DNA from: Naegleria gruberi | Taxonomy: Eukaryota | Length of the DNA stretch: 64,000 nt | Strand: one strand, 5' to 3' | Assembly (NCBI GenBank): GCA_000004985.1 | Contig: GG738850.1 | Shown here: positions 1 to 64,000 of the stretch, in pieces | Layout: each line of letters starts with the position of its first letter | Numbering within the stretch: position 1 is the stretch's first letter | Position numbers and translations under genes: made by a program | The notes under the pieces: generated by a model | Told to the model about the DNA's origin: nothing | Database searches by the model: none | The model's input: the letters and a program-made list of their open reading frames with translations, nothing else

Positions 1-3000
1 CCCTTCACCTCTCGGATGTCAAATTGTTCCACAACCAAATTTTCTCTCACTACAAGTGGCATCAATTTTCATATCTTCTATTCGTGGTAATGATTATTTA
101 ACACAATCATTGAATAATTCATCATCATTAATTAGTAATAAGTGTAATTTCATCAATAATCCATGTCACTCAATTTCACATGCCTTGTCTCAGTTGAGTA
201 ACACAACATGTGTAATTAATCCTTGTACTGGATATGTATTATTTTTATTGGATGATTTATTGGATGATGAAGCAAAGAGTTGTAATTTGGAAATTCCAAC
301 TTCAATTCCAATCATGTTTTATGGAGTTGGTTCAAGTAAAAATTGGAAGTGTGTTTCGAATAGCATATTTAAAGAAGGAAATAATGTATTGTATCAGGGA
401 TTCTTTATCTCAAATGTGAAAATTAGTGGAAATTTCAATTTACGAGTTTGTTTATTGTATTTTGTAAATTCAATTGCATTTAATTTTAGATTTTCCAACA
501 AGTATTTCTTGTAAGTTTCGTTTTTTATTTCTTTTAAAATATAATTGGAATAGTACAATATTTTTTCACACTTCACAACTATTAGAAAGTGTAATTGAAG
601 AAACAAGTCAAGACATAACTTATTGGAATATAATGAGATATAGTTCTTTATCATTTCTTAGTTCTACAGTTAACAAAACTAAAATTAAGTCCTATGCTAA
701 AGTTAGTTTTTCCTCATCTAATGTCACTAGCACTGAAAGCACGACAATACTAGCAACGAGCATGTTTCTCGATTCCTATGTAATTCCATTTGCTTTAGTT
801 TTTGACTCGTTATTGGAAAGCTCAAGCTTTACGTTTGAGTGGAAAACTGCATCATGTATTACATATGACAAACAACCACAATTTGGATTTTTTAATTCAA
901 AGCTCATTAATTCAAAGATTTTTTCATTCAATTTTGGAAGATTAGTTTTGGATAATAATTTATTTACAGGTACGAGTCAAATTCTATTAAGAAACAGTAT
1001 TCCTTGTGACAAGGCAATAGATGTCACAAGAAATGTATTTGAAAGTCTTCCTGACCTTTCTACATTATTAATACAGGATACGATTGCAATTTTGCTATTT
1101 TCTGGAAATTCAATTAGAAATTTTAATGTAGCTTTTGGATTATTTCATTTTAATACCTTAGCAGTGGTTAAATTTGAAAATAATATTGTTACTGGAATGA
1201 TTATGCCACAAATTGCTCTAACAAATTCTGGACTATTTACATTCGAAAAAATTAACAATATTGCTACTTTTAATAATACTTTTATTGGTAATGTAGGATA
1301 TTATGGATCGTACTATTTTAAAGAATGTGGAAATATTTTGATTATGAATGACAAGTTTTCAAATAATAAGGCAATTATTGGAGGAGCTATTTATGATTCC
1401 AATAATGGTTTTGGTAGATCGGTCAATGTTACAAATTCAATATTTTCCAACAATTATGCAAGTTATGGAGGTGTTATTGGAACAAGTTTAGTGAATGTAA
1501 ATCTCTATTTCACTGGAAATACATTCGAAAATAATAGAGCCAAGTGGGGAGGAGCTATTTTAGCTGATATACCACCTTATTTTATGGATGGAATGTTACA
1601 ATCTAATCAATTTGTAAATAATACTATTGAATTTCAATCAGAAGAAAATAATATTGCTGGTAATCCTATATTTACTCTACTTTCACCTAATGGTACTCTA
1701 TTCTTATATCCAGGAGAATTGATTAATATAGAAGGAAGAGTAACAGACCTCTATGACAAGGTAATACCTTATAATTCAGATTTTAAAATTGATATTACTG
1801 CATCACAACCAAATGTAATGATATATAGTAGTGTGATTGCAAATCAGTTGACTAGTAAATCATTTAATATTTATTGGAAATATGGATTAGTAGGAGCTGA
1901 AACTGTTAATGCATTCTCTCAGTTTAATTTAACAATTTCAACTCGAATTCTGGATAAATCAACTTTTGGAAGAGTTATTGTAATGGTTAAGGAATGTCCA
2001 TCTGGATTCTCATTCATGAATGGTTATTTACTTGGAAATACCAATTCAAATCTATTCGAATGTTCACCCATTCCTCTAATTATGTCTCTGTCTATAGTTG
2101 GATCTTCCTTATTATTTGGATTCATTACTGTAGGAGTTCTGTGGTTGTGTATTAAAATCTATACCTCTATAAAACCATATAGAACAGCCAAGCAACAAAC
2201 CATGATGGTTCTTTCCATGCAAAAACCTCAAAATGAAATAGCAAAGAAAGTGAAAATATTCGATCAAGAATTGGAAACTAAATTAAGCAGATTATTAATG
2301 AATGCAGAAAATTATACTGTTTTGAAAAGTAATGATATGGTGGAAGTTGTTTCATTCACTTCTAATTGGGAGAAATATGTTTTAAAGATTGACAAATCTC
2401 AGAGAAGAGAAGTTCGATTGAATGAGGAATATTCTGCAGTACCGTAAGTAGTTGTTATTTTGATTTAACCTTTGATTTTGAAAGAGTTGAATTGGTTGAT
2501 ACGAATGAGGCAAAACAATTTATTGCGAATGCAGAGTATTACTTTGTTATTCCTGGTGATAATAATGAGAAAACAAGATTTTTGGGAATTGATATCAAAA
2601 ACAGATCTGTTTTTCATCCTTGTTTGATATTTAGAGGTGCAGATTTTGATCTATCTCACTATTTGTCTGTTTTTGGTCATTTTAGTAAGAGAATTGAAGA
2701 AAAAATTGATATTTTACAACAAATTGTAAGTAATATTTCTCAACCAATTGATTACTAACGTCTCGTAGGTAAAACCAATGAAATGGCTTCATTCCAATAA
2801 CATATTCCATCGCGATTTGAAACCTGCAAATATTTTTGTTTGGTGGGATGTTGGAAAGAAGCCAATTTTAAAAATTGGTGATTTTGGAGCTAGTAGCAGT
2901 AATTATGTTTTAGAAGGAACATATCCATATATAGCTCCTGAACTAATTAATGAAAATGATTTGAATGAATTAAGCATTTATCATTCTCGTATGGAGTGGT

Positions 3001-3464
3001 TTGCTCCTGCAGATGTTTATTCATTCTCAGTCATAATGTGGGACGTATTATTTGAGGACAATTCAAGATTTATCAGACATTTCAGAATGAAAAAGTATTC
3101 CAATGATGATTTCTCCATTAACATGCCAACATTGGAGATGTTACTAGAATATTGTGAAAAGGAAAATAGATTTGAACTCAACCCAAAGATAGAATTAGCC
3201 AAACAATTGGAAAATTATTTGGAAATATTCAAGAGATGTAACAGTGAGGATCCAACAAAAAGACCAACGTTTGAATTTATTGAAAAGGCATTGAATGGAG
3301 AGGTAGAGAATTGGAATTCCTATCCAACCTATTCTAGAATTAAGGAATCAATAGATGTTGACTCGTCCCATTATTATCATCGTGACAATGGTTCGAACTC
3401 TAATTTTGTTAAAATTGGATCAGATAATGAGGAGTTAATTGAAACTGAGTATACCAGATATTAA
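1..3464 (+). CDS. Receptor-like protein kinase, 5'-partial. Extracellular right-handed beta-helix (Pmp/PbH1-like repeats), one TM helix, cytoplasmic kinase domain. Exons about 1..510, 554..2443, 2485..2725, 2769..3464.
   Basis: The frame is open to the window start. Donors GTAAGT at 511, 2444 and 2726 with AG acceptors at 552-553, 2483-2484 and 2767-2768 restore one reading frame across three ORF-track pieces. Ectodomain repeats include GGAIYDSNNG, YGGVIGTS and WGGAILAD, with many NxS/T sites. TM segment is IMSLSIVGSSLLFGFITVGVLWLCIKIY. Kinase motifs are YVLKI (beta3-like), HRDLKPANIF, DFG and YPYIAPE. No GxGxxG loop was found. Confidence 0.6.
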
Positions 3465-3610
3465 GCTTATAAAATGTCTGACTTGATCTGTGAAGTTCCT
3501 TCAAATTATTATAAACGTGAGAATTAGCCTTAAATACAAGGGTATTTTCATGCTCAATAAGGTGGCCCACGCATATTAAGTTTAAGGGTTATTGAAAATT
3601 ATTGAATGTA

Positions 3611-3683
3611 GCCCGTCTAGCTCAGTCGGTAGAGCGCAAGGCTCTTAACCTTGTGGTCGTGGGTTCGACCCCCACGGTGGGCG
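3611..3683 (+). tRNA. tRNA-Lys(CTT): tRNA-Lys (anticodon CTT), 73 nt, no intron
   Basis: GCCCGTCTAGCTCAGTCGGTAGAGCGCAAGGCTCTTAACCTTGTGGTCGTGGGTTCGACCCCCACGGTGGGCG. The cloverleaf is canonical with A and B boxes, anticodon loop gCT-CTT-AAc, and T-loop GGTTCGA. A T-run (TTTTGTTTT) lies immediately downstream as a Pol III terminator. Confidence 0.95.
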
Positions 3684-3846
3684 ATTTCGTTTTGTTTTGA
3701 ATTGGGAATCAGTCATATAATGCGTTAAGTTTTTATCTGAATGGCTTTAAATTTTGTTCATTCCAACCTCTTGGCGGAGATATCATTAGTCTATTTAAAG
3801 AATATTAAAAAGGCTATTATTAATTTAATTTAATTATTTTAAAAAA

Positions 3847-5174
3847 ATGAAACGACGAGCAAGTAGGAATAATCTGCAAGACAATAAAAAAGTGGAGACT
3901 CCTAAAAAGAGTACACCACCAGTAGTAGTGGATAATATTTCGGATCAGGCTTTATCAGAGTCAAGTATAAAAGCAATACAAAAATTAGCTGGACAATTAG
4001 CGAGCGGGAAGAAACTTTTATTTGTGACTGGAGCAGGTATTTCGCAAATATCAGGTAAATATTTATTATAATTGATGGATACGAACTGTTTTGGAATTTT
4101 ATATTGGATATAAATTATTTTGAAATTAATTTAGGAATTCCAACATATAGAGGAGATGCCAATTCAATTTGGTCGAATCATATTCTTGATATGGGTACTA
4201 GGAAAATGTTTCAAAGGGATGAATTACATTGGTACAATTCATTTTGGTTGACAACCCATCACAAGAGAGAATATTTTGTTGCCAAACCAAATGAAGGACA
4301 TTTAGCTATTGCGAGATTGAGTAAATTATGTAATTTGAGATGTATTACACAGAATATTGATCATTTACATTCAAAAACATCTCTATCACCATCCCATATA
4401 ATAGAGGTTCATGGTAGATTAGGTCTTTATAAGTGTATTAATTCTAGAAAAAAGAATCCTTGTCCATATGCCAAAACACATAGTATTGATACAGTACAAT
4501 TGGAAAAGCATAGTAATGATTATCATCAAAATAAGCCCACTTTTACCATCAAATCAGTACCAAAATGTCCCTTCTGTAAAACTCTTCTCCTTCCACAAGC
4601 CCTCTTATTTGATGAGAAATATGAATCACATGATTTTTATCAATGGAGAAAAGCACTGCAATGGATTGCTGATTGTGAAGTCATTTGTTTTGTAGGAACA
4701 TCATTTTCTGTAGGTGTTACAGCTGAATGCTTGTCAATTGCCAAGGACAATGACAAAACCCTCTACAATTTTAATATTAGGGTAGATAAGGAGGTTAAAA
4801 ATCTTCCAGGAATGTATCATATTGTAGGAAAATCTGAAATTTCACTTCCATTCTTATTTAATACATTGGTGGAAATTGGGAAGAGTCAACATTTATCTCA
4901 CAAGCCACGAATGCACTTTTATTCGAGCCAATATTCAAGTACACACAAAGTGGTGAAAAGAACTAATCTGAAAAGACTACAAAGAAACAGTAAAGTCATT
5001 CACAGTGATGATGAGCAACAGCAGCCTGTTGAAGAGCATGAATATGATAGTGACCATGAGAGAATCTCTAAAAAGATCAAATTCAAGGAGTACTCTTCCA
5101 GTGATGATGGTGCTAGTTCTAGTGAGGAAGGAGAAACTGAGGAAGAATTTGACGATTCCGATGAGGATTATTAA
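3847..5174 (+). CDS. Sir2-family NAD-dependent protein deacetylase (sirtuin), 2 exons: 3847..4054 and 4135..5174
   Basis: Exon 1 ends ...FVTGAGISQIS with donor GTAAAT at 4055. Acceptor TTTAG ends at 4134. The splice regenerates GAGISQISGIPTYRG, the GAGIS..SGIP.FR Rossmann motif. QNIDHLH and a CPYA...CPFC zinc ribbon are present. The tail is acidic and S/E/D-rich. Confidence 0.8.
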
Positions 5175-5435
5175 AAGAGCATGCTATAGAAACAAATATC
5201 TGAACCACACTACAGTAAGCTTTGTAAACAACTCCAATTTCCTTATAGTAACATTGCCAATCTCGCTAAAATTTCTGTTTTTAAATTTTCCACAAGCAAT
5301 TGCCCGGAGCGAGTTGTGTTTCTTCGCGCTGATTATTTTAAAGCAAAAGAACCAAAAAGAAGTGAATCTTAACAATTTTTCAAACTCAAAAAAAAGAGAA
5401 GCAAACAACAAACACATACAACTTTCATAACAAAA

Positions 5436-6629
5436 ATGCAACAAGTTCATTTATGGCTCCGTGATGAAGTTAAACCATTCGAACAACGTACAGCTTTGAC
5501 TCCTTCCGATGCTGAAAAGTTGATCAAGGAATTTAATTTTAAAATTACAGTTGAAAAATCTGTTACTCGTGCCTTTGATGATGAAGAATATGTTAAAGTT
5601 GGTTGTCAATTAGTTGAATCAAATTCATGGATTACTCAAGCACCAAAACTTGAAGAAAATGATAATTTCTATATTTTGGGATTGAAAGAATTACCACTCG
5701 GAAATACTCAATTAGGTGATATTCAAGTTCCACACTTACTTTCTCAACGTCATATTTTCTTTGCTCACTGTTTCAAGAGACAATCTGATTGGAAAGATAC
5801 AATGAGTAGATTTGTTCAAGCTGAACCAAGACCAGGTCAAATTCTTGACTTGGAATTCCTTAATTTAGATAATGGTAGAAGAGTTGCTGCTTTTGGTTAT
5901 GCAGCTGGTTTTAATGGAATGGCAATGGGTTTACTTACTTATTGTAAACAAAAATTACATTCAAACGATTTGGAAGTTTTGAATGAAATTGTTAAACCAT
6001 TCAAGAATAGAACTGAACTTGTTAATCATATTAAGGATTTACTTTCTAAATTAGATCATACACCAAAATGTTTAGTTTTAGGAGCATTGGGTAGATGTGG
6101 AAGTGGAAGTGTTAAATGTGCTGAATTATGTGGAATTCCAGAAAGTCATTTAATTAAATGGGATTTGAATGAAACCAAAGCAGGTGGACCATTCCCACAA
6201 TTATCAACAGATGTTGATATTCTAGTTAATGATATTTATTTGAGTGGTGAAATTAAACCATTCTTAACAATGGAAATGGCACAAAAAGGTGATCGTAGAA
6301 TGAGTGTTTTCATTGATGTTTCATGTGATGTTACAAATCCATTCAATCCATTCCCAATTAATAATCAAGTTACAACATTTGATAGACCAGTTAGAAGAGT
6401 TGATAATACTAATAATCTTCCATTAGATGTTATTGCAATTGATCATTTACCAACAATGACTCCACAAGAATCATCAGATGAATTCTCAAATGCTTTGGTT
6501 ACTTATTTGGCTGAATTGAGAAATGTTAATTTTTCAAATGAACAAGGTGAAACTGAAGGTATTAGAGTTTGGTTACGTGCAAATCAATTATTTGAAAAGA
6601 AAGTTCAAGAATTTAAACAAGAATTGTAA
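5436..6629 (+). CDS. LYS1: Saccharopine dehydrogenase (NAD+, L-lysine-forming), LYS1-type, single exon, 397 aa
   Basis: N-terminus MQQVHLWLRDEVKPFEQRTALTPSDAEKLIKEFNFKITVEKS is co-linear with fungal Lys1 and with the animal LKR domain. The alanine-dehydrogenase/PNT-like fold is uninterrupted. Confidence 0.8.
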   Translation: MQQVHLWLRDEVKPFEQRTALTPSDAEKLIKEFNFKITVEKSVTRAFDDEEYVKVGCQLVESNSWITQAPKLEENDNFYILGLKELPLGNTQLGDIQVPHLLSQRHIFFAHCFKRQSDWKDTMSRFVQAEPRPGQILDLEFLNLDNGRRVAAFGYAAGFNGMAMGLLTYCKQKLHSNDLEVLNEIVKPFKNRTELVNHIKDLLSKLDHTPKCLVLGALGRCGSGSVKCAELCGIPESHLIKWDLNETKAGGPFPQLSTDVDILVNDIYLSGEIKPFLTMEMAQKGDRRMSVFIDVSCDVTNPFNPFPINNQVTTFDRPVRRVDNTNNLPLDVIAIDHLPTMTPQESSDEFSNALVTYLAELRNVNFSNEQGETEGIRVWLRANQLFEKKVQEFKQEL

Positions 6630-6758
6630 ATTGCTATAAAAAAACATTAAAAAACCTTTTGAAAATTATCCAAATTCATTTTAATATGTTGCTGTCAAAT
6701 GTTCTTTCACCACTCTCATTTCAAATCCTTGTCAATTATAAATTCCATAAGATAAAAA

Positions 6759-9656
6759 ATGTCTTTTAATCAATTATTACCTCCCACACTAAAACCTAGA
6801 TCCTACAGTGCTACCAATTCTAAGAATGCTACACCTACTTCCAATACACCACTTTCACCTGTCATTACCATTGAAAATGATTCATCATCATTACCTTCAT
6901 CATCATCACAAGCAATGAATCAACAACATCAATCTAATACTACCACTACCACTACTACTACTCAACAACAACAACAACCAACTAGTGCACGTACAGGTCA
7001 TCGTCGATTACCCAGTTCCTTCCTATTACCTTCTACAGCAGCAGGAGTAGGAGGTGCAACTTCATCATCTTCACTTGCTATTTCTCCACTAACAGGTGCA
7101 AGTGCAAGTGTATCATCATCATCATCATCATTGAATAATAACAATTTATTAATGTCCAGTGGAACACCACAATCACCCTCTCCTAATACTACCTCCATGA
7201 TGATGATGTATCACTTTAATACCTCATCCAATTCTCTACTAGTTGGTACACCAGGTAGTACAACAACAAGAACAAGAACACCCAACAGTCCTCCAACCAA
7301 CAACAGCAACAATAATAATTCAACAGCATCACTATTAATTCATCAAGGTAATAGTAGTAATGTTGCAGGTGTTGCAGGTCAACAACAACAACAACAACAA
7401 CAACAACATCATCACTTTGTTCCTCCACTCATTCCACCAGTCTCTTTCAATGCACTATTCAATAATAATAATAACAACAACAACTCGACGGAAGAAAATA
7501 ACAAAATGATGAATGCTGGTGGATCATCATCAATAATTGGTCCACAACAGAGTGGTGGAATGACAACATCATCAAGTAGTGGAAATTTACTTTCCAATTC
7601 AGCAGGTAATTCATCATTTCAAAATCCAATTTCACACAATGTTGAATACTATCATGCTCATATGGCCATGTTTATAAAGAAAAAGTTTGAGGAAGAGGAG
7701 GAATATCTAATGTATTCATATCCGAATGAAATATCATCTCCCAATATACATATTAGATCATTAAAGGAATTGAGAGGTACATTACACTCTGTATTTGGTG
7801 AATGTAATGATATATTGAATGAACAAGTTAGATTTTGTTATTTAACACCAACTGGAAAGAGTGTTTCATCATCGTGGTGGAATGTTCATTCTAATACTAC
7901 TAATACTACTAATACTAATAGTGGCACAAATCATAATCCATTATCATCTGCATCCTCTTCTCATCAACATCAACATATTCATCAGGGTTCCATTGATAGC
8001 ATTTCAAGTCCAAATCAATCGACACCACTTCCATCATCTGTAAATTCAGCAACTTCTGCACTTCCTAATACTGATACCATTAATTCGACAAGTTCAATTC
8101 ATCATCATCATCAATCCATTCCATCCAATATATCATCATCCAATAATCCTACTATTACTACTACAATTGGTGTTAATGATACAATTTCACAAAAACCATC
8201 TCTATTAGAATTTTTACAAGAAAGTAAAAAGATTGAAAATGCAACAGAATTATCAAATGTTATTCAATTGAGAGAAACTATTGAAAAGAATAAGAGACCA
8301 CTTATTGTAACATACAAAATATTGAAACAGTATATATTTTTATTATATTTACCAATTCCAACTGATTACAATTATGGAAATGTAATGAAATCAGTTTATG
8401 AACAATATGTAAATGAATTATTTGAATTTTTAGATTTTATTTATCAAGATGTTGAAGAAATTATTACAAATATTTCAGATTATCAAAGTCAATTAGATAC
8501 AATATTTAATAGATTTTTTGAAATGGTATTTCATGATAGAGATTTTAGTTTTGTAAATAGTTTTCAAGATGGTTTTGTTAAATTTCAACCTTCTTTTCAT
8601 ATTTCTCAAACTATTGATGCTGAATTATCAAATTTAGAAACAATTATGAAAGAAGATTGTTTTAATATTGGAACTTGTTTAATTTATAAGGGTTTATTAC
8701 AATTATCTCATTTACCTAAAAATATTACAAAACAAGTAATTAGATATTTAACACATTTTAATATTATTCATAGAGCTCAAGATTCACCTGAAATGGTTAT
8801 TATTGAAAAGGTTTTTATTAAGGAAAATTCAAATCCTTTCGATTTATTAACAATTAATGAAACATCAGGTGATAATGGTTATGATTATTTATTATCTGTT
8901 ATTACTCAAGGTGAAAAAGTAATGTGTAGTGTTTTATATGCAAAGAGATATCCACAATCTTATTATGAAGGTGATTTATATTATGTTGATGAAATGAGAA
9001 CTTGTTTATTACAATTAGAAAAGAAGGGAATTTTTAGTCAACTTAGAGGTCAATTTAAAACTTCACATTCTTTAGCTAATGTTTTTTCAATTCCAACTGT
9101 TTCTGTAACTGCAAATACAGAATCATCAAGAGATAGTACAAGTGGTCTAGTTGGCTTAGGAAGTTTTACTTCAAATAGTTTTTATGGATTTGGACTAACA
9201 AATGATCATACAAGTCCAACAAGTTCTAATACTTCTAGTTCTTCTAGTAGTAATTCGAGTAATGAAACAATTATTGGATCTAACATGAAACATTTCGTCA
9301 CACAAGGACCTTACAATGTCTTGTTAGGTTATGTTGTCCATTCAAATTCGAATGGTGTAATTTTATATCATAATAGCAGTAATCCAGCTATTGCATCAGT
9401 TTTTTCTCTGAAATGTCAAGTTGTTAGACAAGTATTACAAAGTAAGAGATCAATGAGTGATGACCCTATCGTAGAATTTGGTATTCACATTGATCAGAAG
9501 GTGCCACTTCCAAACAATACTATTGGACATATTGGATATTGGATTTGTGGTAGAATGAATGATATGCTGGATGAATTTTATGTTTGTTATGAAGATTCTA
9601 TTCCTCAAGATGTTGTGGAATTATCTTATAGATTGTACAGTAGACTTTACATTTAA
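6759..9656 (+). CDS. Hypothetical protein, 965 aa. The N-terminal ~450 aa is S/T/N/Q/H-rich low complexity and the C-terminal ~500 aa is globular, possibly a tri-longin-type fold.
   Basis: Long uninterrupted ORF with the codon bias of neighbouring genes. It contains poly-T, poly-Q and poly-N runs. The C-terminal half has non-repetitive composition. The longin assignment is a guess from secondary-structure-like periodicity only. Confidence 0.45.
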   Translation: MSFNQLLPPTLKPRSYSATNSKNATPTSNTPLSPVITIENDSSSLPSSSSQAMNQQHQSNTTTTTTTTQQQQQPTSARTGHRRLPSSFLLPSTAAGVGGATSSSSLAISPLTGASASVSSSSSSLNNNNLLMSSGTPQSPSPNTTSMMMMYHFNTSSNSLLVGTPGSTTTRTRTPNSPPTNNSNNNNSTASLLIHQGNSSNVAGVAGQQQQQQQQQHHHFVPPLIPPVSFNALFNNNNNNNNSTEENNKMMNAGGSSSIIGPQQSGGMTTSSSSGNLLSNSAGNSSFQNPISHNVEYYHAHMAMFIKKKFEEEEEYLMYSYPNEISSPNIHIRSLKELRGTLHSVFGECNDILNEQVRFCYLTPTGKSVSSSWWNVHSNTTNTTNTNSGTNHNPLSSASSSHQHQHIHQGSIDSISSPNQSTPLPSSVNSATSALPNTDTINSTSSIHHHHQSIPSNISSSNNPTITTTIGVNDTISQKPSLLEFLQESKKIENATELSNVIQLRETIEKNKRPLIVTYKILKQYIFLLYLPIPTDYNYGNVMKSVYEQYVNELFEFLDFIYQDVEEIITNISDYQSQLDTIFNRFFEMVFHDRDFSFVNSFQDGFVKFQPSFHISQTIDAELSNLETIMKEDCFNIGTCLIYKGLLQLSHLPKNITKQVIRYLTHFNIIHRAQDSPEMVIIEKVFIKENSNPFDLLTINETSGDNGYDYLLSVITQGEKVMCSVLYAKRYPQSYYEGDLYYVDEMRTCLLQLEKKGIFSQLRGQFKTSHSLANVFSIPTVSVTANTESSRDSTSGLVGLGSFTSNSFYGFGLTNDHTSPTSSNTSSSSSSNSSNETIIGSNMKHFVTQGPYNVLLGYVVHSNSNGVILYHNSSNPAIASVFSLKCQVVRQVLQSKRSMSDDPIVEFGIHIDQKVPLPNNTIGHIGYWICGRMNDMLDEFYVCYEDSIPQDVVELSYRLYSRLYI

Positions 9657-9706
9657 TTTCCCCAATAAACTCTTTAATTTATTCAAACATCTTCTAGTTC
9701 AACTAC

Positions 9707-12694
9707 TTAAAAACGAATGGCATCCTTTGTCAAACTGTTTACAATGTGAAGAATGAGCTTGATGGTCTTGATATCACTTGGCTTACCACGTTCAAGAATG
9801 ATTGGATGTTTAGCAGCCAAATGTTCTCTAATACCTTCCAAGATTGGAGCTGAAAATTGGGAAATGGCTGGATCAATTGGGTTGATATGAATAATAACTC
9901 TTTCCAACCAAGACAATTTAACATCAGTTTGTTCAGTAATATCATAAGCCAATTGTTGAACAAGGGTAAGAAGGATTGGTTGAGAAATTGGAATATCAAC
10001 TTCAAACAAACGTGGATCAATAACACTACACAACCAAACTAATAAACGTAAATCAGCCTTTTCCAAAACAAGTGAGAAAACTTCCTCAAATCTTTGGTTT
10101 TCAACCAAGTTCAAAAGTTGCTCCTTGGAAATGTCTCCATTATTATTGCTTGTATTTGTTGCTGTTTGTTGAACAGCTGGCATGTTTTGAGCAACATTCT
10201 TCAATTCTTGTCTGATAGCTTCAACAGTTGAATCATTGACTTCCTTACAGTATTGCTTCAATGGTGATTTAACCAATTCATCCATTCCTCTTTCAAAGGT
10301 CTTACTAATTTGTTCAAACATTCTTCTGCATGATGTTTCAAATGAAGGAAGAACTGTAGACTTGAGAACTGTTTGGAAACTATCTTGGATAACCTTCTTA
10401 ATAGATCCTGAATCAGAAGTATCAGTCAATGATTGGGTAAGAGCGTCATTGACAACATCAGACATGTTATCGGTGAGTGAGTCAAGAACAGATTGAGAAA
10501 TTTCATCTGGTAAATCATTAGTAATGGCAGAAGAAATAGTTTCAATCAACTCCTTTTGTCTAGTTCTTTCTTCAGAGAGTCTTGTCAATCTTTCCTTTTC
10601 AATACGCTTGTAAAGTTGTTCATATTGTCTTTCAGTTTGGGTTTGAATCATTGTTTCCATTTGAGTAAGAATGCTTCTTTCCATTCTCTTCAATTCAGAA
10701 ATGAGTTCAAAATTAGAACCACTAGAAGCAGGTTGAGTAGGAGTGGCTTGAGGAACAGATGGATTAACTGGTGGAATAATATTTGGAGATTGACGAATAG
10801 CTACACCAGTATTAGTATTAGCAACAACAATTTCCTTTGAAGAGCTTGGTTGGTGGACTAAATCTGGCATTGGAATTGCAGTTTTAACTTGTTGGCTTAG
10901 AGCACAAATTTGGAAGTTTCTAATATTCAACAAGTGAATACCACTGGTTTGTAAACAGAATAAACCAAAGTTAATACCAATAGTCATAGCAACAAGACTA
11001 ACAATTGGATATCTACAATCAAATTCAGTGATGAAATCAAAATGTGGATGATCTTCTTGTTCAGTCAAAGGTGTCTTGTTTAAGCGAAGAGTGAACAATA
11101 CTGGATATTGCAAATTTGAAACAAACAAAGCAGATGCTGTAGAATCAAGTTCAACATTATTGATAGAAACCTTTTCATCAAACTTTTCAGAGGTTTCTGG
11201 TCTAATTGATACTTGTTGAACAAGTTCAATGTCCAACTTTGGTGATAAATACCACAAACAAATATCAAAATTGTTTTGTGAAGATGTAATAAAGTATCTT
11301 TCAATATTAGTCTCAGTGCCTGAGCAAAATTGGATATTAATCAATTCGTTATTGTAAATATTGGCTGATTTTACAAGTGTCATGTTTGTTCTTCTATCCC
11401 AAATGTAAATATTACCAAATGATGAAATGCAGGCAAGATACTTTCCATCACTAGAGAAAGATAAATCGGTAATTGATTCATTTTCAGCAAACTCATTAGA
11501 CAATACACGAATACCACGCATAGTGTGAATATTATCATTATCTAATTCAATCAAGTTGTTATACATTGCTAATTGATCAACATCAAGCAAAATTAATTGG
11601 TTATCACTAGTAATAGCACATAACTCCTTATCTGATTGTGGAGCCCACAAAATTCTTCTAAAGAATCTATGTGATTGATCAGAAGAAAATGTTAAATGGA
11701 CCAATTTAGCATATCCTACTTGATCTTCCTTAGGGTTTCGTAAATCGTTTGGATGGATTTTTTCATCAGTTTCAATAATTTTCCACACAATCAAAGATCT
11801 ATCTCTAGAAACAGATGCCAATTTCAAATTTACAGAACATTGTAAATCGGATACATATTGTTTGTGTCCCTTCAAAAATACTTTCTTTCCAACCTTTCTA
11901 CTAACAACACGAATAGCTCCTCCTTTCAAACTCCAAACCATATAGTCATCCAAAATTCCTATACATTTACCATTTGTGAAAATTTGGTCGCTTACATAAG
12001 GTGTAATACCTTTAATACTGGCCAATTGTTTTCTTTCTTTCTTAGCATCAAGTGAGGATGTCACGTAGGTATAAGCCTTCTTATCAATTGGACCTGTAAT
12101 GAATGGATCAATCATAGATTGTGGATTTGTTACATATTTTTGTATGGAGGAAGAAGATGGAGAGGTAGAACCATTATTAATTACATTGCTGCTTGATAAA
12201 CTTGTTGGGGAATGGGAAGGTGAATTATTATTAACATCAACTTCAGATGGAGAAGTTGGGGAAAGTTGTGAAGTATTAGCTTGATTTAATATATACTCGG
12301 TTCTAGCCTTGTGAGAACTAATTGGTTTAGATTCTGGGACTGGGGTATCTTGTCTTGTAATTGTATTTCCGCTAACAGTTGTATTAGTGGTAGGTGGAAT
12401 TGATTCTTCTGATGGTGGTGTTGATTGTCCATTGTTATTTTGTAACTTTTTAATTTCTTCAAGAATTTGTGATTCATCAAACATTCCTCCTTCTCCCATC
12501 ATAACCATTGAAGGATCCATCATCATGTGTGGATATGGTTGCATAGGTTGCATTGGTTGCATTGGTTGCATAGGATGAGGTGGATAGGCGAACATTGGAG
12601 TTTGATGAGGAAGTTGTTGTTGTGGCTGCGATGTTGTATTTTGTTCATTAGCCATTTGAAGGCTTTTTAAAAGATCTGTTGGTAATTGATTCAT
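9707..12694 (-). CDS. WD40 beta-propeller protein with a Met/Pro/Gln-rich N-terminus, Ser-rich linker and helical C-terminal domain. The architecture resembles EDC4/Ge-1 (enhancer of mRNA decapping 4).
   Basis: 995-aa single ORF. It has a PMQPMQPMQPMQ repeat, a WD-repeat region (LIVWKI, GHKQYVSDLQ and similar), a coiled-coil segment (ELKRMERSILTQMETMIQTQTERQYEQLYKRIEKERL) and then an alpha-helical tail. It lies convergent with the upstream gene, whose stop is 50 bp away. Confidence 0.45.
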   Translation of the reverse strand: MNQLPTDLLKSLQMANEQNTTSQPQQQLPHQTPMFAYPPHPMQPMQPMQPMQPYPHMMMDPSMVMMGEGGMFDESQILEEIKKLQNNNGQSTPPSEESIPPTTNTTVSGNTITRQDTPVPESKPISSHKARTEYILNQANTSQLSPTSPSEVDVNNNSPSHSPTSLSSSNVINNGSTSPSSSSIQKYVTNPQSMIDPFITGPIDKKAYTYVTSSLDAKKERKQLASIKGITPYVSDQIFTNGKCIGILDDYMVWSLKGGAIRVVSRKVGKKVFLKGHKQYVSDLQCSVNLKLASVSRDRSLIVWKIIETDEKIHPNDLRNPKEDQVGYAKLVHLTFSSDQSHRFFRRILWAPQSDKELCAITSDNQLILLDVDQLAMYNNLIELDNDNIHTMRGIRVLSNEFAENESITDLSFSSDGKYLACISSFGNIYIWDRRTNMTLVKSANIYNNELINIQFCSGTETNIERYFITSSQNNFDICLWYLSPKLDIELVQQVSIRPETSEKFDEKVSINNVELDSTASALFVSNLQYPVLFTLRLNKTPLTEQEDHPHFDFITEFDCRYPIVSLVAMTIGINFGLFCLQTSGIHLLNIRNFQICALSQQVKTAIPMPDLVHQPSSSKEIVVANTNTGVAIRQSPNIIPPVNPSVPQATPTQPASSGSNFELISELKRMERSILTQMETMIQTQTERQYEQLYKRIEKERLTRLSEERTRQKELIETISSAITNDLPDEISQSVLDSLTDNMSDVVNDALTQSLTDTSDSGSIKKVIQDSFQTVLKSTVLPSFETSCRRMFEQISKTFERGMDELVKSPLKQYCKEVNDSTVEAIRQELKNVAQNMPAVQQTATNTSNNNGDISKEQLLNLVENQRFEEVFSLVLEKADLRLLVWLCSVIDPRLFEVDIPISQPILLTLVQQLAYDITEQTDVKLSWLERVIIHINPIDPAISQFSAPILEGIREHLAAKHPIILERGKPSDIKTIKLILHIVNSLTKDAIRF

Positions 12695-12948
12695 CTCAGA
12701 TTAAGTAAAATTATTATTAGATTATTTAGGATGATGATCAATAATTTAAAAGATAGTGATGTATTATTTGGCTATTAATCACTTATAAAATTGTTGGTGA
12801 TGAATTTGCACGACGCTCTTTTAAAATTTTTTTTTGATGATTAAAAATTATTTTATTAATCTAAAAATAGATCTTTAAGCCACACAGATTCGAAATCCAA
12901 CACTGAAAAGGTGCAAATTGTAATCTTTACAATGAAAGGATGTGAAAA

Positions 12949-14745
12949 TTACTTCTTCTCAAAGGAAATCAGTAATGGTTCTCTTGGTCTCAAAGTTACA
13001 TGATTATCGAGATGTAATTTGTAATTTGGTGATATTGAAAATTTGTAATGTTTAACTAAAAGTGCTAAACAGAAACAACTTTCAATCTCTGCAAAATATC
13101 TTCCCTGACAAATACGATTTCCAATTCCAAAACCAGAGAATGCAAATGGATTTTGATGAATTTCAATATGTGGATTGAAAATTGAGAGTGGAATTGTTTG
13201 AGATTTGAATTCTTCAATTGTAATACTTTGAGCAATAGTTGAATCTTTCCTTTTAAGGAATCTTTCTGGAATGAATTCATTAGGTTGAGGCCAATATCTT
13301 TCATCTTTGTGAATATCTAACCATGAAGCAGCTATTTGAGTTCCTTTTGGAATTGTAATATCTTTCCATTTAAATGTTTTTGTTACTTGTCGAGCAGCAA
13401 ATGCCACAACTGGATATAATCTTAAACTTTCTTTAACAACTGCTCTCAAATAATCCATTCTTCCCTCTTGATAATCTTCAAAATCAAATGTTTCCTTTCC
13501 ATATAAAGTTGGATAATCATGATCAATGAATTTATGAATTCGATCTTGAGCATCCTTATCAGTAGCTAATGAATATAATATAAATCCTAATGTTCTTGCA
13601 GTTGCTATTTAATAATTAATGTTTTTAAAGATGAATATTCATTGTAAACTTACTTTCATGTCCAGCAACAAGGAAAATGAAACAATTTGAAATAATTTCC
13701 TCATCAGTCATACTTTCATCTTTACTCCAATTTTCTCTTGCATTTAATAAGAGAGATAGAATATCAGAGTGAGGAGTTTCTTCTTCTTGATTTTTAGTTT
13801 TACGTTCATTAATAATATCATTAATGGATTTAGTGAATTGATTGGAAATTAATTGAGCTGGTTTATGTGGAAATATTCCAACATGTTGTCTAATCCATTT
13901 AGGAAATATATTGTAAACTGGAAGAATTCCAAATAATTTCTGAGTTTGAACAGTTAAACTATCTTTTTGATTAATATTAAAAGAATTGAAATCATAATTA
14001 AATCCAGCCAATCCAATAACCTCTACAAATATTTTACAATAATACATTACAATATTATATCATTCAATATTATATATCAATATTAAACATCAATATATTC
14101 CAATTAATACTAACCTAAAGTAAGATTTGAAAAATCCACTTCAATATTTCTCATTAAAAGATTCTTTTCAATATTTGGTATTAAAAATCTATTCATACAA
14201 TCAATTGTAACTTTTGCAACAATTTTCAATGATTGAGGAGCAAAAGCAGGATCCAATAATTTTCTCTGACGATGCCAAAATTCATAATCATTTTCAACAA
14301 ATATATTTGATCCACCAAATAGTTCAATAACACTTTCTTTCAAATCAGGTAATTTGTTTGTAATCTTTCTAGTTGCCATTTCTTTTAGAAATAATGAATC
14401 ACCAATTACAATCATTCCAGTACTAACAATTCCCAATACAACTTTATACATTTTATCATTTCCACTCTCTTTCATAAATCTTTCAAATATTAGAGGTGAT
14501 AAATTCTCTCCAAATCTTGTTCCCCACTCTGATGGTATTAAAAACTTTGGTAGAAATTGACATAGAATAGGTGGTATGAATTGACATCGTCCAATTTTAA
14601 TAAATTCATACTCTTTACATATTATTAAATATTTACAATATAAATAAAGCAGAAATAGTATTATTAATATTAAAAAACATGTCAATGATAAATAAATAAT
14701 ATCTAACAAGGCGGAGGAGGTGGATGATAGTAATGTACTCATCAA
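12949..14745 (-). CDS. Cytochrome P450 monooxygenase, 3 exons: 14745..14115, 14022..13654, 13604..12949 (about 551 aa)
   Basis: Exon 1 has an N-terminal membrane anchor. The I-helix AGHETT is split by a 49-nt intron (GTAAGT...AAATAG). The K-helix is ESLRLYP and the heme loop is FSGFGIGNRICQG. Intron 1 is 92 nt (GTTAGT...TTGTAG). Exon lengths preserve the reading frame across junctions. Confidence 0.85.
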
Positions 14746-14923
14746 TATGTGATTGATTTAACGTTATTTTTTTCAGGATGAGATTTTAAAGACCTCTTTA
14801 AGATCATTTTAATATTTAAATGGTTGAATATCATATGTTCTTGATGTAAACACGTGTTTTGAAATGATGTAATGGTTTTATCTATTTAGGAATAATTGGA
14901 AGAAATGTTTTTATTGTAATTCA

Positions 14924-16296
14924 TTAAACAAGTTGGAATGAAATGTTTGAAGTTGCATATTTCTTTTCAGTATTCTTCTTCTTATTCGTTTGTTTCTTCT
15001 TATTAGTATTCTTATTATTATTGGCATTATTTGATTTTTTAGAATTTTCACTACTCTTTGCATTGTTATTTGCATTGGAATTATTTGATGACTGTTCATT
15101 ATTTTGAGTAATAGTACTTTCTTTTGGTGTTTGTTTCTTTGTTTTCATCTGGTCAACTAGACTTGAAATATTTCTTTGAGTTGAATTTTTATGTGCCATC
15201 TTTCTTAAACGAGCTTGATTCTTTTCTTTGGCATATGAAACTTGTTGATCCATTGAGGTTTTATCACCATACATCATACCCATAAATGTTGATCTCATAT
15301 TTAAAAATTCTTCTCTTTCCTTATCAGTTGCATTTGGATCCAATTTTGCTAATTCTTTAAGAGAGGTAAAACTTTTACCTTTCAACACATCTGATTGTTT
15401 AGATTCTTTTGAATCATTTGCTCCATTATTTTCTCCATTATTATTAGTAGTAGTAGTAGAATTATTTGATGGAATTGTTGAAATAACTTGAAATGCTTCA
15501 TCATTTGAAAGTTTACATTGAGATTTAATCCAAGATTCAAAATCATCTGATGACATAATTTCATATAATTTGTAAATAGATGCATAACCAACATAGGCAT
15601 CAAATGCTGCATATCTAACAAAATCATCATTTTGTTTTGCATTCTTAGTCATTGTTTCCATTTTAAGTAATTCCAAAGCAAGTGATTTAAGTGAAACTAA
15701 AGAAGAACCAAATAAATGGTATTGACTTGAAACAATTGCTAAATCTACTAAATTTGGTATTACTTGTTCTTTTAAATCTGTTTTTTGTGTGAATAAATGT
15801 TTAATATCGTTACAAACACCAACTCCAAGTTTAACAGTTTTTGATTGTAAAAATTCAATTAATTCATTTGGAATTTCTTTTAAATTTTCAATTTGAAAAA
15901 CAAAACAAATTCCTGTAATGAAATTTGAATATTCGAAATTTTCCAATCTTTTCTATATTCCGCATCAAATCCAATTGGAATTAAATTTGAAAGTTTAAAT
16001 TCTTTAGAAATTTCCATATTATAAATTGATTCTACAAGTGATGGAACTTTTTTCATTAATTCTCTTGCATTACTATATATAATAAAGAAGGGTGTTTTAT
16101 CAGTTGGTTCAAAACTTTTAAATATTTTAAATTTGTTTACAATTTCATTACAAATAAATGTTGATATTTCTTTAGAAACGAAAGAATTATCAATATTTAA
16201 TTGAATTTTCTTTGATGATTTTTCATTTCCTTCTCTTTTTCTCTTTTTATCGGAATTATCGGAGGCTTGTGTTGATGAAGGCTTTGAATTTTGCAT
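14924..16296 (-). CDS. 3'-5' exonuclease-domain protein (DnaQ/WRN-exo-like) with a Lys/Asn-rich tail. The reading frame is interrupted inside the exonuclease domain near 15930-15950.
   Basis: Motif I (IGFDAEY) is in the ORF starting at 16296 (ATG). Motifs II (KLGVGVCNDIKHL) and III (YAAFDAYVGYASIY) are in the +2 frame ORF. The junction region AGAAAAGATTGGAAAATTTCG has no GT donor and two A4 runs. Confidence 0.55.
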
Positions 16297-16513
16297 TTTT
16301 TTTCAATTTATTCAATAAATTAATTGATACCAAGCCTACTAACTAGGCTGACATGATGATAATAATGCAAGTAATAAATTTATTGGAAGGCTTTTTGCAT
16401 GACGAATCAGAGAGAATTGAACAGAGTGCAGAGAGATGCCACGTGTACTCTCAAAAAAGCCTTTTTTTAAAAACTCCAGAAAAAAAACAAATCCACGACT
16501 ATTCAATATAATA

Positions 16514-17196
16514 TGGCTGGATCTAAACAAAAGAAGCGTGTTACTACCAATGCCACTATAATGAGAAATCATTATATTGCAGTTGGTGTTGTTAATGTAT
16601 GTTGTTGAAATATGTTCATTCCGAATCAAATAACTCTTTTATATTAAATTACATCATGATGATGGTGATATAAATGATATAATCAATCAATGGATTAATA
16701 GTTAATTTATTTAATTTATGTATTATATAATTTTGCAAACATTTCGACATTTGAATGGATTGCCTTTATTTCTCTTCTTCTAGGATATGGATTTTGTCTC
16801 AACTCTCTATATAAATATTCCAAGCCAGTTGAATATACTACAAGTGAAGGAAAAGTAGTAATGGATGTTAATGATTTAAGTGATGTTGCAGGATCACTAA
16901 CTGAATATACATTTGATATTATTTATGTTGAATGTTTTGTTCAATTAACTTCAATTATTTCTAATTGGTTCTATTTATTATTATTAATCATTCCTGGATT
17001 TGCTATTTTCAAATTATATAATTCAATTATTAAACCTTATTTATCAATGAATAAGGCTCAACAAGAATATGCCAATTCTCAACAACAACCTGAAATGTCA
17101 GATAAGAAAAAGAAGAAAATGGAAAGACTTGAAAAGAAAAATCAACAAAATATGCAAAGAATGAGAATTAGACCAAATTCAAATGATGATGAATAA
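16514..17196 (+). CDS. TMEM208/SND2-like small ER membrane protein, at least 2 exons: about 16514..16598 and about 16787..17196
   Basis: Exon 1 is MAGSKQKKRVTTNATIMRNHYIAVGVVN followed by a GTATGT donor. An AT-rich intron follows. The acceptor is CTTCTAG at about 16786. Exon 2 encodes two TM helices and a basic tail, KKKKKMERLEKKNQQNMQRMR, that parallels the TMEM208 C-terminus. The exact donor phase is unresolved. Confidence 0.4.
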
Positions 17197-17359
17197 ATTA
17201 TTAATGTTTTGAAATAATTATTAAATATGGTAATTTTAGATATTTAAATATTCAAGAAAAAAATGACACAAGGTAAATTATTAAATAATTGTGATTGAGT
17301 ATTTTTAATGATTCTCAGAATTTTCAATTACAAAGTGTAATTTATGTAATCATGTAGTA

Positions 17360-18810
17360 TTGACTGATAGTATTATTGATCACTTGAAATTACTTCATCC
17401 GAATATTCAAATTCATTCAAACCCAATTTCAAATAACAACAACAAACAACCAACCTTATCAAATAATAACAATAACAACACTAACAATTTAAAATCAAAG
17501 CCTTCTTCATCGTCATTACATCACAACAACACCACCACCACTACTAGTACTTGTATAAAACAATCAAACAATAATATTTCTAACATACCGATCAAGAGGA
17601 AAGTGAGGAATCAAGAGGAAGAACATTCTAATGATGATGGAAAATCAAAGATTGGTACATCTTCTAATACTAGTAGTAGTAGTAAGACTCCTATAAACAA
17701 TAATACATCCAATAGTAATAGTAATACTCTAAATTCATCGACCACATCCGAAAAATCAATATCACCAAACACCTTCTCCATTAAAATTACCAACAATGAA
17801 ACTAAATTAATGAGTAAGATTCCTAAAATCACATCTAACAGTACAACTACAGTTCTCAATAATAATAGTACTAATAATGGTAGTGTTGGAAGTAGTAATC
17901 AACTCAAAAGAACTATTTCACAAGTCTCCTCACCAACCACTACTACTACTACAAGTACTCCAAAGAGATTTGTTAAACTTATTGAACCACCATCTCATAT
18001 TCAGAATGAAAGACTTTCAAATAGTCATCATCATCATCATGAAAAGAATGTATTATCACCTAAACCAAATAGCAACAATACACCCTCGCCTTCAAATCTA
18101 GATGTTAGACCAAAGAGTGCAGTTTCAATTCAACATATTGTTAATACTAATATAAATAATATAAGGCCAAGTGATGGTGCTCCCCTCATTCCTAACAATA
18201 ATATTCATAATAATATTAATAATAACATTAACAGTAGTAGTAGCAATAAATAGTAGTAATAATAAGTAGCAACAATCATAATATTTCAAATTCTACTTCT
18301 AATAGTAGTACAACAACAACAACAACCACATCAATTCTTCCAAGCACTGCTGGTAATAACAATTATGCAAAATCAGCCTTAGTTAATTTGAAGGCTACTG
18401 CTATTCATCCTAAACCAATTCTTCCAAGATCAACTACTACCACATCTCCTCCACCTACTAGTGCTGTTAATACATTGCCTCATCCTTATTCCCCACCTTC
18501 AAGTCCTACTACTTTTATCATCATCATCACCCTAATGGTGGAACAATTTATTCAACTTCTCCCTATCATCCACCACCACCACATCCAATTTATCATCATC
18601 ATCACCATCCACCACCAATAGTACCACTCTATTCACAACCTCATCCAATGCCTCAATCACCACATCACCACCATCCTCCTGGTGTTTATTATGCACCTGT
18701 TTATACTACACCATCTCCTACCTATCCTATTATGACTTCTCCCTATCATCATCCACCACCACCACCTACAACAACCAATCATCATTCTCACCACCATCAA
18801 CAACAGTAGA
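17360..18810 (+). CDS. Low-complexity S/T/N/P/H-rich coding region (hypothetical protein), possibly one gene spanning two ORF-track frames
   Basis: ORFs 17360..18253 and 18388..18621 plus a downstream HHPPPPP-rich frame share composition and codon bias. There is no recognisable domain. The gene model is uncertain. Confidence 0.3.
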
Positions 18811-18852
18811 TTCTTTTCATTACTTGTCAATTGTCGTTTTTCTACAGAGTTT

Positions 18853-21800
18853 ACTACAAAAAATGTCTCAACCAAGTCCTGTAAGTGATTGTATAATTTG
18901 AATCAATTGTTGTATTAATGATGATCGGATTCAATAAAGAGAAATCAAGATACAATTTCTAGTTCAATCATTTTGACAATTATTGGAGAAGGAGAATTTA
19001 AAGTAATAATTGATGATCGTTCTTTTTTAAATGAATTTAATCAATCACAACCACAACCACAACAACAACAACAACAATTATCATCATCAATAAATGAAGA
19101 TGAAAAGAAAAAGAAGAGAAAATCATTTTCTCAATCATTTTCAGAATCATTTACTCAAGTTTTACATCAAACTACTTCTGGAATTACAAAAGGATTATCA
19201 ACTTTTACTTTTAAAACGAGACATGTTCAATTGAGAACAAATGAATTATTAATTTATGCTGTTAAAGGTTTGTTTTAATATTTGTTTTTAATAATAATTA
19301 AATATTTTATTACAATGAATTACAATAAAAAAATAGATAATTCCAAAAATAGAAAATTAAAAGCTAACATTTCACTTATCAAGGCAATAGTTAGTAAAGA
19401 TACACTTTACAAAAATTGTATTCGTATTGAAACTCAAGATAAAATTGTTCATATTCAAATAGATTCAGAAGATACAAGACAAAAATGGTTAAAATCAATT
19501 ACAGAACAAACACAAATTCTATCGAAAAGAAAAGAAGAAAATATAATTGCATCACTCTCTTCAAATTCTTTAATTTCATTAGACAATGAATATACTATTA
19601 ATAATATTAATAGTGGTGGTAGTAGTGAACAATTATTTAATAACAAATCATTGAGAGGTTCAATTGTTGATAGAGAACATGAGGAAACAAGTGAAATGAT
19701 TCAAAATTTTATTAATGAACTAAATAATTTGGATCCTAAAAAGTATTTTAATCCTGCATCAAATTTAAGTTCAAATCCTTCATCTTCTAAAAGACGTCAC
19801 AACAAGTTGAAAAGTTTAACTGAAATTTCAGGATTAAATAATGATTCACTTCATGGTATTAAATTTACTAAAAATGATGATTCTAATAATAATAATAGTG
19901 GTAATAATACTAATAATAAGAATAATGGTGAAAATAATGAACAAGATAATGGTATTTTAAAAGATAATGATCAAGATTTAAATAATCATGTTAAAGATCA
20001 ATTATCAATTTTAACAAGTGAATTTTCACATTTGAATAATTTTACATTTATAGGTGGATTAGCCCATTTAACTTTAATTGGTAATAGAATTATGGAAAAG
20101 GCATCTATTCAAGTTAATACTCAATCAATTTTAAACATGTCAGGTGGTTCACAAATATTAAAACAAGGTTACTTATTAAAAGCAGGTCCAAATTCACATC
20201 AACCATGGAAGAAACGTTATTGTGTTTTAACTGAATCATGTGAATTTAGATATATGAGTAAAATTGGTCAATCACCAAAAGGTTTATTTTCATTACAAGG
20301 TACTTGGGCATCACGTATTAATAGTAATGATATTGATGATAATGATGATATTGATATTAACAATGATATTAAGAATAATACTAATAATAATACTATTACA
20401 AATAATTCAAATAATAATAATAATAATACAAGTATAGATTCAGATACAAATCATAATGATGAAAATTTCAATGAACAATTTTTAAATATTCATTCAAATT
20501 CATATCAATTTCAAATTGAAACAAGTGAAAGAATTTATAAATTTCAAGCACCTTCTTATCAATCTTTAAAAAGTTGGTTAAATTCACTTGAACAAGTTGG
20601 TTGTAAAGTTAAAATTGATGAAAATGATGGAATTGTAAAAACAGGTTATTTAATGAAAGAGAGAACAACTAATCATTGGAATAAGAGATTTATAACACTG
20701 ACGGAATCTAATGAATTAAAATATTATGGAAAAAACAAATCAAATCGTTCCTTAAAAGGTACTATTCAACTTGAAGATTCTTATATTACTAAAATTATTG
20801 AAAAATATGAACAACAAAATATTGTAACAAGTACAATTGAATCTTTAACTGATACTATTATGTTAACTAATCATCATACTTTCAATAATAATTCTAATAA
20901 TACTAATAATAATAATAATAATAGTAATAATGGTAATAATAATAATTATATTATGAAATATAAATTTAAAATTCATACACCTGAGAGAAATCACATATTT
21001 GAAGCTGAAAATGAAATGGAACTTGATCATTGGATTCAAATAATTTCCAAATATGGTTCAATTCAAAGAAATGAAAATGATCCAAAACCAATTTTTAAAA
21101 ATCGTCTCGCCAAATACTATCTCAAAACAACAGAACAAGTTATTTTGGAAAGACAAGAAAAGCTACAGGAATACATTGTTAGTGAAGATAGTTTGAGAAG
21201 TAAATTGGAGAGAAATAAGAATAATGCTTCATTTAGATTAAATAATTCAAGTTTTCTTAGTAGTAATAATACTAGTTCAATTAGTATTCATTCAAATAAT
21301 GTTTCAACCAATGCCATGAATAATGGAGGTGGTGATAATAATCAACATCATCAATTATTAACAGTTCAAACAGCAACTGGAAATTATAGAAAACAACGTA
21401 ATAGTAGAGCTTATTCTAAATCTGAAACAAGTTTATTGAATCATCATTATAATCAAACAAAGAGTTTATTGAATTTGAAACCAGGTGAAACACCTCCACC
21501 ACCAACAAGTCCAACATTTTCTCTATTATCATCAATTTCACATAATGATGAACATAATCATTCTAATCATTTAATATCACCTTCATCACCTTCATTGAAT
21601 GTTTCATTGATTGCACATGTTCCAGAGGATGAATTTATTTCAGATGATGAAATTGATGAAAATCTTGATATTCAAGTATTGAAAATTGAACCAATTGAAA
21701 AATACATTCCAAATACTAATAATAATACTAATAATACCACTATCACTACCACTACTACTACTAATAATAATAATAGCAGTGAACAACAAGTGGTTGTTAA

Positions 21801-23505
21801 TACTACTGCTGTTGAATTACAACAACCATCAATTGTTATTGAAAATAGTGATGATGATAAACAATTAATTGTAAATAATGAAAAAGTACCTTTACAATCA
21901 TTAACAGTATACTCACATAATAATATTGGTGTTAGTGATTCATCAGATGAATTCCAAATTATTGTTGAAGATTTAACAATGAATGAACATGAAATTGAAA
22001 CTATTAATAATATTGATAATACTGATAATATGAGTGATAATATTTCAAATAGATCTTTATCTCAACAATATTTAACTAATGATGATGATATGAATGATAT
22101 GAATGATAATCAACCATCTCAACAATATGATTCAACAAGTGAATTATTAGTGAATCAAAAAACTCATCAACATGATTCAATTGATATTCAAATTGAACCA
22201 CCATTAAATGATGAACATTCCAATGAAATGGAAATTGATTATTCCTATAATACATCAAATCCAATTCAAAGTCAAGGATATTATACTAGTTATCAAATAA
22301 TACCCAACTTGAAACCATCTATTGTAATAGATAATGGATCAGGTATATTAAAATCAGGATTTGCTAATCAAGATTTTCCAATTTGTGTTTTTAATAACAT
22401 GATTGGTCGATTGAAACAATATTCAGCAACGAGAGGTGTTGGAATTGGAGGAATGAGTGGAATGGGTGGAATTGGAGATCAAGGTAAAAAATTATATTTT
22501 GGAGATGGAGCTCAATCATTGAGAGGTGTTTTACAATTATCATATCCAGTTGAAAGAGGAATTGTAAAGAATTTTGATGATTTTGAAATGATGTTACAAT
22601 ATACTCAAGATTGTTTAAAATTGGAAACATTTAGTGAAAATCCATTATTAATAACTGAATCAACAATTAATCCAAAACAAAATAGAGAAAGAATTACACA
22701 AATGATGTTTGAAACATTTGATGTACCATATCTATATATGGCTAAATCACCTGTTTTATCTTTATTTGCACATGGTTATACAACTGGTTTAGTTTTAGAT
22801 TCAGGTGATGGTGTTACACATACTGTTCCAATTTATGAAGGTTATTCTTTACCACATGCTGTTCAAAGATTAGAACTTGCAGGTAAAGATTTAACAAATT
22901 ACATGTTAAATTTATTGAATCAATCTGGTCAATCAAAACCATTTCAATCTCAAAATTCTTCATCTCATATTGAAATTGTTAGATGTTTAAAAGAAGATTT
23001 ATCTTTTGTTAAATCATTTAATGATTCACATAATTCATCATCATCAAATACTATTAACAATAATAATTCTTCATCATTACAAGTTAATTATGATTTACCA
23101 GATGGTACAAGTATTAAAGTTGGAGAGGAAAGATTTAAATGTCCAGAATTATTATTTAATCCATCAATTGTTAATGGAGGAAGTGAAATGTTGGGAGTTC
23201 ATGAATTATGTAAAAAAACAATTTATGAATGTGATATTGATTTGAGAAAGACTTTGGCTTCAAATATTTTCCTTTCAGGTGGTTCAACTAAATTTAATGG
23301 ATTTCAATCAAGATTACAAGATGAAATACAAAATTTATTACCTTATTCTAATAAGGTTAAAGTTAAAGGTTCGAAAGATGTTCAATTTTTACCATGGATT
23401 GGTGGTTCAATCATTTCAAAGATTTCACGTTTCCCTTACGATTGTATTAGTAGACAAGAATATGAAGAAACAGGTCCATATTATTGTCATGTTAAATTTA
23501 TGTAA
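18853..23505 (+). CDS. Multi-domain protein with three PH domains plus a C-terminal actin-like domain (about 1500 aa). Exons: 18853..18870, 18940..19267, 19337..23505.
   Basis: ATG at 18853 gives MSQPSP, then donor GTAAGT at 18871 and acceptor AAAG ending 18939. PH1 is split by a 69-nt intron (donor GT at 19268, acceptor ATAG ending 19336), which restores ...LLIYAVK-D-NSKNRKLKANISL...DTRQKWLKSITEQ. PH2 is GYLLKAGPNSHQPWKKRYCVLTE..., PH3 is GYLMKERTTNHWNKRFITLTE...DHWIQIIS. The actin fold begins SIVIDNGSGILKSGFANQDFPICVF and includes LDSGDGVTHTVPIYEGYSLPHAVQRLELAGKDLT, DLRKTLASNIFLSGGSTKFNGFQSRLQDEI and WIGGSIISKISRF. Confidence 0.75.
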
Positions 23506-23536
23506 ATAATAAATTCAAATAATAATAAAGTGAATA

Positions 23537-24838
23537 TTATTCCCATTCAGCATTTGTTTCCACTGCCCATTCATCCACAGTTGCTGTTTCACAAGTTATA
23601 ACAGATGGTGCAATCACTGAAATACTTCCTGTTATTACATTCTCTGCAATTTTAAATATATGAATAGAACCATCTGAACATCCAACAAATAATTGACTTC
23701 CATCATTGGACCAAATTAATGATTTTGGATTTTGAGCTTCCTTCTTTCTATTATTGAATGATTTTGAATTATTTTTTCCAATTAATTGATGATGAACTAT
23801 TGTTTTACTCTCCAAATCAATAGTACATAATATTCCATTACTTTGAAGCAATGATAACCAATATCTATTAGGTGAATAACACATATCTATACATGTAACA
23901 GGTTTAGTTTCTTTTTTTCCTTCTTCTGAATTTCCATAATAATCATATAAATTAGTATCATAACTATTTTTCAAACAACAATCATATAAATGTTTAAATT
24001 CACAAGGTTGTGTTGTTACTATAACTTCAATTAATTCAACCTTATTCAATGAACCAGCCAATGAAAAGAAACTTCCATCTGGTGTTAATAAAAATTTCTC
24101 ACCATCAAATTTTCCTTCCAAATTTGCTTGTGAAATTAATTTTGATTGATTTTCAACTTGCCACAATTTCATACAACCATCACTATTACCTAATGAAACA
24201 AATTGATAATTATCTGAAATTGGAGTTTCATTTTCACTAATTATACTATTACCATTTTCATCAAGAATAGCTTGAGTTTGACCTGCCCAATTTTTAATAA
24301 ATCTAACCATTTTAACAATATCTGAATGTGAATCTTTAGAATTTGAATTCAACTTTTTCAAACATTGACCACCACTAACACTCCACAATCTCATTGTATT
24401 ATCTCTTGATGATGATATAATTAGAGAACCATCTAATGAACAATCAATTGATAAAACACTATCTAAATGTCCATTTAATACTTTTTTACATTCAAATGTT
24501 TGCCAATTCCAAATTCTAATACTACCATCATTATAACTTGATATTATTGATTCACCACATATTGTTAGACATATATCTGTTAATTTAATTTCACTACTTT
24601 TAGACCAATTCGTTAATTGTCCTCTCATGACAAGTAATGTTTTTAAAGAATTATTATTATTATCATCAGTGGTAGTAGTAGTAGATGTTTGTATAATATC
24701 CCATAGCGTTATAATAGGATGATTTTTACTTGCTGTAACAAGTACATTATCATGTTTAGGAATAACATGAATAAAATCGATGGAGGAATTTTCAAGCCTT
24801 GTCAATGCTCTATGAAATTCAATACCAGTAGATGACAT
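23537..24838 (-). CDS. WD40-repeat protein, 433 aa, single exon
   Basis: Multiple WD-like blades are present (GHLDSVLSIDCSLDGSLIISSSRDNTMRLWSV, NDGSIRIWNW). The ATG is preceded by an A-rich leader. It is convergent with the PH-actin gene, with about 31 bp between stop codons. Confidence 0.7.
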   Translation of the reverse strand: MSSTGIEFHRALTRLENSSIDFIHVIPKHDNVLVTASKNHPIITLWDIIQTSTTTTTDDNNNNSLKTLLVMRGQLTNWSKSSEIKLTDICLTICGESIISSYNDGSIRIWNWQTFECKKVLNGHLDSVLSIDCSLDGSLIISSSRDNTMRLWSVSGGQCLKKLNSNSKDSHSDIVKMVRFIKNWAGQTQAILDENGNSIISENETPISDNYQFVSLGNSDGCMKLWQVENQSKLISQANLEGKFDGEKFLLTPDGSFFSLAGSLNKVELIEVIVTTQPCEFKHLYDCCLKNSYDTNLYDYYGNSEEGKKETKPVTCIDMCYSPNRYWLSLLQSNGILCTIDLESKTIVHHQLIGKNNSKSFNNRKKEAQNPKSLIWSNDGSQLFVGCSDGSIHIFKIAENVITGSISVIAPSVITCETATVDEWAVETNAEWE

Positions 24839-25071
24839 TTTTTTTCAACAGTGATTTTCACCTGATGCTTACTTCAATAATCGGAAGTTACGGAAACTTA
24901 ACGAAATCATTACAATAATAATATTACTCTAAATCTACTGGTTCCAAGTTTTCTAGAAATGGAACGTTGGGGAAGTAGTTTCTAATTTCTAAAATTGCGC
25001 ATTTTTTTTCAATTCCTTATTATCAACAAGCCTTAAAAAAACGATTACATCAAATAATAAAAATAATAACA

Positions 25072-25845
25072 ATGGGAGTTAGAAATAGTAGACCTGATAT
25101 TCCAAAACTTCCAATGGAAATGTTGGAAGAATTAGCTGAATCGTATGTATGATTGCGATTATATTGTCATCATCTTTTAATATTTAATTTTGGATTAAAA
25201 GTGTATATTTTGATGAAAATGAAATTGAAGAGTAAGCATCATCATGATGAATCTTATTAGTAGTATATACTATTATTGTATAGTCATTATATTTATTTTT
25301 GTACACAATTTCATGCTAGAATAGATCAATTTGTAAATATGGCTCAAGTGAGCAATATCACGGCACTTCGATATAATCCATTCAAGAAGAATATTGTGGA
25401 ATTATTTTGTTGTACGTTCATCATTTAATCATCACAATTAAGGAAGTCTTATATTATCATCACAATGTATTTCATCAAAATAGCTGATCCAGAATCAGGA
25501 TCAATGAGTTTTAGAGACTTTTTAGAAATGTGTTCAGTCTTTTCAAGAAAGGCTCCAAGAGAAGCTAAAATTGTTGTAATTTATTTATTATTTACATCAT
25601 CATCAATGGATAATTTAATTAGACAATCGGATGTTGAGAATGTTCTTGCTAGATTTGTAGGTGAACAAATGAAAACAAGTTCAGATATTAAGGATCAAAA
25701 AGATATTACATCTATTGCAGGTGCTGCTGATTGTGTCATGAGAGAGGCTGATATTGATAACAGTGGTGAAGTATCATATAAGGAATTTCAAAGATTGTGT
25801 TTGCAATTTAAGGATTTTGATAAATATACCTTTACAGTTTTATAA
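25072..25845 (+). CDS. N-myristoylated EF-hand protein, calcineurin-B-homologous (CHP-like), 4 exons: about 25072..25142, 25199..25235, 25331..25409, 25457..25845
   Basis: Exon 1 is MGVRNSRPDIPKLPMEMLEELAE with donor GTATGT at 25143. Short exon VYFDENEIE ends at donor GTAAGC. Exon 3 is IDQFVNMAQVSNITALRYNPFKKNIVELFC with donor GTACGT. The last exon carries a canonical EF loop, DIDNSGEVSYKE. Co-linear with CHP1 and calcineurin B. Exon edges are within a few nt. Confidence 0.5.
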
Positions 25846-26086
25846 TATTACACAAACAATTCAAAATAACAACTAGTTTATATTTTGGCGCCAAAGCAGT
25901 TACAGTTTTAATTTTAAAAAAAAGCATCACTAGCAGTTATAAAAAAATGTTTGCAAAATGTAAGGCTATTTTATTATTGAAAATATGAACGTTGAAATCG
26001 TGATCATCGTGATCATCACAATAAATTCTTAATAACAACAACAATACATCATTAAAGTTAGAGGACGATCGAAAAGAAATGAGGAT

Positions 26087-28170
26087 ATGTTAGGTGAGGA
26101 ATCTGGAGAAGTCTTCGGAAAGGATCTTAGAGAGAGGATTGATGAAGAACGTAAAATATATCAAGATCCTTCAATAATGATACCAACAATTGTAAAATTT
26201 CTAGTCGATTTCTTACGGGAAGCTCCTCCTAGACAGGGAATATTTAGAGAAGTTGGAAGTGTATTAAATGTTTCGAATTATCGTTCGAAGGTTAATGAAT
26301 ATGGTACAAGTAAGTTTTAAAGCCTTTAACGATTTAAAATTGAATGATAAAAAGAACCTGTTGATTATCGATCATTATTTAAACATGAATTGACACCAAA
26401 TGATGCTTCATCACTTTTAAAATCATATTTTAGATATTTACCTGAACCACTTGTAACATTTAATGGTTATGACAGACTTGTTGTTATTGGACGTATGTAT
26501 TTTGAATTGATTTAAATATTTTTAATTTACAAATATAGAAACTGAATTGGATGATAAAAATAGAATTTCCAAATTAAAAACAATGGTAGAAGGATTACCA
26601 ACAGTTAATTATGAAACATTAAAATATTTCATAGATTTATTATTTGGAATATCAACAAGAGGAGTATATAATATGGATGCAAATAATTTAGCAGTTTGTT
26701 TAAATCCATCAATTTGTTTTGCTAAAGATAAAGAATCATCAGAATCATTTTTAAATTTAAATTATGTCATTACATCACTATCTTCAATGATTAAGAACTA
26801 TCCACAAATATTTGATCAAAATATTAAGAATGATCAACAACAAGAACCAATAAGTGAACCTAAAGTAATTGTTGAAAAGAAAGTAACACCACCACCTTCA
26901 CCTAAACTTGTAAAACCACAAACTCAACAAACTCAACATATTACTAATAGAACACCTTCTAAATTAATAGATAAAGGAACATCAACACCAAAATATAAAA
27001 GTTTTGATGAAGATTTTCAAGATACAATATTACAAGAATTAGATAGATTAGATTCAAAAATAGATTTCAGAGAAACTGAATTGGAATTAGAAAGAGATTT
27101 AAGAAAGAGTGGTAGAATGGATGATTATGGTTATAAAACATTTTTAGATACAAAAAAACTTAATACAAGTGAAATGTTTAAAGAATTAGAACAAGCTGAA
27201 TCAACTGAAACATTAGGTGAAGATGATGATTTACTTTTAAAGAGAAGAAATTTTCATTCTAATTTATCAATTATTTTACCAGAGAATGAACAAGATTCAT
27301 TTCCTGCACATCCATTACTAGCTTCAACTGCATCACCAATTTCTGTTTCTGCAACAATACCTCAAAATGATCAAGAAACAAAACGATTAATGGAATTAAT
27401 TAGACAATTACAAAATGAAAATTCACAATTAAGAAAGAATCAAACTGAAATGTTCAACACTATTGAAAAATTACAAAATGATGGTGGACAAGCAAAACTA
27501 GGTGATGAAATGGAAAGAGTTAAAGCAATTGCAAATCATGAAATTCAACAAATTAGAAAATATATTTATAATGTTGAAGGTTTGTTAAATTTATTGTCAT
27601 TATGGTTAATTATTTAACATTTATTAATTCTATTATAAAATAGAACAAACAATTGAGGAATTAAAACACATGTGGACTAAAATGGATCATTTAGAAGATG
27701 GAACTAAACAAGCCTTGTTAACATCAGATCCAGGTCATTTTGGAAGACAAATTTCACATTTAAAAGATGAAATTAAAAATATGAAACTTGAAATTCGAGA
27801 TATATATGGCGGATTTGGTGAAATTAATGAAAGAATGAAAAGTATTGAAATAGATTATAGAGAAATTAATTCAAGAATTGATGATGTATTAAAAGAAGAA
27901 CGTTTTATTAAGGCTAGACATGATTATGATCTTGAACATTTAAAACGACTAGTTGAAGAATCAAATTCAAGAATTAGACAAATGGGATTAGAAATTACAA
28001 CAATACGATCAAGAGTTGATTCAAAATATTCGAATTTATCTTCACCAACAATGACTGCAAGTGCTTCAAGTAAATTAGCATCGCCTCAATTTACAACCAC
28101 AGCAAATATGGAACATAGAACAACAAGTCATATTGCTACAAATTTACCAATTTCAAAATATAAATATTAA
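26087..28170 (+). CDS. RhoGAP-domain protein with a C-terminal coiled coil, 4 exons: 26087..26309, 26355..26483, 26539..27579, 27644..28170
   Basis: RhoGAP blocks are split over exons: VFGKDL...IPTIVKFLVDFLRE...QGIFREVGS (arginine finger), HELTPNDASSLLKSYFRYLPEPLVTFNGYDRLV, and LPTVNYETLKYFIDLL...NLAVCLNPSI. Introns are 45, 55 and 64 nt with GTAAGT/GTATGT/GTTTGT donors and AG acceptors. Phases close correctly. Confidence 0.75.
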
Positions 28171-28252
28171 TTTATTTGTATATATATACTATACAATACT
28201 AATAATAAATACTAATAAAAACACAACTTCTAGGCTTAATACTAGAAGTTTC

Positions 28253-30195
28253 TTATTTTCTCTTTTTTGTAGGCTTACAGGTATCATTATCAGTACTACT
28301 TGAACTTGTTGCAACAACAGATGATGTTGATTCATATTTTCTTTTCATTGTACTTGGTAATTGAACAATACATGCTAATTTGTTCTTATTGGAATAGTAG
28401 GATGGTATTTTGTAACGTTTCTTTTCATCTTCATCTAGTGTAATATATGGTAAATGAATTGATTTTGAAGGTACAGAGGCTAATTCATGAATCCATATTT
28501 TAATAAATTCACCATTCTTATCATGATCCAAACCTTGTTTAATTGGATTGAAATATCTTGGTCTAAAATCACAACCAATACCAGCTGACCATGCCCAATT
28601 ACCATAATTTGAACAAGAATCTGTTGAATCTAATAATTGTCTTTCAAAATATTCAGCACCCATTCTCCAATCTATTTTCATATCTTTAATTAGAAATGAT
28701 GCAACTACCATTCTACCTCTATTATTCATAAAACCTGTATTTAGTAATTCTCTCATACATGCATCTACAAATGGATATCCTGTTTTACCTTTACACCATT
28801 GTTGAAATCTTTCATTTTTATATTCATTCAATGGTACTTCCCATTCATAATCTAATTCCTTATTAGGTTGTAATGCTTTTTCATAAAAAAATGAATTTCC
28901 CATTTTCCATGCTAAATATTTATAGAAATCTCTCCATAATAATTCACTCACTAATATATTAGCACTTGATTTACTTTTTTCATTACTATTTTTTTGTATT
29001 TCTGTATATATATATCTTGAACTAATACATCCTAATATATATAATAATTATAAAATATTTTTAAATATTACAATAAATTGAAAAAAATTATTATTAATTA
29101 AATAATTAATAAAAAAATTAATAAATTAAATAAAAACATACCATTTGCTAACCAAGGTGATAATTTAGTACTATAATCACCAATATTTCCATTTCTAGTA
29201 GTTGAATAATTTTTTAATTTGTTTTCAATATAAAATTTACATCTTTTTAAGGCTTTATCTTCACCTCCAATAAATTTAACAACACTTCTTTGATCATATT
29301 TAATTTCATTATCAAATTGTGTTTTTTCCATATCTGGATATAAATATTCTTTCATAAATTCATTTACATTTTCTAATTTAGTAATTAAATTACTATTTTT
29401 AGAAAATTGAGAATGAATTTTGTTAATTTCTTCTTCACTTAATAATAATTCTTCATAATCTTCCTTTTCAATTTCATAACATTCAATTTCAATATCTTTT
29501 TCATCAATTGCCTTTTCAATCTTTTTTCTAAATGCAGAAAATACCTAAAATAAAAAAATATTTAAAAATTTAAAAAAATAAAAACATACTTTTGGTATTT
29601 GATTAGGTAAATCAGTATAAGGTAAATCATTTTTATGTATTAAAGTTGAAGACCATTTTTTAATAAAATTAATATTATTTCTATTACAAATATTTTCAAT
29701 TTCCTTTTCAAAATTTTGTTCAAATAAAGTAACTTCACTATTAATATAAATATCACTAAAATTAAAATGTTTAATTAAATTATTTGTAAAATTATTAATT
29801 TTATCAAAATTAAAAGTTTTATCTTGAAAATTAAATTCATTATAAAATTCACAATCAATTAAAATTGAATTATTAAATTTTTTTAATAAATTTAAAATAG
29901 ATTCAGTTATAAATTTAAATCTTTTAGGTCCACATGAATTTGGTATTTTAGAAATACTAAATGGGGAAGGTAATTGTGATTGAGATTTATCAAATATATA
30001 AATAGGTAATAATTTCTTATTTTCTTTTTTAGCTTTTTTAATTGCATAATATAATGCTTCATTATCATGAATTCTTAAATCATTACGAAACCATATACCA
30101 ATTATAGATTCATGAATTTCATTTTTTATTTCATTTTTAAAAGTGGATAAAGTAATAGATTCTGGTGATGATTTAATCTTTGATTTTAGAGACAT
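28253..30195 (-). CDS. Cryptochrome-DASH / DNA photolyase family protein, 3 exons: 30195..29590, 29544..29142, 29031..28253
   Basis: The N-terminal alpha/beta domain contains IWFRNDLRIHDNEAL. The FAD-binding region contains STKLSPWLANG|CISSRY (intron after G), WRDFYKYLAWK and GKTGYPFVDACMRELLNTGFMNNRGRMVVASFL. Introns are 45 and 110 nt, both GTATGT...TAG. Confidence 0.8.
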
Positions 30196-30422
30196 TTTTT
30201 TTTAAAGTTGAAAAGAAGAACATTTATTATCATTGAAGTTTTATGTGATGTAATTGAAGTTTGATGAAATTCAAGTTGTATATTTGAAGTTTATGTTCAA
30301 GTTACTATGAAATTTTTACAATATTGTCAGATTTTGCAATATTTATTAGTATAGTACAATATGATTAAGAATTTAAAAATCAGTTTAAGAAGGGAATATC
30401 CCATATATTCATCATCAATCTG

Positions 30423-31058
30423 TTGAAAAAATCAACACACAACACTGAAAAAAAAATGTCAATAACCATCAATACATCATTTCTTCAAAGAATAGGAGGA
30501 GCAAGTAATAATTCAACTATCGGAGGTGGTCAATCATATATAAAAAAATCAGTCAATACAGCCATAACACCACATTCAGATGATTCTGCTTCTTTTCATG
30601 ATCCACATTCACCTATTAGTTTACATAGTATTATAAATGATGATAATCATCAGAATCAGAATCATGATAATGAACAATATAATGAAAAGACACCAATATT
30701 ATTATCACAACAATCATATAATGAAAAACAATATTTATTAGAAAATGGTATAAATAATATAAATAATTATATATATGGTAATAATAATTTAAATAATAAT
30801 TTAAATAATGATGAAATAATAGATGAAGAATTAAAAACAATTCAAAACAAATCAACAAAAGAATTACTTTCAAAAATTCATGATAATGATAAATCACTAC
30901 TATTAAAATCATTTCAAGATGAAGAAGCTCCACATAATTTTACTATAATTGTTATCATTTCTGTTGTTATTTTCTTTTTTTTACCTTGTTTGGCTTTTTT
31001 ACCTTATATTTATATGTGTAAATATAAAAATTCAGTTTCAGATATTGGTATGTTTTAA
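30423..31058 (+). CDS. Hypothetical N-rich protein with a C-terminal transmembrane helix. The true start is probably ATG at about 30456.
   Basis: ORF with local codon bias. Hydrophobic segment IIVIISVVIFFFLPCLAFLPYIY at the C-terminus. No homology recognised. Confidence 0.35.
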   Translation: MKKSTHNTEKKMSITINTSFLQRIGGASNNSTIGGGQSYIKKSVNTAITPHSDDSASFHDPHSPISLHSIINDDNHQNQNHDNEQYNEKTPILLSQQSYNEKQYLLENGINNINNYIYGNNNLNNNLNNDEIIDEELKTIQNKSTKELLSKIHDNDKSLLLKSFQDEEAPHNFTIIVIISVVIFFFLPCLAFLPYIYMCKYKNSVSDIGMF

Positions 31059-31277
31059 TATTTTAAATATTTTTAATATTTTAAATAAAATAATTGGAAA
31101 ATAATTTATTAAAATTTTATATTAGCTAAAGCATATTATAATATATCTAAAGCAATAATAGTAATATTAATATTATTATTAATATTATTAATATGTATAA
31201 TAGCTGTACCATCAAGTATTGGATTTTCAATATTAATGACAATTAAAAAATAATTAAAAAAAATAATTAAAAAATAT

Positions 31278-34200
31278 TTATCTTCTTTTAACTCTAATTG
31301 GTTTTCTATTATTATTTGAACCAGGTGCATTCATAGCAGATGATGGTTGAGCAGAGAATGGATTTGACATTCCACTACCACCACCCATATTCATACCACT
31401 AGATTGATTTAATCCAAATGAAGAGGCTTGTGAAAATGGTGATGAAATTGATGGTGTTACAGGTGTTGATAATCCTCCAAAACTACTTGGAATTGAATTT
31501 GAAAATGAACTTGTACCTAATGGTTGTTGTTGTTGTTGAGATGAAAATGTATTATTATCATTACCTCCACCAAATGAAAAACCACCACCTCCCATACTAT
31601 TATTATTACCTAAACTATTGATAGCAGTAGTAGCAGGAGCACCACCTCCAAATGTAAAACCACCACCACCACTTGGTGTAGTTGTAGCACCACCTCCAAA
31701 TGAAAAACCACCTCCCATACCACCACTACTACTATTAGAATTAGTATTTAATGGAGTTGAAAAATTAAAAGTATTAGATGTTGGTTGACTAGCTGCAGCA
31801 GGTGGTGATGAACTACTATTAAATGCAAAACCACCACCATTACTATTAGTATTTAATGGAGTACTTGCAGTGGTAGTAGTAGCAGGAGCACCACCAAATG
31901 TAAAACCACCTGTTAAAGTAGTTGGTGTTAAATTACTTTCATCAGGTTTAGTATTACCAAATGGTGATTTATCTATTATTGAATCATTAGTTGTTGTTGT
32001 AGTATTAATTATTGGATTAGTAGTACCTCCAAGTGTAAATGATGATGGTGTAGCAGTAGTTGTAGCAGTATTACCTCCTCCAAATGAAAATCCACCTGTT
32101 AATGAACTACCAATAGTAGATGATCCACCGAATTTAAATCCACTACCACTACCTGTACTATCTGATAATGTTGTATCTTTCTTTTCTTCACTTGGTGTAG
32201 TTGTAACACCTCCAAATGAGAATGATGATGATGTTGCACCTCCAAATGATGTAAATGATGGTGTTGTTGTAGTAGTAGTAGTAGTAGTATTTGATTCATC
32301 TTTCTTTTCAGTTGTATTAGTGTTTGATGTAAAATTAAATCCACCAAATGATGATGATGGTGCAGGTGCAGCAGTATCAGTAGTAGTATCATTAACAACA
32401 CTTGATAGTGGTGTAGATGTTGGAATTTTAAAAGTAGCACCTCCAAATGAATAACCACCAACACTTGGTTTACTTTCTTCTTTCTTTTCTTCTTTTTTAT
32501 CAAGTGCAAATGAACTAGTAAAATCAGTAGAAGCACCTCCAAATTTAAATCCACTACCAACATTACTTGTTGGTTTATCTTCACTTGTAGTAGTATCAGT
32601 ATTAGCAGTAGTATTAGTAGTTAATTTAAATCCACCACCAATAGAAGATGATGAGAAATTAAAACCAGAACTAGTAGTAGATTCTTCCTTTTTATCTTCA
32701 GTTGGTTTAACAATAGCACCTCCAAATGAATAACCACCACTTGATGGTATACTACTTGTTAAAGATCCACCAAATTTGAATCCACCATTTACACTAGTAG
32801 TAGTAGTAGTTGAGGTATCTTCATCATCTTTATCATTTGAAGATGGAGTAGTTGATGATGATGCAAAATTAAATCCATTACTAGTAGTTGTTGTTGATGG
32901 TTTAGTATCATCCTTATTAGTAGTAGTGGTAGTAGGAGTAGTAGATAAAGTATTACCAGTAAAATTAAATCCACCAAAAGATGATGTTGTTGTATCCTTC
33001 TTTTCTTCACTTGTAGTAATTGCACCACCAAATTTAAATCCACCTAATGTAGTACTACTACTACTAGCAGAAGTTTCTTCCTTTTTATCATCTGATTTCT
33101 TATCATCTATTGTTGTTGGAATTGTAAATTTAATACCACTTGTTAAATCTAAACTAGTAGTATTATTTGATAATGATGCAAAATTAAATCCACCCAATGA
33201 TGATGATGATGTAGTAGTAGTATTTGATTCTTCCTTTTTATCATCTGATTTCTTATCAGTTGCTCCACTAAATTTAAATCCACCAACACTAGTAATTTCC
33301 TTTTTCTTTGGTTCTTCTTCTTCTTCTTCTGAAGATGAAATAATATCATCATCATCTGATTCTTCTGATTTCTTTTCAGTAATAGTAGTAGTAATAGTAG
33401 GAATATTACTATTAGCTAATACACCACCAAATTTAAAACCAAATGATTGAGTTTCTTCCTTTTTATCATCTTGTTTCTTATCATCTGATTTCTTTTCAGC
33501 TAATACACCACCAAAATTAAATCCACCCATTGATGATGATGATGATGTAGTAGTCTTTGATTCATCATCCTTCTTTTCATTTGTATTATTACTTAAAACA
33601 CCACTAAATTTAAATCCACCTGAACTAGCAGTAGTAGTAGTAGTAGTTTCCTTTTCATCTTCAGAAGATGATAAAATATCAATTTCTTCATCAGAATCTT
33701 CATCTTTTTGTGTTACTTCCTTATCAGTATTAGTAATAGTAATAGTAGTGGTTGGAATTGTAGTAGTTTCCTTTGTAGTAGTAGTAGTAGTAGTATTAGT
33801 ATTATTAAATGTAAAAGGTGATGTAAGAGATGGAGAATCAAATTTAATACTTGAAATATTAAAAGCAGGAGTAGGAACATTTGATAATAATTTAGATTTT
33901 TCTCTATTAACTTGTTCAAATGTTTCTTCTTCTTCTTCTTCTTCATCATCTTCTTGTTGTTGTTCTTGTACTTTTCTAGCATATGGAGTTGAATCTTTTC
34001 TAATAGATTGTGTCTTTCTTTTAATTGGTGTTTCATCTGATTGACTAATATCAAATGATGTACTCTTCTTTTTACCATTTAAAGTAGATTTAGATGATTT
34101 AATGGCATCCTTTTTAGCAGTAGTTTTAGCATTTGATAAATCCATTGATTTTGTTGGAATTTCTTCATCATTTTCATCATTCATATCATTAATTGATTGT

Positions 34201-35153
34201 TTAATTCTAGATTGACTTCTTTGAACAGTTGATAAACGTAATGCTAATGGTTTAGGTGGTACTTTTTCAACATCAATTAAAGGTGATGATAATTGATCAA
34301 GTGTTTCTAATATTCTTTTAGCTGTTTCACTAATAGTTTTAACATTACTTGGTGATTTTTCAAAATGTTTAATACGTTTAAATGGTTGTTGTTGTTCTTG
34401 TTCATCTTTATCTTCAATAGTAGTAGTAGTAGTAGTAGATTGTTTTCTTTTAAAATTAGATGGAAATAATACTTTTTTAATTGAAGATGATTGATTATTA
34501 TTATTATTATTATTAGATGATGATGTATATTGATTAAATGTTGGTGATAATATTGTATGTTGTTGTTGTGAATGTTGAATAGATTGATTAGATTGAATAG
34601 GAGATGGTGGAAAATTAATAGAATCACTTGTTGTTGGTTGTTGTTGTTGTAATAATTGTGAATGATTAAATGATTGTCTTCTAGTTGGAATTGGTTTAAT
34701 AACATTATGTTCATCATTTAATTGTTGTTGTTGTTCAATTGTATTATTATTTTCATATTGTTGTTGTTGTAAATGATTATTATCTTCTTGATGTCTACTA
34801 GTATTATTATTATTATTATTATTTTGTAAAATATTTAATAATCTAGGAGAAGTAATAATTTTGTTAATATCATCATTTGTTAAATCAGGATATAAATGTT
34901 TAATTTCCTCAAATTGTTCACGATTATAATATTCAACACTCTTTTTAGAAAACCAACTAGTAGGAATTAATTTTTTAAAAAAGTTTGAAAAACTAGAAAA
35001 TACAGAATATTCTTCTTCTTCTTCATATTGTCTAGTAGTACTATTATCATCTTCATCTAATAATATTATAGAATCAGAGATAACATCTGAAGGATAGGGA
35101 TTATTAGTACGATAGGATTTAGTGTGTCTCCTTTCTGTACGTTGAATTGGCAT
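31278..35153 (-). CDS. FG-repeat nucleoporin (GGFKFGG / GGFNFG / FSFGG type), 1291 aa, single exon
   Basis: Dozens of FG motifs are separated by T/S-rich and charged KKSDDKKEE spacers. The C-terminal half is GLFG/SFG-like. There is a non-repetitive N-terminal domain and a basic C-terminal tail, NNRKPIRVKRR. Confidence 0.75.
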   Translation of the reverse strand: MPIQRTERRHTKSYRTNNPYPSDVISDSIILLDEDDNSTTRQYEEEEEYSVFSSFSNFFKKLIPTSWFSKKSVEYYNREQFEEIKHLYPDLTNDDINKIITSPRLLNILQNNNNNNNTSRHQEDNNHLQQQQYENNNTIEQQQQLNDEHNVIKPIPTRRQSFNHSQLLQQQQPTTSDSINFPPSPIQSNQSIQHSQQQHTILSPTFNQYTSSSNNNNNNNQSSSIKKVLFPSNFKRKQSTTTTTTIEDKDEQEQQQPFKRIKHFEKSPSNVKTISETAKRILETLDQLSSPLIDVEKVPPKPLALRLSTVQRSQSRIKQSINDMNDENDEEIPTKSMDLSNAKTTAKKDAIKSSKSTLNGKKKSTSFDISQSDETPIKRKTQSIRKDSTPYARKVQEQQQEDDEEEEEEETFEQVNREKSKLLSNVPTPAFNISSIKFDSPSLTSPFTFNNTNTTTTTTTKETTTIPTTTITITNTDKEVTQKDEDSDEEIDILSSSEDEKETTTTTTASSGGFKFSGVLSNNTNEKKDDESKTTTSSSSSMGGFNFGGVLAEKKSDDKKQDDKKEETQSFGFKFGGVLANSNIPTITTTITEKKSEESDDDDIISSSEEEEEEPKKKEITSVGGFKFSGATDKKSDDKKEESNTTTTSSSSLGGFNFASLSNNTTSLDLTSGIKFTIPTTIDDKKSDDKKEETSASSSSTTLGGFKFGGAITTSEEKKDTTTSSFGGFNFTGNTLSTTPTTTTTNKDDTKPSTTTTSNGFNFASSSTTPSSNDKDDEDTSTTTTTSVNGGFKFGGSLTSSIPSSGGYSFGGAIVKPTEDKKEESTTSSGFNFSSSSIGGGFKLTTNTTANTDTTTSEDKPTSNVGSGFKFGGASTDFTSSFALDKKEEKKEESKPSVGGYSFGGATFKIPTSTPLSSVVNDTTTDTAAPAPSSSFGGFNFTSNTNTTEKKDESNTTTTTTTTTPSFTSFGGATSSSFSFGGVTTTPSEEKKDTTLSDSTGSGSGFKFGGSSTIGSSLTGGFSFGGGNTATTTATPSSFTLGGTTNPIINTTTTTNDSIIDKSPFGNTKPDESNLTPTTLTGGFTFGGAPATTTTASTPLNTNSNGGGFAFNSSSSPPAAASQPTSNTFNFSTPLNTNSNSSSGGMGGGFSFGGGATTTPSGGGGFTFGGGAPATTAINSLGNNNSMGGGGFSFGGGNDNNTFSSQQQQQPLGTSSFSNSIPSSFGGLSTPVTPSISSPFSQASSFGLNQSSGMNMGGGSGMSNPFSAQPSSAMNAPGSNNNRKPIRVKRR

Positions 35154-37308
35154 TTTTTTTTAAATTCAGAATTTAAAATGAAAACAAAATCAAATTTATA
35201 GTTGAGGAGTTCAATGTAGTGATGTTGTGTTGTTGGCGTGGAATTGGAGAGATGAAGTTAATATTTATTGAAGGATATATGTTGTGTTGTTGGTTTTGCA
35301 ACTTTTTTTTAGATTTCAAATTGAACAACAAGAATAGAGTGTGTATCAATATGAATGTGTTTCGTTTTGAAGAATTCCTTTTAAAAGAATTTATCATCAT
35401 TGCTGAGGATAAAAGAAAATAATTGGAATACTTAATTCAAATATTAACATGTAGGAAAGAAGAAGAAGCCAATTAGAGATATTGTTGATAACATATGAAA
35501 CCAAACTTGGCGAAGAACTTCGTTACAAGATTTTGAATTGTCAACTCAAAGCAAATAATGGTTGGTAAACCGTTCAACAACTTAAAAGAAAGGCAACCTT
35601 ACTGTAAGTCTTACTGATCATCTTCAACAAAAGGATCATGTTTTAGATATTGAAAACATTGTTGCAATTGATTTAAAGAATGTCGTCAGATAATGAAGTT
35701 ATAGTAAGGAAAAATCTGATTTGCCTTAATTGAAATAGGAAGCAATGATGGAAAAACTCAAAAGCATGAATTGATTGTATTCCCAATCAGATACGCTGCC
35801 TGACACAGCTTATTCATTGGACGGTAATAACAAGCTGTAATTGTAAACACTCACCGAAGATTGTTATATTACAGTATCTTACTTAATACACGAAAACGAT
35901 AATCAAAAGCGATGATAACGCAATAAACCAGAATCTTCTTGTTATTATAAATGTTACCTATATATCATAGGATCACATTATATTTTACCATTACATGGAA
36001 TAGATGCGCTGTTTGTAGTGCAGCAAGTTGTTGTTTTGTTGGAATCGGATAGACATGAATGACCGGTCAATTTTGATGCTATTGATTAATCAAGTTCCTA
36101 CAATTATGATTACAAGGAAGGCTGGGATAGATAGTGTAAGTGTAACTCTTTCGAAACATAACAAATACGCAAATAATTCATACAAATAGTTACATATTGA
36201 TTACCTAGCCATTCATTGAAAACCAATACATATCTGCAGTTTAGATTGAACTATCTAAAATTACATTCAAAGTGAAAATAGAAAATACCAACAAAATGGA
36301 AGACACTCGCATTGCTTCTTCCTACTTAACACGGACCTAGCACCGCGCTTTTATTAACATATTGTTATCACTTACAATATCCATTTGAGTAGTTAGTGGA
36401 TGAATATCCTATTTTCACCAGTTTACAAAGTATGTTGAGTGCAACACTATATGCTATATTTTTCGCTTATCATAATATCACATACATAACGTGTTATATA
36501 CATACAAGTGGCAAGTGGAATTGGCTTTGATGATGTTGATAAATTTGATTATTTTGCAAGGAAAACATGCTTGTTTGCATTAGGTTTTCAATAATATGAT
36601 ATAATACAATACAATTCATTTATTTGATATGAGAGAGGCTTTTAATTTGTTTCAAATGTTTTCCACTTTAGATTTAGTCTCAAACAAATTTATTCACACA
36701 ATAATTATTTTGAAATATCTAAAACTTTGAGAATTGAATTGTTGATAAGATTAATGAAAAAGTTTGTTGGGAGATTGATGTCAAGGATCACAAAATTATC
36801 TTTGGTGTTAACTAGAAAAAATATTGTTCTATGAAGGAGACAAAATTCAAAGTGTTTCACTTGAAGACATATGTGAAATTATGAAACCCAAAGGCACAAT
36901 TTAAATATCATTCAGATTCTTTTCAAAGAAATCAGAAACAGACTTGGAAGAATTGAGTAGAAAATTGGAGGCAGAACTGAAACAAACTTCACACAACAAT
37001 TCAAAGTTTAGTTCAATTCAAAGCAAAGAAACAATCAACAAAGAAATCAAGTTCTTCAACCAATTCCCAAACAAGAAAACAAGTTAACACTGACAATGTA
37101 ATTGAATTCGACTTGAGCGATAGGGAAGAAGATGCACAATCAGAAGTGAATCATGACTTATTTGAAGAATACGCTCCTAACCAATAAACTCTATCTTTAT
37201 GATAGATATCATTCCATCGAATATCTAATTGAAAAAAGAAGAAATAACATTCTTCCATCATTAGTATCAATATGTAAATTCAATTTAATTATTGCACTTT
37301 GAAAAAAA

Positions 37309-39727
37309 ATGTCTTCTTCACCACCATCAGAGACTATTGATGATGATGGTGATGTAATTCATCATCCATCCAATGATAATGTACAACAATCATCATCGGA
37401 TGATAATAATATTAATACATTGGATAATAATATTGATAACAATAACAATACATTAGATAATAATAGTATTGATAATAATATTGATAATAATAATAATAAT
37501 AAAAAAGAAATTAAATTAGAAGATTTATTAACAGAAGAAGAAATAGAAATAGCATCTAAAGTATTAGAAAAATTATCATTTCATTCATATTTATTAACAA
37601 ATCCTAAATTATCAAATTTAATATTATCAGGTTCTTTAGTTTTTAAAAGAAAAATTACAAAAGAAGAACAAGTTGAAATGAAAAGAGAACAACGTAAAAA
37701 AATTAAAGAAAAAGTTAAAAATCATGATACAAATATTTTAAATGGAACTTGTATGTATACTTTAATTTTATTTAATATTTAATTTTAATTTAATTTATTT
37801 AATATTTATTTAATTAATATTTAATATATTTTATTAAATAAATATAGTAATGAAACAAAAGAAAATGAATGAAGTACATTTTTTAAAACAACAAATTAGA
37901 ATGATACCAAATGCACCTAATAGTGAAGTACCATCTTTAACATTAGAAGAAGAAGAAGTAATTATTGAATCTATACCATATGATGAATCATTACATTCAC
38001 ATTTAGATAATAATCCAATTACAAGTCCAAATATTATTATTATTAATAATAATAATAATACAAATGATAGTAATGATAATTCAAATAATTCCAATGATAA
38101 TAATAATAATAATAATACTACATCTGATAATAGTACTACTACTACGACATCCAATTCTAATTCTAATAATTCTTCTAATAATTCCAATTCTAATAATAAT
38201 AGATTAAAAAAAGCCATTAGATGTTATATATGTCATGAAAAAACAAATCAAATTCATGAATTTTATCATAAAATGTGTTGTAAATGTGGAGAATATAATT
38301 TAGAAAAGAGATATCAACAAGTAGATTTATCTAATAAAATATGTCTAGTAACAGGTGGACGTATTAAAATAGGATATTATACAGCACTTAAATTATTAAG
38401 ATCTAATGCTGAAATGGTAATAGTAACAAGTAGATTTCCTAAAGATACATCTATTAGATATTCTAATGAACCTGATTTTAATATATGGAAAGATAAATTA
38501 AAAATTTATGGTATTGATTTTAAACATATTCCATCTGTTATTAAATTTACTGAACATTTATTAAATATTTTACCTAGATTAGATATTTTAATTAATTGTG
38601 CTGCTCAAACTATTAGAAAACCAACTGCTTATTATGAACATGTTGCTAGATTTGAATTAACTACTTCTTTACAAGATTTATCTCAAAATGAAAGAAATTT
38701 ATTACCTTTAGATTTTAATATGGAAATTAATCATGAACAAGAATTAATTGCATTAAAAATGTTATCTTCAATGAATGTTAATAATAATAATATGAATATG
38801 AATCAATTGACTAGTAGTAATGATAATGATAATAAGAGTAATGATGATAATAATAAGAGTGATAAGAATGATAATAATAACAAGACTCAATCATCAGAAC
38901 ATATCAATAATGATAATACAAATGAAATACATTTATCTAATAATACAGAAGAATCAAGACTATTATTAAATAATACTAGTAATAATAAGAATGAAATTAA
39001 ATATTCAAGTATATTAGATCCTATTAATATAAGTACAAGTAGTTTAATATGTCAAATACCAATATTAGATGAAGATAAAAGTTATAATGAACAATCATTT
39101 CCACGTGATATTTATGATGTTAATCAAAATCAAGCAGATTTTAGATCAACAAATTCATGGATTGCTACTTTACAAGATGTACCTGTTTTTGAAATGTTAG
39201 AAGTACAAACTATTAATGTTACTGCTCCTTTCATTTTAACTTCAAAATTAAAACCTTTATTAATTAAAGGTTCTTTATATTCACATTATTTATTAAATAA
39301 TAATTTAAATGAAAATATAAATGAAAATATTAATATAAATAATTTAAATAATAATTTAAATAATAATATTAAAAAAGGAATGAGTTTTATTGTAAATGTA
39401 TCATCAATGGAAGGACAATTTTATCGTAGATCTAAAGGAGTAACACATCCACATTTAAATATGGCAAAAGCAAGTTTAAATATGATGACAAGAACAAGTG
39501 CATCTGATTATGCACGTGATAATATTTACATGACAAGTGTTGATACTGGTTGGAATAATGATGAAAATCCATTAACTGATTTGGATAATATTTCACAAAC
39601 TTATTTTTGTCCTCTAGATGAAATTGATGGTGCTGCTAGAATTTTAGATCCAATTTATCAAGCAATTACAGGTAAACAATTATATTTTGGTGTTTTTTTA
39701 AAGAATTATGAACCATTTAGATGGTAA
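37309..39727 (+). CDS. Short-chain dehydrogenase/reductase (SDR) family protein with an N/D-rich N-terminus, a C4 zinc ribbon and large N-rich insertions. 2 exons: 37309..37750, 37848..39727.
   Basis: Donor GTATGT at 37751 and acceptor TATAG ending 37847 join ...ILNGT-L-MKQKK. Motifs: CYICHEK...CCKCG, NAD(P)-binding ICLVTGGRIKIGYYTA, catalytic NVSSMEG and YRRSK (YxxxK). Confidence 0.6.
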
Positions 39728-40698
39728 ATAAATTTATTACAAAATTATTTCTTTCTAGATCTTTATGTTTGGGTAAATTTAAATTTAGTATATATTTGAA
39801 AATAAATGTTTAAGGTAATGTGAATCCTTAATAACTTGATAACTGTTTTTCAATTAACTGGTTCATGTGATTCTAATAAAGGGAATACTCTAATTATGTG
39901 ATCATTCATTGTATAATTGATAATGATCAATGATGTTCAAGTATCAATTCTGTCCTCCCCTCATAATTCCTCCTTTATTCTAGTTTAACTTTCTTGTTGA
40001 TAGCAAAGGAAGGAAGAAGAAAATACCCAACATTTGTATCTTATCAAAATAAATGTATTAGTGCAAGGATTTCTTTTTTTAATCTATTACCTTCTTATAC
40101 CCCCATTTTAAAACAGCATCTAATTTAGATGACTTGTAACGATGTGATGGAACAATCCACATTTATTTTTTATCCTTAATTATACATCATTGTAAAATTG
40201 TTTTGACTTGTGTTTTATTAAGAGACAAAATATAAGATGACTTTTTACTCCTTAATAGTTTCATATTTTCTTTCGTGCATATGTATACAATGTGTTGTTA
40301 TTCTTGTTGTGGTTATATCAGTTCATTAAAATGGATTGTCCACGCACTCCATAGCAAGCAATGGATTCAATGATTAATTACTTTGGATTCTCTGGATGTG
40401 CTGAGCACTGTTGTCCATACTCCGTCAACAAGAACACTACTTGACTACCCATTAATTGTGATCAAGAGGAGAGCAGTGTTCAGTGAAAAAACAGTTCTTG
40501 ATCCCAACGCTCAGATGCGTTGTTTCAGACTTTAAAAAAACCATTCTTTAACAATCTCCGTTATATCTGGATTTGAGATTGCCTCTGAGCGGCACAGAAA
40601 TACCAAACAATAGTTGAGAAACAGAAGCAAAAAAAAGCTTAAACTTTAATTTCTCCAATTACTGAATAATATCATCACACACTAGTCCACAACTTAAA

Positions 40699-42312
40699 AT
40701 GACAATTAGCAAAAATCAAAGAGTTGTGATGAATCTGAACCAACAATCATCTCACATTCATCAAGCCTTCAGTACATCACATCCACCACCAGTATGCAAT
40801 ACATCCTCTTGTTTTACTGCTTCTACTACTACTCTAAAAAAGAATATGAATAAGATCATATCTTCATCAACAACTAATAATCATTCTAACCATACATCAT
40901 CATCATTGTCATTCACTAAACCACATACATGTAATAATTCAAAGTTAACTCATCCCAATGTTCAGGTCAATACTCAAACTTTCAGCTCCTCAATCTCCTC
41001 CTCCACCAACAACACCAACAACAACACCAATACACAACAACAACAACAACATGTAACTCAATCCAATCATCCTCATCCACAACAACAAGGCTTTTGTTTA
41101 ATATTAGATACACAATCAACAAGTATACACTCCAATAACTCACTTCAAATGCACTTTAGATGTAAGAAGAGTTACAAGGATTACACTTTGGATGACATTT
41201 CCCAATATTTTCATTTACCTATTAAGGAAGTTGCTTCTTCATTGAATGTTAGTGTTACATTTTTAAAGAAGGTTTGCAGGTATGTCTTTATATTGATATT
41301 AATATTGATATTGTATATTAACATGCATGTAAATAGACGATTGAATATAAGTAGATGGCCCTATAGAAAAGTAACATCACTTCATAAGAAAATATCAGAT
41401 ATTAAGCAAACAAATATTACATTATCAAAAAATAATACTATTATCAATAATAATAATACCATTGACAATATCAATGATAACAGTACAAGTGTTATTATCA
41501 CAACTGGTGATGATCAAAATAACAAAATGATTATAGTTAATGAAGAGATTTCATTGAGTTCATTCTCATCAACCACACCTCATTCAAATATAATTACATC
41601 AAGTATTGAATCATCTACATTACAACATGCTATAAACAAGTGTAATCCTTGTCCAATTATCAATACTACTAATAGAGTCTGTGATTATCATCATGATCTA
41701 GCTGTTGGTGATTCAAATGAGAATCATCTTGAGAATCATTCGACGTCAACAACATGCTGTAGTCACAATAAGGAAAATAATATGCATCCAATTCCATCAA
41801 TGTATTCAAACGACATTAAGAATCCTTCATCAGAATCCTCAACAACTCTTTACAATACTACTCCAACTTTTAATACAACAACATCATCCTCCTCTTGGAA
41901 TACTTCATCTACAGTTAATACTACTACCACTGCCACTACAATGAATACTATTCAATATAATAGTCCTCAATCCAATTGTCAATATAATTCATTCCATTCT
42001 TTACCTTTCACAATAATAGCTCCAAAACGTTATACTTTTGATTCATACAATTGTTTTAATTGTAATACTTTTAATACTACTGAGAAGGAATGTAATGAAA
42101 CGAGAAGAAGTAGTATTGATTCAATAATTGAAAGAAGAAGTAGTATTGATCAAGTTGAATTATCTTCTTCAAATTATAATAGTAGTTTTGAAAAGAATAG
42201 TGTAAATACTTCATATAGTGATGAATCAAAGAATGTATATAGAGATTTAACCACAAGAGAAGTTATTTATTTACCTTCATTTAATGATTTTTGTAAACAA
42301 GCTGGTTTATAA
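40699..42312 (+). CDS. RWP-RK domain transcription factor, 2 exons: 40699..41279, 41337..42312
   Basis: A 57-nt intron (GTATGT at 41280, AATAG ending 41336) restores LNVSVTFLKKVCR-R-RLNISRWPYRKV, the RWP-RK consensus. The flanks are S/T/N/Q-rich. About 1 kb of ORF-free upstream leader precedes it. Confidence 0.75.
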   Translation: MTISKNQRVVMNLNQQSSHIHQAFSTSHPPPVCNTSSCFTASTTTLKKNMNKIISSSTTNNHSNHTSSSLSFTKPHTCNNSKLTHPNVQVNTQTFSSSISSSTNNTNNNTNTQQQQQHVTQSNHPHPQQQGFCLILDTQSTSIHSNNSLQMHFRCKKSYKDYTLDDISQYFHLPIKEVASSLNVSVTFLKKVCRYVFILILILILYINMHVNRRLNISRWPYRKVTSLHKKISDIKQTNITLSKNNTIINNNNTIDNINDNSTSVIITTGDDQNNKMIIVNEEISLSSFSSTTPHSNIITSSIESSTLQHAINKCNPCPIINTTNRVCDYHHDLAVGDSNENHLENHSTSTTCCSHNKENNMHPIPSMYSNDIKNPSSESSTTLYNTTPTFNTTTSSSSWNTSSTVNTTTTATTMNTIQYNSPQSNCQYNSFHSLPFTIIAPKRYTFDSYNCFNCNTFNTTEKECNETRRSSIDSIIERRSSIDQVELSSSNYNSSFEKNSVNTSYSDESKNVYRDLTTREVIYLPSFNDFCKQAGL

Positions 42313-42658
42313 TAAATAGCTTTTTCAAAATACTATGATAATAATTCAAACATGTAATGATAAAACATGAATCGTGACAATTGTATGATAATGTAATTAC
42401 ATGTCAACTTACATGTTGTGTATTAACATTCAATGAACATATGAGGATAAGAAAATATCTTTTAATGAACAATAAGTTTGAATTCAAAGTTGAGTTCAAT
42501 ACGAGGAAATGTTAATCTCAATCACTAAGATATTGCCCCTCCATGTCCTCTATTCATCTCCTCTCTTTATTACCATATAAATTTTATTCCTTTTTTTCTT
42601 CCTCCCTTAATATTATTATTACTTTCAATTACAATTATAATTGAATGAAAAATTTGAA

Positions 42659-44234
42659 TTAAAATTTATTATTACTAATAAAAGTATCAAAATTATTTAA
42701 CATTTCTTCCTTTTCTGGCCAAGTTAAAAATGAATATTCAAATCCATTTCTAATCATTTTAATAATTTCATCATTTGTAAAATTAAATAAATTTTGAATT
42801 CTAAATAATTCTTCTGAAAGTGTAATATTACTCATTAATGTATTATCAGTACATATACAAACTATTATATATTAAATATTAAAATAAATATTAAATATAT
42901 TAAATTAAATATTAAATATTTTACAATAAATATTAAATATATAAATAAACATACCAGGTATACCAAATTTAAAATATAAAGGTAAAGGATGTTCCTTATA
43001 AGAATTAACAGCCTTTGTTTGATAATTTGAAGTAACACAAATTTCCAATGCAATTTTACAATCTCTCACATATTTTAATAAATTTTCATCTTGAAATAAT
43101 CTTGTACCATGTCCAATTCTTTGTACTCCACAATTTATAATTGAATCATGTATATAATTGGAATCAGTTGCTTCACCTGCATGACATGTTGATTTTAAAT
43201 AATTCTATTATTATATATATTAAATATAATAAATATATTATTGTAAAGTATATTAAATATATTATTAAATATTAAATATATATTATTAAAAATTAAACAT
43301 ACTTGATGTATTAATTGATAAGATTTTAAATGTAAATTAGCAGGATAATTTAATTCTCTTGAAGCTAAATCAAAAGCAACAACTTTATGATTTTGAAATT
43401 TAATTGCAACTTGTGCCATTTCATAAACAATTTGTGGATCTAAATCTCTTAATCCAGAAACTATTAATCTACATTTAAATCCATTTAATTCTTTTTCTGC
43501 TAAATTTATACCATTAATTACATATTCCATTACTTGTGTTAATGTTAATCCTAATTTAGTATGTAATATTGATGCAAATCTTATTTCTAAATATAGTATA
43601 CCATCTTTATAGGCATCTTCACATACTTCATAAACTACTCTTTCAATTGAATCTATTTAATAATATTTATATATATTTAATAATATATTTAAATAATGAT
43701 AATACATACATTGATCCTATATATAGTAATATTAAATAATTAAATATAATTAAATAATTAAAACATACTTGTAATAAAGGAATTGTATGTGAAAATGCTT
43801 GTAAATATTGTTAAAGCCTTTTTTAATTCATTAATTTCTAAAGATGGAAGTGAAATATTATTTCTTTTAGCCAAATCAATCATTGTTTCAATCTATTTTA
43901 TTGTAATGATAATGATAATAATGTTAAACATACTCTTAAACTACCATCTAAATGTCTATGAAGTTCTGCTTTTGGAATTTTCTAATTATTAAATATTTAA
44001 ATATTAAAAATATTAATAATTAAATGATGATGATATTTAACATACAATTAATTGTTCCATTGTAAATGGTTGATAATTAATTAATTGAGTATGATATTCA
44101 TCATGTTGATGTTGATTCAATCCGATATTCAATACATTATTATTATGTTTAATAATATTACTACTATTTAATGTTCTTATTGATGATATTGTTGATGATG
44201 TTGTTGATTTAATAATATTTTTTAATTGTTTCAT
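42659..44234 (-). CDS. ADA: Adenosine deaminase (ADA family), at least 6 exons with 60-100 nt extremely AT-rich introns. Boundaries approximate.
   Basis: Exon 1 is 44234..44046 (ATG, donor GTATGT). Exon 2 is 43981..43934, KIPKAELHRHLDGSLR (metal-binding HxHxDGS). Further exons encode IETMIDLAKRNNISLP, ...CRLIVSGLRDLD...VVAFDLAS, HAGEATDS...GVQRIGHG, and ...LPLYFKFGIPVCICTDN. Stop is near 42659. Confidence 0.7.
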
Positions 44235-44448
44235 TTTTTTTCAATTAATTTTTATTTAAAAAAAACGTCATCTTTTTGACATTTCTAATAGTATTTGAAA
44301 AAATGGAGGTAGGATGATAACCATGGTTGAGGTTATAAATCCATTTAAATTAAAATATTTAATAATAATCATATAACATAATAATAGAATAATAAAATTA
44401 AAAAGGCTTTTAAATTTTTTATTGTAATTTTTTAGCGCTGAAAAAAAA

Positions 44449-45181
44449 ATGAACTCACTTTTACGTTCCTCGTTAAAGACAACTTCATCATGTCTTCAAC
44501 GTTCTTCTTTTATGAAGACTATGGTTTTCCCGAATATTTCTCATCAAATGTCTTTTTATCATAATAATATTAGTTTATTTAACCAATCAAAACAAGGAAT
44601 TAAAATTGGTGGAGAAGAAATTAATACACAAGCAACAATAACTGAGGAGGAACAACCAATTGTTGAACAAGCTGAAGAAACAACAACAACATGATGAATT
44701 CACTAGTTCTGGACCAGTACGTCTCAGCAATGTTGTTGGTGGAGAAAGTGATCCAAAATTTGAAACATATTCTGCTCCAAGTTTTACAAATCTTCCAATG
44801 GATCAAGTTAGAGAATTAAAATTCGCTGTTGTTCAAATTGGAGGTCATCAATATAAGGTTACTAATGGAGATAGAATTACAGTCAATAGAATTCCAGTTG
44901 AAGTCGGAACACAAATTAACTTGAACAAGATTTTACTTTTAGGTGGTAAGGACTTTACAGCTGTTGGAAGACCAATTGTTGGAAATGCATCAGTTTTAGC
45001 TACAGTTGAACAACATACAAGAGCAGCTTATACTATTGCATTCAAGAAGAGAAGAAGGAAAAATTCTAAACGATTCAAGGGTCATCAACAACAAATATCA
45101 ACTCTTCGTATCGATGATGTTCAACTTGTTGATATTGAATCAGCAAAGAATGCTGAACTTAAGGTTGTTTGTTACGAGTAA
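44449..45181 (+). CDS. MRPL21: Mitochondrial ribosomal protein bL21m. A presequence ORF (44449..44694) lies in the -1 frame relative to the L21 domain ORF (44642..45181).
   Basis: L21 core is FAVVQIGGHQYKVTNGDRITVNRIPVEVGTQINLNKILLLGG...AFKKRRRKNSKRFKGHQ. The upstream ORF, MNSLLRSSLKTTSSCLQRSSFMKTMVF..., has the composition of a mitochondrial targeting peptide. The frames overlap at a GAAGAAACAACAACAACATGA repeat. No GT-AG intron of compatible phase exists there. Confidence 0.65.
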
Positions 45182-45255
45182 ATTACACACACATATCTAC
45201 ACATTTATTGAAAAACTTTAAAAATCATAAAAAACGTTTTTGGATGATTCAAAAT

Positions 45256-46110
45256 TTATTGTCTTGGGGGAACTTGTTGAGCATAACTAGGATAGAATGG
45301 AAAGCCTTGTTGTGGAGGTGGTGGAGTTTGATAGGCTGAAGCAGATGTTTGTGAAATAACACCCTTCACTTTCTTTTGTTGAGGTGGTGGTGATGATGAG
45401 GCATTAGTTTCATCTACTTGTTGATCATTATCATCCTCTTCATCATTATCATATTGATCTTCATCATCTTCATCATCAAGGCTTCTTCTCGAAGATGATG
45501 TTGTAGAATTACCCACAAGACCCATTTGAACAATGGTTGGATTGAGTGGAGGTGCTAATGCTTGTCTAGTTGACTTTTTAGTTGGAGAACGAACAGAGGT
45601 TCTGAATGGTTCCGAAGAGAAGGTTAATAATTTCTGATTATCCATCAATATATGTACATTTAATCTGAACCATTCTACAACATTATCGGATGATGTTTCT
45701 CTAAATCTAAAATCAAGTTTAGCCTTTAAATTACCATGTTTTGATAAATCAAATTCTTCCTTTGTTTTTCCTTTTAAAACTCGTTTTCCAGCACGTTCTC
45801 TTTTTACACAAGTTACTTCTACATTTGTACGATCATCTACTAATTCTAATCTAACAAATAATCCACTTAATTGTGTTTGATTTGGAATACAAACTCTTAA
45901 ACCATATCGTATGGAAGTTAATAAATAATTATCCTCATAAAACTTTTCAAAATAATAATTTTTAGTATCAATGACTACATCATCTGGTGATAATAGATAT
46001 CCACCTCCATTGGGATTTATATTAATATCATGAATTTTTATACTAGAACCTGAATAACAACATGTTGTATAGGCTTTGGCTGATTTTTTACTACTATATC
46101 CTTTACTCAT
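45256..46110 (-). CDS. Hypothetical protein, 284 aa. N-terminal ~170 aa is probably a beta-rich globular domain. C-terminal is acidic and P/Q-rich low complexity.
   Basis: Clean single ORF with local codon bias. No confident domain assignment. Confidence 0.45.
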   Translation of the reverse strand: MSKGYSSKKSAKAYTTCCYSGSSIKIHDININPNGGGYLLSPDDVVIDTKNYYFEKFYEDNYLLTSIRYGLRVCIPNQTQLSGLFVRLELVDDRTNVEVTCVKRERAGKRVLKGKTKEEFDLSKHGNLKAKLDFRFRETSSDNVVEWFRLNVHILMDNQKLLTFSSEPFRTSVRSPTKKSTRQALAPPLNPTIVQMGLVGNSTTSSSRRSLDDEDDEDQYDNDEEDDNDQQVDETNASSSPPPQQKKVKGVISQTSASAYQTPPPPQQGFPFYPSYAQQVPPRQ

Positions 46111-46415
46111 ATTATGTCACAATAATTAGTTTTTTTATCTATGGTACAATGATGACGGAATCAACAGGATCTTGTTGGGTTATTATTGTTGATTGAGATG
46201 CAAGCGGTGCTCTTTTGTTATTTTTTTTAATAATTATTATTTTTGAAATTAAATCTTGTCTGACATATTATGATAATTGAAATAAGAGTCACTCAAAGTC
46301 AATGATGATTAAAGTAACTGATTGAAATTTAGAATAATTTCAAAGCCTTGTTTCTAAATTTAATTAATTGATAATCAATTGATAATTAAATCAATCTAAA
46401 TCAATTTAATAAAAA

Positions 46416-46838
46416 ATGAGTTCAGATCAACAAGTAGCCTATCCAACCATTGTAGAAGAACCATCTGCTACTACTGTAGATGAATCAACACCATCATCAA
46501 CACAATCAACATCTTCATCATCATCGGAACGTTTACCACTCACTCCTCTTAAACCAGCATCAAAAGGTACTCCATTATTAGAAACTGTTAAAAAAGTATT
46601 AGGAAAGGTATCTGTTGTAGTTATTCAACCTATTATTGCTGGCTTTTGTTTTGGTATGTAATCAATTTCATCATCATCATTAATTTAAATTGGAATTTTT
46701 AAAGCCTTTGGACAATTCTTCCTTAGAAAAGTTGTTTATTATACTCATTATGAAAATTTAACTCTCGGACAAACATTAACTAAAGGATGGGAAACTTTCC
46801 TTAAGGATTACATTCACTCAAAAAACAATACTAAATAA
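46416..46838 (+). CDS. Small hydrophobic protein (about 124 aa), 2 exons: 46416..46653, 46705..46838
   Basis: Donor GTATGT at 46654 and acceptor AAAG ending 46704 (51-nt intron) join ...VIQPIIAGFCF-A-FGQFFLRKVVYYTHYENLTLGQTLTKGWETFLKDYIHSKNNTK. Confidence 0.4.
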
Positions 46839-47010
46839 TCATGATCATAATTTAACCACAACACACTCAATTAATACAAAATTAATATATATTTATATAA
46901 TATGATAACATTGTTCTTGTTTAATTGATATTGGATTATTAGGGAAATTATTTACATTATAAAGCCTTTTCTAATTTCTTTTCAAATATTTGAAAAAAAA
47001 TGATTAAATA

Positions 47011-48102
47011 ATGATAAATCATTCTTCTTCGTCAATAGATTCATTCATCGGATCAAGTAATTTATTTAATGATAGGGAGGTTGGTAATGGTGATGATTAT
47101 CATTCGGATTTATATTCTTCATCTTCTTCATCTTTTAATCAACCAATGAATCATTCCAATAATATTCATCGTCATCATAATAATAATAATACAGTTGTTA
47201 ATGATAATAGTAATAATAATTTAATTCAACAAGGAAATGTTTCTCTTTTTAATAATACTAGAAATAATCCATTTGATGAATCATTATATTCAACAACACC
47301 TTCATCATCTTTGAATAATAATAATTACTCAATTAATAATCGATCATCATCCTATCAATCTCCATATTCATCTTCTTATCAACCCTATAATAATTACAAT
47401 AATAATACTCCTTACAATAATAATTATAATAATAATTATAATAATAATAATTACAATAATAGTCTCAATAATTACCATACTAATAATAATCTTAATAATC
47501 TTAATAATCTTAATAATAGATATCATAGACTTGATGAAATGGAAAGAAGATTAATATCAGAAAGACAAACCATTAAAATTCTACAAAAATTATTTAATTG
47601 GATTGAATCAACTTATTTATATAAAACATCAATTGAATATGCCAATCAATGGAGAATTAAAATGTCAAGAAATTCATCCTATGTAATGAATGAAAATTTA
47701 CAAACCAATCCAATTGAATCTAATAGATTTTATTCAAATTTTAATCAATCAAGTGCAATTTATTCAAGACATGAATCTTTTATTAGAAGTATAATTGATT
47801 CAATCATTTCTTTTAAAAGAACTTTATTATCTTCTATAAATGGTATAAATAATAGTAATGGTAATGAAACAACAACATCTTCAATTGAATATCAAGATAA
47901 TCAATTAGCACAAGATATTGCTAATAGAATTGATAGATATACTTTACAAGAAAGTAAATATAATAGATTTAATCAATTTAATAATCAACAACAACAACAA
48001 CAACAACAATATAATATAAATATAATGGATAGAATTAAAAGAGTTATTAATTCAATATTACATATATTTAAAATGATATATTATTATTATATAAAGAAAT
48101 GA
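47011..48102 (+). CDS. Hypothetical N/S/Y-rich low-complexity protein, 363 aa
   Basis: Long ORF with local codon bias. NNYNNN repeats. The C-terminal ~150 aa is less repetitive. Confidence 0.35.
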   Translation: MINHSSSSIDSFIGSSNLFNDREVGNGDDYHSDLYSSSSSSFNQPMNHSNNIHRHHNNNNTVVNDNSNNNLIQQGNVSLFNNTRNNPFDESLYSTTPSSSLNNNNYSINNRSSSYQSPYSSSYQPYNNYNNNTPYNNNYNNNYNNNNYNNSLNNYHTNNNLNNLNNLNNRYHRLDEMERRLISERQTIKILQKLFNWIESTYLYKTSIEYANQWRIKMSRNSSYVMNENLQTNPIESNRFYSNFNQSSAIYSRHESFIRSIIDSIISFKRTLLSSINGINNSNGNETTTSSIEYQDNQLAQDIANRIDRYTLQESKYNRFNQFNNQQQQQQQQYNINIMDRIKRVINSILHIFKMIYYYYIKK

Positions 48103-48162
48103 CATTGATTTTTAAACTCATCAATTATATTTCCATATTTGTAGAATATAATTTTTATAGTA

Positions 48163-48711
48163 ATGAACAACAATTCACAAAAACAAATTGAAAAAAAAAT
48201 GAAACCAATCTATATGGTTATTACAATAATATCAAGTATATTACATTATTTAATGTTTAGACCATATTCATTCATGACAGCATTTAAATTATATTTTATG
48301 GTAATTCATATTGGTGTTTGTTCTTCTATACGTGGAATTAATCATTTATTTAAAAAGCATGATAAAATAGATTTAACTAAAAGGAGTATTTATGAAAAAC
48401 AAGTTGGATGTGCTCATCTATCTTTGGGTATTTTAGGTTTATTATGTTTAGTAATGGGTAATAGTTTTGAATATTTATGTGGAATTGCTATTGTAATGAG
48501 TGTTTTTCATATTGGATGTGGTATTTTACAAGGAATTGATTCTATGAATACTACTACTACTACTACTTCTAATGGAACTAATAGGAAGGATGATTGGTTA
48601 TTACACTTGTTATATAATAGTGTATTTGTACCTTGTTTAACTATTTTAATGGTTTATTCTACTCCAAGTTATTATCAAACTACTTTTGCACCTCCTTCTA
48701 CATTTGAGTGA
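48163..48711 (+). CDS. Hypothetical multi-pass membrane protein, 182 aa
   Basis: Four or more hydrophobic helices, for example IYMVITIISSILHYLMF, LSLGILGLLCLVMG, LCGIAIVMSVFHIGCGIL and VFVPCLTILMVY. Confidence 0.4.
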   Translation: MNNNSQKQIEKKMKPIYMVITIISSILHYLMFRPYSFMTAFKLYFMVIHIGVCSSIRGINHLFKKHDKIDLTKRSIYEKQVGCAHLSLGILGLLCLVMGNSFEYLCGIAIVMSVFHIGCGILQGIDSMNTTTTTTSNGTNRKDDWLLHLLYNSVFVPCLTILMVYSTPSYYQTTFAPPSTFE

Positions 48712-48861
48712 GAGAATGAGATAGAATCTATATATGTTTCTTTACTATTTTTCCTATTATTCTTGATTTCTAATGATGATATCAATCCATTCTTTTCAAT
48801 AAAATGATAATTTGAAAGAAATATAGAGTCATAATTTAGATTTGTCATTCAAAAAAGATTT

Positions 48862-48974
48862 GATGATCTGTAGGATTCGAACCTACGAAGCTTATGCTAA
48901 CGAGTTTGATTGCCGTACAATCCATTGAAACATGAATCAATATTGTGTCGCCTTAACCACTCGGCCAAGATCAC
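48862..48974 (-). tRNA. Intron-containing class-II (Ser-type D-arm) tRNA gene, 113 nt. Anticodon not confidently resolved.
   Basis: Minus-strand sequence is GTGATCT-TG-GCCGAGTGGTTAAGGCG...GTAGG-TTCGAAT-CCTAC-AGATCAT-C. The 7-bp acceptor stem closes perfectly. The D-arm is identical to eukaryotic tRNA-Ser. A variable-arm hairpin AGC-ATAA-GCT lies before the T-arm. An insertion of about 31 nt occupies the anticodon region. A Pol III terminator, CTTTTTTGA, follows the 3' end. Confidence 0.7.
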
Positions 48975-49486
48975 CAAGTTTCAACGCCTAACAAATTGAT
49001 TAATTGATTAAAACTTCAAATTCAGAAGTGCATAGTTTTTTGTTCTATTTTGTTAGAAACGCATTTTGGGCGATTTTCAAATGAATTATTCTTTCAAATC
49101 GATCTGAAGGTATGAACGCACCTCAAAGCATCAGTATGGATTCCTGATTTTATGAACTTTCTATGTTTTCTCAATTAATTGAATCGTTTCTTAAAGAAGT
49201 ATCTGAGGGAAACAACATCATATAGTGCGAAATTCTTTAATGAACACCTTACTATTTTAATGTTAGAAAGAGAATTTTACTCTTGAACACATAAGTCTTA
49301 GCACATATGATAATTACCATGTCTTGGTCAACCAATATTTTTAGAACATATATTTATTGTAAAGATTACGGAAAACATAACCAATAGCTTTCAAACGTTA
49401 CAACATGCCATTTAAATTCGTTTGAAGGATTTGAACCAATCAAAATGAGATGACAAGGTCATTTTCTACAATATCACCAATCTCAT

Positions 49487-50179
49487 ATGGATTCATCTCT
49501 TAAAAAAATGGTTGCAAGGATTTCTGCCAATTTAATACTCCTTCTATTCTTGTGCACGGTTTCAGTTTTGCATGTGGTGTTGGCCTCTCGTCCAAATTGT
49601 GCAACTCCATTGAATACTAAAGGATCTAACACAGTTGACTCTTTTGGCAGACAGACATTGATTAATGATTTTGAAGATCATCATATTCATATTCAGCAAA
49701 CTAAATCTCATCTTGGTGGAAAGAGTGTCAAAGTTTTGAGTTCCTTGTCTACAAATTTTGGGTTTATTTCAAATTTTATTGCTAAAATTTCCTTCAACTC
49801 TTTACCTCCAACTACATTTAATGGAGTTCTTGGACCAACTAATGCAAATATTCCACAAGTTGCATTTACATCAAGTGCTAATGTAAAATGTTATGCATGT
49901 CAAGTGGCATGTGAAAAGGCATGGGCTGGATTGTCTAATACTCCAGTTTTTGAAAGATGTCCACACAAGTACTTTTATTATGGATGTGATAGACCTTGTT
50001 ACTCAACATCATCTGCTTCAGAACAAGATATTGCACAAATGATTGCCATATGTAGAGTTAGAAACAAGTGTGCCTTCAATCATAAAATTATTAAAAAATA
50101 CAGAAAGGGAAGTAATAAGAATATTATCCCAAATGTTATCAAAGGAATTAGATCTGTAAATGAATCAACCAGAGAATAA
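49487..50179 (+). CDS. Hypothetical secreted cysteine-rich protein, 230 aa
   Basis: N-terminal signal-like segment LILLLFLCTVSVLHVVLASR. At least 10 Cys in the C-terminal half (CYACQVACEK...CPHKYFYYGCDRPCY). Confidence 0.45.
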   Translation: MDSSLKKMVARISANLILLLFLCTVSVLHVVLASRPNCATPLNTKGSNTVDSFGRQTLINDFEDHHIHIQQTKSHLGGKSVKVLSSLSTNFGFISNFIAKISFNSLPPTTFNGVLGPTNANIPQVAFTSSANVKCYACQVACEKAWAGLSNTPVFERCPHKYFYYGCDRPCYSTSSASEQDIAQMIAICRVRNKCAFNHKIIKKYRKGSNKNIIPNVIKGIRSVNESTRE

Positions 50180-50311
50180 TAACAAAATATTGTTTGATAA
50201 AGATTAATCTTCCTTTTGCTCTTCTCAATACAAAAACTTCACTTTTTAAATCAGAGAGTTATAGGAAGTTTCAACGAAATGGAACATATCGAAATTCAAA
50301 TCAGATGCTAA

Positions 50312-51535
50312 TCAATTTTTATGAGTGAATATTGAAATATCTGTCAACAAGTTTTGTTTTACAATTGAAAAACCTTTCAACTTTTGTGTAATGAAATGAT
50401 TGTGAGAAGGTAATTGTAAAGCAAGAATTTTGTCTGTTGAAATTACCTCGGTAGGTTCATAATTGGTTTCATCTGTATGAAAAATCAATATTATTCCCTG
50501 TTCTGTTATTGTAAAGAGATTAAAACCCAATGATTGCATGAATTTGAATTCAACTTGATTAAATCTTTTTAAGCTTTCTCTGTGTAATTCATATTCATTG
50601 TGATTGTCAAGATTAATTGTTGAAATTGACTGTTCAGTTAATACAAGTACTTGATATCTCATAGCAGAAAAACCAATATCACAAACTTTTGAATGTGAGT
50701 GAAATATATTTAACTCTCATAACCTACCTCTATATTTTGGATTCGAATAGCTATGTATTACTGGAATATCGTTTCCCATAGAAGGTTCAGATAAAGTTAA
50801 ACCATCATGAAAACAGGTAATGGAAACAGATGCATCTGGGGAATAAACACTCAGAATTGGGTTTCTATCCATCTGATGAAAGTGAACTAATTGTAAAGTA
50901 TTACAATATGGAGTCAACATGAATTTTGAAATAAACTTTCCAGTCCAAAACACAGAAAAGTGACTAAAACAGGAAATTGAGCTCACCAAATGAACATTTC
51001 CGACTTGTATGCTATTATTGTCTATTATTTTTGGTAAAAAGTCAACCAGATCAAACATTTCACTAAGAATGAATTCACTTTTTAAATCCAATTTTGCAAC
51101 CTTTCCACTCTCAAATATCACAAGCATCATTTCTTCTCCTAAAACATGTACTCTAATGATATCTCCACCACCTAAACTACTACCTCTACTACCACCACCA
51201 CAACTAGTGATGATAGGTTCTAAATAGTGTGAAAGATTCTTCTTAACTTTACCACTGAGTGAATCAATGATGGAAAGTTGATTTTTACTCCAACAAGCAA
51301 TGACACTTGTTTGTCCCATAATTATCTCAACAAGACCCAATACGGCTTGTGAAAGTACCTTTTCAACATGTTCCTTTCTATCCTCAACTACCACAACAGT
51401 CTGGGAATTATTCCGATAGGAGATTTTAGAAACATTTCCATCTTGATGTCCAACATAAATTGAATAGGCTCTTGTTGATGCCTCTGTTGTGTTGTTTGTG
51501 ACTAGAAAACTGGTGATGGGAGCGTGTTCTAACAT
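50312..51535 (-). CDS. Hypothetical protein. The two ORF-track pieces (51535..50717 and 50662..50312) are probably one gene. The junction is not resolved.
   Basis: The upstream ORF ends at AGAG|GTAGGT, a good donor. The downstream piece begins after CTGCTATGAG. The phases do not close with these sites, so a micro-exon or alternative site is needed. Confidence 0.3.
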
Positions 51536-52073
51536 TTCATTTTTTTAAATAATTTATTAGTGAAGAATATTTAGTTTTTACAATAAAGTTCTAAACATGT
51601 TCCTGTGAATGATGAAACAAAATGAGATTTTTCACTTGTGCATTATTTTCTTTTGACGTCAATTATATATGTTTGTAAAGTTAAAGACAGAAAGTCCATA
51701 CTCTCAAATTGTCCTTGTTCTTCAGTCTATGTACCATTTCATCACATATTGAGCTTTTTTCACATTATCTTGCTATTTGTGATTTGATGTTTAGTGCCAA
51801 TAATGTGAAAGGATATGTAGATAAGAACGGAAAAAAGGTTGATATTTTGATTTCCATTCACTTCAATGTTATTCATTGTCGATGAAGGTAAAGGTTTTGT
51901 CCAAGAACCTGATTCTTCATATGTTGTCTTTCCAGGTTGGCAACAATTAGCTTGCTCACCAGGAATTGGAGATAATAATTTCTAAAGTATGTAACGATAG
52001 TTTCAAACCTTAATTCCAATCCGCTTTGTTGTTCTTTTAAATATTATTAATGGATATGATACCTATTAAGGCA

Positions 52074-53804
52074 TTATTCATTGCACGTATCGTAAAATCT
52101 GGAAGCACTGAATGTTCCAATGGAAGCTACACAATCATGATCATCATAAAATTCCTGGATAACCTTGTGATTAGCACCGTGTATACTACCATCATCTCGT
52201 GGGTCAAGATTTGTCTCAACAACTACATATTTCAAACATTTTGATAATTGACTCAATTTGGAAGTAAACTCACACATATTGATCCAACCATTAGTGTACC
52301 TTGAATTATAATCAAATAAGATATCAATATTGTGTAGCTGTTTGAGAAATTCTATCTGATGGAACAAGTATTCACTACTTGAAAACCCAGACAAGACTAA
52401 ATATTTCAAATTCGGTAATACCGTTGGTGATACGAGATTTTCTAATATTTGTCGAATTCTTTTTTCTGCTTCTGCCCTTCGTTCGTTATCATAGTAATAA
52501 TCTTCATACCCAAAACTAATTCTCAAATATTTCACTCCTGGAAATGTGCATCCATTAAAAACCAATCCTTGCTGTTTTTTACTCCAATCAAAACAATCAA
52601 TCGATAGAAATCTAATACTGGTTGGAAACTCAAAATTCTTTAGAGGATCCAAATGGAAAACATTTACAAAACTCAAGAGTATTGATCCTGACAATCTTTC
52701 CCTTAGTTCCTTCTCTTCAATAGGTTCAGGCAAATTTGTATTTGACTGCTCACTAGTAGTAGTAGTAGTAGTAGCAGATCTAGTATTGAACCATCCACCA
52801 TACTTGAAAAGTAATAATAATGGTGATGCCAATACAAAGTATGAACTCCAATACGACGACAATAGGGCTAGTAATACACAACAAATATAAATGATACCAT
52901 TATTGTTATGAATTTTTGTTTTTGTTTCAGGAATAATCTTACCATTCGATTCTTTTTTTGAAAATTCTTGATTATTGGTGTTATTTTTCACAAATTGATA
53001 CCAACCACTCGATGATTCAATTCTAATTCCTATTTTCCTTTCCATTAGTTTTTTTCCAACCAATATCTTTACCTGAGACATGTAAGACTTGTTAGGCCAG
53101 TATTCCATATATTTTTCTGGTAGTAGATCATTTTCATGAGTTTGATACTCGCTTGAAACCTCTGAGCTCATAAATTTGTACATTTCAAGAGATAGAATTA
53201 GGGATTGAGTTAAAAACATGTCGAATGAAGATCCACTAGGCTTGTAATACCTTTCATAATCATCAAAGGAAATATTAAATCGGTTCAATCTTGATTGAAT
53301 CATTTCTGTACAAGTACTTTCATCACGATAAATATCCATATTCAAAGGATTGTCCAATGTAGTTGTTAAATTATTGTAATCTACTGCTTTTGATTTTCCT
53401 CTTTCTATTCCTTGAATAATGGCTTGAATTCTATAAGATTCATCCATCTCTATAGCATTCAAATCTCCTGTACATAAATTCAATTGATCAAAAGTTCTAG
53501 TCCTAATCCAATACGAAACCTTCTGATAAAAAACAAATCCATTCAACCAAAACCTTTCAAAAGTCTCATCACTATTTCCCATAATTAAATTCCTCATCTT
53601 TTGATTAATATTCGCAAATTGTTTGAGTGATTTAATATTTTCAAATGGTGGTATGAATGTTTTAACTTGTGCAACAAGTCTAATATCAACCCTATTGAAC
53701 CAATTCAAATCACCAACCAAAAACATTACAATCTCTCCGATAATCTCCTTCGGCAATTGCTCAAAGTGACTGTGGCAAATTTCCTCCGTGTGATTTGAAA
53801 GCAT
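52074..53804 (-). CDS. F-box-like / leucine-rich-repeat protein with an internal hydrophobic segment, 576 aa
   Basis: N-terminal LPKEIIGEIVMFLVGDL is F-box-like. The C-terminal third is RNI-like LRR (LPNLKYLVLSGFSSSEYLF, LKQLHNIDILFD). Confidence 0.5.
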   Translation of the reverse strand: MLSNHTEEICHSHFEQLPKEIIGEIVMFLVGDLNWFNRVDIRLVAQVKTFIPPFENIKSLKQFANINQKMRNLIMGNSDETFERFWLNGFVFYQKVSYWIRTRTFDQLNLCTGDLNAIEMDESYRIQAIIQGIERGKSKAVDYNNLTTTLDNPLNMDIYRDESTCTEMIQSRLNRFNISFDDYERYYKPSGSSFDMFLTQSLILSLEMYKFMSSEVSSEYQTHENDLLPEKYMEYWPNKSYMSQVKILVGKKLMERKIGIRIESSSGWYQFVKNNTNNQEFSKKESNGKIIPETKTKIHNNNGIIYICCVLLALLSSYWSSYFVLASPLLLLFKYGGWFNTRSATTTTTTSEQSNTNLPEPIEEKELRERLSGSILLSFVNVFHLDPLKNFEFPTSIRFLSIDCFDWSKKQQGLVFNGCTFPGVKYLRISFGYEDYYYDNERRAEAEKRIRQILENLVSPTVLPNLKYLVLSGFSSSEYLFHQIEFLKQLHNIDILFDYNSRYTNGWINMCEFTSKLSQLSKCLKYVVVETNLDPRDDGSIHGANHKVIQEFYDDHDCVASIGTFSASRFYDTCNE

Positions 53805-53952
53805 TTTTTTTTGAATTTTATTTTGAAGTGTGAAATCTTAAATGTAGCTTTCAAGAAATTCAAGATTTTTATGAAAGTCAATATCGAAAAAGCATTTGGC
53901 AAAGGATATAGAAAGAGAGTTTACTTTACAAATTTCTACAAGTTTTATGAAA

Positions 53953-54945
53953 TTATTGTTTTGGATTAATTTCGAATAAATCTCTTTCACTTGTTCCCAT
54001 TACAAATACTTTTTCAAATCCCTTATTATATATTGTATAAAGAAATTCCTTCACACATGCATCTGAATTAATCATTTCCTTACTCAATCCAATTTTTTCC
54101 ATTACTTCCTTAATTATATTCTTATCTGAATTGGTAAATCTTTTTATCCAACTTCCTTCATCTGTTTCTTGGTTTTGGCTTAAAATTTCAGTTTCAACAA
54201 GTGTAACAGTTCCTTCATCCATTGTAATTTTGTTTGATCTAAGTAAATCTCCATTTCCATTTCCGTAATCACATCTATAAACTGTGAAAAATAATTTGGT
54301 CAATTGGGTAGTTCCTTGAATGTTTGCAATAGTAAAGTTAATTTCTACATCTGATTGATCGTAGGAATATGTGGAAATATCGAGTTTTTCAATAAAAATG
54401 AAAGGTGAAACGAGACGAATCATTTCTGAAATTAATTCATCATTGAATTCATTGAGGATAGCAGGATTATAAACATAGGTTTGTTCATATTTGTATTGGT
54501 CCCACTCTGTTAAATGATCAATTGTATTTCTCGCAAGGAATGAGTTTCGAATGCAATTCAACATGAAACTATTCTTGTCATCCTTATTTGGAAATTCAAT
54601 TTCAATCTTTTCATCATTGCCTCTTGCTTTCATTGAATTCTCCAAATTTTTAATCATGAATTGATTCCAAAAATCAGAAGCATTCACAAAACCATCATTC
54701 CAATCTTTGCAAACTAATCTTAACGAAACTAAATATGAAAGCCTTTGCCAACTTGTTTCTGCAATAGATTCTTCTGTTTCTTCCTCAATTGGTTCTTTGT
54801 CGGAATATTCTTCTTCAGCACCATCGAGGTTCACAGGTTTTTTTGGAGTTTTTTCTTCCACAAGGAAAGGAATAACTTCATATAAAAACACACCACTGGA
54901 TAACAGTAATTGGATTGCTGACATTTTTTTTGATTGTCCAACCAA
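53953..54945 (-). CDS. F-box-like protein, 330 aa
   Basis: WQRLSYLVSLRLVCKDWNDGF matches the C-terminal half of the F-box consensus (L..VCK.W). The remainder is unassigned. Confidence 0.4.
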   Translation of the reverse strand: MVGQSKKMSAIQLLLSSGVFLYEVIPFLVEEKTPKKPVNLDGAEEEYSDKEPIEEETEESIAETSWQRLSYLVSLRLVCKDWNDGFVNASDFWNQFMIKNLENSMKARGNDEKIEIEFPNKDDKNSFMLNCIRNSFLARNTIDHLTEWDQYKYEQTYVYNPAILNEFNDELISEMIRLVSPFIFIEKLDISTYSYDQSDVEINFTIANIQGTTQLTKLFFTVYRCDYGNGNGDLLRSNKITMDEGTVTLVETEILSQNQETDEGSWIKRFTNSDKNIIKEVMEKIGLSKEMINSDACVKEFLYTIYNKGFEKVFVMGTSERDLFEINPKQ

Positions 54946-55468
54946 ATGTCCAACAAATCAAAAGGCCAAAAGATTCTCAACAAGTTCACAAAATGAATTT
55001 TAAAAAGTTCATTGATAAGCAATTTTGACATTATTTAATATTTTCGAAGGAGGAATTGACAAGAATATTGAAGACTCATCTTTCACTTTCTGTCAATGGC
55101 AGCCATGATATAACTATCAAGATTCATTTCTGAAAAACAATAAAAGCAGATCAATTTCCTTTATAACACTGTCTCAGATTGGAGTAACCCCAAAACAGTG
55201 ATTATAAAAAATAAATCTTAATAAAAAATCCTCGATGAGTAATCACAGTTATTCCGTTTCTTTGCTTTCGGGAAGTGTGAGTAATTTATCATCCAATAAT
55301 ATAAGTGCTAAATTTGAAGGATTTTGTGGAGAGTTATTTAGGTTAGTTTCTAAGGAGAATAGTTTAGACTTTTTTTCCGACTTGTACGTTTCTTACAGGT
55401 TAAATTCTTACAACCATTTTTGAATAAGCTACAAGGTCATAATTTCTGCTGTTGGTGATTGCATTAAC

Positions 55469-56715
55469 TTGATGAAATATATCTTTGAAAAAACAGGATA
55501 TATTTATCCAATTAATCTACCTAGTATTCATAATGCTGGAACTTATTATAGAACTAGTTTAACAAGAGTTTTGCCAAAACCTTGTTATCTATATCTTCAA
55601 AGAAAAGAAGAGATTCCTTATTTGGAACTAAGCAAGATTAAAGACTTTTATGAGCAATTGATTTTACAAACAAGCGAAGAATCAAGAATGAAGGAATTAA
55701 AATTCAAATCTGAAACTTTTCAAAAAATTTTCCCAACTTTATTATTTGGAGATGAAATAGTGATTGAAAATAATTTTGTAGATATGTTATTTAACATTAC
55801 AACAATTAATGATACAACTGTTAAGGTTAATCAAGTTAAGTGCAAAGAAGACACAAAACAACTATTCAAAACATGTTCTGTTCTGTGTCAAAGAGCATGA
55901 TATTATTACTGAAAAGTATCTGTTCAGAGCTCAAACTCTCCCTTCACACTGATAGCTCATTGTTGAGAGATGTGATTCCTTTACCTCTAATGGAAGAGAT
56001 TCGTTTCAAGATCTTGGTAAGTATTTAAGTTGAATTATTATCTTCAAGTATTATCCAGAGAAATCATGTCAACAAAGTTTACTTGGTTGAAAAGAAAGTC
56101 AATGGCAAATGGAAAAAAAAGGAAATAATTAAAGTTTGTAAAAGTGAGGCTGCATTGCAAAAAGAGATGTTATATGGACATTCATCATTTACTAATGCTA
56201 ATCACAAACTTATTGGTATTCCATACTATGAGTCGATTAAAAAACTAAAGTCAAACGAAAGAGAAGCTCTTTTGAATATGGCCATTGAACAAGATTTGCT
56301 CCACATTTCTAAACTTGTTCATTGCGATTTAAAACCAGACCATATTGTTATAGATCCATTGAGAGATACTGGATTTAGATTATTGGATTTTGAGTTTGTT
56401 GTTACGGAAGGTGATGAGGTCATTGGCTACACAAAAGGATATCATCCTCCTGAATATGATTGTCTTGAAAATCAACAATATGCAATTGCATCAAGGAAAT
56501 CAGATGTTTTTTCACTTGGTTTGTGTATGCTCCACTTTATGAACAATGAATTCATTCCCAATAGATTAGAAATACCAGATTATTTAAAGGTAATTGAGGA
56601 CATACTTTTGAGGGATGTATTAACTCAAATGCTTGAATTGGATTGCTCAAGGAGATTATCAGATGCTTCAGATATTGTTACAATGCTAAAAGATGATATC
56701 AATCAATTTCCTTAA
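55469..56715 (+). CDS. Protein-kinase-like gene, multi-exon, with a degenerate N-lobe and no Gly-rich loop. The last two exons are about 55930..56028 and 56069..56715.
   Basis: Donor GTAAGT after ...EEIRFKIL at about 56021 and acceptor CCAG ending 56068 join to RNHVNKVYLVEKKVNGKWKKKEIIKVCK (beta3-like VCK). HCDLKPDHIV replaces HRD. LLDFE replaces DFG. HPPE occupies the APE position. Upstream exon structure is unresolved. Confidence 0.45.
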
Positions 56716-56824
56716 TAAAGAGGTTCGACTTTGCAAAGTTGTTTTTTGATTTTTTCAATATTTCCTTCTCCCTTAATTGAATTGATTGTAAATTTATGGA
56801 TGAGGATTTTCCACTCTTGTTTCA

Positions 56825-57700
56825 TCAATATAAGCAAAGTCTTTTTAATTTTTTCATTCCACTTATCAATTTTTCTCCTTTATCACCAATTCGATTATGA
56901 CGAATATCAAGATCTGTTAATTGTTTCATTTCACTTATGTATTTGGCCCCTTCGTCACCAATTCTATTGTAAAATATAGAAAGTTCTGTTAATTGCTTCA
57001 TTTCACTGATAAACTTGGCTCCTTCATCACCAATTTCATTGTGACCAATAGAAAGTTCTGTTAATTGTTTCATTCCACTTATCAATTTGGCTCCTTCATC
57101 ACCAATTCCATTACCATAAATATAAAGACATGTTAATTGTTTCATTTCACTAATGTATTTAACTCCTTTGACACCTATTTGATTGTCACCAACATGAAGT
57201 AATGTTAACTGTTTCATTTTACTTATCAATTTGGCTCCTTCATCACCAATTCTATTTCTATTAATATCCAGTGCTATCAATTGTTTCAGTTTACATAGGT
57301 ATTTAACTCCTTTTGCACCAATTTGATTCTTAGAAATACCAAGTGATATTAATTGCTTCATTTCACTTATCAATTTGGTTCCTTCATCACCAATTCGATT
57401 TGTTGGCACAAAAAGTGCTACCAGTTGTTTCATTTCACTTATGAATTTTACATTGTCAGAGTCCAACAAGTTTTCAGAAACATTAACGTTAACAATACAA
57501 TTCATAAATTGACTTTTCATTAACAATTCAATTCTATGCTCTGTAAATTCTTTTTTAAATTCAAGACAAAGATATGAACGTTCCTTGATCACATTAAACC
57601 ATTGTTTTGAAATTAAGGAACAAGTATTCAAAATAAACCACGAATTATCAATCATGGAAATTATTTCAAAACAAACATCATCTGAAAATATATTATTCTC
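56825..57700 (-). CDS. F-box / RNI-like LRR protein with eight near-identical 24-aa (72-nt) tandem repeats. The start lies upstream of the annotated Met.
   Basis: Repeat unit is ISEMKQLTxLxIxxNxIGDEGAKx, eight copies. The in-frame upstream extension FSDDVCFEIISMIDNSWFILNTCSLISKQWFNVI matches the F-box consensus. Confidence 0.6.
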   Translation of the reverse strand, partial: ENNIFSDDVCFEIISMIDNSWFILNTCSLISKQWFNVIKERSYLCLEFKKEFTEHRIELLMKSQFMNCIVNVNVSENLLDSDNVKFISEMKQLVALFVPTNRIGDEGTKLISEMKQLISLGISKNQIGAKGVKYLCKLKQLIALDINRNRIGDEGAKLISKMKQLTLLHVGDNQIGVKGVKYISEMKQLTCLYIYGNGIGDEGAKLISGMKQLTELSIGHNEIGDEGAKFISEMKQLTELSIFYNRIGDEGAKYISEMKQLTDLDIRHNRIGDKGEKLISGMKKLKRLCLY

Positions 57701-58844
57701 TACTAATCATTGATTAAGCATTCAAGAAAATATATACCCACCTTCTTGTTGTCTTATCTCCATGGTGAAATTAGTACAAATATTTCCCATGATGATGATG
57801 ATGATTAATATGAAAGTGGGCTGATTAGTACTGAATGTTGGCTAGGGCAGTAGGTAGGTTTTTTCTTGACTTGTTGCAGTGTTGGCCCAACAGCACGAAG
57901 TATTTAACCTCAACAGAAGAATCTCAATCCGTGTTCTTTTTTCTCTCCGATTGTTCCATTCCAGATATTCCTCTTCAAACAGTGCTGGCAAAACTGTAGT
58001 TAGACCTATTGAAAAAACAGCTCAACAAAAATCAATACACAAACACCAAACCTTGACCCTGGCATTCAGATCTGTAAGCCTTCTAACAATTGTTTGATTT
58101 TAAATTTTGTACAGACAATATCAAGAGAAGTTATCTCCAGCTAAATTGATCACAAAATTGTTGCAGTTTCAATTTTGAGCTTGTTTTAATTTTATAAACC
58201 ACAGTTTGATATTCATTCCCATAGAGTTCATTATCACCACTACGAAAACAATCGCTATTCCATTGGGAATTACATTAGTTTCTAATAACAAGATGCTTAG
58301 ACCTAATTGTTAACATTTCTATCGTTTGGGATACGCTATAGTTCCATTGATGGATCGGTTACACTTAAGGTAATGTGTTGGTATGAAATGTTGTCATGCC
58401 AATTGATGAACTGCTGCAATTCTTTTAACTATTAAATTTTAATGTTTAACAGCTTGGACACCAATCAACGTTTATATGATGAGGGCAGACGAATCTTCTT
58501 TGTAATCCTCCAGAAACATCATTTCACATACAATTATAATGTTTCCGCTCCCAACTACATTTTTGAATGCTTGCTAAGTTGGGAAAACAGAGTTCTAAAA
58601 TAAATTTGACTAAACAGTTTAAACATAAAGTGAAAGTAACCAATCTCTATAATAGTTTCACCAATAATTTTATAATGACTTCCAGGATTATCCATTTCCT
58701 TTACGAAAATTCATGTGATTCCATAGAAGGAAACCTTAGAACCAAGTAATCCCAAAATTAAAGGGTAACACCACTTTCATTTGAGATTCTCCACAACGTT
58801 ACTTCTAAATTTCAAGAAAACTAATCTCAAAAAAACAGTAGAAA

Positions 58845-59603
58845 ATGAATAGAGAGAAATACATACAATCATTTGCTTGTGGTCAACCGAAAGTTTTCCA
58901 ATTGCCAAGTATTAAACAACTGTTGTATGGAGACTTGTCATCATGTAGAACCAATCATAATACGAAACAAGAGGAAACTAATGGTTATCATCCAGTCATG
59001 CAAGGTCAGACATGTCACCAACCTTTCTCTACATGTTCAACTAAATGCATGCCACTCCAATTACATGAAACTTCTCCACAAGTAACTTATTCGAAACCAC
59101 AGCTGGAAGTTAAACGACTCGAACATCAAGTAAGAATTATGGAATCTCTTGTGAAGAAACAAGCAAAGGTAATTGAAGATTTGGAAAATGAAAAGAAGAG
59201 AAAGTTGAAGGAAATTGAAAGACAACTCGAAAGTCAACCAAAGAAACTAAAGCAAACTAAATCAAATTCCTTCATATTTAAAACATGCTTATTAGAAAAC
59301 AAAGATAATTCAGAAGAAGAAACGTCAATCTTGGACGATTTAAATAATCATACGGTAACTTGGAAAAACGAGACTTTCGTATTAATTGATGCCTTTAAAA
59401 ACCGAAACAAAATCCTCAATTATTTCATTCCACTCTATCAAAGTCAATTCCCAAATAAGAAATGTAAATTAGTTCTTTCAAGTGAAGAATATAGAAAGCT
59501 ATTTAAGGAAAATTCACATCGGAGTCAATCAGAGAGGAAACACGCTTGGAGAATTTCAATTTTCACTTTGGATTTCTATAATTTCGTAAAGAATCAAATG
59601 TAA
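58845..59603 (+). CDS. Hypothetical coiled-coil protein, 252 aa
   Basis: Heptad-like segment EVKRLEHQVRIMESLVKKQAKVIEDLENEKKRKLKEIERQLESQ. ATG is preceded by an A-rich leader. Confidence 0.35.
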   Translation: MNREKYIQSFACGQPKVFQLPSIKQLLYGDLSSCRTNHNTKQEETNGYHPVMQGQTCHQPFSTCSTKCMPLQLHETSPQVTYSKPQLEVKRLEHQVRIMESLVKKQAKVIEDLENEKKRKLKEIERQLESQPKKLKQTKSNSFIFKTCLLENKDNSEEETSILDDLNNHTVTWKNETFVLIDAFKNRNKILNYFIPLYQSQFPNKKCKLVLSSEEYRKLFKENSHRSQSERKHAWRISIFTLDFYNFVKNQM

Positions 59604-59766
59604 ATAATATTGCTAATGTAACTGTTTTTTGTAATAAAAGAGAATACCTTGTTTATGATATTTTGTTGGAAGAATTCATGTTCCAGAGCTTTAACTGGAT
59701 CTATCTCTTTCATTCTCGACAACCATTTTAGAAATCAAATCCATAGCATCTATATTGGTTGGATCA

Positions 59767-60620
59767 TTACTGCACTGCAACATTTTTACAAAATTCCAGA
59801 TCAATAATTTTCAAAACTGAATCAGTGCAATCGAATATGATATTATCAGGTTTCAAATTATTGTGAGTTACAAGATTTCTTCTCATATAGACACATGCAT
59901 TCAAGAGTTGCTTCATATAACTTCTAACCTCATTGATATCTGATGGAAGATACCCTGCTCCCTTCTTATATTCCATAATGAGAACTATTTCATCATTGGC
60001 TAAACTGAAATTGAAATCTAGAATTTCAAGAATATTTGGATGAGAAAACTTTCTATGAAATTCAATCTCACTAATTACATCTCTATAACTACGCAACTGA
60101 TAATTCTTCTTCACCAAATCAGTCTTTCCATCTGAAAACTGGTTTGGATTTGCTGCTATCCTTCTTACAATTGGATATGCATATTGCAGGACAGAAACAA
60201 TACTGCAATCATTTTCTTTCTCAAACTCTAAATGTCTCTTTGCAATGGCTGACCACTTTTCAATCTTATCAACTGTAATATCAAATCTGAAACTGTCAAT
60301 TTACTCCCAGAAAGGAACCAGTAATGGAATGGTAAGGATTTTTTCTCATCCTCTATTAGAAAGTACATGGAAAATAAGATGAATGGATGCAATTTTGAAC
60401 TATATGAATTTACACGAACTTCTTGTGGAGAGTCAATAGAAACTTTGTGATATTCAATCTTTGAAAGAAGTGTTTTTGTAAAAGCATTATTATTTGGAAA
60501 GGATTCAGCTATGGAGAATTTGAAAAAATTTGCTTTGTAATCTCCATGATAACAAATGATTAAGGAATCGGTTGAGAGACCGAAAGAATTCTTCTCAATA
60601 GAATTGTTAAATTCAAACAA
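59767..60620 (-). pseudogene. Truncated pseudokinase (kinase N-lobe plus catalytic loop only). The frame is open upstream of the listed TTG start and possibly joins ORF 60228..60620.
   Basis: ITVDKIEKWSAIAK (beta3), HPNILEIL, IMEYKKG (hinge). HNNLKPDN replaces HRDLKPDN, so the catalytic Asp is lost. DLE replaces DFG. A stop follows directly after DLEFCKNVAVQ. There is no activation segment or C-lobe. Confidence 0.45.
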
Positions 60621-60807
60621 ACACTTGCATTTTTTTTAGAGTTTGTGAGTATAATTTGAGACTAAGATAGGGTTTCATATGTTCTTTGAACATGAAAGAA
60701 CAGTAACTACAGTAACTATGTTGTAATGGAGCTATATGGTGTCTTTACAAATTACCTACCCCCCTGTGTCAACAAAAGGCAAATAAAATAACAGCATGTA
60801 AAAAGTA

Positions 60808-60879
60808 TAGCAAATCTAGGTTTCGATCCTAGGACCTATGGGTTATGAGCCCATCGCGCTTCCGCTGCGCCAATTTGCT
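60808..60879 (-). tRNA. tRNAi-Met: Initiator tRNA-Met (anticodon CAT), 72 nt
   Basis: Minus-strand sequence is AGCAAATTGGCGCAGCGGAAGCGCGATGGGCTCATAACCCATAGGTCCTAGGATCGAAACCTAGATTTGCTA. It has the A1:U72 pair, the three G-C pairs in the anticodon stem, and the T-loop GATCGAAAC (A54/A60) that is diagnostic of eukaryotic initiator tRNA. A T5 run lies downstream. Confidence 0.9.
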
Positions 60880-61035
60880 TTGACATACTAATTCTAAAAA
60901 TATTTATTAAATATTGGAAGGAGAAGGATTTTCCCAAAACAAAACCAGTTCAATTTTTAAAACGCTCTGATTGTCACTTAGTGATTATGAGATTACTTTT
61001 ATTTGGAATTTTCTCATATTAATAATTGAGATAAT

Positions 61036-61815
61036 TTGTTTGGTGATAACCTCAAGTCATTACCTCCACAACAACATGATATTTCAAATAAATTAAATAA
61101 TAAAAAAATGTTTAACAGTTCAGCGCTTGGAAGTGGTACTTCCAGTCATGCAGAAATTCGGAAAGAATATACTTTTGATGATATCATTAATAGAGATCAT
61201 GATTACTTTTCAATGTTTGGATTAAAAAAGCCATCACCATCGGCACATTTACTTGGAAATAACAATGCTATTATTACTTCCTATTCAAGTAATAATGATG
61301 AAGATAATAATTTAAATAATGATAGAAGAAATAATGGGATTGGACGTAAACGATTATTTCAGTGGTGTATAGGATTATTAATATTATTTTCATTTACTTG
61401 TGGATTAATTTTACTTTTAGGTGGAATTATTTTCGGAATACTTGTTAATGCTAATGTATTAGATGATTATTGTATAATGCAATTTGAATTTAAGAAACAA
61501 GTACCTGGTAATTTAAATTATGATTTTGCTTTTACAAAGATTAAACAAGGCGTTTCTAAAAGTCCATTCGAATTAATTTCATCATTTCCTAATAATGGAA
61601 CAATTAAAGCAGTTAGAAAAGAGGCTTTGAAAAATTTTGATGCACTGGAATTTACTATTTATGAAGAAGGATTGAGTTTAATATTTATTAATGCATCAAG
61701 TATATCAGATTCAGGTGTTTTTGATTTTGGACAGAACTATAGAAATATTAAACAAGTCATTGATTCTTCATTAGGGAAAGATTATTTACAGAGAATTGTT
61801 TCTGGTTGTAATTAA
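61036..61815 (+). CDS. Hypothetical type-II-like membrane protein, 259 aa
   Basis: Single hydrophobic segment LFQWCIGLLILFSFTCGLILLLGGIIFGILV after an N/S-rich N-terminus. The C-terminal ~130 aa is globular. Confidence 0.4.
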   Translation: MFGDNLKSLPPQQHDISNKLNNKKMFNSSALGSGTSSHAEIRKEYTFDDIINRDHDYFSMFGLKKPSPSAHLLGNNNAIITSYSSNNDEDNNLNNDRRNNGIGRKRLFQWCIGLLILFSFTCGLILLLGGIIFGILVNANVLDDYCIMQFEFKKQVPGNLNYDFAFTKIKQGVSKSPFELISSFPNNGTIKAVRKEALKNFDALEFTIYEEGLSLIFINASSISDSGVFDFGQNYRNIKQVIDSSLGKDYLQRIVSGCN

Positions 61816-61892
61816 TTTAATTATTTATTGCTTGACTTTATCCACTAAATTATAAATGAAAGTATTTATCAAAATTGGAATGCTTCAATAAT

Positions 61893-64000
61893 TTATTTAT
61901 GTTTGCTCTGATTATTCATAAAAGAATTGAGATTAAAATCTTGATATTGCTTATCTTGATCATAATCTTCCATTGTTTCCATAAGTTGTCCAAGTCCAGA
62001 TTTCTTTGGTTTTTCAAGTTGAGCAGCAGATGATGAATCTGTTCCATTTGAACCTGAAAAATTGAACAAATCAACCAATTGATCTGTATCCATAGATGAT
62101 AAACTACTATTTTCCTTATTAATAACACTCTTTGAAATGTTTGTTTTAAACTTTTGTAAACCCATAATCTTTTCTTCCAAAGTGTTTCTAGTAATAAGTC
62201 TATAAACATTAACAACTTTCTTTTGACCAATACGATGCGCTCTATCCATAGCTTGTAAATCAGCAGATGGATTCCAATCATGTTCAACAAAAATTACAGT
62301 ATCTGCACCTGTAAGATTCAATCCTAAACCACCAATCTTTGTAGTTAATAATAAAACATCAATAGTTGGATCACTATTAAATTTTGTAACAATTTCATAT
62401 CTCTTTGTTGTTTCAACATCACCATCCAATCTCATAAATGTTACATTTGGCATATATTTAGCAAATAATTCATTTTGAATAATATCAAGCATTTGTTTCA
62501 ATTGACAAAATATTAAAACACGATGTTGATTAGAACTATCAACATCACTATTACCCGCTCCAATACCACAATCATTTAAAAGTTGTTTCAATGATAATAA
62601 TTTTGGTGATAAATTAACATCTCTAACATCTAATCCTTGTTGTTTGATTTCTTGTGTTACAGATTCATACATTGGATGATCCGGTTCTAATACCAAACAT
62701 GGATGATTACAAAGCTTTCTCAAATATTTCAAAGCTTTAAATACATGTGAATTTTCAGATATTTCCTTGGCTTTGGTTTTGTCTTCTTGTTGGCTCTTCA
62801 ATTCTTGTGAAACTTTGGAAATTTCCTTCTTTGCAAAAAATTCATAAAGTTTTGATTGAATAGGTGAAAGATCACAATAATAATCTTGAATAATCTTTTC
62901 AGGTAAATCATGTAAAACATCTTCTTTAACTCTTCTTAAAAGGAAAGGTAATACTTGTCTATGTAAATTTTGTAAAGCAATTGTACCTGAAGCTTGTTCT
63001 TTAGAATTTGCTTTAGCATCTCTACTTGATTGAATTGGTTTACTGTACTTGGCATTAAACTCCTTTTCTGTTCCTAAAAATCCTGGCATTAAAAAATCAA
63101 ATAATGACCACAATTCTAAAACATTATTTTGAATTGGAGTACCTGAAAGTAATAATCTGTGATTAGCCTTAATTTGTTTAACAGCTTTGGTAATTTGAGT
63201 CTTCTTATTCTTAATAATATGACCTTCATCTAAAATACAATAATTCCAATTTGATTGACAAGCAACAATATCCTTAATATCATTTCTTAATAAATCATAA
63301 GAAAGAATGACAATATCTTGATTATGAAATTCAGATCTCCATAATTTTCTCTGAGCAACTGAACCATAATATTGAAGTGATTTCAAATCTGGACAAAACT
63401 TTGAAATTTCATCAGCCCAATGCCCAAGTAAAATTGGTGGACATACAACCAATGAAGGTAAATGAACAAATTCTTGGTTACCAGTTTGTTGAAATTGAAT
63501 CTTTCTCATATGAATATCACTATAAACCATACAAATTGTTTGTAAAGTTTTACCCAAACCCATATCATCGCATAAAATACCATGTAAATTATACTTGTTC
63601 AAGAATGCTAACCATGAAACTCCATCTTTTTGATATTGACGAAGTTCTGCATTAATTTTGATTGGAATATCAAATGGAACAACTTTAGAATTATCTAAAA
63701 GTTGATCAATAAATTCATGTTCTTCTGCTAATTGTTTTTCAAGCCCTTTAAGTGGAATGGCTGATTTTTCCAAAGGTAAAAGTTTGATAACTGAACCAAA
63801 ACAATTTGATGAAATTTCACGTGTAACATCATCTTGATCGCTCATTCTCTTTAAAAGTGGAACTGCAAAGAATGCAACTGCTGGTAAACATTTCATTTCA
63901 AGTCTTGAAATTAATGAAAATATTGCCAATGATGAACCTCTTCTTGAATAAACATTTGTTGGATTTGCAAGTAGTGGTACAAGTTGTTTTACAATAATAA
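61893..64000 (-). CDS. MOT1: Mot1/BTAF1-type SNF2-family ATPase, C-terminal ~700 aa (helicase ATP-binding and C-terminal domains). The gene continues beyond the window end.
   Basis: LRQYQKDGVSWLAFLNKYNLHGILCDDMGLGKTLQTIC (motif I), DEGHIIKN (DEGH box), LLLSGTPIQNNVLELWSLFDFLMPGFLG, helicase-C motifs LIFCQLKQMLD and DRAHRIGQKKVVNVYRLI. The frame stays open upstream of the ORF-track TTG start. Confidence 0.85.
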   Translation of the reverse strand, partial: IIVKQLVPLLANPTNVYSRRGSSLAIFSLISRLEMKCLPAVAFFAVPLLKRMSDQDDVTREISSNCFGSVIKLLPLEKSAIPLKGLEKQLAEEHEFIDQLLDNSKVVPFDIPIKINAELRQYQKDGVSWLAFLNKYNLHGILCDDMGLGKTLQTICMVYSDIHMRKIQFQQTGNQEFVHLPSLVVCPPILLGHWADEISKFCPDLKSLQYYGSVAQRKLWRSEFHNQDIVILSYDLLRNDIKDIVACQSNWNYCILDEGHIIKNKKTQITKAVKQIKANHRLLLSGTPIQNNVLELWSLFDFLMPGFLGTEKEFNAKYSKPIQSSRDAKANSKEQASGTIALQNLHRQVLPFLLRRVKEDVLHDLPEKIIQDYYCDLSPIQSKLYEFFAKKEISKVSQELKSQQEDKTKAKEISENSHVFKALKYLRKLCNHPCLVLEPDHPMYESVTQEIKQQGLDVRDVNLSPKLLSLKQLLNDCGIGAGNSDVDSSNQHRVLIFCQLKQMLDIIQNELFAKYMPNVTFMRLDGDVETTKRYEIVTKFNSDPTIDVLLLTTKIGGLGLNLTGADTVIFVEHDWNPSADLQAMDRAHRIGQKKVVNVYRLITRNTLEEKIMGLQKFKTNISKSVINKENSSLSSMDTDQLVDLFNFSGSNGTDSSSAAQLEKPKKSGLGQLMETMEDYDQDKQYQDFNLNSFMNNQSKHK

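What the first reader, a model, noticed from the sequence alone, without database searches (positions are those of the whole stretch)
1..3464. Receptor-like kinase with a beta-helix ectodomain and no glycine-rich loop
A single reconstructed gene, running off the 5' edge, encodes a long extracellular region built of GGAI/GGVI/FxxN beta-helix repeats with many N-glycosylation sequons. One TM helix follows, then a kinase domain with intact HRDLKPANIF, DFG and APE but no recognisable GxGxxG. Pairing a pectate-lyase-type beta-helix ectodomain with a kinase is uncommon. The degenerate N-lobe raises the question of whether it binds ATP.
Basis: partly seen in the sequence, partly recalled or inferred. 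Interest (0 to 1): 0.6.

Follow-up and report, generated by a model that had tools for sequence, protein, structure and literature searches.

The report
Naegleria membrane kinase with beta-helix ectodomain
A gene of the soil amoeba Naegleria gruberi encodes a membrane-spanning protein with a bacterial-adhesin-like beta-helix outside and, inside, a protein kinase that keeps its catalytic residues but has no glycine in its ATP-clamping loop; the gene is real and already deposited but unstudied, and it is an unusual version of a familiar kind of receptor.

Summary
Window 2-3464 (+) is one four-exon gene, open at the 5' edge. From Met197 of my model onward its product is identical to GenBank XP_002681365.1 (Naegleria gruberi NAEGRDRAFT_63325, "predicted protein").

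Two metagenomic strain variants show the introns evolving as non-coding DNA and the exons under purifying selection.

N-glycosylation sequons are not enriched (10 seen, 13.5 +/- 3.3 expected). None of the 243 nearest Pmp-repeat relatives carries a kinase, and no paper I could search mentions this gene or this domain pairing.

My best reading is a lineage-specific surface sensor or adhesion receptor. Whether the kinase is active or a pseudokinase remains open. Toxoplasma WNG kinases show that a kinase can work without a Gly-loop. It is a new variant of a known kind, of moderate-to-low interest.

The parts
2..510 (+). Exon 1 (partial; the frame is open at the window edge). It encodes a Cys-containing N-terminal part of the ectodomain, aa 1-170 of the model. 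It is absent from the GenBank model.
   Evidence: 0 stops in 170 codons, against 6-21 in the other five frames. Codon-usage score is 0.25 bits/codon, as high as the annotated exons.
511..553 (+). Intron 1, 43 nt, GTAAGT...AATAG.
   Evidence: Removing it joins frame 2 to the frame of the 657-aa ORF 474..2447. It has the same size class and donor sequence as the other two introns. No comparative or transcript evidence is available for it.
554..2443 (+). Exon 2: the rest of the ectodomain, the TM helix, the juxtamembrane region and the start of the kinase N-lobe.
   Evidence: A single ORF. It is identical to XP_002681365.1 from nt 633 on.
645..1706 (+). Predicted right-handed parallel beta-helix (approximate span, aa ~201-554).
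1323..1625 (+). Four contiguous Pmp-type coils (aa 427-527), with GGAI, GGVI and GGAI each followed by FxxN.
   Evidence: All 122 HMMER hits fall on this region. Pfam Chlam_PMP scores 18.4 bits, below the 20.6 cut-off.
2070..2162 (+). Single transmembrane helix (aa 676-706), oriented N-terminus out, C-terminus in.
   Evidence: It is the only 19-residue window with mean hydropathy above 1.8. K/R count is 0 before and 4 after the segment.
2295..2321 (+). Position of the glycine-rich loop. It reads LMNAENYTV and contains no glycine.
   Evidence: It aligns to the IGxGxFGxV columns of 49 kinases. In the AF2 model it is the beta1-turn-beta2 element, pLDDT ~71-73. No G-x-G occurs in any frame.
2376..2390 (+). 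YVLKI, the candidate beta3 'VAIK' lysine (K781 of the model, K585 of XP_002681365.1).
   Evidence: It aligns to the Y-A-x-K column and is predicted as strand 44-49 of the cytoplasmic model.
2444..2484 (+). Intron 2, 41 nt.
   Evidence: The same junction is used in the GenBank model. Strain variant L001 differs at 4 positions within these 41 nt.
2485..2725 (+). Exon 3: the rest of the N-lobe, the hinge, alphaD and alphaE.
   Evidence: Against L001 it carries 3 synonymous and 1 non-synonymous difference. Codon-usage score is 0.27 bits/codon.
2726..2768 (+). Intron 3, 43 nt, with a TACTAAC-like branch site.
   Evidence: L001 has a 1-nt deletion plus 3 substitutions here. L002 has 6 deleted nt plus 2 substitutions. 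The frame-breaking indels are tolerated, so the segment is non-coding.
2769..3464 (+). Exon 4: the catalytic loop (HRDLKPAN, 2808-2831), DFG (2880-2888), APE (2934-2942), DVYSFSVIMW (3012-3041), RPTF (3261-3272), the C-terminal tail and the TAA stop.
   Evidence: Against L001 there are 4 synonymous and 1 non-synonymous difference. Against L002 there are 9 synonymous and 12 non-synonymous codons, 5 of the latter in the tail.

Best explanation
This is one Naegleria gruberi gene, NAEGRDRAFT_63325. Its public model is truncated at the N-terminus. It encodes a type-I single-pass membrane protein.

Shown here:
- An extracellular right-handed beta-helix, whose best-preserved coils are of the Pmp (GGA[ILV]/FxxN) adhesin type.
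- One transmembrane helix.
- A divergent cytoplasmic eukaryotic protein kinase whose fold resembles TKL/TK kinases. It keeps the catalytic loop, DFG, APE and a candidate beta3 lysine. Its beta1-beta2 loop contains no glycine.

Inferred:
- The beta-helix binds a surface ligand, as Pmp adhesins and polysaccharide-binding beta-helix proteins do. A prey or substrate polysaccharide or glycoprotein is the most likely ligand.
- Ligand-driven clustering changes the state of the cytoplasmic domain.
- That domain relays the signal by phosphorylation, using a non-canonical way of holding ATP.

I consider retained but weak or atypical kinase activity somewhat more likely than complete loss. My reasons are that every residue needed for phosphotransfer is kept, the domain is under purifying selection, and Toxoplasma WNG1 shows that a Gly-loop is not absolutely required.
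For: Gene integrity and identity.

Introns non-coding and exons constrained: strain variant L001 has 8 differences in 84 intron nt, against 9 (7 synonymous) in 1000 exon nt. L002 has 9 synonymous and 12 mostly conservative non-synonymous codon changes in exon 4.

Topology.

Kinase: Pfam 72.3 bits. The motifs are located. AF2 gives pTM 0.74 with C-lobe pLDDT 80-95 and a beta1-beta2-beta3-alphaC N-lobe. The Foldseek top hits are B-Raf, FAK and FGFR2 (E ~1e-9, TM-score normalised to target 0.6-0.67). K781 sits in the VAIK column.

Precedents: an active kinase without a Gly-loop is described in PMC6442604. GGA[ILV]/FxxN motifs as beta-helix coils and mediators of adhesion are described in PMC11166332, PMC10715098 and PMC2997323.
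Against: - No transcript or protein evidence was available.
- The N-terminus and signal peptide lie outside the window and could not be recovered.
- Pfam Chlam_PMP is below its cut-off, and Foldseek found no significant match for the ectodomain model.
- About 70% of the ectodomain model has pLDDT below 70.
- N-lobe pLDDT is only 46-73. The beta1-beta2 hairpin may be imposed by the alignment of canonical kinases used as input.
- The loop carries an acidic residue (E) where glycine normally contacts the ATP phosphates. In several human pseudokinases this kind of change goes with loss of nucleotide binding (my own knowledge, not tested here).
- No ortholog was found outside N. gruberi-like strains, so long-term conservation cannot be assessed.
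- The ligand, the cellular location and the substrates are all unknown.
Confidence: 0.55

Rival explanations
1. Pseudokinase receptor. The architecture is the same, but the Gly-free, acidic beta1-beta2 loop prevents productive ATP binding. The cytoplasmic domain then signals only as a scaffold or allosteric partner of another kinase, as HER3 or plant pseudokinase RLKs do.
For: All three loop glycines are replaced (M, A, Y) and a Glu sits in the loop. The N-lobe is the least confidently modelled part and has inserts at cytoplasmic residues 55-70 and 87-108. Pfam matches only profile positions 86-256. The same window holds two other kinase-like genes with degenerate catalytic motifs, so degenerate kinases are not rare in this genome region.
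Against: The usual residue criterion for a pseudokinase is loss of the beta3 Lys, the HRD Asp or the DFG Asp. That criterion is not met: K781, D896 and D918 are all present, as are the catalytic-loop Asn and APE. A domain that no longer binds ATP has no obvious reason to keep all of them. WNG1 is active without a Gly-loop (PMC6442604).
Confidence: 0.33
2. Mis-joined model: the ectodomain ORF and the kinase ORF are separate genes, and the proposed introns are not spliced.
For: No transcript data were examined. Exon 4 begins near an ATG (2778) and was called as a stand-alone 228-aa ORF by prokaryote-style gene callers on metagenome contigs.
Against: Exon 2 runs without a stop from the ectodomain through the TM helix into the kinase beta1-beta3 region. 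A stand-alone exon-4 product would be a C-lobe with no N-lobe. The frames join exactly across canonical 41-43 nt introns. The introns accumulate indels and about 10x more substitutions than the exons. The GenBank model makes the same joins.
Confidence: 0.03
3. A young, lineage-specific gene that is decaying or functionless.
For: No ortholog or paralog was detectable beyond about 94-98% identical strain variants. The Pmp coils are degenerate. The N-lobe is degenerate.
Against: The gene has 1111 codons without a stop in DNA of about 29% G+C. Codon usage is like that of conserved genes. Synonymous changes are in excess in the kinase exons of two independent variants, and the reading frame is intact in both.
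Confidence: 0.05
4. A membrane-tethered enzyme: the beta-helix is a polysaccharide lyase or hydrolase rather than a binding module.
Confidence: 0.04

Closest known systems
Pmp-repeat (Pfam PF02415, Chlam_PMP) right-handed beta-helix surface proteins: chlamydial polymorphic membrane proteins and the 'polymorphic outer membrane repeat' or adhesin-like proteins of methanogens and other prokaryotes
   Same: GGA[ILV] and FxxN tetrapeptides recur every 27-29 residues as coils of a beta-helix. 45 of the 46 nearest relatives belong to this family, and the named ones among the nearest are methanogen proteins from Methanobrevibacter and Methanomicrobiales. A heterolobosean relative, Percolomonas, also has Pmp-repeat proteins.
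   Different: Only about 4 recognisable coils are present, and Pfam scores below its cut-off. There is no autotransporter barrel or cell-wall anchor. The helix is instead followed by a eukaryotic TM helix and a kinase. None of the 243 retrieved Pmp relatives has a kinase.
Single-pass transmembrane Ser/Thr/Tyr kinases of protists (TMKs; Yin et al. 2023, PMC10463195)
   Same: The layout is ectodomain, one TM helix, then a cytoplasmic ePK domain. The ectodomain is lineage-specific. That paper reports that about 40% of protist TMK non-kinase regions have no Pfam annotation and about 70% of the annotated domains are specific to one grouping.
   Different: No beta-helix or Pmp ectodomain is mentioned in that paper's main text. 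Its supplementary tables were not available. The Gly-free loop is not a described feature of those kinases.
TKL-group kinases, e.g. B-Raf (closest solved structures)
   Same: These are the best Foldseek matches over about 320-340 columns. phmmer matches B-Raf over cytoplasmic residues 122-240. The C-lobe signatures DVYSFSVIMW and RPTF are of the TKL/TK type (my own knowledge of kinase subdomains IX and XI).
   Different: Identity is only 17-18%. E-values are about 1e-7 to 1e-9, and CAMK-group kinases (DCLK1, Rad53) score equally well by sequence. No group assignment is secure. B-Raf has a canonical Gly-loop.
[quoted passage not shown]
   Same: These are protein-kinase-fold enzymes that lack the Gly-rich loop yet keep HRD, VAIK and the DFG aspartate. 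WNG1 is catalytically active, with Km(ATP) about 0.5 mM.
   Different: WNG kinases are secreted soluble proteins of a distinct clade. In them beta1 and the loop are replaced by a helix, and DFG is DFE. Here the model keeps a beta1-turn-beta2 hairpin and a normal DFG. No sequence relationship was seen.
Plant RLK/Pelle receptor-like kinases
   Same: Overall receptor logic: a solenoid-type ectodomain, one TM helix, and a Ser/Thr kinase with an HRDLKxxN loop.
   Different: Plant RLKs are not among the closest kinase hits; the plant proteins listed are MAP kinases or unnamed. The ectodomain type is different. Membership of that monophyletic family was not shown.

Membership tests
Eukaryotic protein kinase superfamily (Pfam PF00069) | Profile score above the curated cut-off | tested here: met
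   72.3 bits against 31.7, E = 5.6e-20, but covering only profile positions 86-256 of 263.
Eukaryotic protein kinase superfamily (Pfam PF00069) | Catalytic loop HRDxKxxN, Mg-binding DFG, and APE | tested here: met
   HRDLKPAN is at aa 894-901, DFG at 918-920 and APE at 936-938. These fall in invariant or near-invariant columns of a 50-kinase alignment.
Eukaryotic protein kinase superfamily (Pfam PF00069) | beta3 lysine (VAIK) and alphaC glutamate | tested here: inconclusive
   K781 (YVLKI) aligns to the A-x-K column and lies in a predicted strand. The Glu partner could be E74 or E83 of the cytoplasmic numbering.
Eukaryotic protein kinase superfamily (Pfam PF00069) | Glycine-rich loop GxGxxG between beta1 and beta2 | tested here: not met
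   LMNAENYTV occupies the loop columns. No G-x-G occurs in any forward frame of 2001-2900.
Pseudokinases (residue criterion: loss of the beta3 Lys, HRD Asp or DFG Asp) | At least one of the three catalytic residues missing | tested here: not met
   All three appear to be present, so the protein is not a pseudokinase by this criterion. Nucleotide binding itself cannot be tested with these tools.
Pmp repeat family (Pfam PF02415, Chlam_PMP) | Profile score above the curated cut-off | tested here: not met
   18.4 bits against 20.6, with one repeat at aa 493-507.
Pmp repeat family (Pfam PF02415, Chlam_PMP) | Alternating GGA[ILV] and FxxN motifs at coil spacing, and homology to family members | tested here: met
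   Three GG[AV]I motifs at aa 446, 475 and 502, each followed by FxxN. The coil HMM scores 19.0 and 15.1 bits against a shuffle maximum of 6.4. The best HMMER hit has E = 7e-19, and 45 of 46 top hits are PF02415 proteins.
Pmp repeat family (Pfam PF02415, Chlam_PMP) | Right-handed parallel beta-helix fold | tested here: met
Chlamydial Pmp autotransporters (type V secretion) | C-terminal autotransporter beta-barrel | tested here: not met
   The C-terminal half is a TM helix plus a kinase, and no autotransporter family scored in Pfam.
Plant RLK/Pelle (IRAK) family | Kinase domain groups within the RLK/Pelle clade | not tested
   No phylogeny was made. The nearest sequence hits are a mixture of protist kinases, PKR-like kinases and plant MAP kinases, with no named RLK. 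The nearest structures are B-Raf, FAK and FGFR.
WNG kinases | Loss of beta1 and the Gly-loop replaced by a helical extension; DFE in place of DFG; coccidian secreted proteins | tested here: not met
   The model keeps a beta1-beta2 hairpin, DFG is intact, and the organism is a heterolobosean. The features of the family are taken from PMC6442604.
Type-I single-pass membrane receptor | N-terminal signal peptide | not testable with these tools
   The 5' end lies outside the window. The GenBank protein is not on record in the contig index, and JGI metagenomes hold no copy.

The most novel reading that the evidence does not exclude
The protein is a catalytically active receptor kinase that holds ATP without any glycine in its beta1-beta2 loop. 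That would be a second, independent solution to Gly-loop loss besides the coccidian WNG kinases, and one that keeps the canonical hairpin. It would be coupled to a Pmp-type beta-helix that senses bacterial or substrate polysaccharide, making it a previously undescribed class of prey- or surface-sensing receptor in Heterolobosea.
Probability: 0.15. Interest if true: 0.55.

Novelty: new variant of a known kind. Interest (0 to 1): 0.3.

Why it matters
If the kinase is active, it would show that a canonical-looking ePK can do without the Gly-rich loop. Apart from the Toxoplasma WNG family, that loop is regarded as indispensable. Such a result would give pseudokinase research a natural test case in which only the loop is lost.

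The Pmp-type beta-helix ectodomain would add an adhesin or polysaccharide-binding module to the known sensor domains that eukaryotes have fused to kinases. That bears on how a bacterivorous amoeba recognises surfaces or prey.

In practice, the work shows that the public N. gruberi model XP_002681365.1 is truncated at its N-terminus. The value is limited because this is a single orphan gene without detectable orthologs, and protists are already known to hold many lineage-specific transmembrane kinases.

Tried and rejected
1. The whole-protein word-index search returned one irrelevant hit. Low-complexity words swamped the candidate list.

2. The full-length self-hit never appears in representative searches. 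The 915-aa GenBank protein is filed under a 228-aa metagenome fragment as cluster representative.

4. Upstream extension failed three ways. The exact look-up of the GenBank protein found no contig. A look-up of the neighbouring saccharopine dehydrogenase ORF found none. Two JGI metagenome scans, with the N-terminal 169 aa and with exon 4, found no relatives.

6. The AFDB50 library, wanted to find Naegleria paralogs by fold, was not available.

7. The paralog idea was rejected within the window. tblastn of the protein against the window finds only itself. The two other kinase-like genes at 56.1 kb and 59.8 kb share only 31% identity over 55 aa.

8. Sequon enrichment was rejected.

9. A hidden exon carrying a Gly-loop was rejected.

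10. Literature searches for the gene identifiers, for Chlam_PMP with kinase, and for Naegleria with Pmp found nothing relevant. The supplementary tables of the protist TMK survey were not held.

11. Limit on the paralog question: the kinase-domain homolog search collected only 1782 candidates, so the absence of N. gruberi paralogs from that list is not evidence that none exist.
Full report
ORGANISM AND GENE. The window is AT-rich eukaryotic DNA (22-33% G+C per 2-kb window) with short introns. The exon-4 ORF (2778..3464) sits in a 90%-identity protein cluster that also contains XP_002681365.1 / EFC48621.1 / UniProt D2V3E1. That entry is annotated 'predicted protein [Naegleria gruberi]', locus NAEGRDRAFT_63325, 915 aa. 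I joined exons 2-510, 554-2443, 2485-2725 and 2769-3464 across three GTAAGT...AG introns of 43, 41 and 43 nt. This gives 1111 codons plus TAA, open at the 5' edge of the window. From Met197 (nt 633) to the end, my model is letter-for-letter the GenBank protein. No paper in the searchable library mentions the locus tag or its accessions.

IS IT ONE GENE? Three lines of evidence say yes.

First, exon 2 is one uninterrupted ORF. It encodes most of the ectodomain, the transmembrane helix and the first ~95 cytoplasmic residues. The structure model places kinase strands beta1-beta3 in those residues. The fusion of ectodomain to kinase is therefore independent of the introns.

Second, two metagenome contigs carry strain variants of the locus. 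L001 is 97.8% identical over 2381-3670, and L002 is 96.2% identical over 2654-3464. Against L001, the 84 intron nucleotides carry 8 differences, including a 1-nt deletion. The 1000 exon nucleotides carry 9 differences, of which 7 are synonymous. Against L002, intron 3 has lost 6 nt and has 2 substitutions. Exon 4 has 9 synonymous and 12 non-synonymous codon changes. Those are mostly conservative, and five of them lie in the tail beyond the kinase domain. Frame-breaking indels are tolerated only in the proposed introns, and the exons are under purifying selection.

Third, codon-usage scores trained on ten Pfam-supported ORFs of the window are positive only in the model's frame for every exon: 0.16-0.27 bits/codon, against negative values in all other frames.

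The same test shows that exon 1 (2-510), which the GenBank model lacks, is coding. It scores 0.25 bits/codon with 0 stops, against 6-21 stops in the other frames. The public model is therefore N-terminally truncated, and the true start lies upstream of the window. I could not recover it.

ECTODOMAIN. GG[AV]I occurs at aa 446, 475 and 502, each followed by FxxN. Pfam's Chlam_PMP repeat scores 18.4 bits, just under its 20.6 cut-off. An exhaustive HMMER search of exon 2 against 1.84 billion representative proteins gave only 122 hits at E <= 1e-3. The best was 7.2e-19. Every hit fell on one stretch, roughly aa 390-530 of the model. Of the 46 best hits, 45 carry Chlam_PMP and 20 carry Beta_helix. 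The two of the ten best hits that carry names are methanogen proteins (Methanobrevibacter, Methanomicrobiales); the rest are unnamed, mostly metagenome proteins. One hit comes from Percolomonas, another heterolobosean, but the similarity is at repeat level only.

The beta-helix claim therefore stands, but only about four coils are recognisably Pmp-type. The membrane-proximal ~115 residues and exon 1 remain unassigned. The 'many sequons' are a composition effect: 10 observed against 13.5 +/- 3.3 in shuffles.

MEMBRANE TOPOLOGY. There is one hydrophobic segment, aa 676-706. It has no K/R in the 15 residues before it and four in the residues after it. That fits an N-out, C-in orientation. A signal peptide could not be checked.

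KINASE. Pfam Pkinase scores 72.3 bits but matches only profile positions 86-256. HRDLKPAN, DFG and APE are intact. In a MAFFT alignment with 49 kinases, YVLKI falls in the VAIK column and LMNAENYTV falls in the IGxGxFGxV columns. No G-x-G exists in any forward frame between the TM helix and the catalytic loop, so a missed exon does not explain the absence.

The AlphaFold2 model of the cytoplasmic domain has pTM 0.74. The C-lobe has pLDDT 80-95 and the N-lobe 46-73. It shows beta1 (residues 13-19), a three-residue turn, beta2 (23-28), beta3 (44-49) and alphaC (73-81), with low-confidence inserts. The hairpin may partly reflect the canonical kinases in the input alignment. Foldseek's best PDB matches are B-Raf, FAK and FGFR2 (E ~1e-9, TM-score normalised to target 0.6-0.67, 17-18% identity). 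By sequence, CAMK-group and TKL-group kinases score alike. I regard it as an unclassified ePK with a TKL-like C-lobe (DVYSFSVIMW, RPTF).

Apart from the strain variants, the best homolog had E = 5e-8 over the C-lobe only. That search scored only 1782 candidates, so paralogs elsewhere in the N. gruberi genome are not excluded.

HOW RARE IS THE PAIRING? None of the 243 Pmp-repeat relatives retrieved has a kinase motif or matches the kinase domain. The 120 best profile hits list only PF02415, PF13229 and accessory bacterial domains. Full-text searches for Chlam_PMP with kinase, and for Naegleria with Pmp, found nothing relevant. A cross-kingdom survey of transmembrane kinases reports that protist ectodomains are largely lineage-specific and about 40% lack Pfam annotation. 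Its main text does not mention beta-helix or Pmp ectodomains (PMC10463195), and its tables were not available. The pairing is therefore undescribed as far as I could search, but the general phenomenon is well known: domain shuffling onto a single-pass kinase.

MECHANISM. Shown: the gene structure, the purifying selection, the Pmp-type coils, the predicted beta-helix, the TM helix, and the kinase fold with catalytic motifs and a Gly-free loop.

Inferred: Pmp motifs form beta-helix coils and mediate adhesion in chlamydiae (PMC11166332, PMC10715098, PMC2997323). Most structural neighbours bind polysaccharide. The ectodomain is therefore most plausibly a binding module for a surface glycan or protein of prey or substrate. 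Clustering would then be read out by the cytoplasmic domain.

Whether that read-out is phosphorylation is the open point. For activity: the beta3 Lys, HRD Asp, catalytic Asn, DFG and APE are all retained; the exons are constrained; and Toxoplasma WNG1 phosphorylates substrates without any Gly-loop, with Km(ATP) about 0.5 mM (PMC6442604). Against activity: all three loop glycines are replaced and a Glu sits in the loop; the N-lobe is the most divergent part; and WNG kinases compensate with a rebuilt N-lobe and basic residues, which is not evident here. I put active-but-atypical at about 0.55 and pseudokinase at about 0.33.

VERDICT. The feature is a real, already deposited but uncharacterised N. 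gruberi gene. Its public model is truncated, its ectodomain-kinase pairing appears undescribed, and its kinase is unusual in lacking only the Gly-rich loop. It is a new variant of a known kind (protist single-pass transmembrane kinases). As an orphan gene without orthologs or experimental handle, it is of moderate-to-low interest (0.3).

Noticed in passing
window 56083-56715 (+): A second kinase-like ORF (Pfam Pkinase 41 bits). Its catalytic loop reads HCDLKPDH and it has DFE in place of DFG. It shares only 31% identity over 55 aa with the finding's kinase. The DFE recalls the WNG kinases' DFE, but this was not examined.
   Followed up: partly
window 59767-60117 (-): A third kinase-like ORF (Pfam Pkinase 63 bits). 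It reads HNNLKPDN, with no catalytic Asp, and has DLE in place of DFG, so it looks like a pseudokinase. The ORF covers only part of a gene; neighbouring exons were not assembled.
   Followed up: partly
window 19282-23505 (+): A 1407-aa ORF that combines PH domains (aa ~293-591) with a complete actin domain at the C-terminus (aa 1012-1406, E = 5.8e-102). This is an unusual PH-actin fusion.
   Followed up: no
window 2-632 (+): The GenBank model XP_002681365.1 starts at an internal Met (nt 633). Exon 1 plus the start of exon 2 add at least 196 coding residues upstream and run off the window, so the public protein lacks its N-terminus and any signal peptide.
   Followed up: yes
window 3611-3683 (+) and 60808-60879 (-): A tRNA-Lys(CTT) gene lies 147 nt downstream of the kinase gene's stop codon. 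A tRNA-Met(CAT) gene lies near the other end of the window. The 3' flank between the stop codon and the tRNA-Lys carries indels in strain variant L001, while the part of the tRNA that L001 covers is identical.
   Followed up: partly
window 31278-35153 (-): A 1291-aa ORF with no Pfam match at E <= 1e-5. Several other ORFs of 230-576 aa between 45 and 55 kb are equally unannotated.
   Followed up: no
window 4104-12694 and 40699-42312: Neighbouring genes are ordinary eukaryotic housekeeping or regulatory genes. They include a Sir2-family deacetylase, a saccharopine/alanine-dehydrogenase-type enzyme, an Inturned-like longin-domain protein (consistent with a flagellate life stage), an EDC4/Ge-1-like WD40 protein and an RWP-RK protein. 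There is no cluster of related receptor genes around the finding.
   Followed up: partly
protein database behaviour: The 915-aa N. gruberi protein is stored in a cluster whose representative is a 228-aa metagenome ORF (exon 4 only). Searches of representatives therefore cannot return the full-length protein. Eukaryotic multi-exon proteins may be systematically hidden this way.
   Followed up: partly

What the first reader, a model, noticed from the sequence alone, without database searches (positions are those of the whole stretch)
18853..23505. Fusion gene encoding three PH domains followed by a complete actin-like domain
After reconstructing two short introns, one roughly 1500-aa protein carries PH1 (split by an intron), PH2 and PH3, separated by N/T-rich linkers. 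It ends in a ~400-aa domain that aligns across all conventional-actin subdomains: the DNGSG phosphate loop, LDSGDGVTHTVPIYEGY, and the C-terminal WIGGSI...SRQEYEE. Actin-fold proteins are normally standalone (actin, Arps). I know only a few N-terminally extended actins, for example filactin in Dictyostelium, and none with a PH-domain N-terminus. The PH domains suggest a phosphoinositide-targeted actin nucleus or cap.
Basis: partly seen in the sequence, partly recalled or inferred. Interest (0 to 1): 0.8.

Follow-up and report, generated by a model that had tools for sequence, protein, structure and literature searches.

The report
PH-domain–actin-like fusion gene in Naegleria
One three-exon gene of the amoeba Naegleria gruberi encodes three membrane-lipid-binding (PH) domains, a long flexible tether and a complete but divergent actin-like domain; relatives including the brain-eating N. 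fowleri share this layout, I found no paper describing it, and the public N. gruberi annotation lists only the actin-like end.

Summary
A three-exon gene (18863-18880, 18940-19267, 19337-23505, + strand) encodes a 1504-aa protein. Pfam finds three PH domains (96.9 bits, 3 stretches) and a full-length actin domain (341.6 bits, profile positions 5-409 of 410).

The window is Naegleria gruberi, not a slime mould. The actin part is 100% identical to NAEGRDRAFT_35386, a 425-aa public model that starts at an internal Met of the 4.2-kb ORF, so that model is truncated.

The same PH-PH-PH-linker-actin layout occurs in:
- N. fowleri, as one long exon (1488 aa, syntenic, RNA-seq-guided model);
- Willaertia magna (1493 aa);
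- a metagenome contig, as one ORF;
- an unidentified eukaryote, in a more divergent form.

The actin domain forms its own clade (100% bootstrap) outside conventional actins, with no supported link to Arp1, Arp2 or Arp3. Its ATP-binding loops are intact. Catalytic Gln137 is lost in all five close members, and the D-loop is replaced by a variable insert.

The function is inferred, not shown. The protein is probably a phosphoinositide-docked, tethered actin-like subunit that couples membrane to the actin system. I found no paper describing it. It is a new variant of a known kind.

The parts
18863..18880 (+). Exon 1 (MSQPSP), the start codon
   Evidence: The ATG is followed by a GTAAGT donor at 18881. 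The exon-2 frame is open only from 18925 and has no Met, so a spliced upstream ATG is needed. The N. fowleri model also implies a mini first exon: gene start at 6001, but aa 5 onward aligns from 6145.
18881..18939 (+). Intron 1 (59 nt, GT..AG)
   Evidence: The acceptor at 18938-18939 is the only in-frame choice.
18940..19267 (+). Exon 2: N-terminal segment, polybasic EKKKKRKSFS loop and first half of PH1
   Evidence: Aligns with the N-terminus of N. fowleri FDP41_000397, of the W. magna protein and with the upstream ORF of the metagenome contig.
19268..19336 (+). Intron 2 (69 nt, GT..AG, phase 1, 10% GC)
   Evidence: The spliced junction AVK-D-NSKNRKLKAN matches N. fowleri TIKDSHQNRKLKAN. The coding frame also breaks right after ..ELL[IV]Y..K in N. 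fowleri, N. lovaniensis and the metagenome contig.
19337..23505 (+). Exon 3: one 4.17-kb exon carrying the rest of PH1, PH2, PH3, helix, linker, actin-like domain and the stop codon
   Evidence: 0 in-frame stops against about 130 expected. The N. fowleri orthologue is also one frame from aa 146 to 1488.
19162..19509 (+). PH1 (aa 81-173), spans intron 2
   Evidence: PF00169 E 1.3e-08, 35.7 bits, on the spliced sequence only.
20158..20598 (+). PH2 (aa 390-536) with an N/D-rich loop insertion; basic motif LLKAG..WKKRY
   Evidence: Best PF00169 stretch. AF2 gives a beta-sandwich plus C-terminal helix with block-mean pLDDT mostly 76-89. The beta1-beta2 stretch is the most conserved part of the N-terminal region. 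The closest solved PH domains are cytohesin-2 and cytohesin-3.
20632..21060 (+). PH3 (aa 548-690) with an N-rich loop insertion
   Evidence: PF00169 third stretch, plus PH_8 and PH_3 hits. AF2 gives a PH fold with block-mean pLDDT about 71-90. It matches PLEKHA6 and pleckstrin PH domains.
21079..21219 (+). Conserved helical segment DPKPIFKNRLAKYYLKTTEQVILERQEKLQEYIVSEDSLRSKLERNK (aa 697-743)
   Evidence: Many invariant residues across members. AF2 predicts helices at low to moderate confidence.
21220..22314 (+). Low-complexity acidic linker (aa 744-1108, 365 aa; net charge about -34)
   Evidence: The sequence is not conserved, but length (362-407 aa), acidity and openness are kept in N. gruberi, N. 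fowleri and W. magna. The pre-actin motif Y-x-[VTM]-S-N-[PA] is conserved at its end.
21481..21513 (+). Short proline motif PGETPPPPTSP in the linker
   Evidence: A Pro motif is present in N. gruberi, N. fowleri and W. magna, in the metagenome sequence (P831 and P836 invariant), and as LTPPPIPKR in the Logan contig.
22228..22230 (+). Internal Met1080, where the public model NAEGRDRAFT_35386 (425 aa) starts
   Evidence: P0005 is 100% identical to the window and starts MEIDYSYN. There is no Met at this position in the N. fowleri or metagenome sequences aligned there.
22315..23502 (+). Actin-like domain (aa 1109-1504)
   Evidence: PF00022 341.6 bits. PDB actins score about 351 bits over the whole length. 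It forms its own clade.

Best explanation
What it is (shown):
- A single Naegleria gruberi gene of three exons encodes a 1504-aa multidomain protein.
- Its parts, in order: PH1, a partly helical spacer, PH2, PH3, a conserved helical segment, a ~365-aa acidic low-complexity tether with one short proline motif, and a full-length divergent actin-fold domain.
- The public 425-aa 'actin' model NAEGRDRAFT_35386 is the 3' end of this gene, started at an internal Met.
- The protein belongs to a small family. All members found have the same layout: Naegleria, Willaertia, and two environmental or SRA eukaryotic contigs.

How it most likely works (inferred):
- The PH module docks the protein on phosphoinositide-rich or acidic membrane. 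PH2 carries the canonical K..K-K-R-Y basic motif and most resembles cytohesin PH domains. PH1 carries a polybasic loop.
- The long flexible tether lets the C-terminal actin-like domain reach the cortical actin network.
- That domain should bind ATP, because both phosphate loops and K18, D154, K213, E214 and G302 are kept. It should hydrolyse ATP poorly, because Gln137 is replaced by S, G or P.
- It then engages conventional actin or actin-binding proteins through its partly conserved barbed-face and lateral surfaces. It would act as a membrane-anchored end subunit, cap or seed rather than a normal filament subunit, because its D-loop/pointed face is not conserved.
- The net effect would be to couple actin structures to particular membrane patches such as pseudopods or food cups.
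For: Gene structure:
- Canonical introns, and PH1 reaches the Pfam threshold only after splicing.
- The ORF statistics exclude chance.

Identity: the actin part is 100% identical to N. gruberi NAEGRDRAFT_35386.

Same architecture elsewhere:
- N. fowleri FDP41_000397, 1488 aa, with aa 146-1488 in one frame. It aligns along the whole length, at 37% identity over 45% of the ORF by BLASTP and 48% in the MAFFT alignment.
- Its gene models came from BRAKER1 with RNA-seq (PMC6831594).
- W. magna KAL9655741.1, 1493 aa.
- A JGI contig with PH+actin in one ORF and the same upstream exon boundary.
- A Logan contig with PH-PH followed by actin exons on the same strand.

Synteny: the order EDC4, TMEM208, unknown gene, PH-actin is kept.

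Family specificity: an exhaustive HMM search of 1.84e9 representatives with the PH-region profile finds three proteins at E<=1e-30, all family members (P0004, P0125, P0126). P0127 (1.4e-30) and the rest are generic PH-repeat proteins.

PH folds: AF2 gives PH2 and PH3 block-mean pLDDT of about 71-90. The cytohesin PH is the best solved match, with WK(K/R)R aligned.

Actin domain:
- Its identity to actin (47%) is in the range of Arp1 and Arp2, and the five close members form a clade with 100% bootstrap.
- The nucleotide-site set is 63-74% identical to actin in the five members. Gln137 is S, S, S, G or P, Lys336 is Gln, and the D-loop is 9-27% identical.
Against: - There is no transcript, protein or localisation data for the N. 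gruberi gene. An additional internal start producing a free actin-like protein cannot be excluded.
- Most PH domains do not bind phosphoinositides specifically. Only PH2 has the full basic motif, and several Grp1 ligand residues are not conserved.
- The surfaces needed for filament contacts are only 34-55% identical to actin in the five close members, no better than in Arps that do not copolymerise with actin.
- Charged substitutions (T351R, M355D) sit at the barbed-face cleft.
- The actin-domain AF2 model was poor (pLDDT 62.5), so nothing structural supports a particular binding mode.
- The phylogeny is neighbour-joining with one representative per Arp class and no Naegleria actins or Arps.
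Confidence: 0.5

Rival explanations
1. Two separate genes, in line with the public N. gruberi model that annotates the actin part on its own. An upstream PH-domain gene and a stand-alone 425-aa actin-like gene with its own promoter near 22.2 kb merely share a frame.
For: The public model NAEGRDRAFT_35386 starts at Met1080. N. lovaniensis is annotated as two adjacent genes, C9374_001992 (PH) and C9374_001993 (actin).
Against: The 356-codon interval between PH3 and the actin domain has 0 in-frame stops where 31 are expected (P ~1e-14), against 23-90 in the other frames. The same interval is open in N. fowleri, W. magna and the metagenome contig. Met1080 is not conserved in the N. fowleri or metagenome sequences aligned there. 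The N. lovaniensis locus is spread over frames 3, 2, 1, 3, 1 with overlapping ORFs, so its split may reflect assembly indels or unmodelled introns.
Confidence: 0.04
2. One fused gene, but the actin-like domain does not contact actin filaments. Like nuclear Arps or Arp10/11, it is a nucleotide-binding scaffold that mediates assembly of some other membrane-associated complex. The PH module only supplies localisation.
For: Gln137 and the D-loop are lost, and the filament-contact sets are only 34-55% identical to actin in the five close members, which is Arp-like. The domain forms its own clade outside actin.
Against: It is as similar to actin as Arp1 and Arp2 are, and both of those contact actin or form actin-like filaments. 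Several contact residues are kept (K113 or R, D244, D286, D288; R290 in four of five; Y/F169). The conserved proline motif in the tether suggests a link to the actin machinery; that profilin or SH3 proteins bind it is inference.
Confidence: 0.3
3. An artefact or a decaying locus: a chimeric assembly, or a pseudogene formed by accidental juxtaposition.
For: None was found. An upstream neighbour shows unexplained frame changes.
Against: The ORF is intact. The architecture is conserved in at least four independent assemblies, with synteny. Many residues are invariant in all domains.
Confidence: 0.01

Closest known systems
Filactin (Dictyostelium discoideum Fia)
   Same: It is an actin-fold domain at the C-terminus of a long protein with an N-terminal targeting or interaction module. 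[quoted passage not shown]
   Different: By my recollection, filactin's extension carries filamin-type Ig repeats; here Pfam finds three PH domains and no filamin repeats. [quoted passage not shown] The lineages also differ: Amoebozoa versus Heterolobosea.
Arp1 (centractin), Arp2 and Arp3
   Same: A full-length actin fold with intact phosphate loops and a similar distance from actin: 47% here, against 53%, 48% and 39% for Arp1, Arp2 and Arp3. The pointed-face/D-loop is divergent while the barbed face is partly conserved.
   Different: There is no supported grouping with any of them (bootstraps 31-52%). All three keep Gln137 and this family does not. Arps are stand-alone subunits of complexes, whereas this domain is covalently fused to a membrane-binding module.
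Cytohesin/Grp1-type phosphoinositide-binding PH domains
   Same: They are the best solved match to PH2 (E 4e-5). The beta1 Lys and the beta2 W-K-(K/R)-R-(Y/W) motif align.
   Different: The match is weak. The Grp1 loop residues (GGGRVK) are replaced by GPNSHQP, and there is no Sec7 domain. Lipid specificity cannot be read from the sequence.
Membrane-to-actin linkers that pair a PH or PH-like lipid-binding domain with an actin-binding domain (for example beta-spectrin or the class I myosin tail; from general knowledge)
   Same: The proposed logic is the same: a lipid-binding module plus a module that engages actin filaments.
   Different: Here the actin-engaging module would be an actin-fold domain itself, not a CH domain or a motor. 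This is an analogy only, not homology, and it was not tested.

Membership tests
Actin family (Pfam PF00022, actin fold) | Full-length match to the family profile above the curated threshold | tested here: met
   341.6 bits against a cut-off of 27, profile positions 5-409 of 410, aa 1109-1503. PDB actins score about 351 bits over chain residues 7-373.
Actin family (Pfam PF00022, actin fold) | Phosphate-binding loops 1 and 2 and the adenosine-site residues | tested here: met
   DNGSG(I)LK and DSGDGVTH are present. K18, D154, D157, K213, E214 and G302 are kept in all members; H161 is kept in four of five (N in W. magna). ATP binding itself was not tested.
Conventional actin | Falls inside the conventional-actin clade, with high identity to actins | tested here: not met
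   The actin clade has 100% bootstrap and excludes it. It is 47% identical to rabbit alpha-actin, against 74-94% among the sampled actins.
Conventional actin | Catalytic Gln137, His73 and a conserved D-loop (residues 40-50) | tested here: not met
   Q137 is S, S, S, G or P. H73 is R or K. The D-loop is 9-27% identical and carries variable-length inserts.
Arp1, Arp2 or Arp3 classes | Groups with the class in a phylogeny | tested here: inconclusive
   The NJ tree gives no supported affiliation (31-52% bootstrap). Only one sequence per Arp class was used, and no Naegleria Arps. The Arp sequences were verified against PDB chains.
PH domain (Pfam PF00169) | Profile match above threshold, three copies | tested here: met
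   3 stretches, 96.9 bits on the spliced protein. PH1 alone scores 35.7 bits.
PH domain (Pfam PF00169) | Seven-stranded beta-sandwich capped by a C-terminal helix | tested here: met
   AF2 model md22f7a8b8763 shows this for PH2 and PH3, with block-mean pLDDT about 71-90.
Phosphoinositide-binding PH subclass | Basic K-Xn-(K/R)-X-R motif in beta1-beta2 | tested here: met
   In PH2, LLK397..W-K407-K408-R409-Y is invariant in the family and aligns with cytohesin LLK..WKRRW. PH3 has only part of the motif.
Phosphoinositide-binding PH subclass | Actual lipid binding and specificity | not testable with these tools
   Needs liposome or lipid-strip assays, or localisation in cells.
Filactin | N-terminal filamin-type Ig repeats plus a conventional actin domain | tested here: not met
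   Pfam reports no filamin domain on the full protein, and the actin domain is not conventional.

The most novel reading that the evidence does not exclude
The protein is a self-contained, membrane-tethered actin nucleation seed. In this reading, PH domains place it on phosphoinositide patches, and the conserved post-PH3 helix pairs two molecules so that two hydrolysis-dead, ATP-locked actin-like domains mimic an actin dimer, as Arp2-Arp3 does. The conserved proline motif in the tether would feed in profilin-actin. This would be a nucleation principle distinct from Arp2/3, formins and WH2 nucleators. It would be present in Naegleria, including the pathogen N. fowleri, and absent from animals.
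Probability: 0.1. Interest if true: 0.85.

Novelty: new variant of a known kind. Interest (0 to 1): 0.55.

Why it matters
- Actin-fold proteins are almost always stand-alone. A conserved, covalent fusion of an actin-like domain to a lipid-binding module is a rare architecture, and it suggests a direct membrane-to-actin coupling device.
- Naegleria crawls and feeds using actin alone, and trogocytosis by N. fowleri food cups drives a nearly always fatal brain infection. The protein occurs in N. fowleri. No animal member appeared among the three strong hits of the exhaustive search. If it matters for cortex or food-cup dynamics, it could be a lineage-specific target.
- The loss of catalytic Gln137 with an otherwise intact ATP site makes it a natural 'ATP-locked' actin-like domain, which is useful for studying what nucleotide state does in actin-family proteins.
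- In practical terms, the public N. gruberi model NAEGRDRAFT_35386/D2V3F0 is truncated. The split N. lovaniensis models C9374_001992/001993 probably belong to one gene as well. Both need correcting.

Tried and rejected
- I first took the window for a dictyostelid because of its AT-rich, N-rich coding sequence. A 100% match of the actin part to N. gruberi rejected that. The Dictyostelium actinome paper has no PH-actin.
- Word-index protein searches with the long ORF and with a trimmed PH alignment were swamped by low-complexity words. They returned only 3 hits and 1 hit, and missed W. magna, so their negatives carry no weight. The exhaustive HMM search replaced them.
- Exact-sequence lookups of the N. 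gruberi neighbour gene and of P0005 found no indexed contig. I could not see whether N. gruberi has a separate annotated PH model.
- AF2 of the actin domain with 32 sequences was poor (pLDDT 62.5). The Foldseek search that followed returned only actins at TM 0.46, which adds nothing beyond the sequence.
- Two metagenome scans found no close relatives, only generic PH proteins.
- Literature and supplement searches for the locus tags, for PH+actin in Naegleria, for filactin-like fusions and for orphan Arps with PH domains found nothing relevant.
- An apparent affinity to Arp1, from shared motifs GGST.F.G, PELLF.P and EYEE.G, was not borne out by the tree or by identity (41% to Arp1 against 47% to actin).
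Full report
**Observation.**
The region holds the longest open frame of the window: 19279-23505, 1408 codons. It is AT-rich (about 25% GC) and rich in Asn codons.

An ATG at 18863 is followed six codons later by GTAAGT. The acceptor at 18938-18939 opens the only frame that continues. A second intron, 19268-19336 (GT..AG, 69 nt, 10% GC, phase 1), joins ...LLIYAVK to (D)NSKNRKLKAN. The spliced CDS is 4515 nt and encodes 1504 aa. The first is 18880/18940, not 18870/18940.

Pfam on the spliced protein gives PF00169 PH in three stretches (96.9 bits) and PF00022 Actin at aa 1109-1503, covering profile positions 5-409 of 410 (341.6 bits). PH1 (aa 81-173) passes the Pfam threshold only once intron 2 is removed (35.7 bits). 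This is independent support for the splice.

Exon 3 has no in-frame stop where about 130 are expected. The 356-codon stretch between PH3 and the actin domain has none where 31 are expected (P about 1e-14), while the other five frames have 23-90.

**Whose genome.**
I first assumed a dictyostelid. The actin part is, however, 100% identical over its full length to NAEGRDRAFT_35386 of Naegleria gruberi (EFC48626.1 / XP_002681370.1 / D2V3F0, 425 aa, named 'Actin'). That public model begins MEIDYSYN..., which is Met1080 inside the long ORF (nt 22228). So the actin-like end is in the databases as a stand-alone protein. I could not determine whether the PH part has its own N. gruberi model.

**One gene or two.**
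Five lines of evidence point to one gene.
- N. fowleri FDP41_000397 (1488 aa, 'PH domain-containing protein') aligns with the window protein from the N-terminus to the last residues ...HVKFM. In its genome, aa 146-1488 lie in one frame, preceded by an exon boundary at the same place (..LLVYTIK|D) and, by inference from the coordinates, a mini first exon. The FDP41 models were made with BRAKER1 and RNA-seq (PMC6831594).
- Willaertia magna KAL9655741.1 (1493 aa) has the same architecture.
- A JGI metagenome contig carries part of PH1, PH2, PH3, a shorter linker and the actin domain in a single 1089-codon ORF. Upstream it has an ORF that ends at the same ..LLIYSIK|G boundary.
- N. lovaniensis is annotated as two adjacent genes, PH 686 aa and actin 557 aa. 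The locus is spread over frames 3, 2, 1, 3, 1 with overlapping ORFs, so the split may reflect indel errors or unmodelled introns.
- Met1080 is not conserved in the N. fowleri or metagenome sequences aligned at that position.

Gene order upstream is shared by N. gruberi, N. fowleri and N. lovaniensis: EDC4/Ge1 on the minus strand, then TMEM208, an unknown low-complexity gene and PH-actin. This supports orthology. I rate the single-gene reading at about 0.95. What is missing is a transcript from N. gruberi itself.

**Distribution.**
An exhaustive HMM search of 1.84 billion cluster representatives with the PH-region profile found three proteins at E<=1e-30:
- the Naegleria cluster representative;
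- the W. magna protein;
- a 389-aa product on an SRA-derived contig (SRR32607922).

The remaining hits, from 1.4e-30 downward, are generic PH proteins. On the SRA contig, the family-specific pre-PH2 helix, PH2 and PH3 are followed by a ~100-aa linker with LTPPPIPKR. Then comes KPIVIDNG..., and actin-domain exons continue on the same strand. So a second, more divergent lineage has the fusion. Two metagenome scans found nothing closer. The known hosts are Heterolobosea of the family Naegleriidae.

**The N-terminal module.**
AF2 on the exon-3 part (8-sequence alignment, overall pLDDT 56.7) gives confident PH folds for PH2 and PH3, with block-mean pLDDT about 71-90. The long N-rich tracts appear as disordered loops inserted inside the two sandwiches. 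Helices flank the domains.

The PH2 beta1-beta2 stretch, ILKQGYLLKAGPN.HQPWKKRYCVLTE, is the most conserved part of the N-terminal region. The best solved matches to PH2 are the cytohesin-2 and cytohesin-3 PH domains, with LLK...WK(K/R)R aligned (E 4e-5). PH3 matches PLEKHA6 and pleckstrin. PH1 has a polybasic loop, EKKKKRKSFS.

After PH3 comes a strongly conserved segment, KYYLKTTE.V.LERQEKLQEYIV.E..L..KL.RNK. Then follows a 362-407-aa acidic S/T/N-rich linker. Its sequence is not conserved, but its length, charge and a short proline motif are.

**The actin-like domain.**
It aligns with actin end to end. Over aligned columns it is 47% identical to rabbit alpha-actin, 41% to Arp1, 39% to Arp2 and 31% to Arp3. 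The Arp sequences were verified against PDB chains.

In a neighbour-joining tree with 300 bootstraps:
- the five close members form a clade (100%);
- the conventional actins form another (100%);
- no link to an Arp class is supported (31-52%).

Residues kept: both phosphate loops, K18, D154, D157, K213, E214, G302, R177, N111, D286 and D288 in all five close members; H161 and R290 in four of five.

Residues changed:
- Gln137 to S, S, S, G or P in all five, while actins and Arp1-3 keep Q;
- His73 to R or K, and Lys336 to Q;
- the D-loop, which becomes a longer, species-variable insert;
- T351 (R in four members, Q in W. magna) and M355 (D in the three Naegleria sequences, L and N in the others) at the barbed-face cleft;
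- the C-terminus, from ..RKCF to ..VKFM.

Identity to actin is 63-74% at the nucleotide site, 43-55% on the barbed face, 35-54% at lateral contacts and 9-27% in the D-loop. This is an Arp-like profile. The AF2 model of this domain was poor, and the fold search only returned actins.

**Mechanism (inference).**
From established knowledge of actin, Gln137 positions the hydrolytic water. Its loss with an otherwise intact site predicts ATP binding with little hydrolysis. The N-terminus of actin lies on the filament surface, so an N-terminal tether is sterically compatible with contact to filaments. The unconserved D-loop argues against a normal internal filament subunit.

I therefore favour a phosphoinositide-docked, tethered actin-like subunit that engages actin filament ends or actin-binding proteins and links them to membrane (about 0.35 for this specific mechanism). 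The main rival is a non-filament scaffold role (0.3). The bolder reading is a dimerising, profilin-fed nucleation seed (about 0.1). None of these can be tested with sequence tools.

**Comparison and novelty.**
[quoted passage not shown] This protein differs in its N-terminal domains, in the divergence of its actin domain and in its lineage.

It is a member of the actin family and of the PH family. It is not a conventional actin, and it cannot be assigned to Arp1, Arp2 or Arp3.

Orthologues sit in the databases as uncharacterised proteins. No paper in the searchable library mentions the locus tags or a PH-actin fusion in Naegleria. I class it as a new variant of a known kind, of moderate to good interest.

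Noticed in passing
window 17360-18809 (+): The upstream neighbour is a low-complexity gene (N/S/T-rich, then P/H/Y-rich). Its coding pieces lie in three different frames with no obvious GT..AG introns. Its stop is only 54 nt before the PH-actin ATG. This could be small unrecognised introns or frameshift errors in the assembly. It probably corresponds to the unknown 867-aa gene upstream of the N. fowleri orthologue.
   Followed up: partly
L005 6291-7010 (ENA ERZ4903137 k141_3586466): A 7.1-kb contig of tightly packed bacterial-type genes (PPDK, its kinase/phosphatase regulator, a beta-eliminating lyase, a TPR protein) ends with an ORF 79% identical to the last 239 aa of this actin-like domain. 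The homology starts abruptly at the ORF start. It is either a chimeric assembly or a host-gene fragment in an amoeba-associated bacterium.
   Followed up: partly
L003 7944-12240 (N. lovaniensis PYSW02000014.1): The orthologous locus is spread over frames 3, 2, 1, 3, 1 with overlapping ORFs. The two annotated genes C9374_001992 (PH) and C9374_001993 (actin) look like one gene broken by indel errors or unmodelled introns.
   Followed up: partly
P0125 versus P0274 (Willaertia magna ABK040_004969): A second annotated isoform (1162 aa) jumps from the D-loop position (..KQYSAKG) straight to REEYQEYGPNYCHIKFM and deletes the actin core. It could be real alternative splicing that yields a PH-only protein, or an annotation artefact.
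   Followed up: no
window 23537-24838 (-): A 433-aa WD40-repeat gene converges on the PH-actin gene with only 31 nt between the two stop codons. In N. fowleri and N. lovaniensis the downstream neighbour is instead an RCC1-repeat gene on the + strand, so synteny breaks right after the gene.
   Followed up: partly
window 9707-17193: An EDC4/Ge1 decapping-enhancer homologue (9707-12694, -) and a TMEM208/SND2 homologue (ending 17193, +) flank extra material that is absent between the same two genes in N. fowleri. It includes a cytochrome P450 fragment (12949-13458, -) and several ORFs with no family match.
   Followed up: no
L004 (Logan SRR32607922_631949) 296-2645: An unidentified eukaryote carries a compact version of the fusion: PH-PH, a ~100-aa linker with a PPPIP motif, and an actin domain split by several short introns. 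It keeps Gln137 and is closer to actin (52% identity). It may represent an older or less derived state of the family.
   Followed up: partly

What the first reader, a model, noticed from the sequence alone, without database searches (positions are those of the whole stretch)
52074..60620. Block of F-box/LRR genes interleaved with kinase-like and pseudokinase genes
Within about 8.5 kb there are three F-box-like genes, two with RNI-type LRRs, and two kinase-derived genes. All have atypical catalytic motifs: HCD plus DFE at 56083-56715, and HNN plus DLE and truncated at 59767-60117. Together with the receptor kinase at the window start, this gives three kinase-family members in 64 kb. This looks like a lineage-specific, fast-evolving signalling or ubiquitin-adaptor region, not housekeeping genes. 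It is flanked by ORF-free stretches (57656-58844) that contain coding-like debris.
Basis: partly seen in the sequence, partly recalled or inferred. Interest (0 to 1): 0.55.

Follow-up and report, generated by a model that had tools for sequence, protein, structure and literature searches.

The report
Unrelated Naegleria genes and two dead kinases
This stretch of the amoeba Naegleria gruberi holds neighbouring but unrelated lineage-specific genes (one real F-box/LRR gene, one probable F-box gene, two orphans) and two protein-kinase genes broken by frameshifts and deletions; it is an ordinary gene-turnover region, not a duplicated signalling cluster.

Summary
The window is Naegleria gruberi nuclear DNA: its ORFs are identical to NCBI N. 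gruberi proteins on a 707,703-bp scaffold.

- 56825-57790(-) is a true F-box plus ribonuclease-inhibitor-type LRR gene. It has one 60-nt intron and belongs to a dispersed N. gruberi family of at least 19 paralogs.
- 53953-54924(-) is a probable divergent F-box gene with three dispersed paralogs.
- 52074-53804(-) shows no detectable F-box or LRR.
- Both kinase-derived sequences and their motifs (HCD/DFE; HNN/DLE) are real.

The interpretation largely fails.
- All-vs-all comparison finds no local duplication.
- The "kinase-like" ORF is the 3' part of one gene, 55235-56715(+). It has two short introns and a 5-bp tandem duplication that shifts the frame. A 98%-identical strain shares that lesion.
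- The two strains also each lack about 150 bp that the other keeps.
- The "truncated pseudokinase" plus ORF 60228-60620 is a second decayed gene, with a frameshift and a missing C-lobe. Two relatives carry independent lesions.
- HCD is the normal DYRK motif. DFE and His-for-Asn are conserved in an intact 503-aa homolog.
- The stretch 57791-58844 is plain intergenic DNA.

Verdict: ordinary lineage-specific genes plus two kinase pseudogenes. Low interest.

The parts
52074..53804 (-). Intact 576-aa orphan gene with a central hydrophobic segment (about residues 303-335). Its N-terminus 'LPKEIIGEIVMFL' only resembles F-box helix 1.
   Evidence: One continuous ORF. It is colinear over 98% with P0001 (589 aa, 55% identity, metagenome contig L001), and these are the only 2 hits in 5.8e9 proteins. 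No Pfam family at E<=10 in either member. The AF2 model is unusable (pLDDT 35.7).
53953..54924 (-). Intact 323-aa gene. It is a probable divergent F-box protein with a 37-aa acidic insert between 'YEVIPFL' and 'LRLVCKDW'.
   Evidence: Identical to the first 280 residues of P0002. Sub-threshold Pfam matches to F-box-like and F-box (E 0.05-0.09). N. gruberi paralogs P0126, P0139 and P0149 lie on other scaffolds. UniRef names P0149 'F-box domain-containing protein'. The family profile has no PDB sequence match.
55235..56715 (+). Disrupted kinase-like gene. Parts:
- exon 55235-55383
- 45-nt intron 55384-55428
- exon 55429-55878
- frameshifting 5-bp tandem duplication TGTTC/TGTTC at 55874-55883
- exon continues to 56016
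- 42-nt intron 56017-56058, which contains the TAA
- exon 56059-56715, the kinase-like domain with HCDLKPDH and DFE
   Evidence: P0144 (503 aa, one intact ORF in L003) aligns colinearly across frames 2 and 1. Removing the two introns and one repeat copy gives an uninterrupted 462-codon ORF. The alignment with P0144, P0151, P0145 and P0147 shows a conserved 'KTGYIYPI..PS..NAG..YR.S.T.VLP' domain, an 'IRFK' motif and HxDxKPxH + DFEF. L002 (98% DNA identity) shares the duplication. NCBI holds only the 182-aa C-terminal piece, P0003.
56825..57790 (-). F-box + RI-type LRR gene (301 aa). Exon 1 is 57742-57790 (MGNICTNFTMEIRQQE), the 60-nt intron is 57682-57741 (GTGGGT...TTTCAG), and exon 2 is 56825-57681. 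The F-box is about 57600-57681. The LRR array is 56845-57448.
   Evidence: LRR_6 x7. 72-bp tandem period. At least 19 N. gruberi paralogs at 37-67% identity, none on a 707,703-bp contig, and no 100% hit, so the gene is unannotated. The family N-terminus hits Pfam F-box-like in 11 of 15 members. The family profile's only two PDB hits are the F-boxes of FBXO42 and FBXL2. AF2 pLDDT is 90 with three N-terminal helices.
57791..58844 (.). Divergent intergenic region between the F-box/LRR gene and NAEGRDRAFT_63351. No gene remnant was detected.
   Evidence: No ORF above 75 aa. Codon scores range from -0.15 to -0.42. No tblastn match to any retrieved protein. No Rfam family or tRNA.
58845..59603 (+). 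Intact 252-aa gene NAEGRDRAFT_63351 (XP_002681376). It has a coiled coil plus a conserved C-terminal domain of about 95 aa and unknown function. It is neither F-box nor kinase.
   Evidence: 100% match to P0124. About 17 further cluster representatives include N. gruberi P0127 and P0129 and N. lovaniensis P0130. No Pfam domain. The only PDB matches are to the coiled coil.
59640..60635 (-). Decayed kinase gene. The N-terminal domain ORF is 60228-60620. A frame break lies at about 60285-60300. The kinase N-lobe to DLE is 59767-60300 (HNNLKPDN, DLE). A possible out-of-frame subdomain XI remnant lies at about 59640-59766. Subdomains VIII-X are absent.
   Evidence: P0148 (L004) reads through the N-terminal domain and kinase N-lobe in one frame. 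The window needs frame -3 then -2 with overlapping coordinates and is 13 nt shorter. Pkinase profile positions 40-148 only. The repaired tail matches only CDK9 subdomain XI (E 1.4). The L004 copy has an in-frame stop. The L005 copy lacks about 430 bp.
60808..60879 (-). tRNA-Met (CAT), just outside the finding. It bounds the block.
   Evidence: Rfam 64 bits. ARAGORN.

Best explanation
This is an ordinary, gene-dense piece of the Naegleria gruberi genome. Six unrelated, Naegleria-restricted genes happen to lie side by side.

Four are intact:
- a 576-aa orphan with a hydrophobic segment;
- a probable divergent F-box protein;
- an F-box/RI-type-LRR protein, presumably an SCF substrate adaptor (inferred);
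- a coiled-coil protein with an uncharacterised C-terminal domain.

Two are kinase genes in the course of decay.
- One belongs to a small Naegleria family of atypical kinases. The family has an N-terminal 'GYIYP' domain, no glycine-rich loop, an HxDxKPxH catalytic loop and DFE. In this genome the copy has lost its 5' region and carries a frameshifting 5-bp duplication.
- The other has a frameshift between its N-terminal domain and its kinase domain, and it has lost most of the C-lobe.

The apparent interleaving of F-box/LRR genes with pseudokinases reflects how common these superfamilies are in Naegleria. It also reflects reading ORF fragments of broken genes as separate small genes. It does not reflect local duplication or functional clustering.
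For: Shown:
- Identity with N. gruberi proteins.
- No paralogy inside the window.
- All named paralogs lie on other scaffolds.
- The kinase-like gene is colinear with the intact P0144. It needs one frame change at a TGTTC-TGTTC duplication and two GT-AG introns of 45 and 42 nt. After these three edits the 462-codon ORF is clean.
- Strain L002 (97-98% identical) shares the duplication, lacks 154 bp of exon, and keeps 152 bp that the window has lost.
- pN/pS between the two strains is 0.60-0.73, from 11 non-synonymous and 4 synonymous changes.
- The second kinase gene has a frame break relative to P0148 and a 13-nt length difference. Only Pkinase profile positions 40-148 are present.
- Its relatives are independently damaged: an in-frame stop in L004 and a deletion of about 430 bp in L005.
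- The F-box of the LRR family is established at family level and the LRR fold is established.

Inferred:
- SCF adaptor function of the F-box/LRR protein.
- Pseudogene status, since there are no expression data.
Against: - Divergence between the window and L002 is lower in the kinase-like exons (1.4-1.7%) than in flanking non-coding DNA (3.7-6.7%). Some constraint may therefore remain.
- A 179-nt GT-AG interval (55880-56058) would also join the two frames. That product would skip the frameshifted exon.
- The net length difference of L002 across this interval is 153 nt, a multiple of three.
- Substitution counts are small.
- Metagenome contigs may contain assembly errors.
- The N. gruberi reference could carry one null allele of a heterozygous locus.
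- No transcript or protein data were available.
Confidence: 0.75

Rival explanations
1. This is a fast-evolving, functional signalling or ubiquitin-adaptor cluster made by local duplication, in which short atypical kinases or pseudokinases work with neighbouring F-box/LRR adaptors.
For: - All genes are lineage-restricted.
- One true F-box/LRR gene and one probable F-box gene are present.
- Three kinase-derived sequences lie in 64 kb.
- The atypical motifs DFE and His-for-Asn are conserved in the intact homolog P0144.
Against: - No sequence similarity among the block's genes.
- Paralogs are dispersed over other scaffolds.
- Both kinase sequences are fragments of larger genes with frame breaks and deletions.
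- The 576-aa gene has no detectable F-box or LRR.
Confidence: 0.07
2. The kinase-like gene 55235-56715 is still functional. One route is a 179-nt intron (55880-56058) that removes the frameshifted segment. The other is two separate products, an N-terminal 'GYIYP' domain protein and a C-terminal kinase-like domain.
For: - GT at 55880 and AG at 56058 join frame 2 to frame 1 exactly (read directly from the sequence).
- The net length difference of L002 across the interval is 153 nt, so the relative frame is kept.
- Exon divergence is lower than intergenic divergence.
- K, E, HxD and the DFx Asp are all retained.
Against: - The skipped segment is homologous to coding sequence in P0144, P0145, P0147 and P0151, including the conserved 'IRFK' motif.
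- The equivalent interval in L002 would be only about 26 nt, implausibly short. The median intron is 80 bp in N. lovaniensis (PMC6125883).
- The 5' region of about 180 aa seen in L003 and P0151 is missing.
- The upstream exon differs between the two strains by a 152-bp indel.
- pN/pS is 0.6-0.7.
Confidence: 0.15
3. The frame breaks are sequencing or assembly artefacts, and both kinase genes are intact in the living organism.
For: The reference is a draft assembly, and the relatives used for comparison are short metagenome contigs.
Against: - The 5-bp duplication is present in two independent assemblies, the window and L002.
- The second kinase gene lacks about 100 residues of C-lobe, which is not a single-base problem.
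- Three independent copies carry three different lesions.
Confidence: 0.03

Closest known systems
FBXL-type F-box/LRR substrate adaptors of SCF ubiquitin ligases (e.g. human FBXL2, FBXL17, Skp2)
   Same: The gene at 56825-57790 has an N-terminal F-box of about 40 aa followed by a curved solenoid of 24-residue LRR_6 repeats. FBXL2 and FBXL17 are among the best fold matches. FBXL2 and FBXO42 F-boxes are the only PDB sequence hits of the family's N-terminal profile.
   Different: - The canonical Leu-Pro at the start of the F-box is 'FSDD' in the family. In the spliced window copy it is replaced by exon 1.
- The window copy alone does not reach Pfam thresholds.
- Skp1 binding is untested.
- The gene belongs to a Naegleria-specific expansion, not an orthologue of any animal FBXL.
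Lineage-specific F-box gene expansions (plants, nematodes). This comparison is from general knowledge.
   Same: There are many divergent paralogs within one genome (at least 19 N. gruberi hits). Orthology across species is poor.
   Different: Copies here are dispersed, not tandem: no second family member lies in the 64-kb window. No test of positive selection was possible.
DYRK family (CMGC) protein kinases
   Same: DYRK2 is the best PDB match of the kinase-like domain (E 9e-6). The two share the 'HCDLKP' catalytic loop.
   Different: - There is no glycine-rich loop: 'QRNHVNKV' stands in its place.
- The Mg-binding Asn is replaced by His (HCDLKPDH).
- DFG is replaced by DFE.
- There is a different N-terminal 'GYIYP' domain.
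- Similarity is only 28.8 bits.
- The window copy is frameshifted.
Unitary or decaying pseudogenes of protein kinases
   Same: Frame breaks, internal deletions, loss of essential subdomains, and independent lesions in related genomes.
   Different: Residual sequence constraint cannot be excluded for the first gene. Expression is unknown.
Bacterial LRR effectors that mimic host proteins (Legionella LegL1, Ralstonia RipG/GALA)
   Same: They are the top structural matches of the LRR domain. Legionellaceae, Wolbachia and alphaproteobacterial proteins appear among the sequence hits at 36-46% identity.
   Different: Those are secreted bacterial proteins. The window gene is a nuclear, intron-containing amoeba gene.

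Membership tests
F-box proteins (PF00646 / PF12937): gene 56825-57790 | An N-terminal domain of about 40-50 aa that matches the F-box profile. | tested here: met
   11 of 15 family N-termini hit PF12937 (best E 1.4e-6) and 10 of 15 hit PF00646. The family profile hits only the FBXO42 and FBXL2 F-boxes in the PDB. The window copy alone scores E 0.14-0.29, but it is 57-72% identical to several of the closest paralogs in this segment.
F-box proteins: gene 56825-57790 | Binding to Skp1 and assembly into an SCF ligase. | not testable with these tools
   No interaction data. The AF2 N-terminal helices have only pLDDT 42-66.
F-box proteins: gene 53953-54924 | A match to the F-box profile. | tested here: inconclusive
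   PF12937 E 0.05-0.086 and PF00646 E 0.084, all below the cut-offs. Paralog P0149 scores PF00646 E 0.009 (16.3 bits against a cut-off of 20.5) and UniRef names it an F-box protein. hhalign against the LRR family's F-box gives probability 1%.
F-box proteins: gene 52074-53804 | A match to the F-box profile. | tested here: not met
   No Pfam family at E<=10 for the window protein, its N-terminus, or ortholog P0001. hhalign probability is 11% over 19 columns.
RI/RNI-type leucine-rich repeats (LRR_6) | Tandem repeats of about 24-28 residues that match LRR_6 and form a horseshoe solenoid. | tested here: met
   This applies to 56825-57655 only: LRR_6 E 5.8e-36 with 7 repeats, pLDDT 90, and ribonuclease inhibitor, NLR and FBXL fold hits. 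The 576-aa ORF has no LRR family hit, and its AF2 model is too poor to judge.
Eukaryotic protein kinase superfamily: 55235-56715 | A kinase fold with the β3 Lys, αC Glu, catalytic-loop Asp and DFG Asp. | tested here: met
   Pkinase E 2e-10. The alignment shows K ('IIKVCK'), E ('QKEM'), HCD and the D of DFE.
Catalytically competent protein kinase: 55235-56715 | A glycine-rich loop, the catalytic-loop Asn, an intact DFG, and an uninterrupted reading frame. | tested here: not met
   No Gly-rich loop, Asn replaced by His, DFG replaced by DFE. The frame is broken by a 5-bp duplication. Activity of the intact family member P0144 is untested.
Pseudokinase (an expressed, folded, inactive kinase domain): 59767-60117 | A complete kinase fold that lacks catalytic residues. 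| tested here: not met
   Only profile positions 40-148 of 263 are present. There is a frame break upstream and the C-lobe is absent. This fits a pseudogene, not a pseudokinase.
Tandemly duplicated gene cluster | Detectable paralogy between neighbouring genes. | tested here: not met
   All-vs-all blastp gave no hit at E<=1e-3. The best is a 28-residue kinase-loop match at E 0.06. tblastn of all retrieved family proteins finds no second copy in the window.

The most novel reading that the evidence does not exclude
The kinase-like gene may belong to a previously undescribed kinase family restricted to Naegleria or Heterolobosea. The family has a conserved N-terminal 'KTGYIYPI..PS..NAG..YR' domain, a glycine-loop-less N-lobe, an HxDxKPxH catalytic loop (His in place of the metal-binding Asn) and DFE in place of DFG. 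An intact 503-aa member (P0144) and an N. gruberi paralog (P0151) exist. On this reading the window copy has been caught in mid-decay: it shares one lesion with a sister strain, and each strain has its own 150-bp deletion. The neighbouring 252-aa gene would likewise carry an undescribed conserved domain.
Probability: 0.45. Interest if true: 0.35.

Novelty: new member of a known kind. Interest (0 to 1): 0.2.

Why it matters
The value is mainly curatorial. For the published N. gruberi genome the analysis:
- corrects one chimeric gene model;
- merges ORF fragments into two kinase pseudogenes;
- adds an unannotated F-box/LRR gene with its intron.

It also shows that neighbouring F-box, LRR and kinase motifs in Naegleria need not mean a functional or duplicated cluster.

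Of modest biological interest, it gives a small, datable example of gene decay between near-identical Naegleria strains. It also points to an atypical kinase family (HxDxKPxH/DFE with a GYIYP domain) and an uncharacterised conserved C-terminal domain family that could be studied.

Tried and rejected
- Exact look-ups of window ORFs and of the NCBI models P0002 and P0003 in the contig index found nothing. The official gene table for the locus could therefore not be read.
- The AF2 model of the 576-aa ORF, built from a 2-sequence alignment, gave pLDDT 35.7. It was not used for fold search.
- A profile of the 330-aa family had no PDB match.
- A profile of the 252-aa family matched only coiled coils.
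- Pfam did not recognise the putative subdomain XI tail of the decayed kinase. The only support is a CDK9 match at E 1.4, so that remnant is marked as tentative.
- The codon-usage score did not separate real from spurious ORFs well. The conserved 576-aa gene scores only 0.08. I used it only to note that the intergenic ORFs score negative.
- Synteny with relatives could not be assessed beyond single genes because the related contigs are 1-4 kb. L001, L003 and L005 share only the query gene with the window.
- Literature searches found no description of these families. They supplied only the kinase count and intron-length context.
- I considered and rejected a 32-nt intron at 56017-56048 (wrong phase), a 15-nt 'intron' after DLE at about 59780, and a 12-nt one at about 60293-60304. 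The last two are too short.

Full report
**Source.** The window is AT-rich (about 22-33% G+C). It is nuclear DNA of Naegleria gruberi.
- The NCBI 'predicted protein [Naegleria gruberi]' P0002 is identical in blocks to window ORFs.
- P0003 is 100% identical to 56167-56712.
- P0124 (XP_002681376, NAEGRDRAFT_63351) is 100% identical to 58845-59603.
- All three sit on a 707,703-bp scaffold.

**Checking the observation.**
- Pfam finds seven LRR_6 repeats in 56825-57655(-).
- It finds partial protein-kinase matches in 56083-56715(+) (profile positions 112-212) and in 59767-60117(-) (positions 40-148). It finds no F-box in any ORF at E<=1.
- A third kinase fragment lies at 2778-3464.
- N. gruberi has 265 predicted kinases (PMC9928731). 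With a genome of about 41 Mb (my recollection), about 0.4 kinases are expected per 64 kb. Three is a mild, post-hoc excess.

**No local duplication.**
- All-vs-all blastp of every stop-to-stop ORF of at least 40 aa in the window gives no pair at E<=1e-3 other than a reverse-frame LRR artefact.
- Relaxed to E<=5, the only match between genes of the block is 28 residues of kinase catalytic loop at E 0.06.
- tblastn of all 123 proteins retrieved up to that point finds no second LRR-family copy in the window.
- Profile-profile comparison of the three 'F-box-like' N-termini gives probabilities of 1% and 11%.

**Gene 1, 52074-53804(-).**
- It is a continuous 576-codon ORF.
- The 5.8-billion-protein search returns only the chimeric N. 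gruberi model and P0001. P0001 is a 589-aa protein from metagenome contig L001, 55% identical over 98% of the length.
- L001 shares no flanking gene with the window.
- Neither protein matches any Pfam family at E<=10.
- The 'LPKEIIGEIVMFL' start resembles F-box helix 1 only at motif level.
- AF2 with two sequences failed (pLDDT 35.7).
- This is an intact orphan gene. The F-box and LRR labels are unsupported.

**Gene 2, 53953-54924(-).**
- The exhaustive representative search finds three N. gruberi paralogs on other scaffolds, identified: P0126 (53%), P0139 (39%) and P0149 (25%). It also finds a metagenome fragment, P0142 (60%).
- The window protein gives sub-threshold F-box-like and F-box matches (E 0.05-0.09).
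- P0149 has an uninterrupted 'LLLCQDILSLIIMFDEDPFEILMSFRSVCKTWHEW'. It scores E 0.009 and UniRef names it an F-box domain protein.
- The window copy carries a 37-residue acidic insertion inside the motif.
- Verdict: a probable divergent F-box protein in a small dispersed family.

**Gene 3, 55235-56715(+).**
- The 228-aa stop-to-stop ORF has no relative in the word-indexed search apart from its own 182-aa NCBI model.
- The upstream ORF 55424-55897 led to P0144, a 503-aa protein encoded by one intact ORF on contig L003.
- P0144 aligns colinearly with the window. Residues 3-174 align in frame 2 (55457-55891). Residues 168-440 align in frame 1 (55876-56703). The TAA at 56026 falls in an alignment gap.
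- The frame change coincides with a perfect tandem duplication, TGTTC-TGTTC, at 55874-55883.
- The gap corresponds to a 42-nt GTAAGT...CCAG intron (56017-56058).
- A second intron of 45 nt (GTACGT...TAAG, 55384-55428) removes the in-frame TGA. It yields 'DFFSDF|YKVIIS', which matches 'DFFADFLKVIM' of the N. gruberi paralog P0151.
- Removing both introns and one repeat copy produces a clean 462-codon ORF.
- The family shares a 'KTGYIYPI..PS..NAG..YR.S.T.VLP' domain, an 'IRFK' motif and a kinase-like domain. In that domain the β3 Lys, αC Glu, HxD Asp and DFx Asp are kept. The glycine-rich loop is absent, the Mg-binding Asn is His, and DFG is DFE. All of this also holds in the intact P0144 ('HGDIKPQH', 'DFEF').
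- DYRK2 is the best PDB match, and 'HCDLKPEN' is its normal loop. So 'HCD' is not aberrant, while DFE and His are family traits.

**Gene 3 in a sister strain.**
- Contig L002 is 97-98% identical to window 54737-56631.
- It shares the 5-bp duplication.
- It lacks 154 bp (55885-56038) of exon sequence.
- It retains 152 bp that the window has lost at 55301/55302.
- The retained stretch reads '...LALLAFYMKEQKELKPDLG...'. It resembles the upstream domain of L003 and P0151 (a by-eye comparison).
- About 180 N-terminal residues present in L003 and P0151 have no counterpart in the window.
- pN/pS between the strains is 0.60-0.73, from 11 non-synonymous and 4 synonymous changes.
- These lesions mark a decaying gene. 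However, exon divergence (1.4-1.7%) is lower than flanking non-coding divergence (3.7-6.7%), so residual function cannot be excluded.

**Gene 4, 56825-57790(-).**
- The stop-to-stop ORF begins 'ENNIFSDDVCFEIISMIDNSWFILNTCSLISKQWFNVI'.
- At least 19 N. gruberi paralogs (37-67% identity, none on a 707,703-bp contig) share this N-terminus. So do N. lovaniensis and metagenome relatives.
- No 100% hit exists, so the gene is unannotated.
- Scanned individually, 11 of 15 family N-termini match PF12937 (best E 1.4e-6) and 10 of 15 match PF00646.
- The family profile's only PDB hits are the F-boxes of FBXO42 and FBXL2.
- A 60-nt GTGGGT...TTTCAG intron joins an ATG exon (57742-57790) to the main exon, giving 301 codons.
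- The AF2 model has pLDDT 90. Foldseek returns RipG4, LegL1, ribonuclease inhibitor, FBXL2, FBXL17 and NLR LRRs.
- This is a genuine F-box/RI-type-LRR gene and probably an SCF adaptor (inferred).

**Interval 57791-58844.**
- There is no ORF above 75 aa.
- Codon scores are negative.
- There is no similarity to any retrieved protein.
- There is no RNA family or tRNA.
- It is a divergent intergenic region. 'Coding-like debris' is not supported.

**Gene 5, 58845-59603(+).**
- This is NAEGRDRAFT_63351.
- It has a coiled coil and a strongly conserved C-terminal domain of about 95 aa. About 17 cluster representatives from N. gruberi and N. lovaniensis share that domain.
- There is no Pfam match and no PDB match beyond the coiled coil.
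- It is unrelated to the finding's theme.

**Gene 6, about 59640-60635(-).**
- P0148 (contig L004) reads in one frame through a domain homologous to ORF 60228-60620 and on into the kinase N-lobe.
- The window needs frame -3 and then frame -2, with overlapping coordinates. It is 13 nt shorter over the interval.
- After 'IIDLEF' the frame stops.
- Only Pkinase profile positions 40-148 are present.
- Downstream, in two other frames, 'DAMDLISKMVVENE' and 'IDPVKALEHEFFQQ' resemble subdomain XI. The only PDB match is CDK9 residues 287-317 at E 1.4, so this is tentative.
- The L004 copy has an in-frame stop in the N-lobe.
- The L005 copy (77-79% DNA identity) lacks about 430 bp.
- Three lineages carry three different lesions. 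This is a pseudogene, not a pseudokinase.

**Conclusion.**
- The block is a run of unrelated, Naegleria-restricted genes.
- It contains one true F-box/LRR gene, one probable F-box gene, two orphans of unknown function and two decaying kinase genes.
- Members of the multigene families involved are dispersed through the genome, not duplicated locally.
- The reading as a functional, locally expanding signalling/ubiquitin cluster is not supported.
- 'Lineage-specific and fast-turnover' is supported.
- Naegleria genomes are reported to have a small core (25% of the pangenome) and many species-specific genes (PMC9928731). They also show limited synteny between species (PMC6125883). The locus is typical in both respects.

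Noticed in passing
window 45259-54924 (-): The NCBI/JGI model P0002 (755 aa) joins pieces of four unrelated ORFs: 54924-54085, 53585-52944, 50842-50726 and 46074-45259. It spans about 9.7 kb and is a chimeric gene model. The metagenome ortholog P0001 supports 52074-53804 as a gene of its own.
   Followed up: partly
window 58845-59603 (+): NAEGRDRAFT_63351 belongs to an uncharacterised Naegleria family of about 17 cluster representatives. Members have a coiled coil and a highly conserved C-terminal domain of about 95 aa ('VxWKGETYVLVNAFKNRTQILNYYVPLYQ...KKHAWRVSxFTIDFYNFVKN'). There is no Pfam or PDB match to that domain. Two N. gruberi paralogs lie four accession numbers apart on one 275-kb scaffold.
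   Followed up: partly
window 19282-23505 (+): A 1,407-aa ORF combines PH domains (residues about 293-590) with a complete C-terminal actin domain (Pfam Actin E 5.8e-102). This is an unusual PH-actin fusion.
   Followed up: no
window 56825-57790 (-); loci: After Naegleria paralogs and unnamed metagenome proteins, named non-Naegleria relatives of the F-box/LRR family include Legionellaceae, Wolbachia and alphaproteobacterial MAG proteins (36-46% identity). The best fold matches are the bacterial effectors RipG4 and LegL1. This is consistent with amoeba-to-symbiont transfer or mimicry of this LRR type.
   Followed up: no
window 60808-60879 (-), 3611-3683 (+), 48862-48974 (-): tRNA-Met(CAT), tRNA-Lys(CTT) and a third tRNA-like element. 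The third is 113 nt long (possibly intron-containing), scores 37 bits in Rfam and is not called by ARAGORN.
   Followed up: no
L001-L005 (ENA assembly ERZ929261): One public metagenome assembly contains contigs from at least three Naegleria-like genotypes related to this locus. Their similarity levels are about 98% DNA identity, about 70-79% DNA identity and about 50% protein identity. This is a useful comparison set for N. gruberi annotation.
   Followed up: partly
window 57742-57790 (-): The predicted first exon of the F-box/LRR gene encodes 'MGNICT...'. This fits the N-myristoylation (Gly2, Thr6) plus Cys palmitoylation pattern, from my own knowledge of the motif. It was not tested and is not shared by the paralogs.
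   Followed up: no
window 40699-42312 (+): A 537-aa ORF with an RWP-RK domain (E 5.2e-19). This is a transcription-factor type best known from plants and algae.
   Followed up: no
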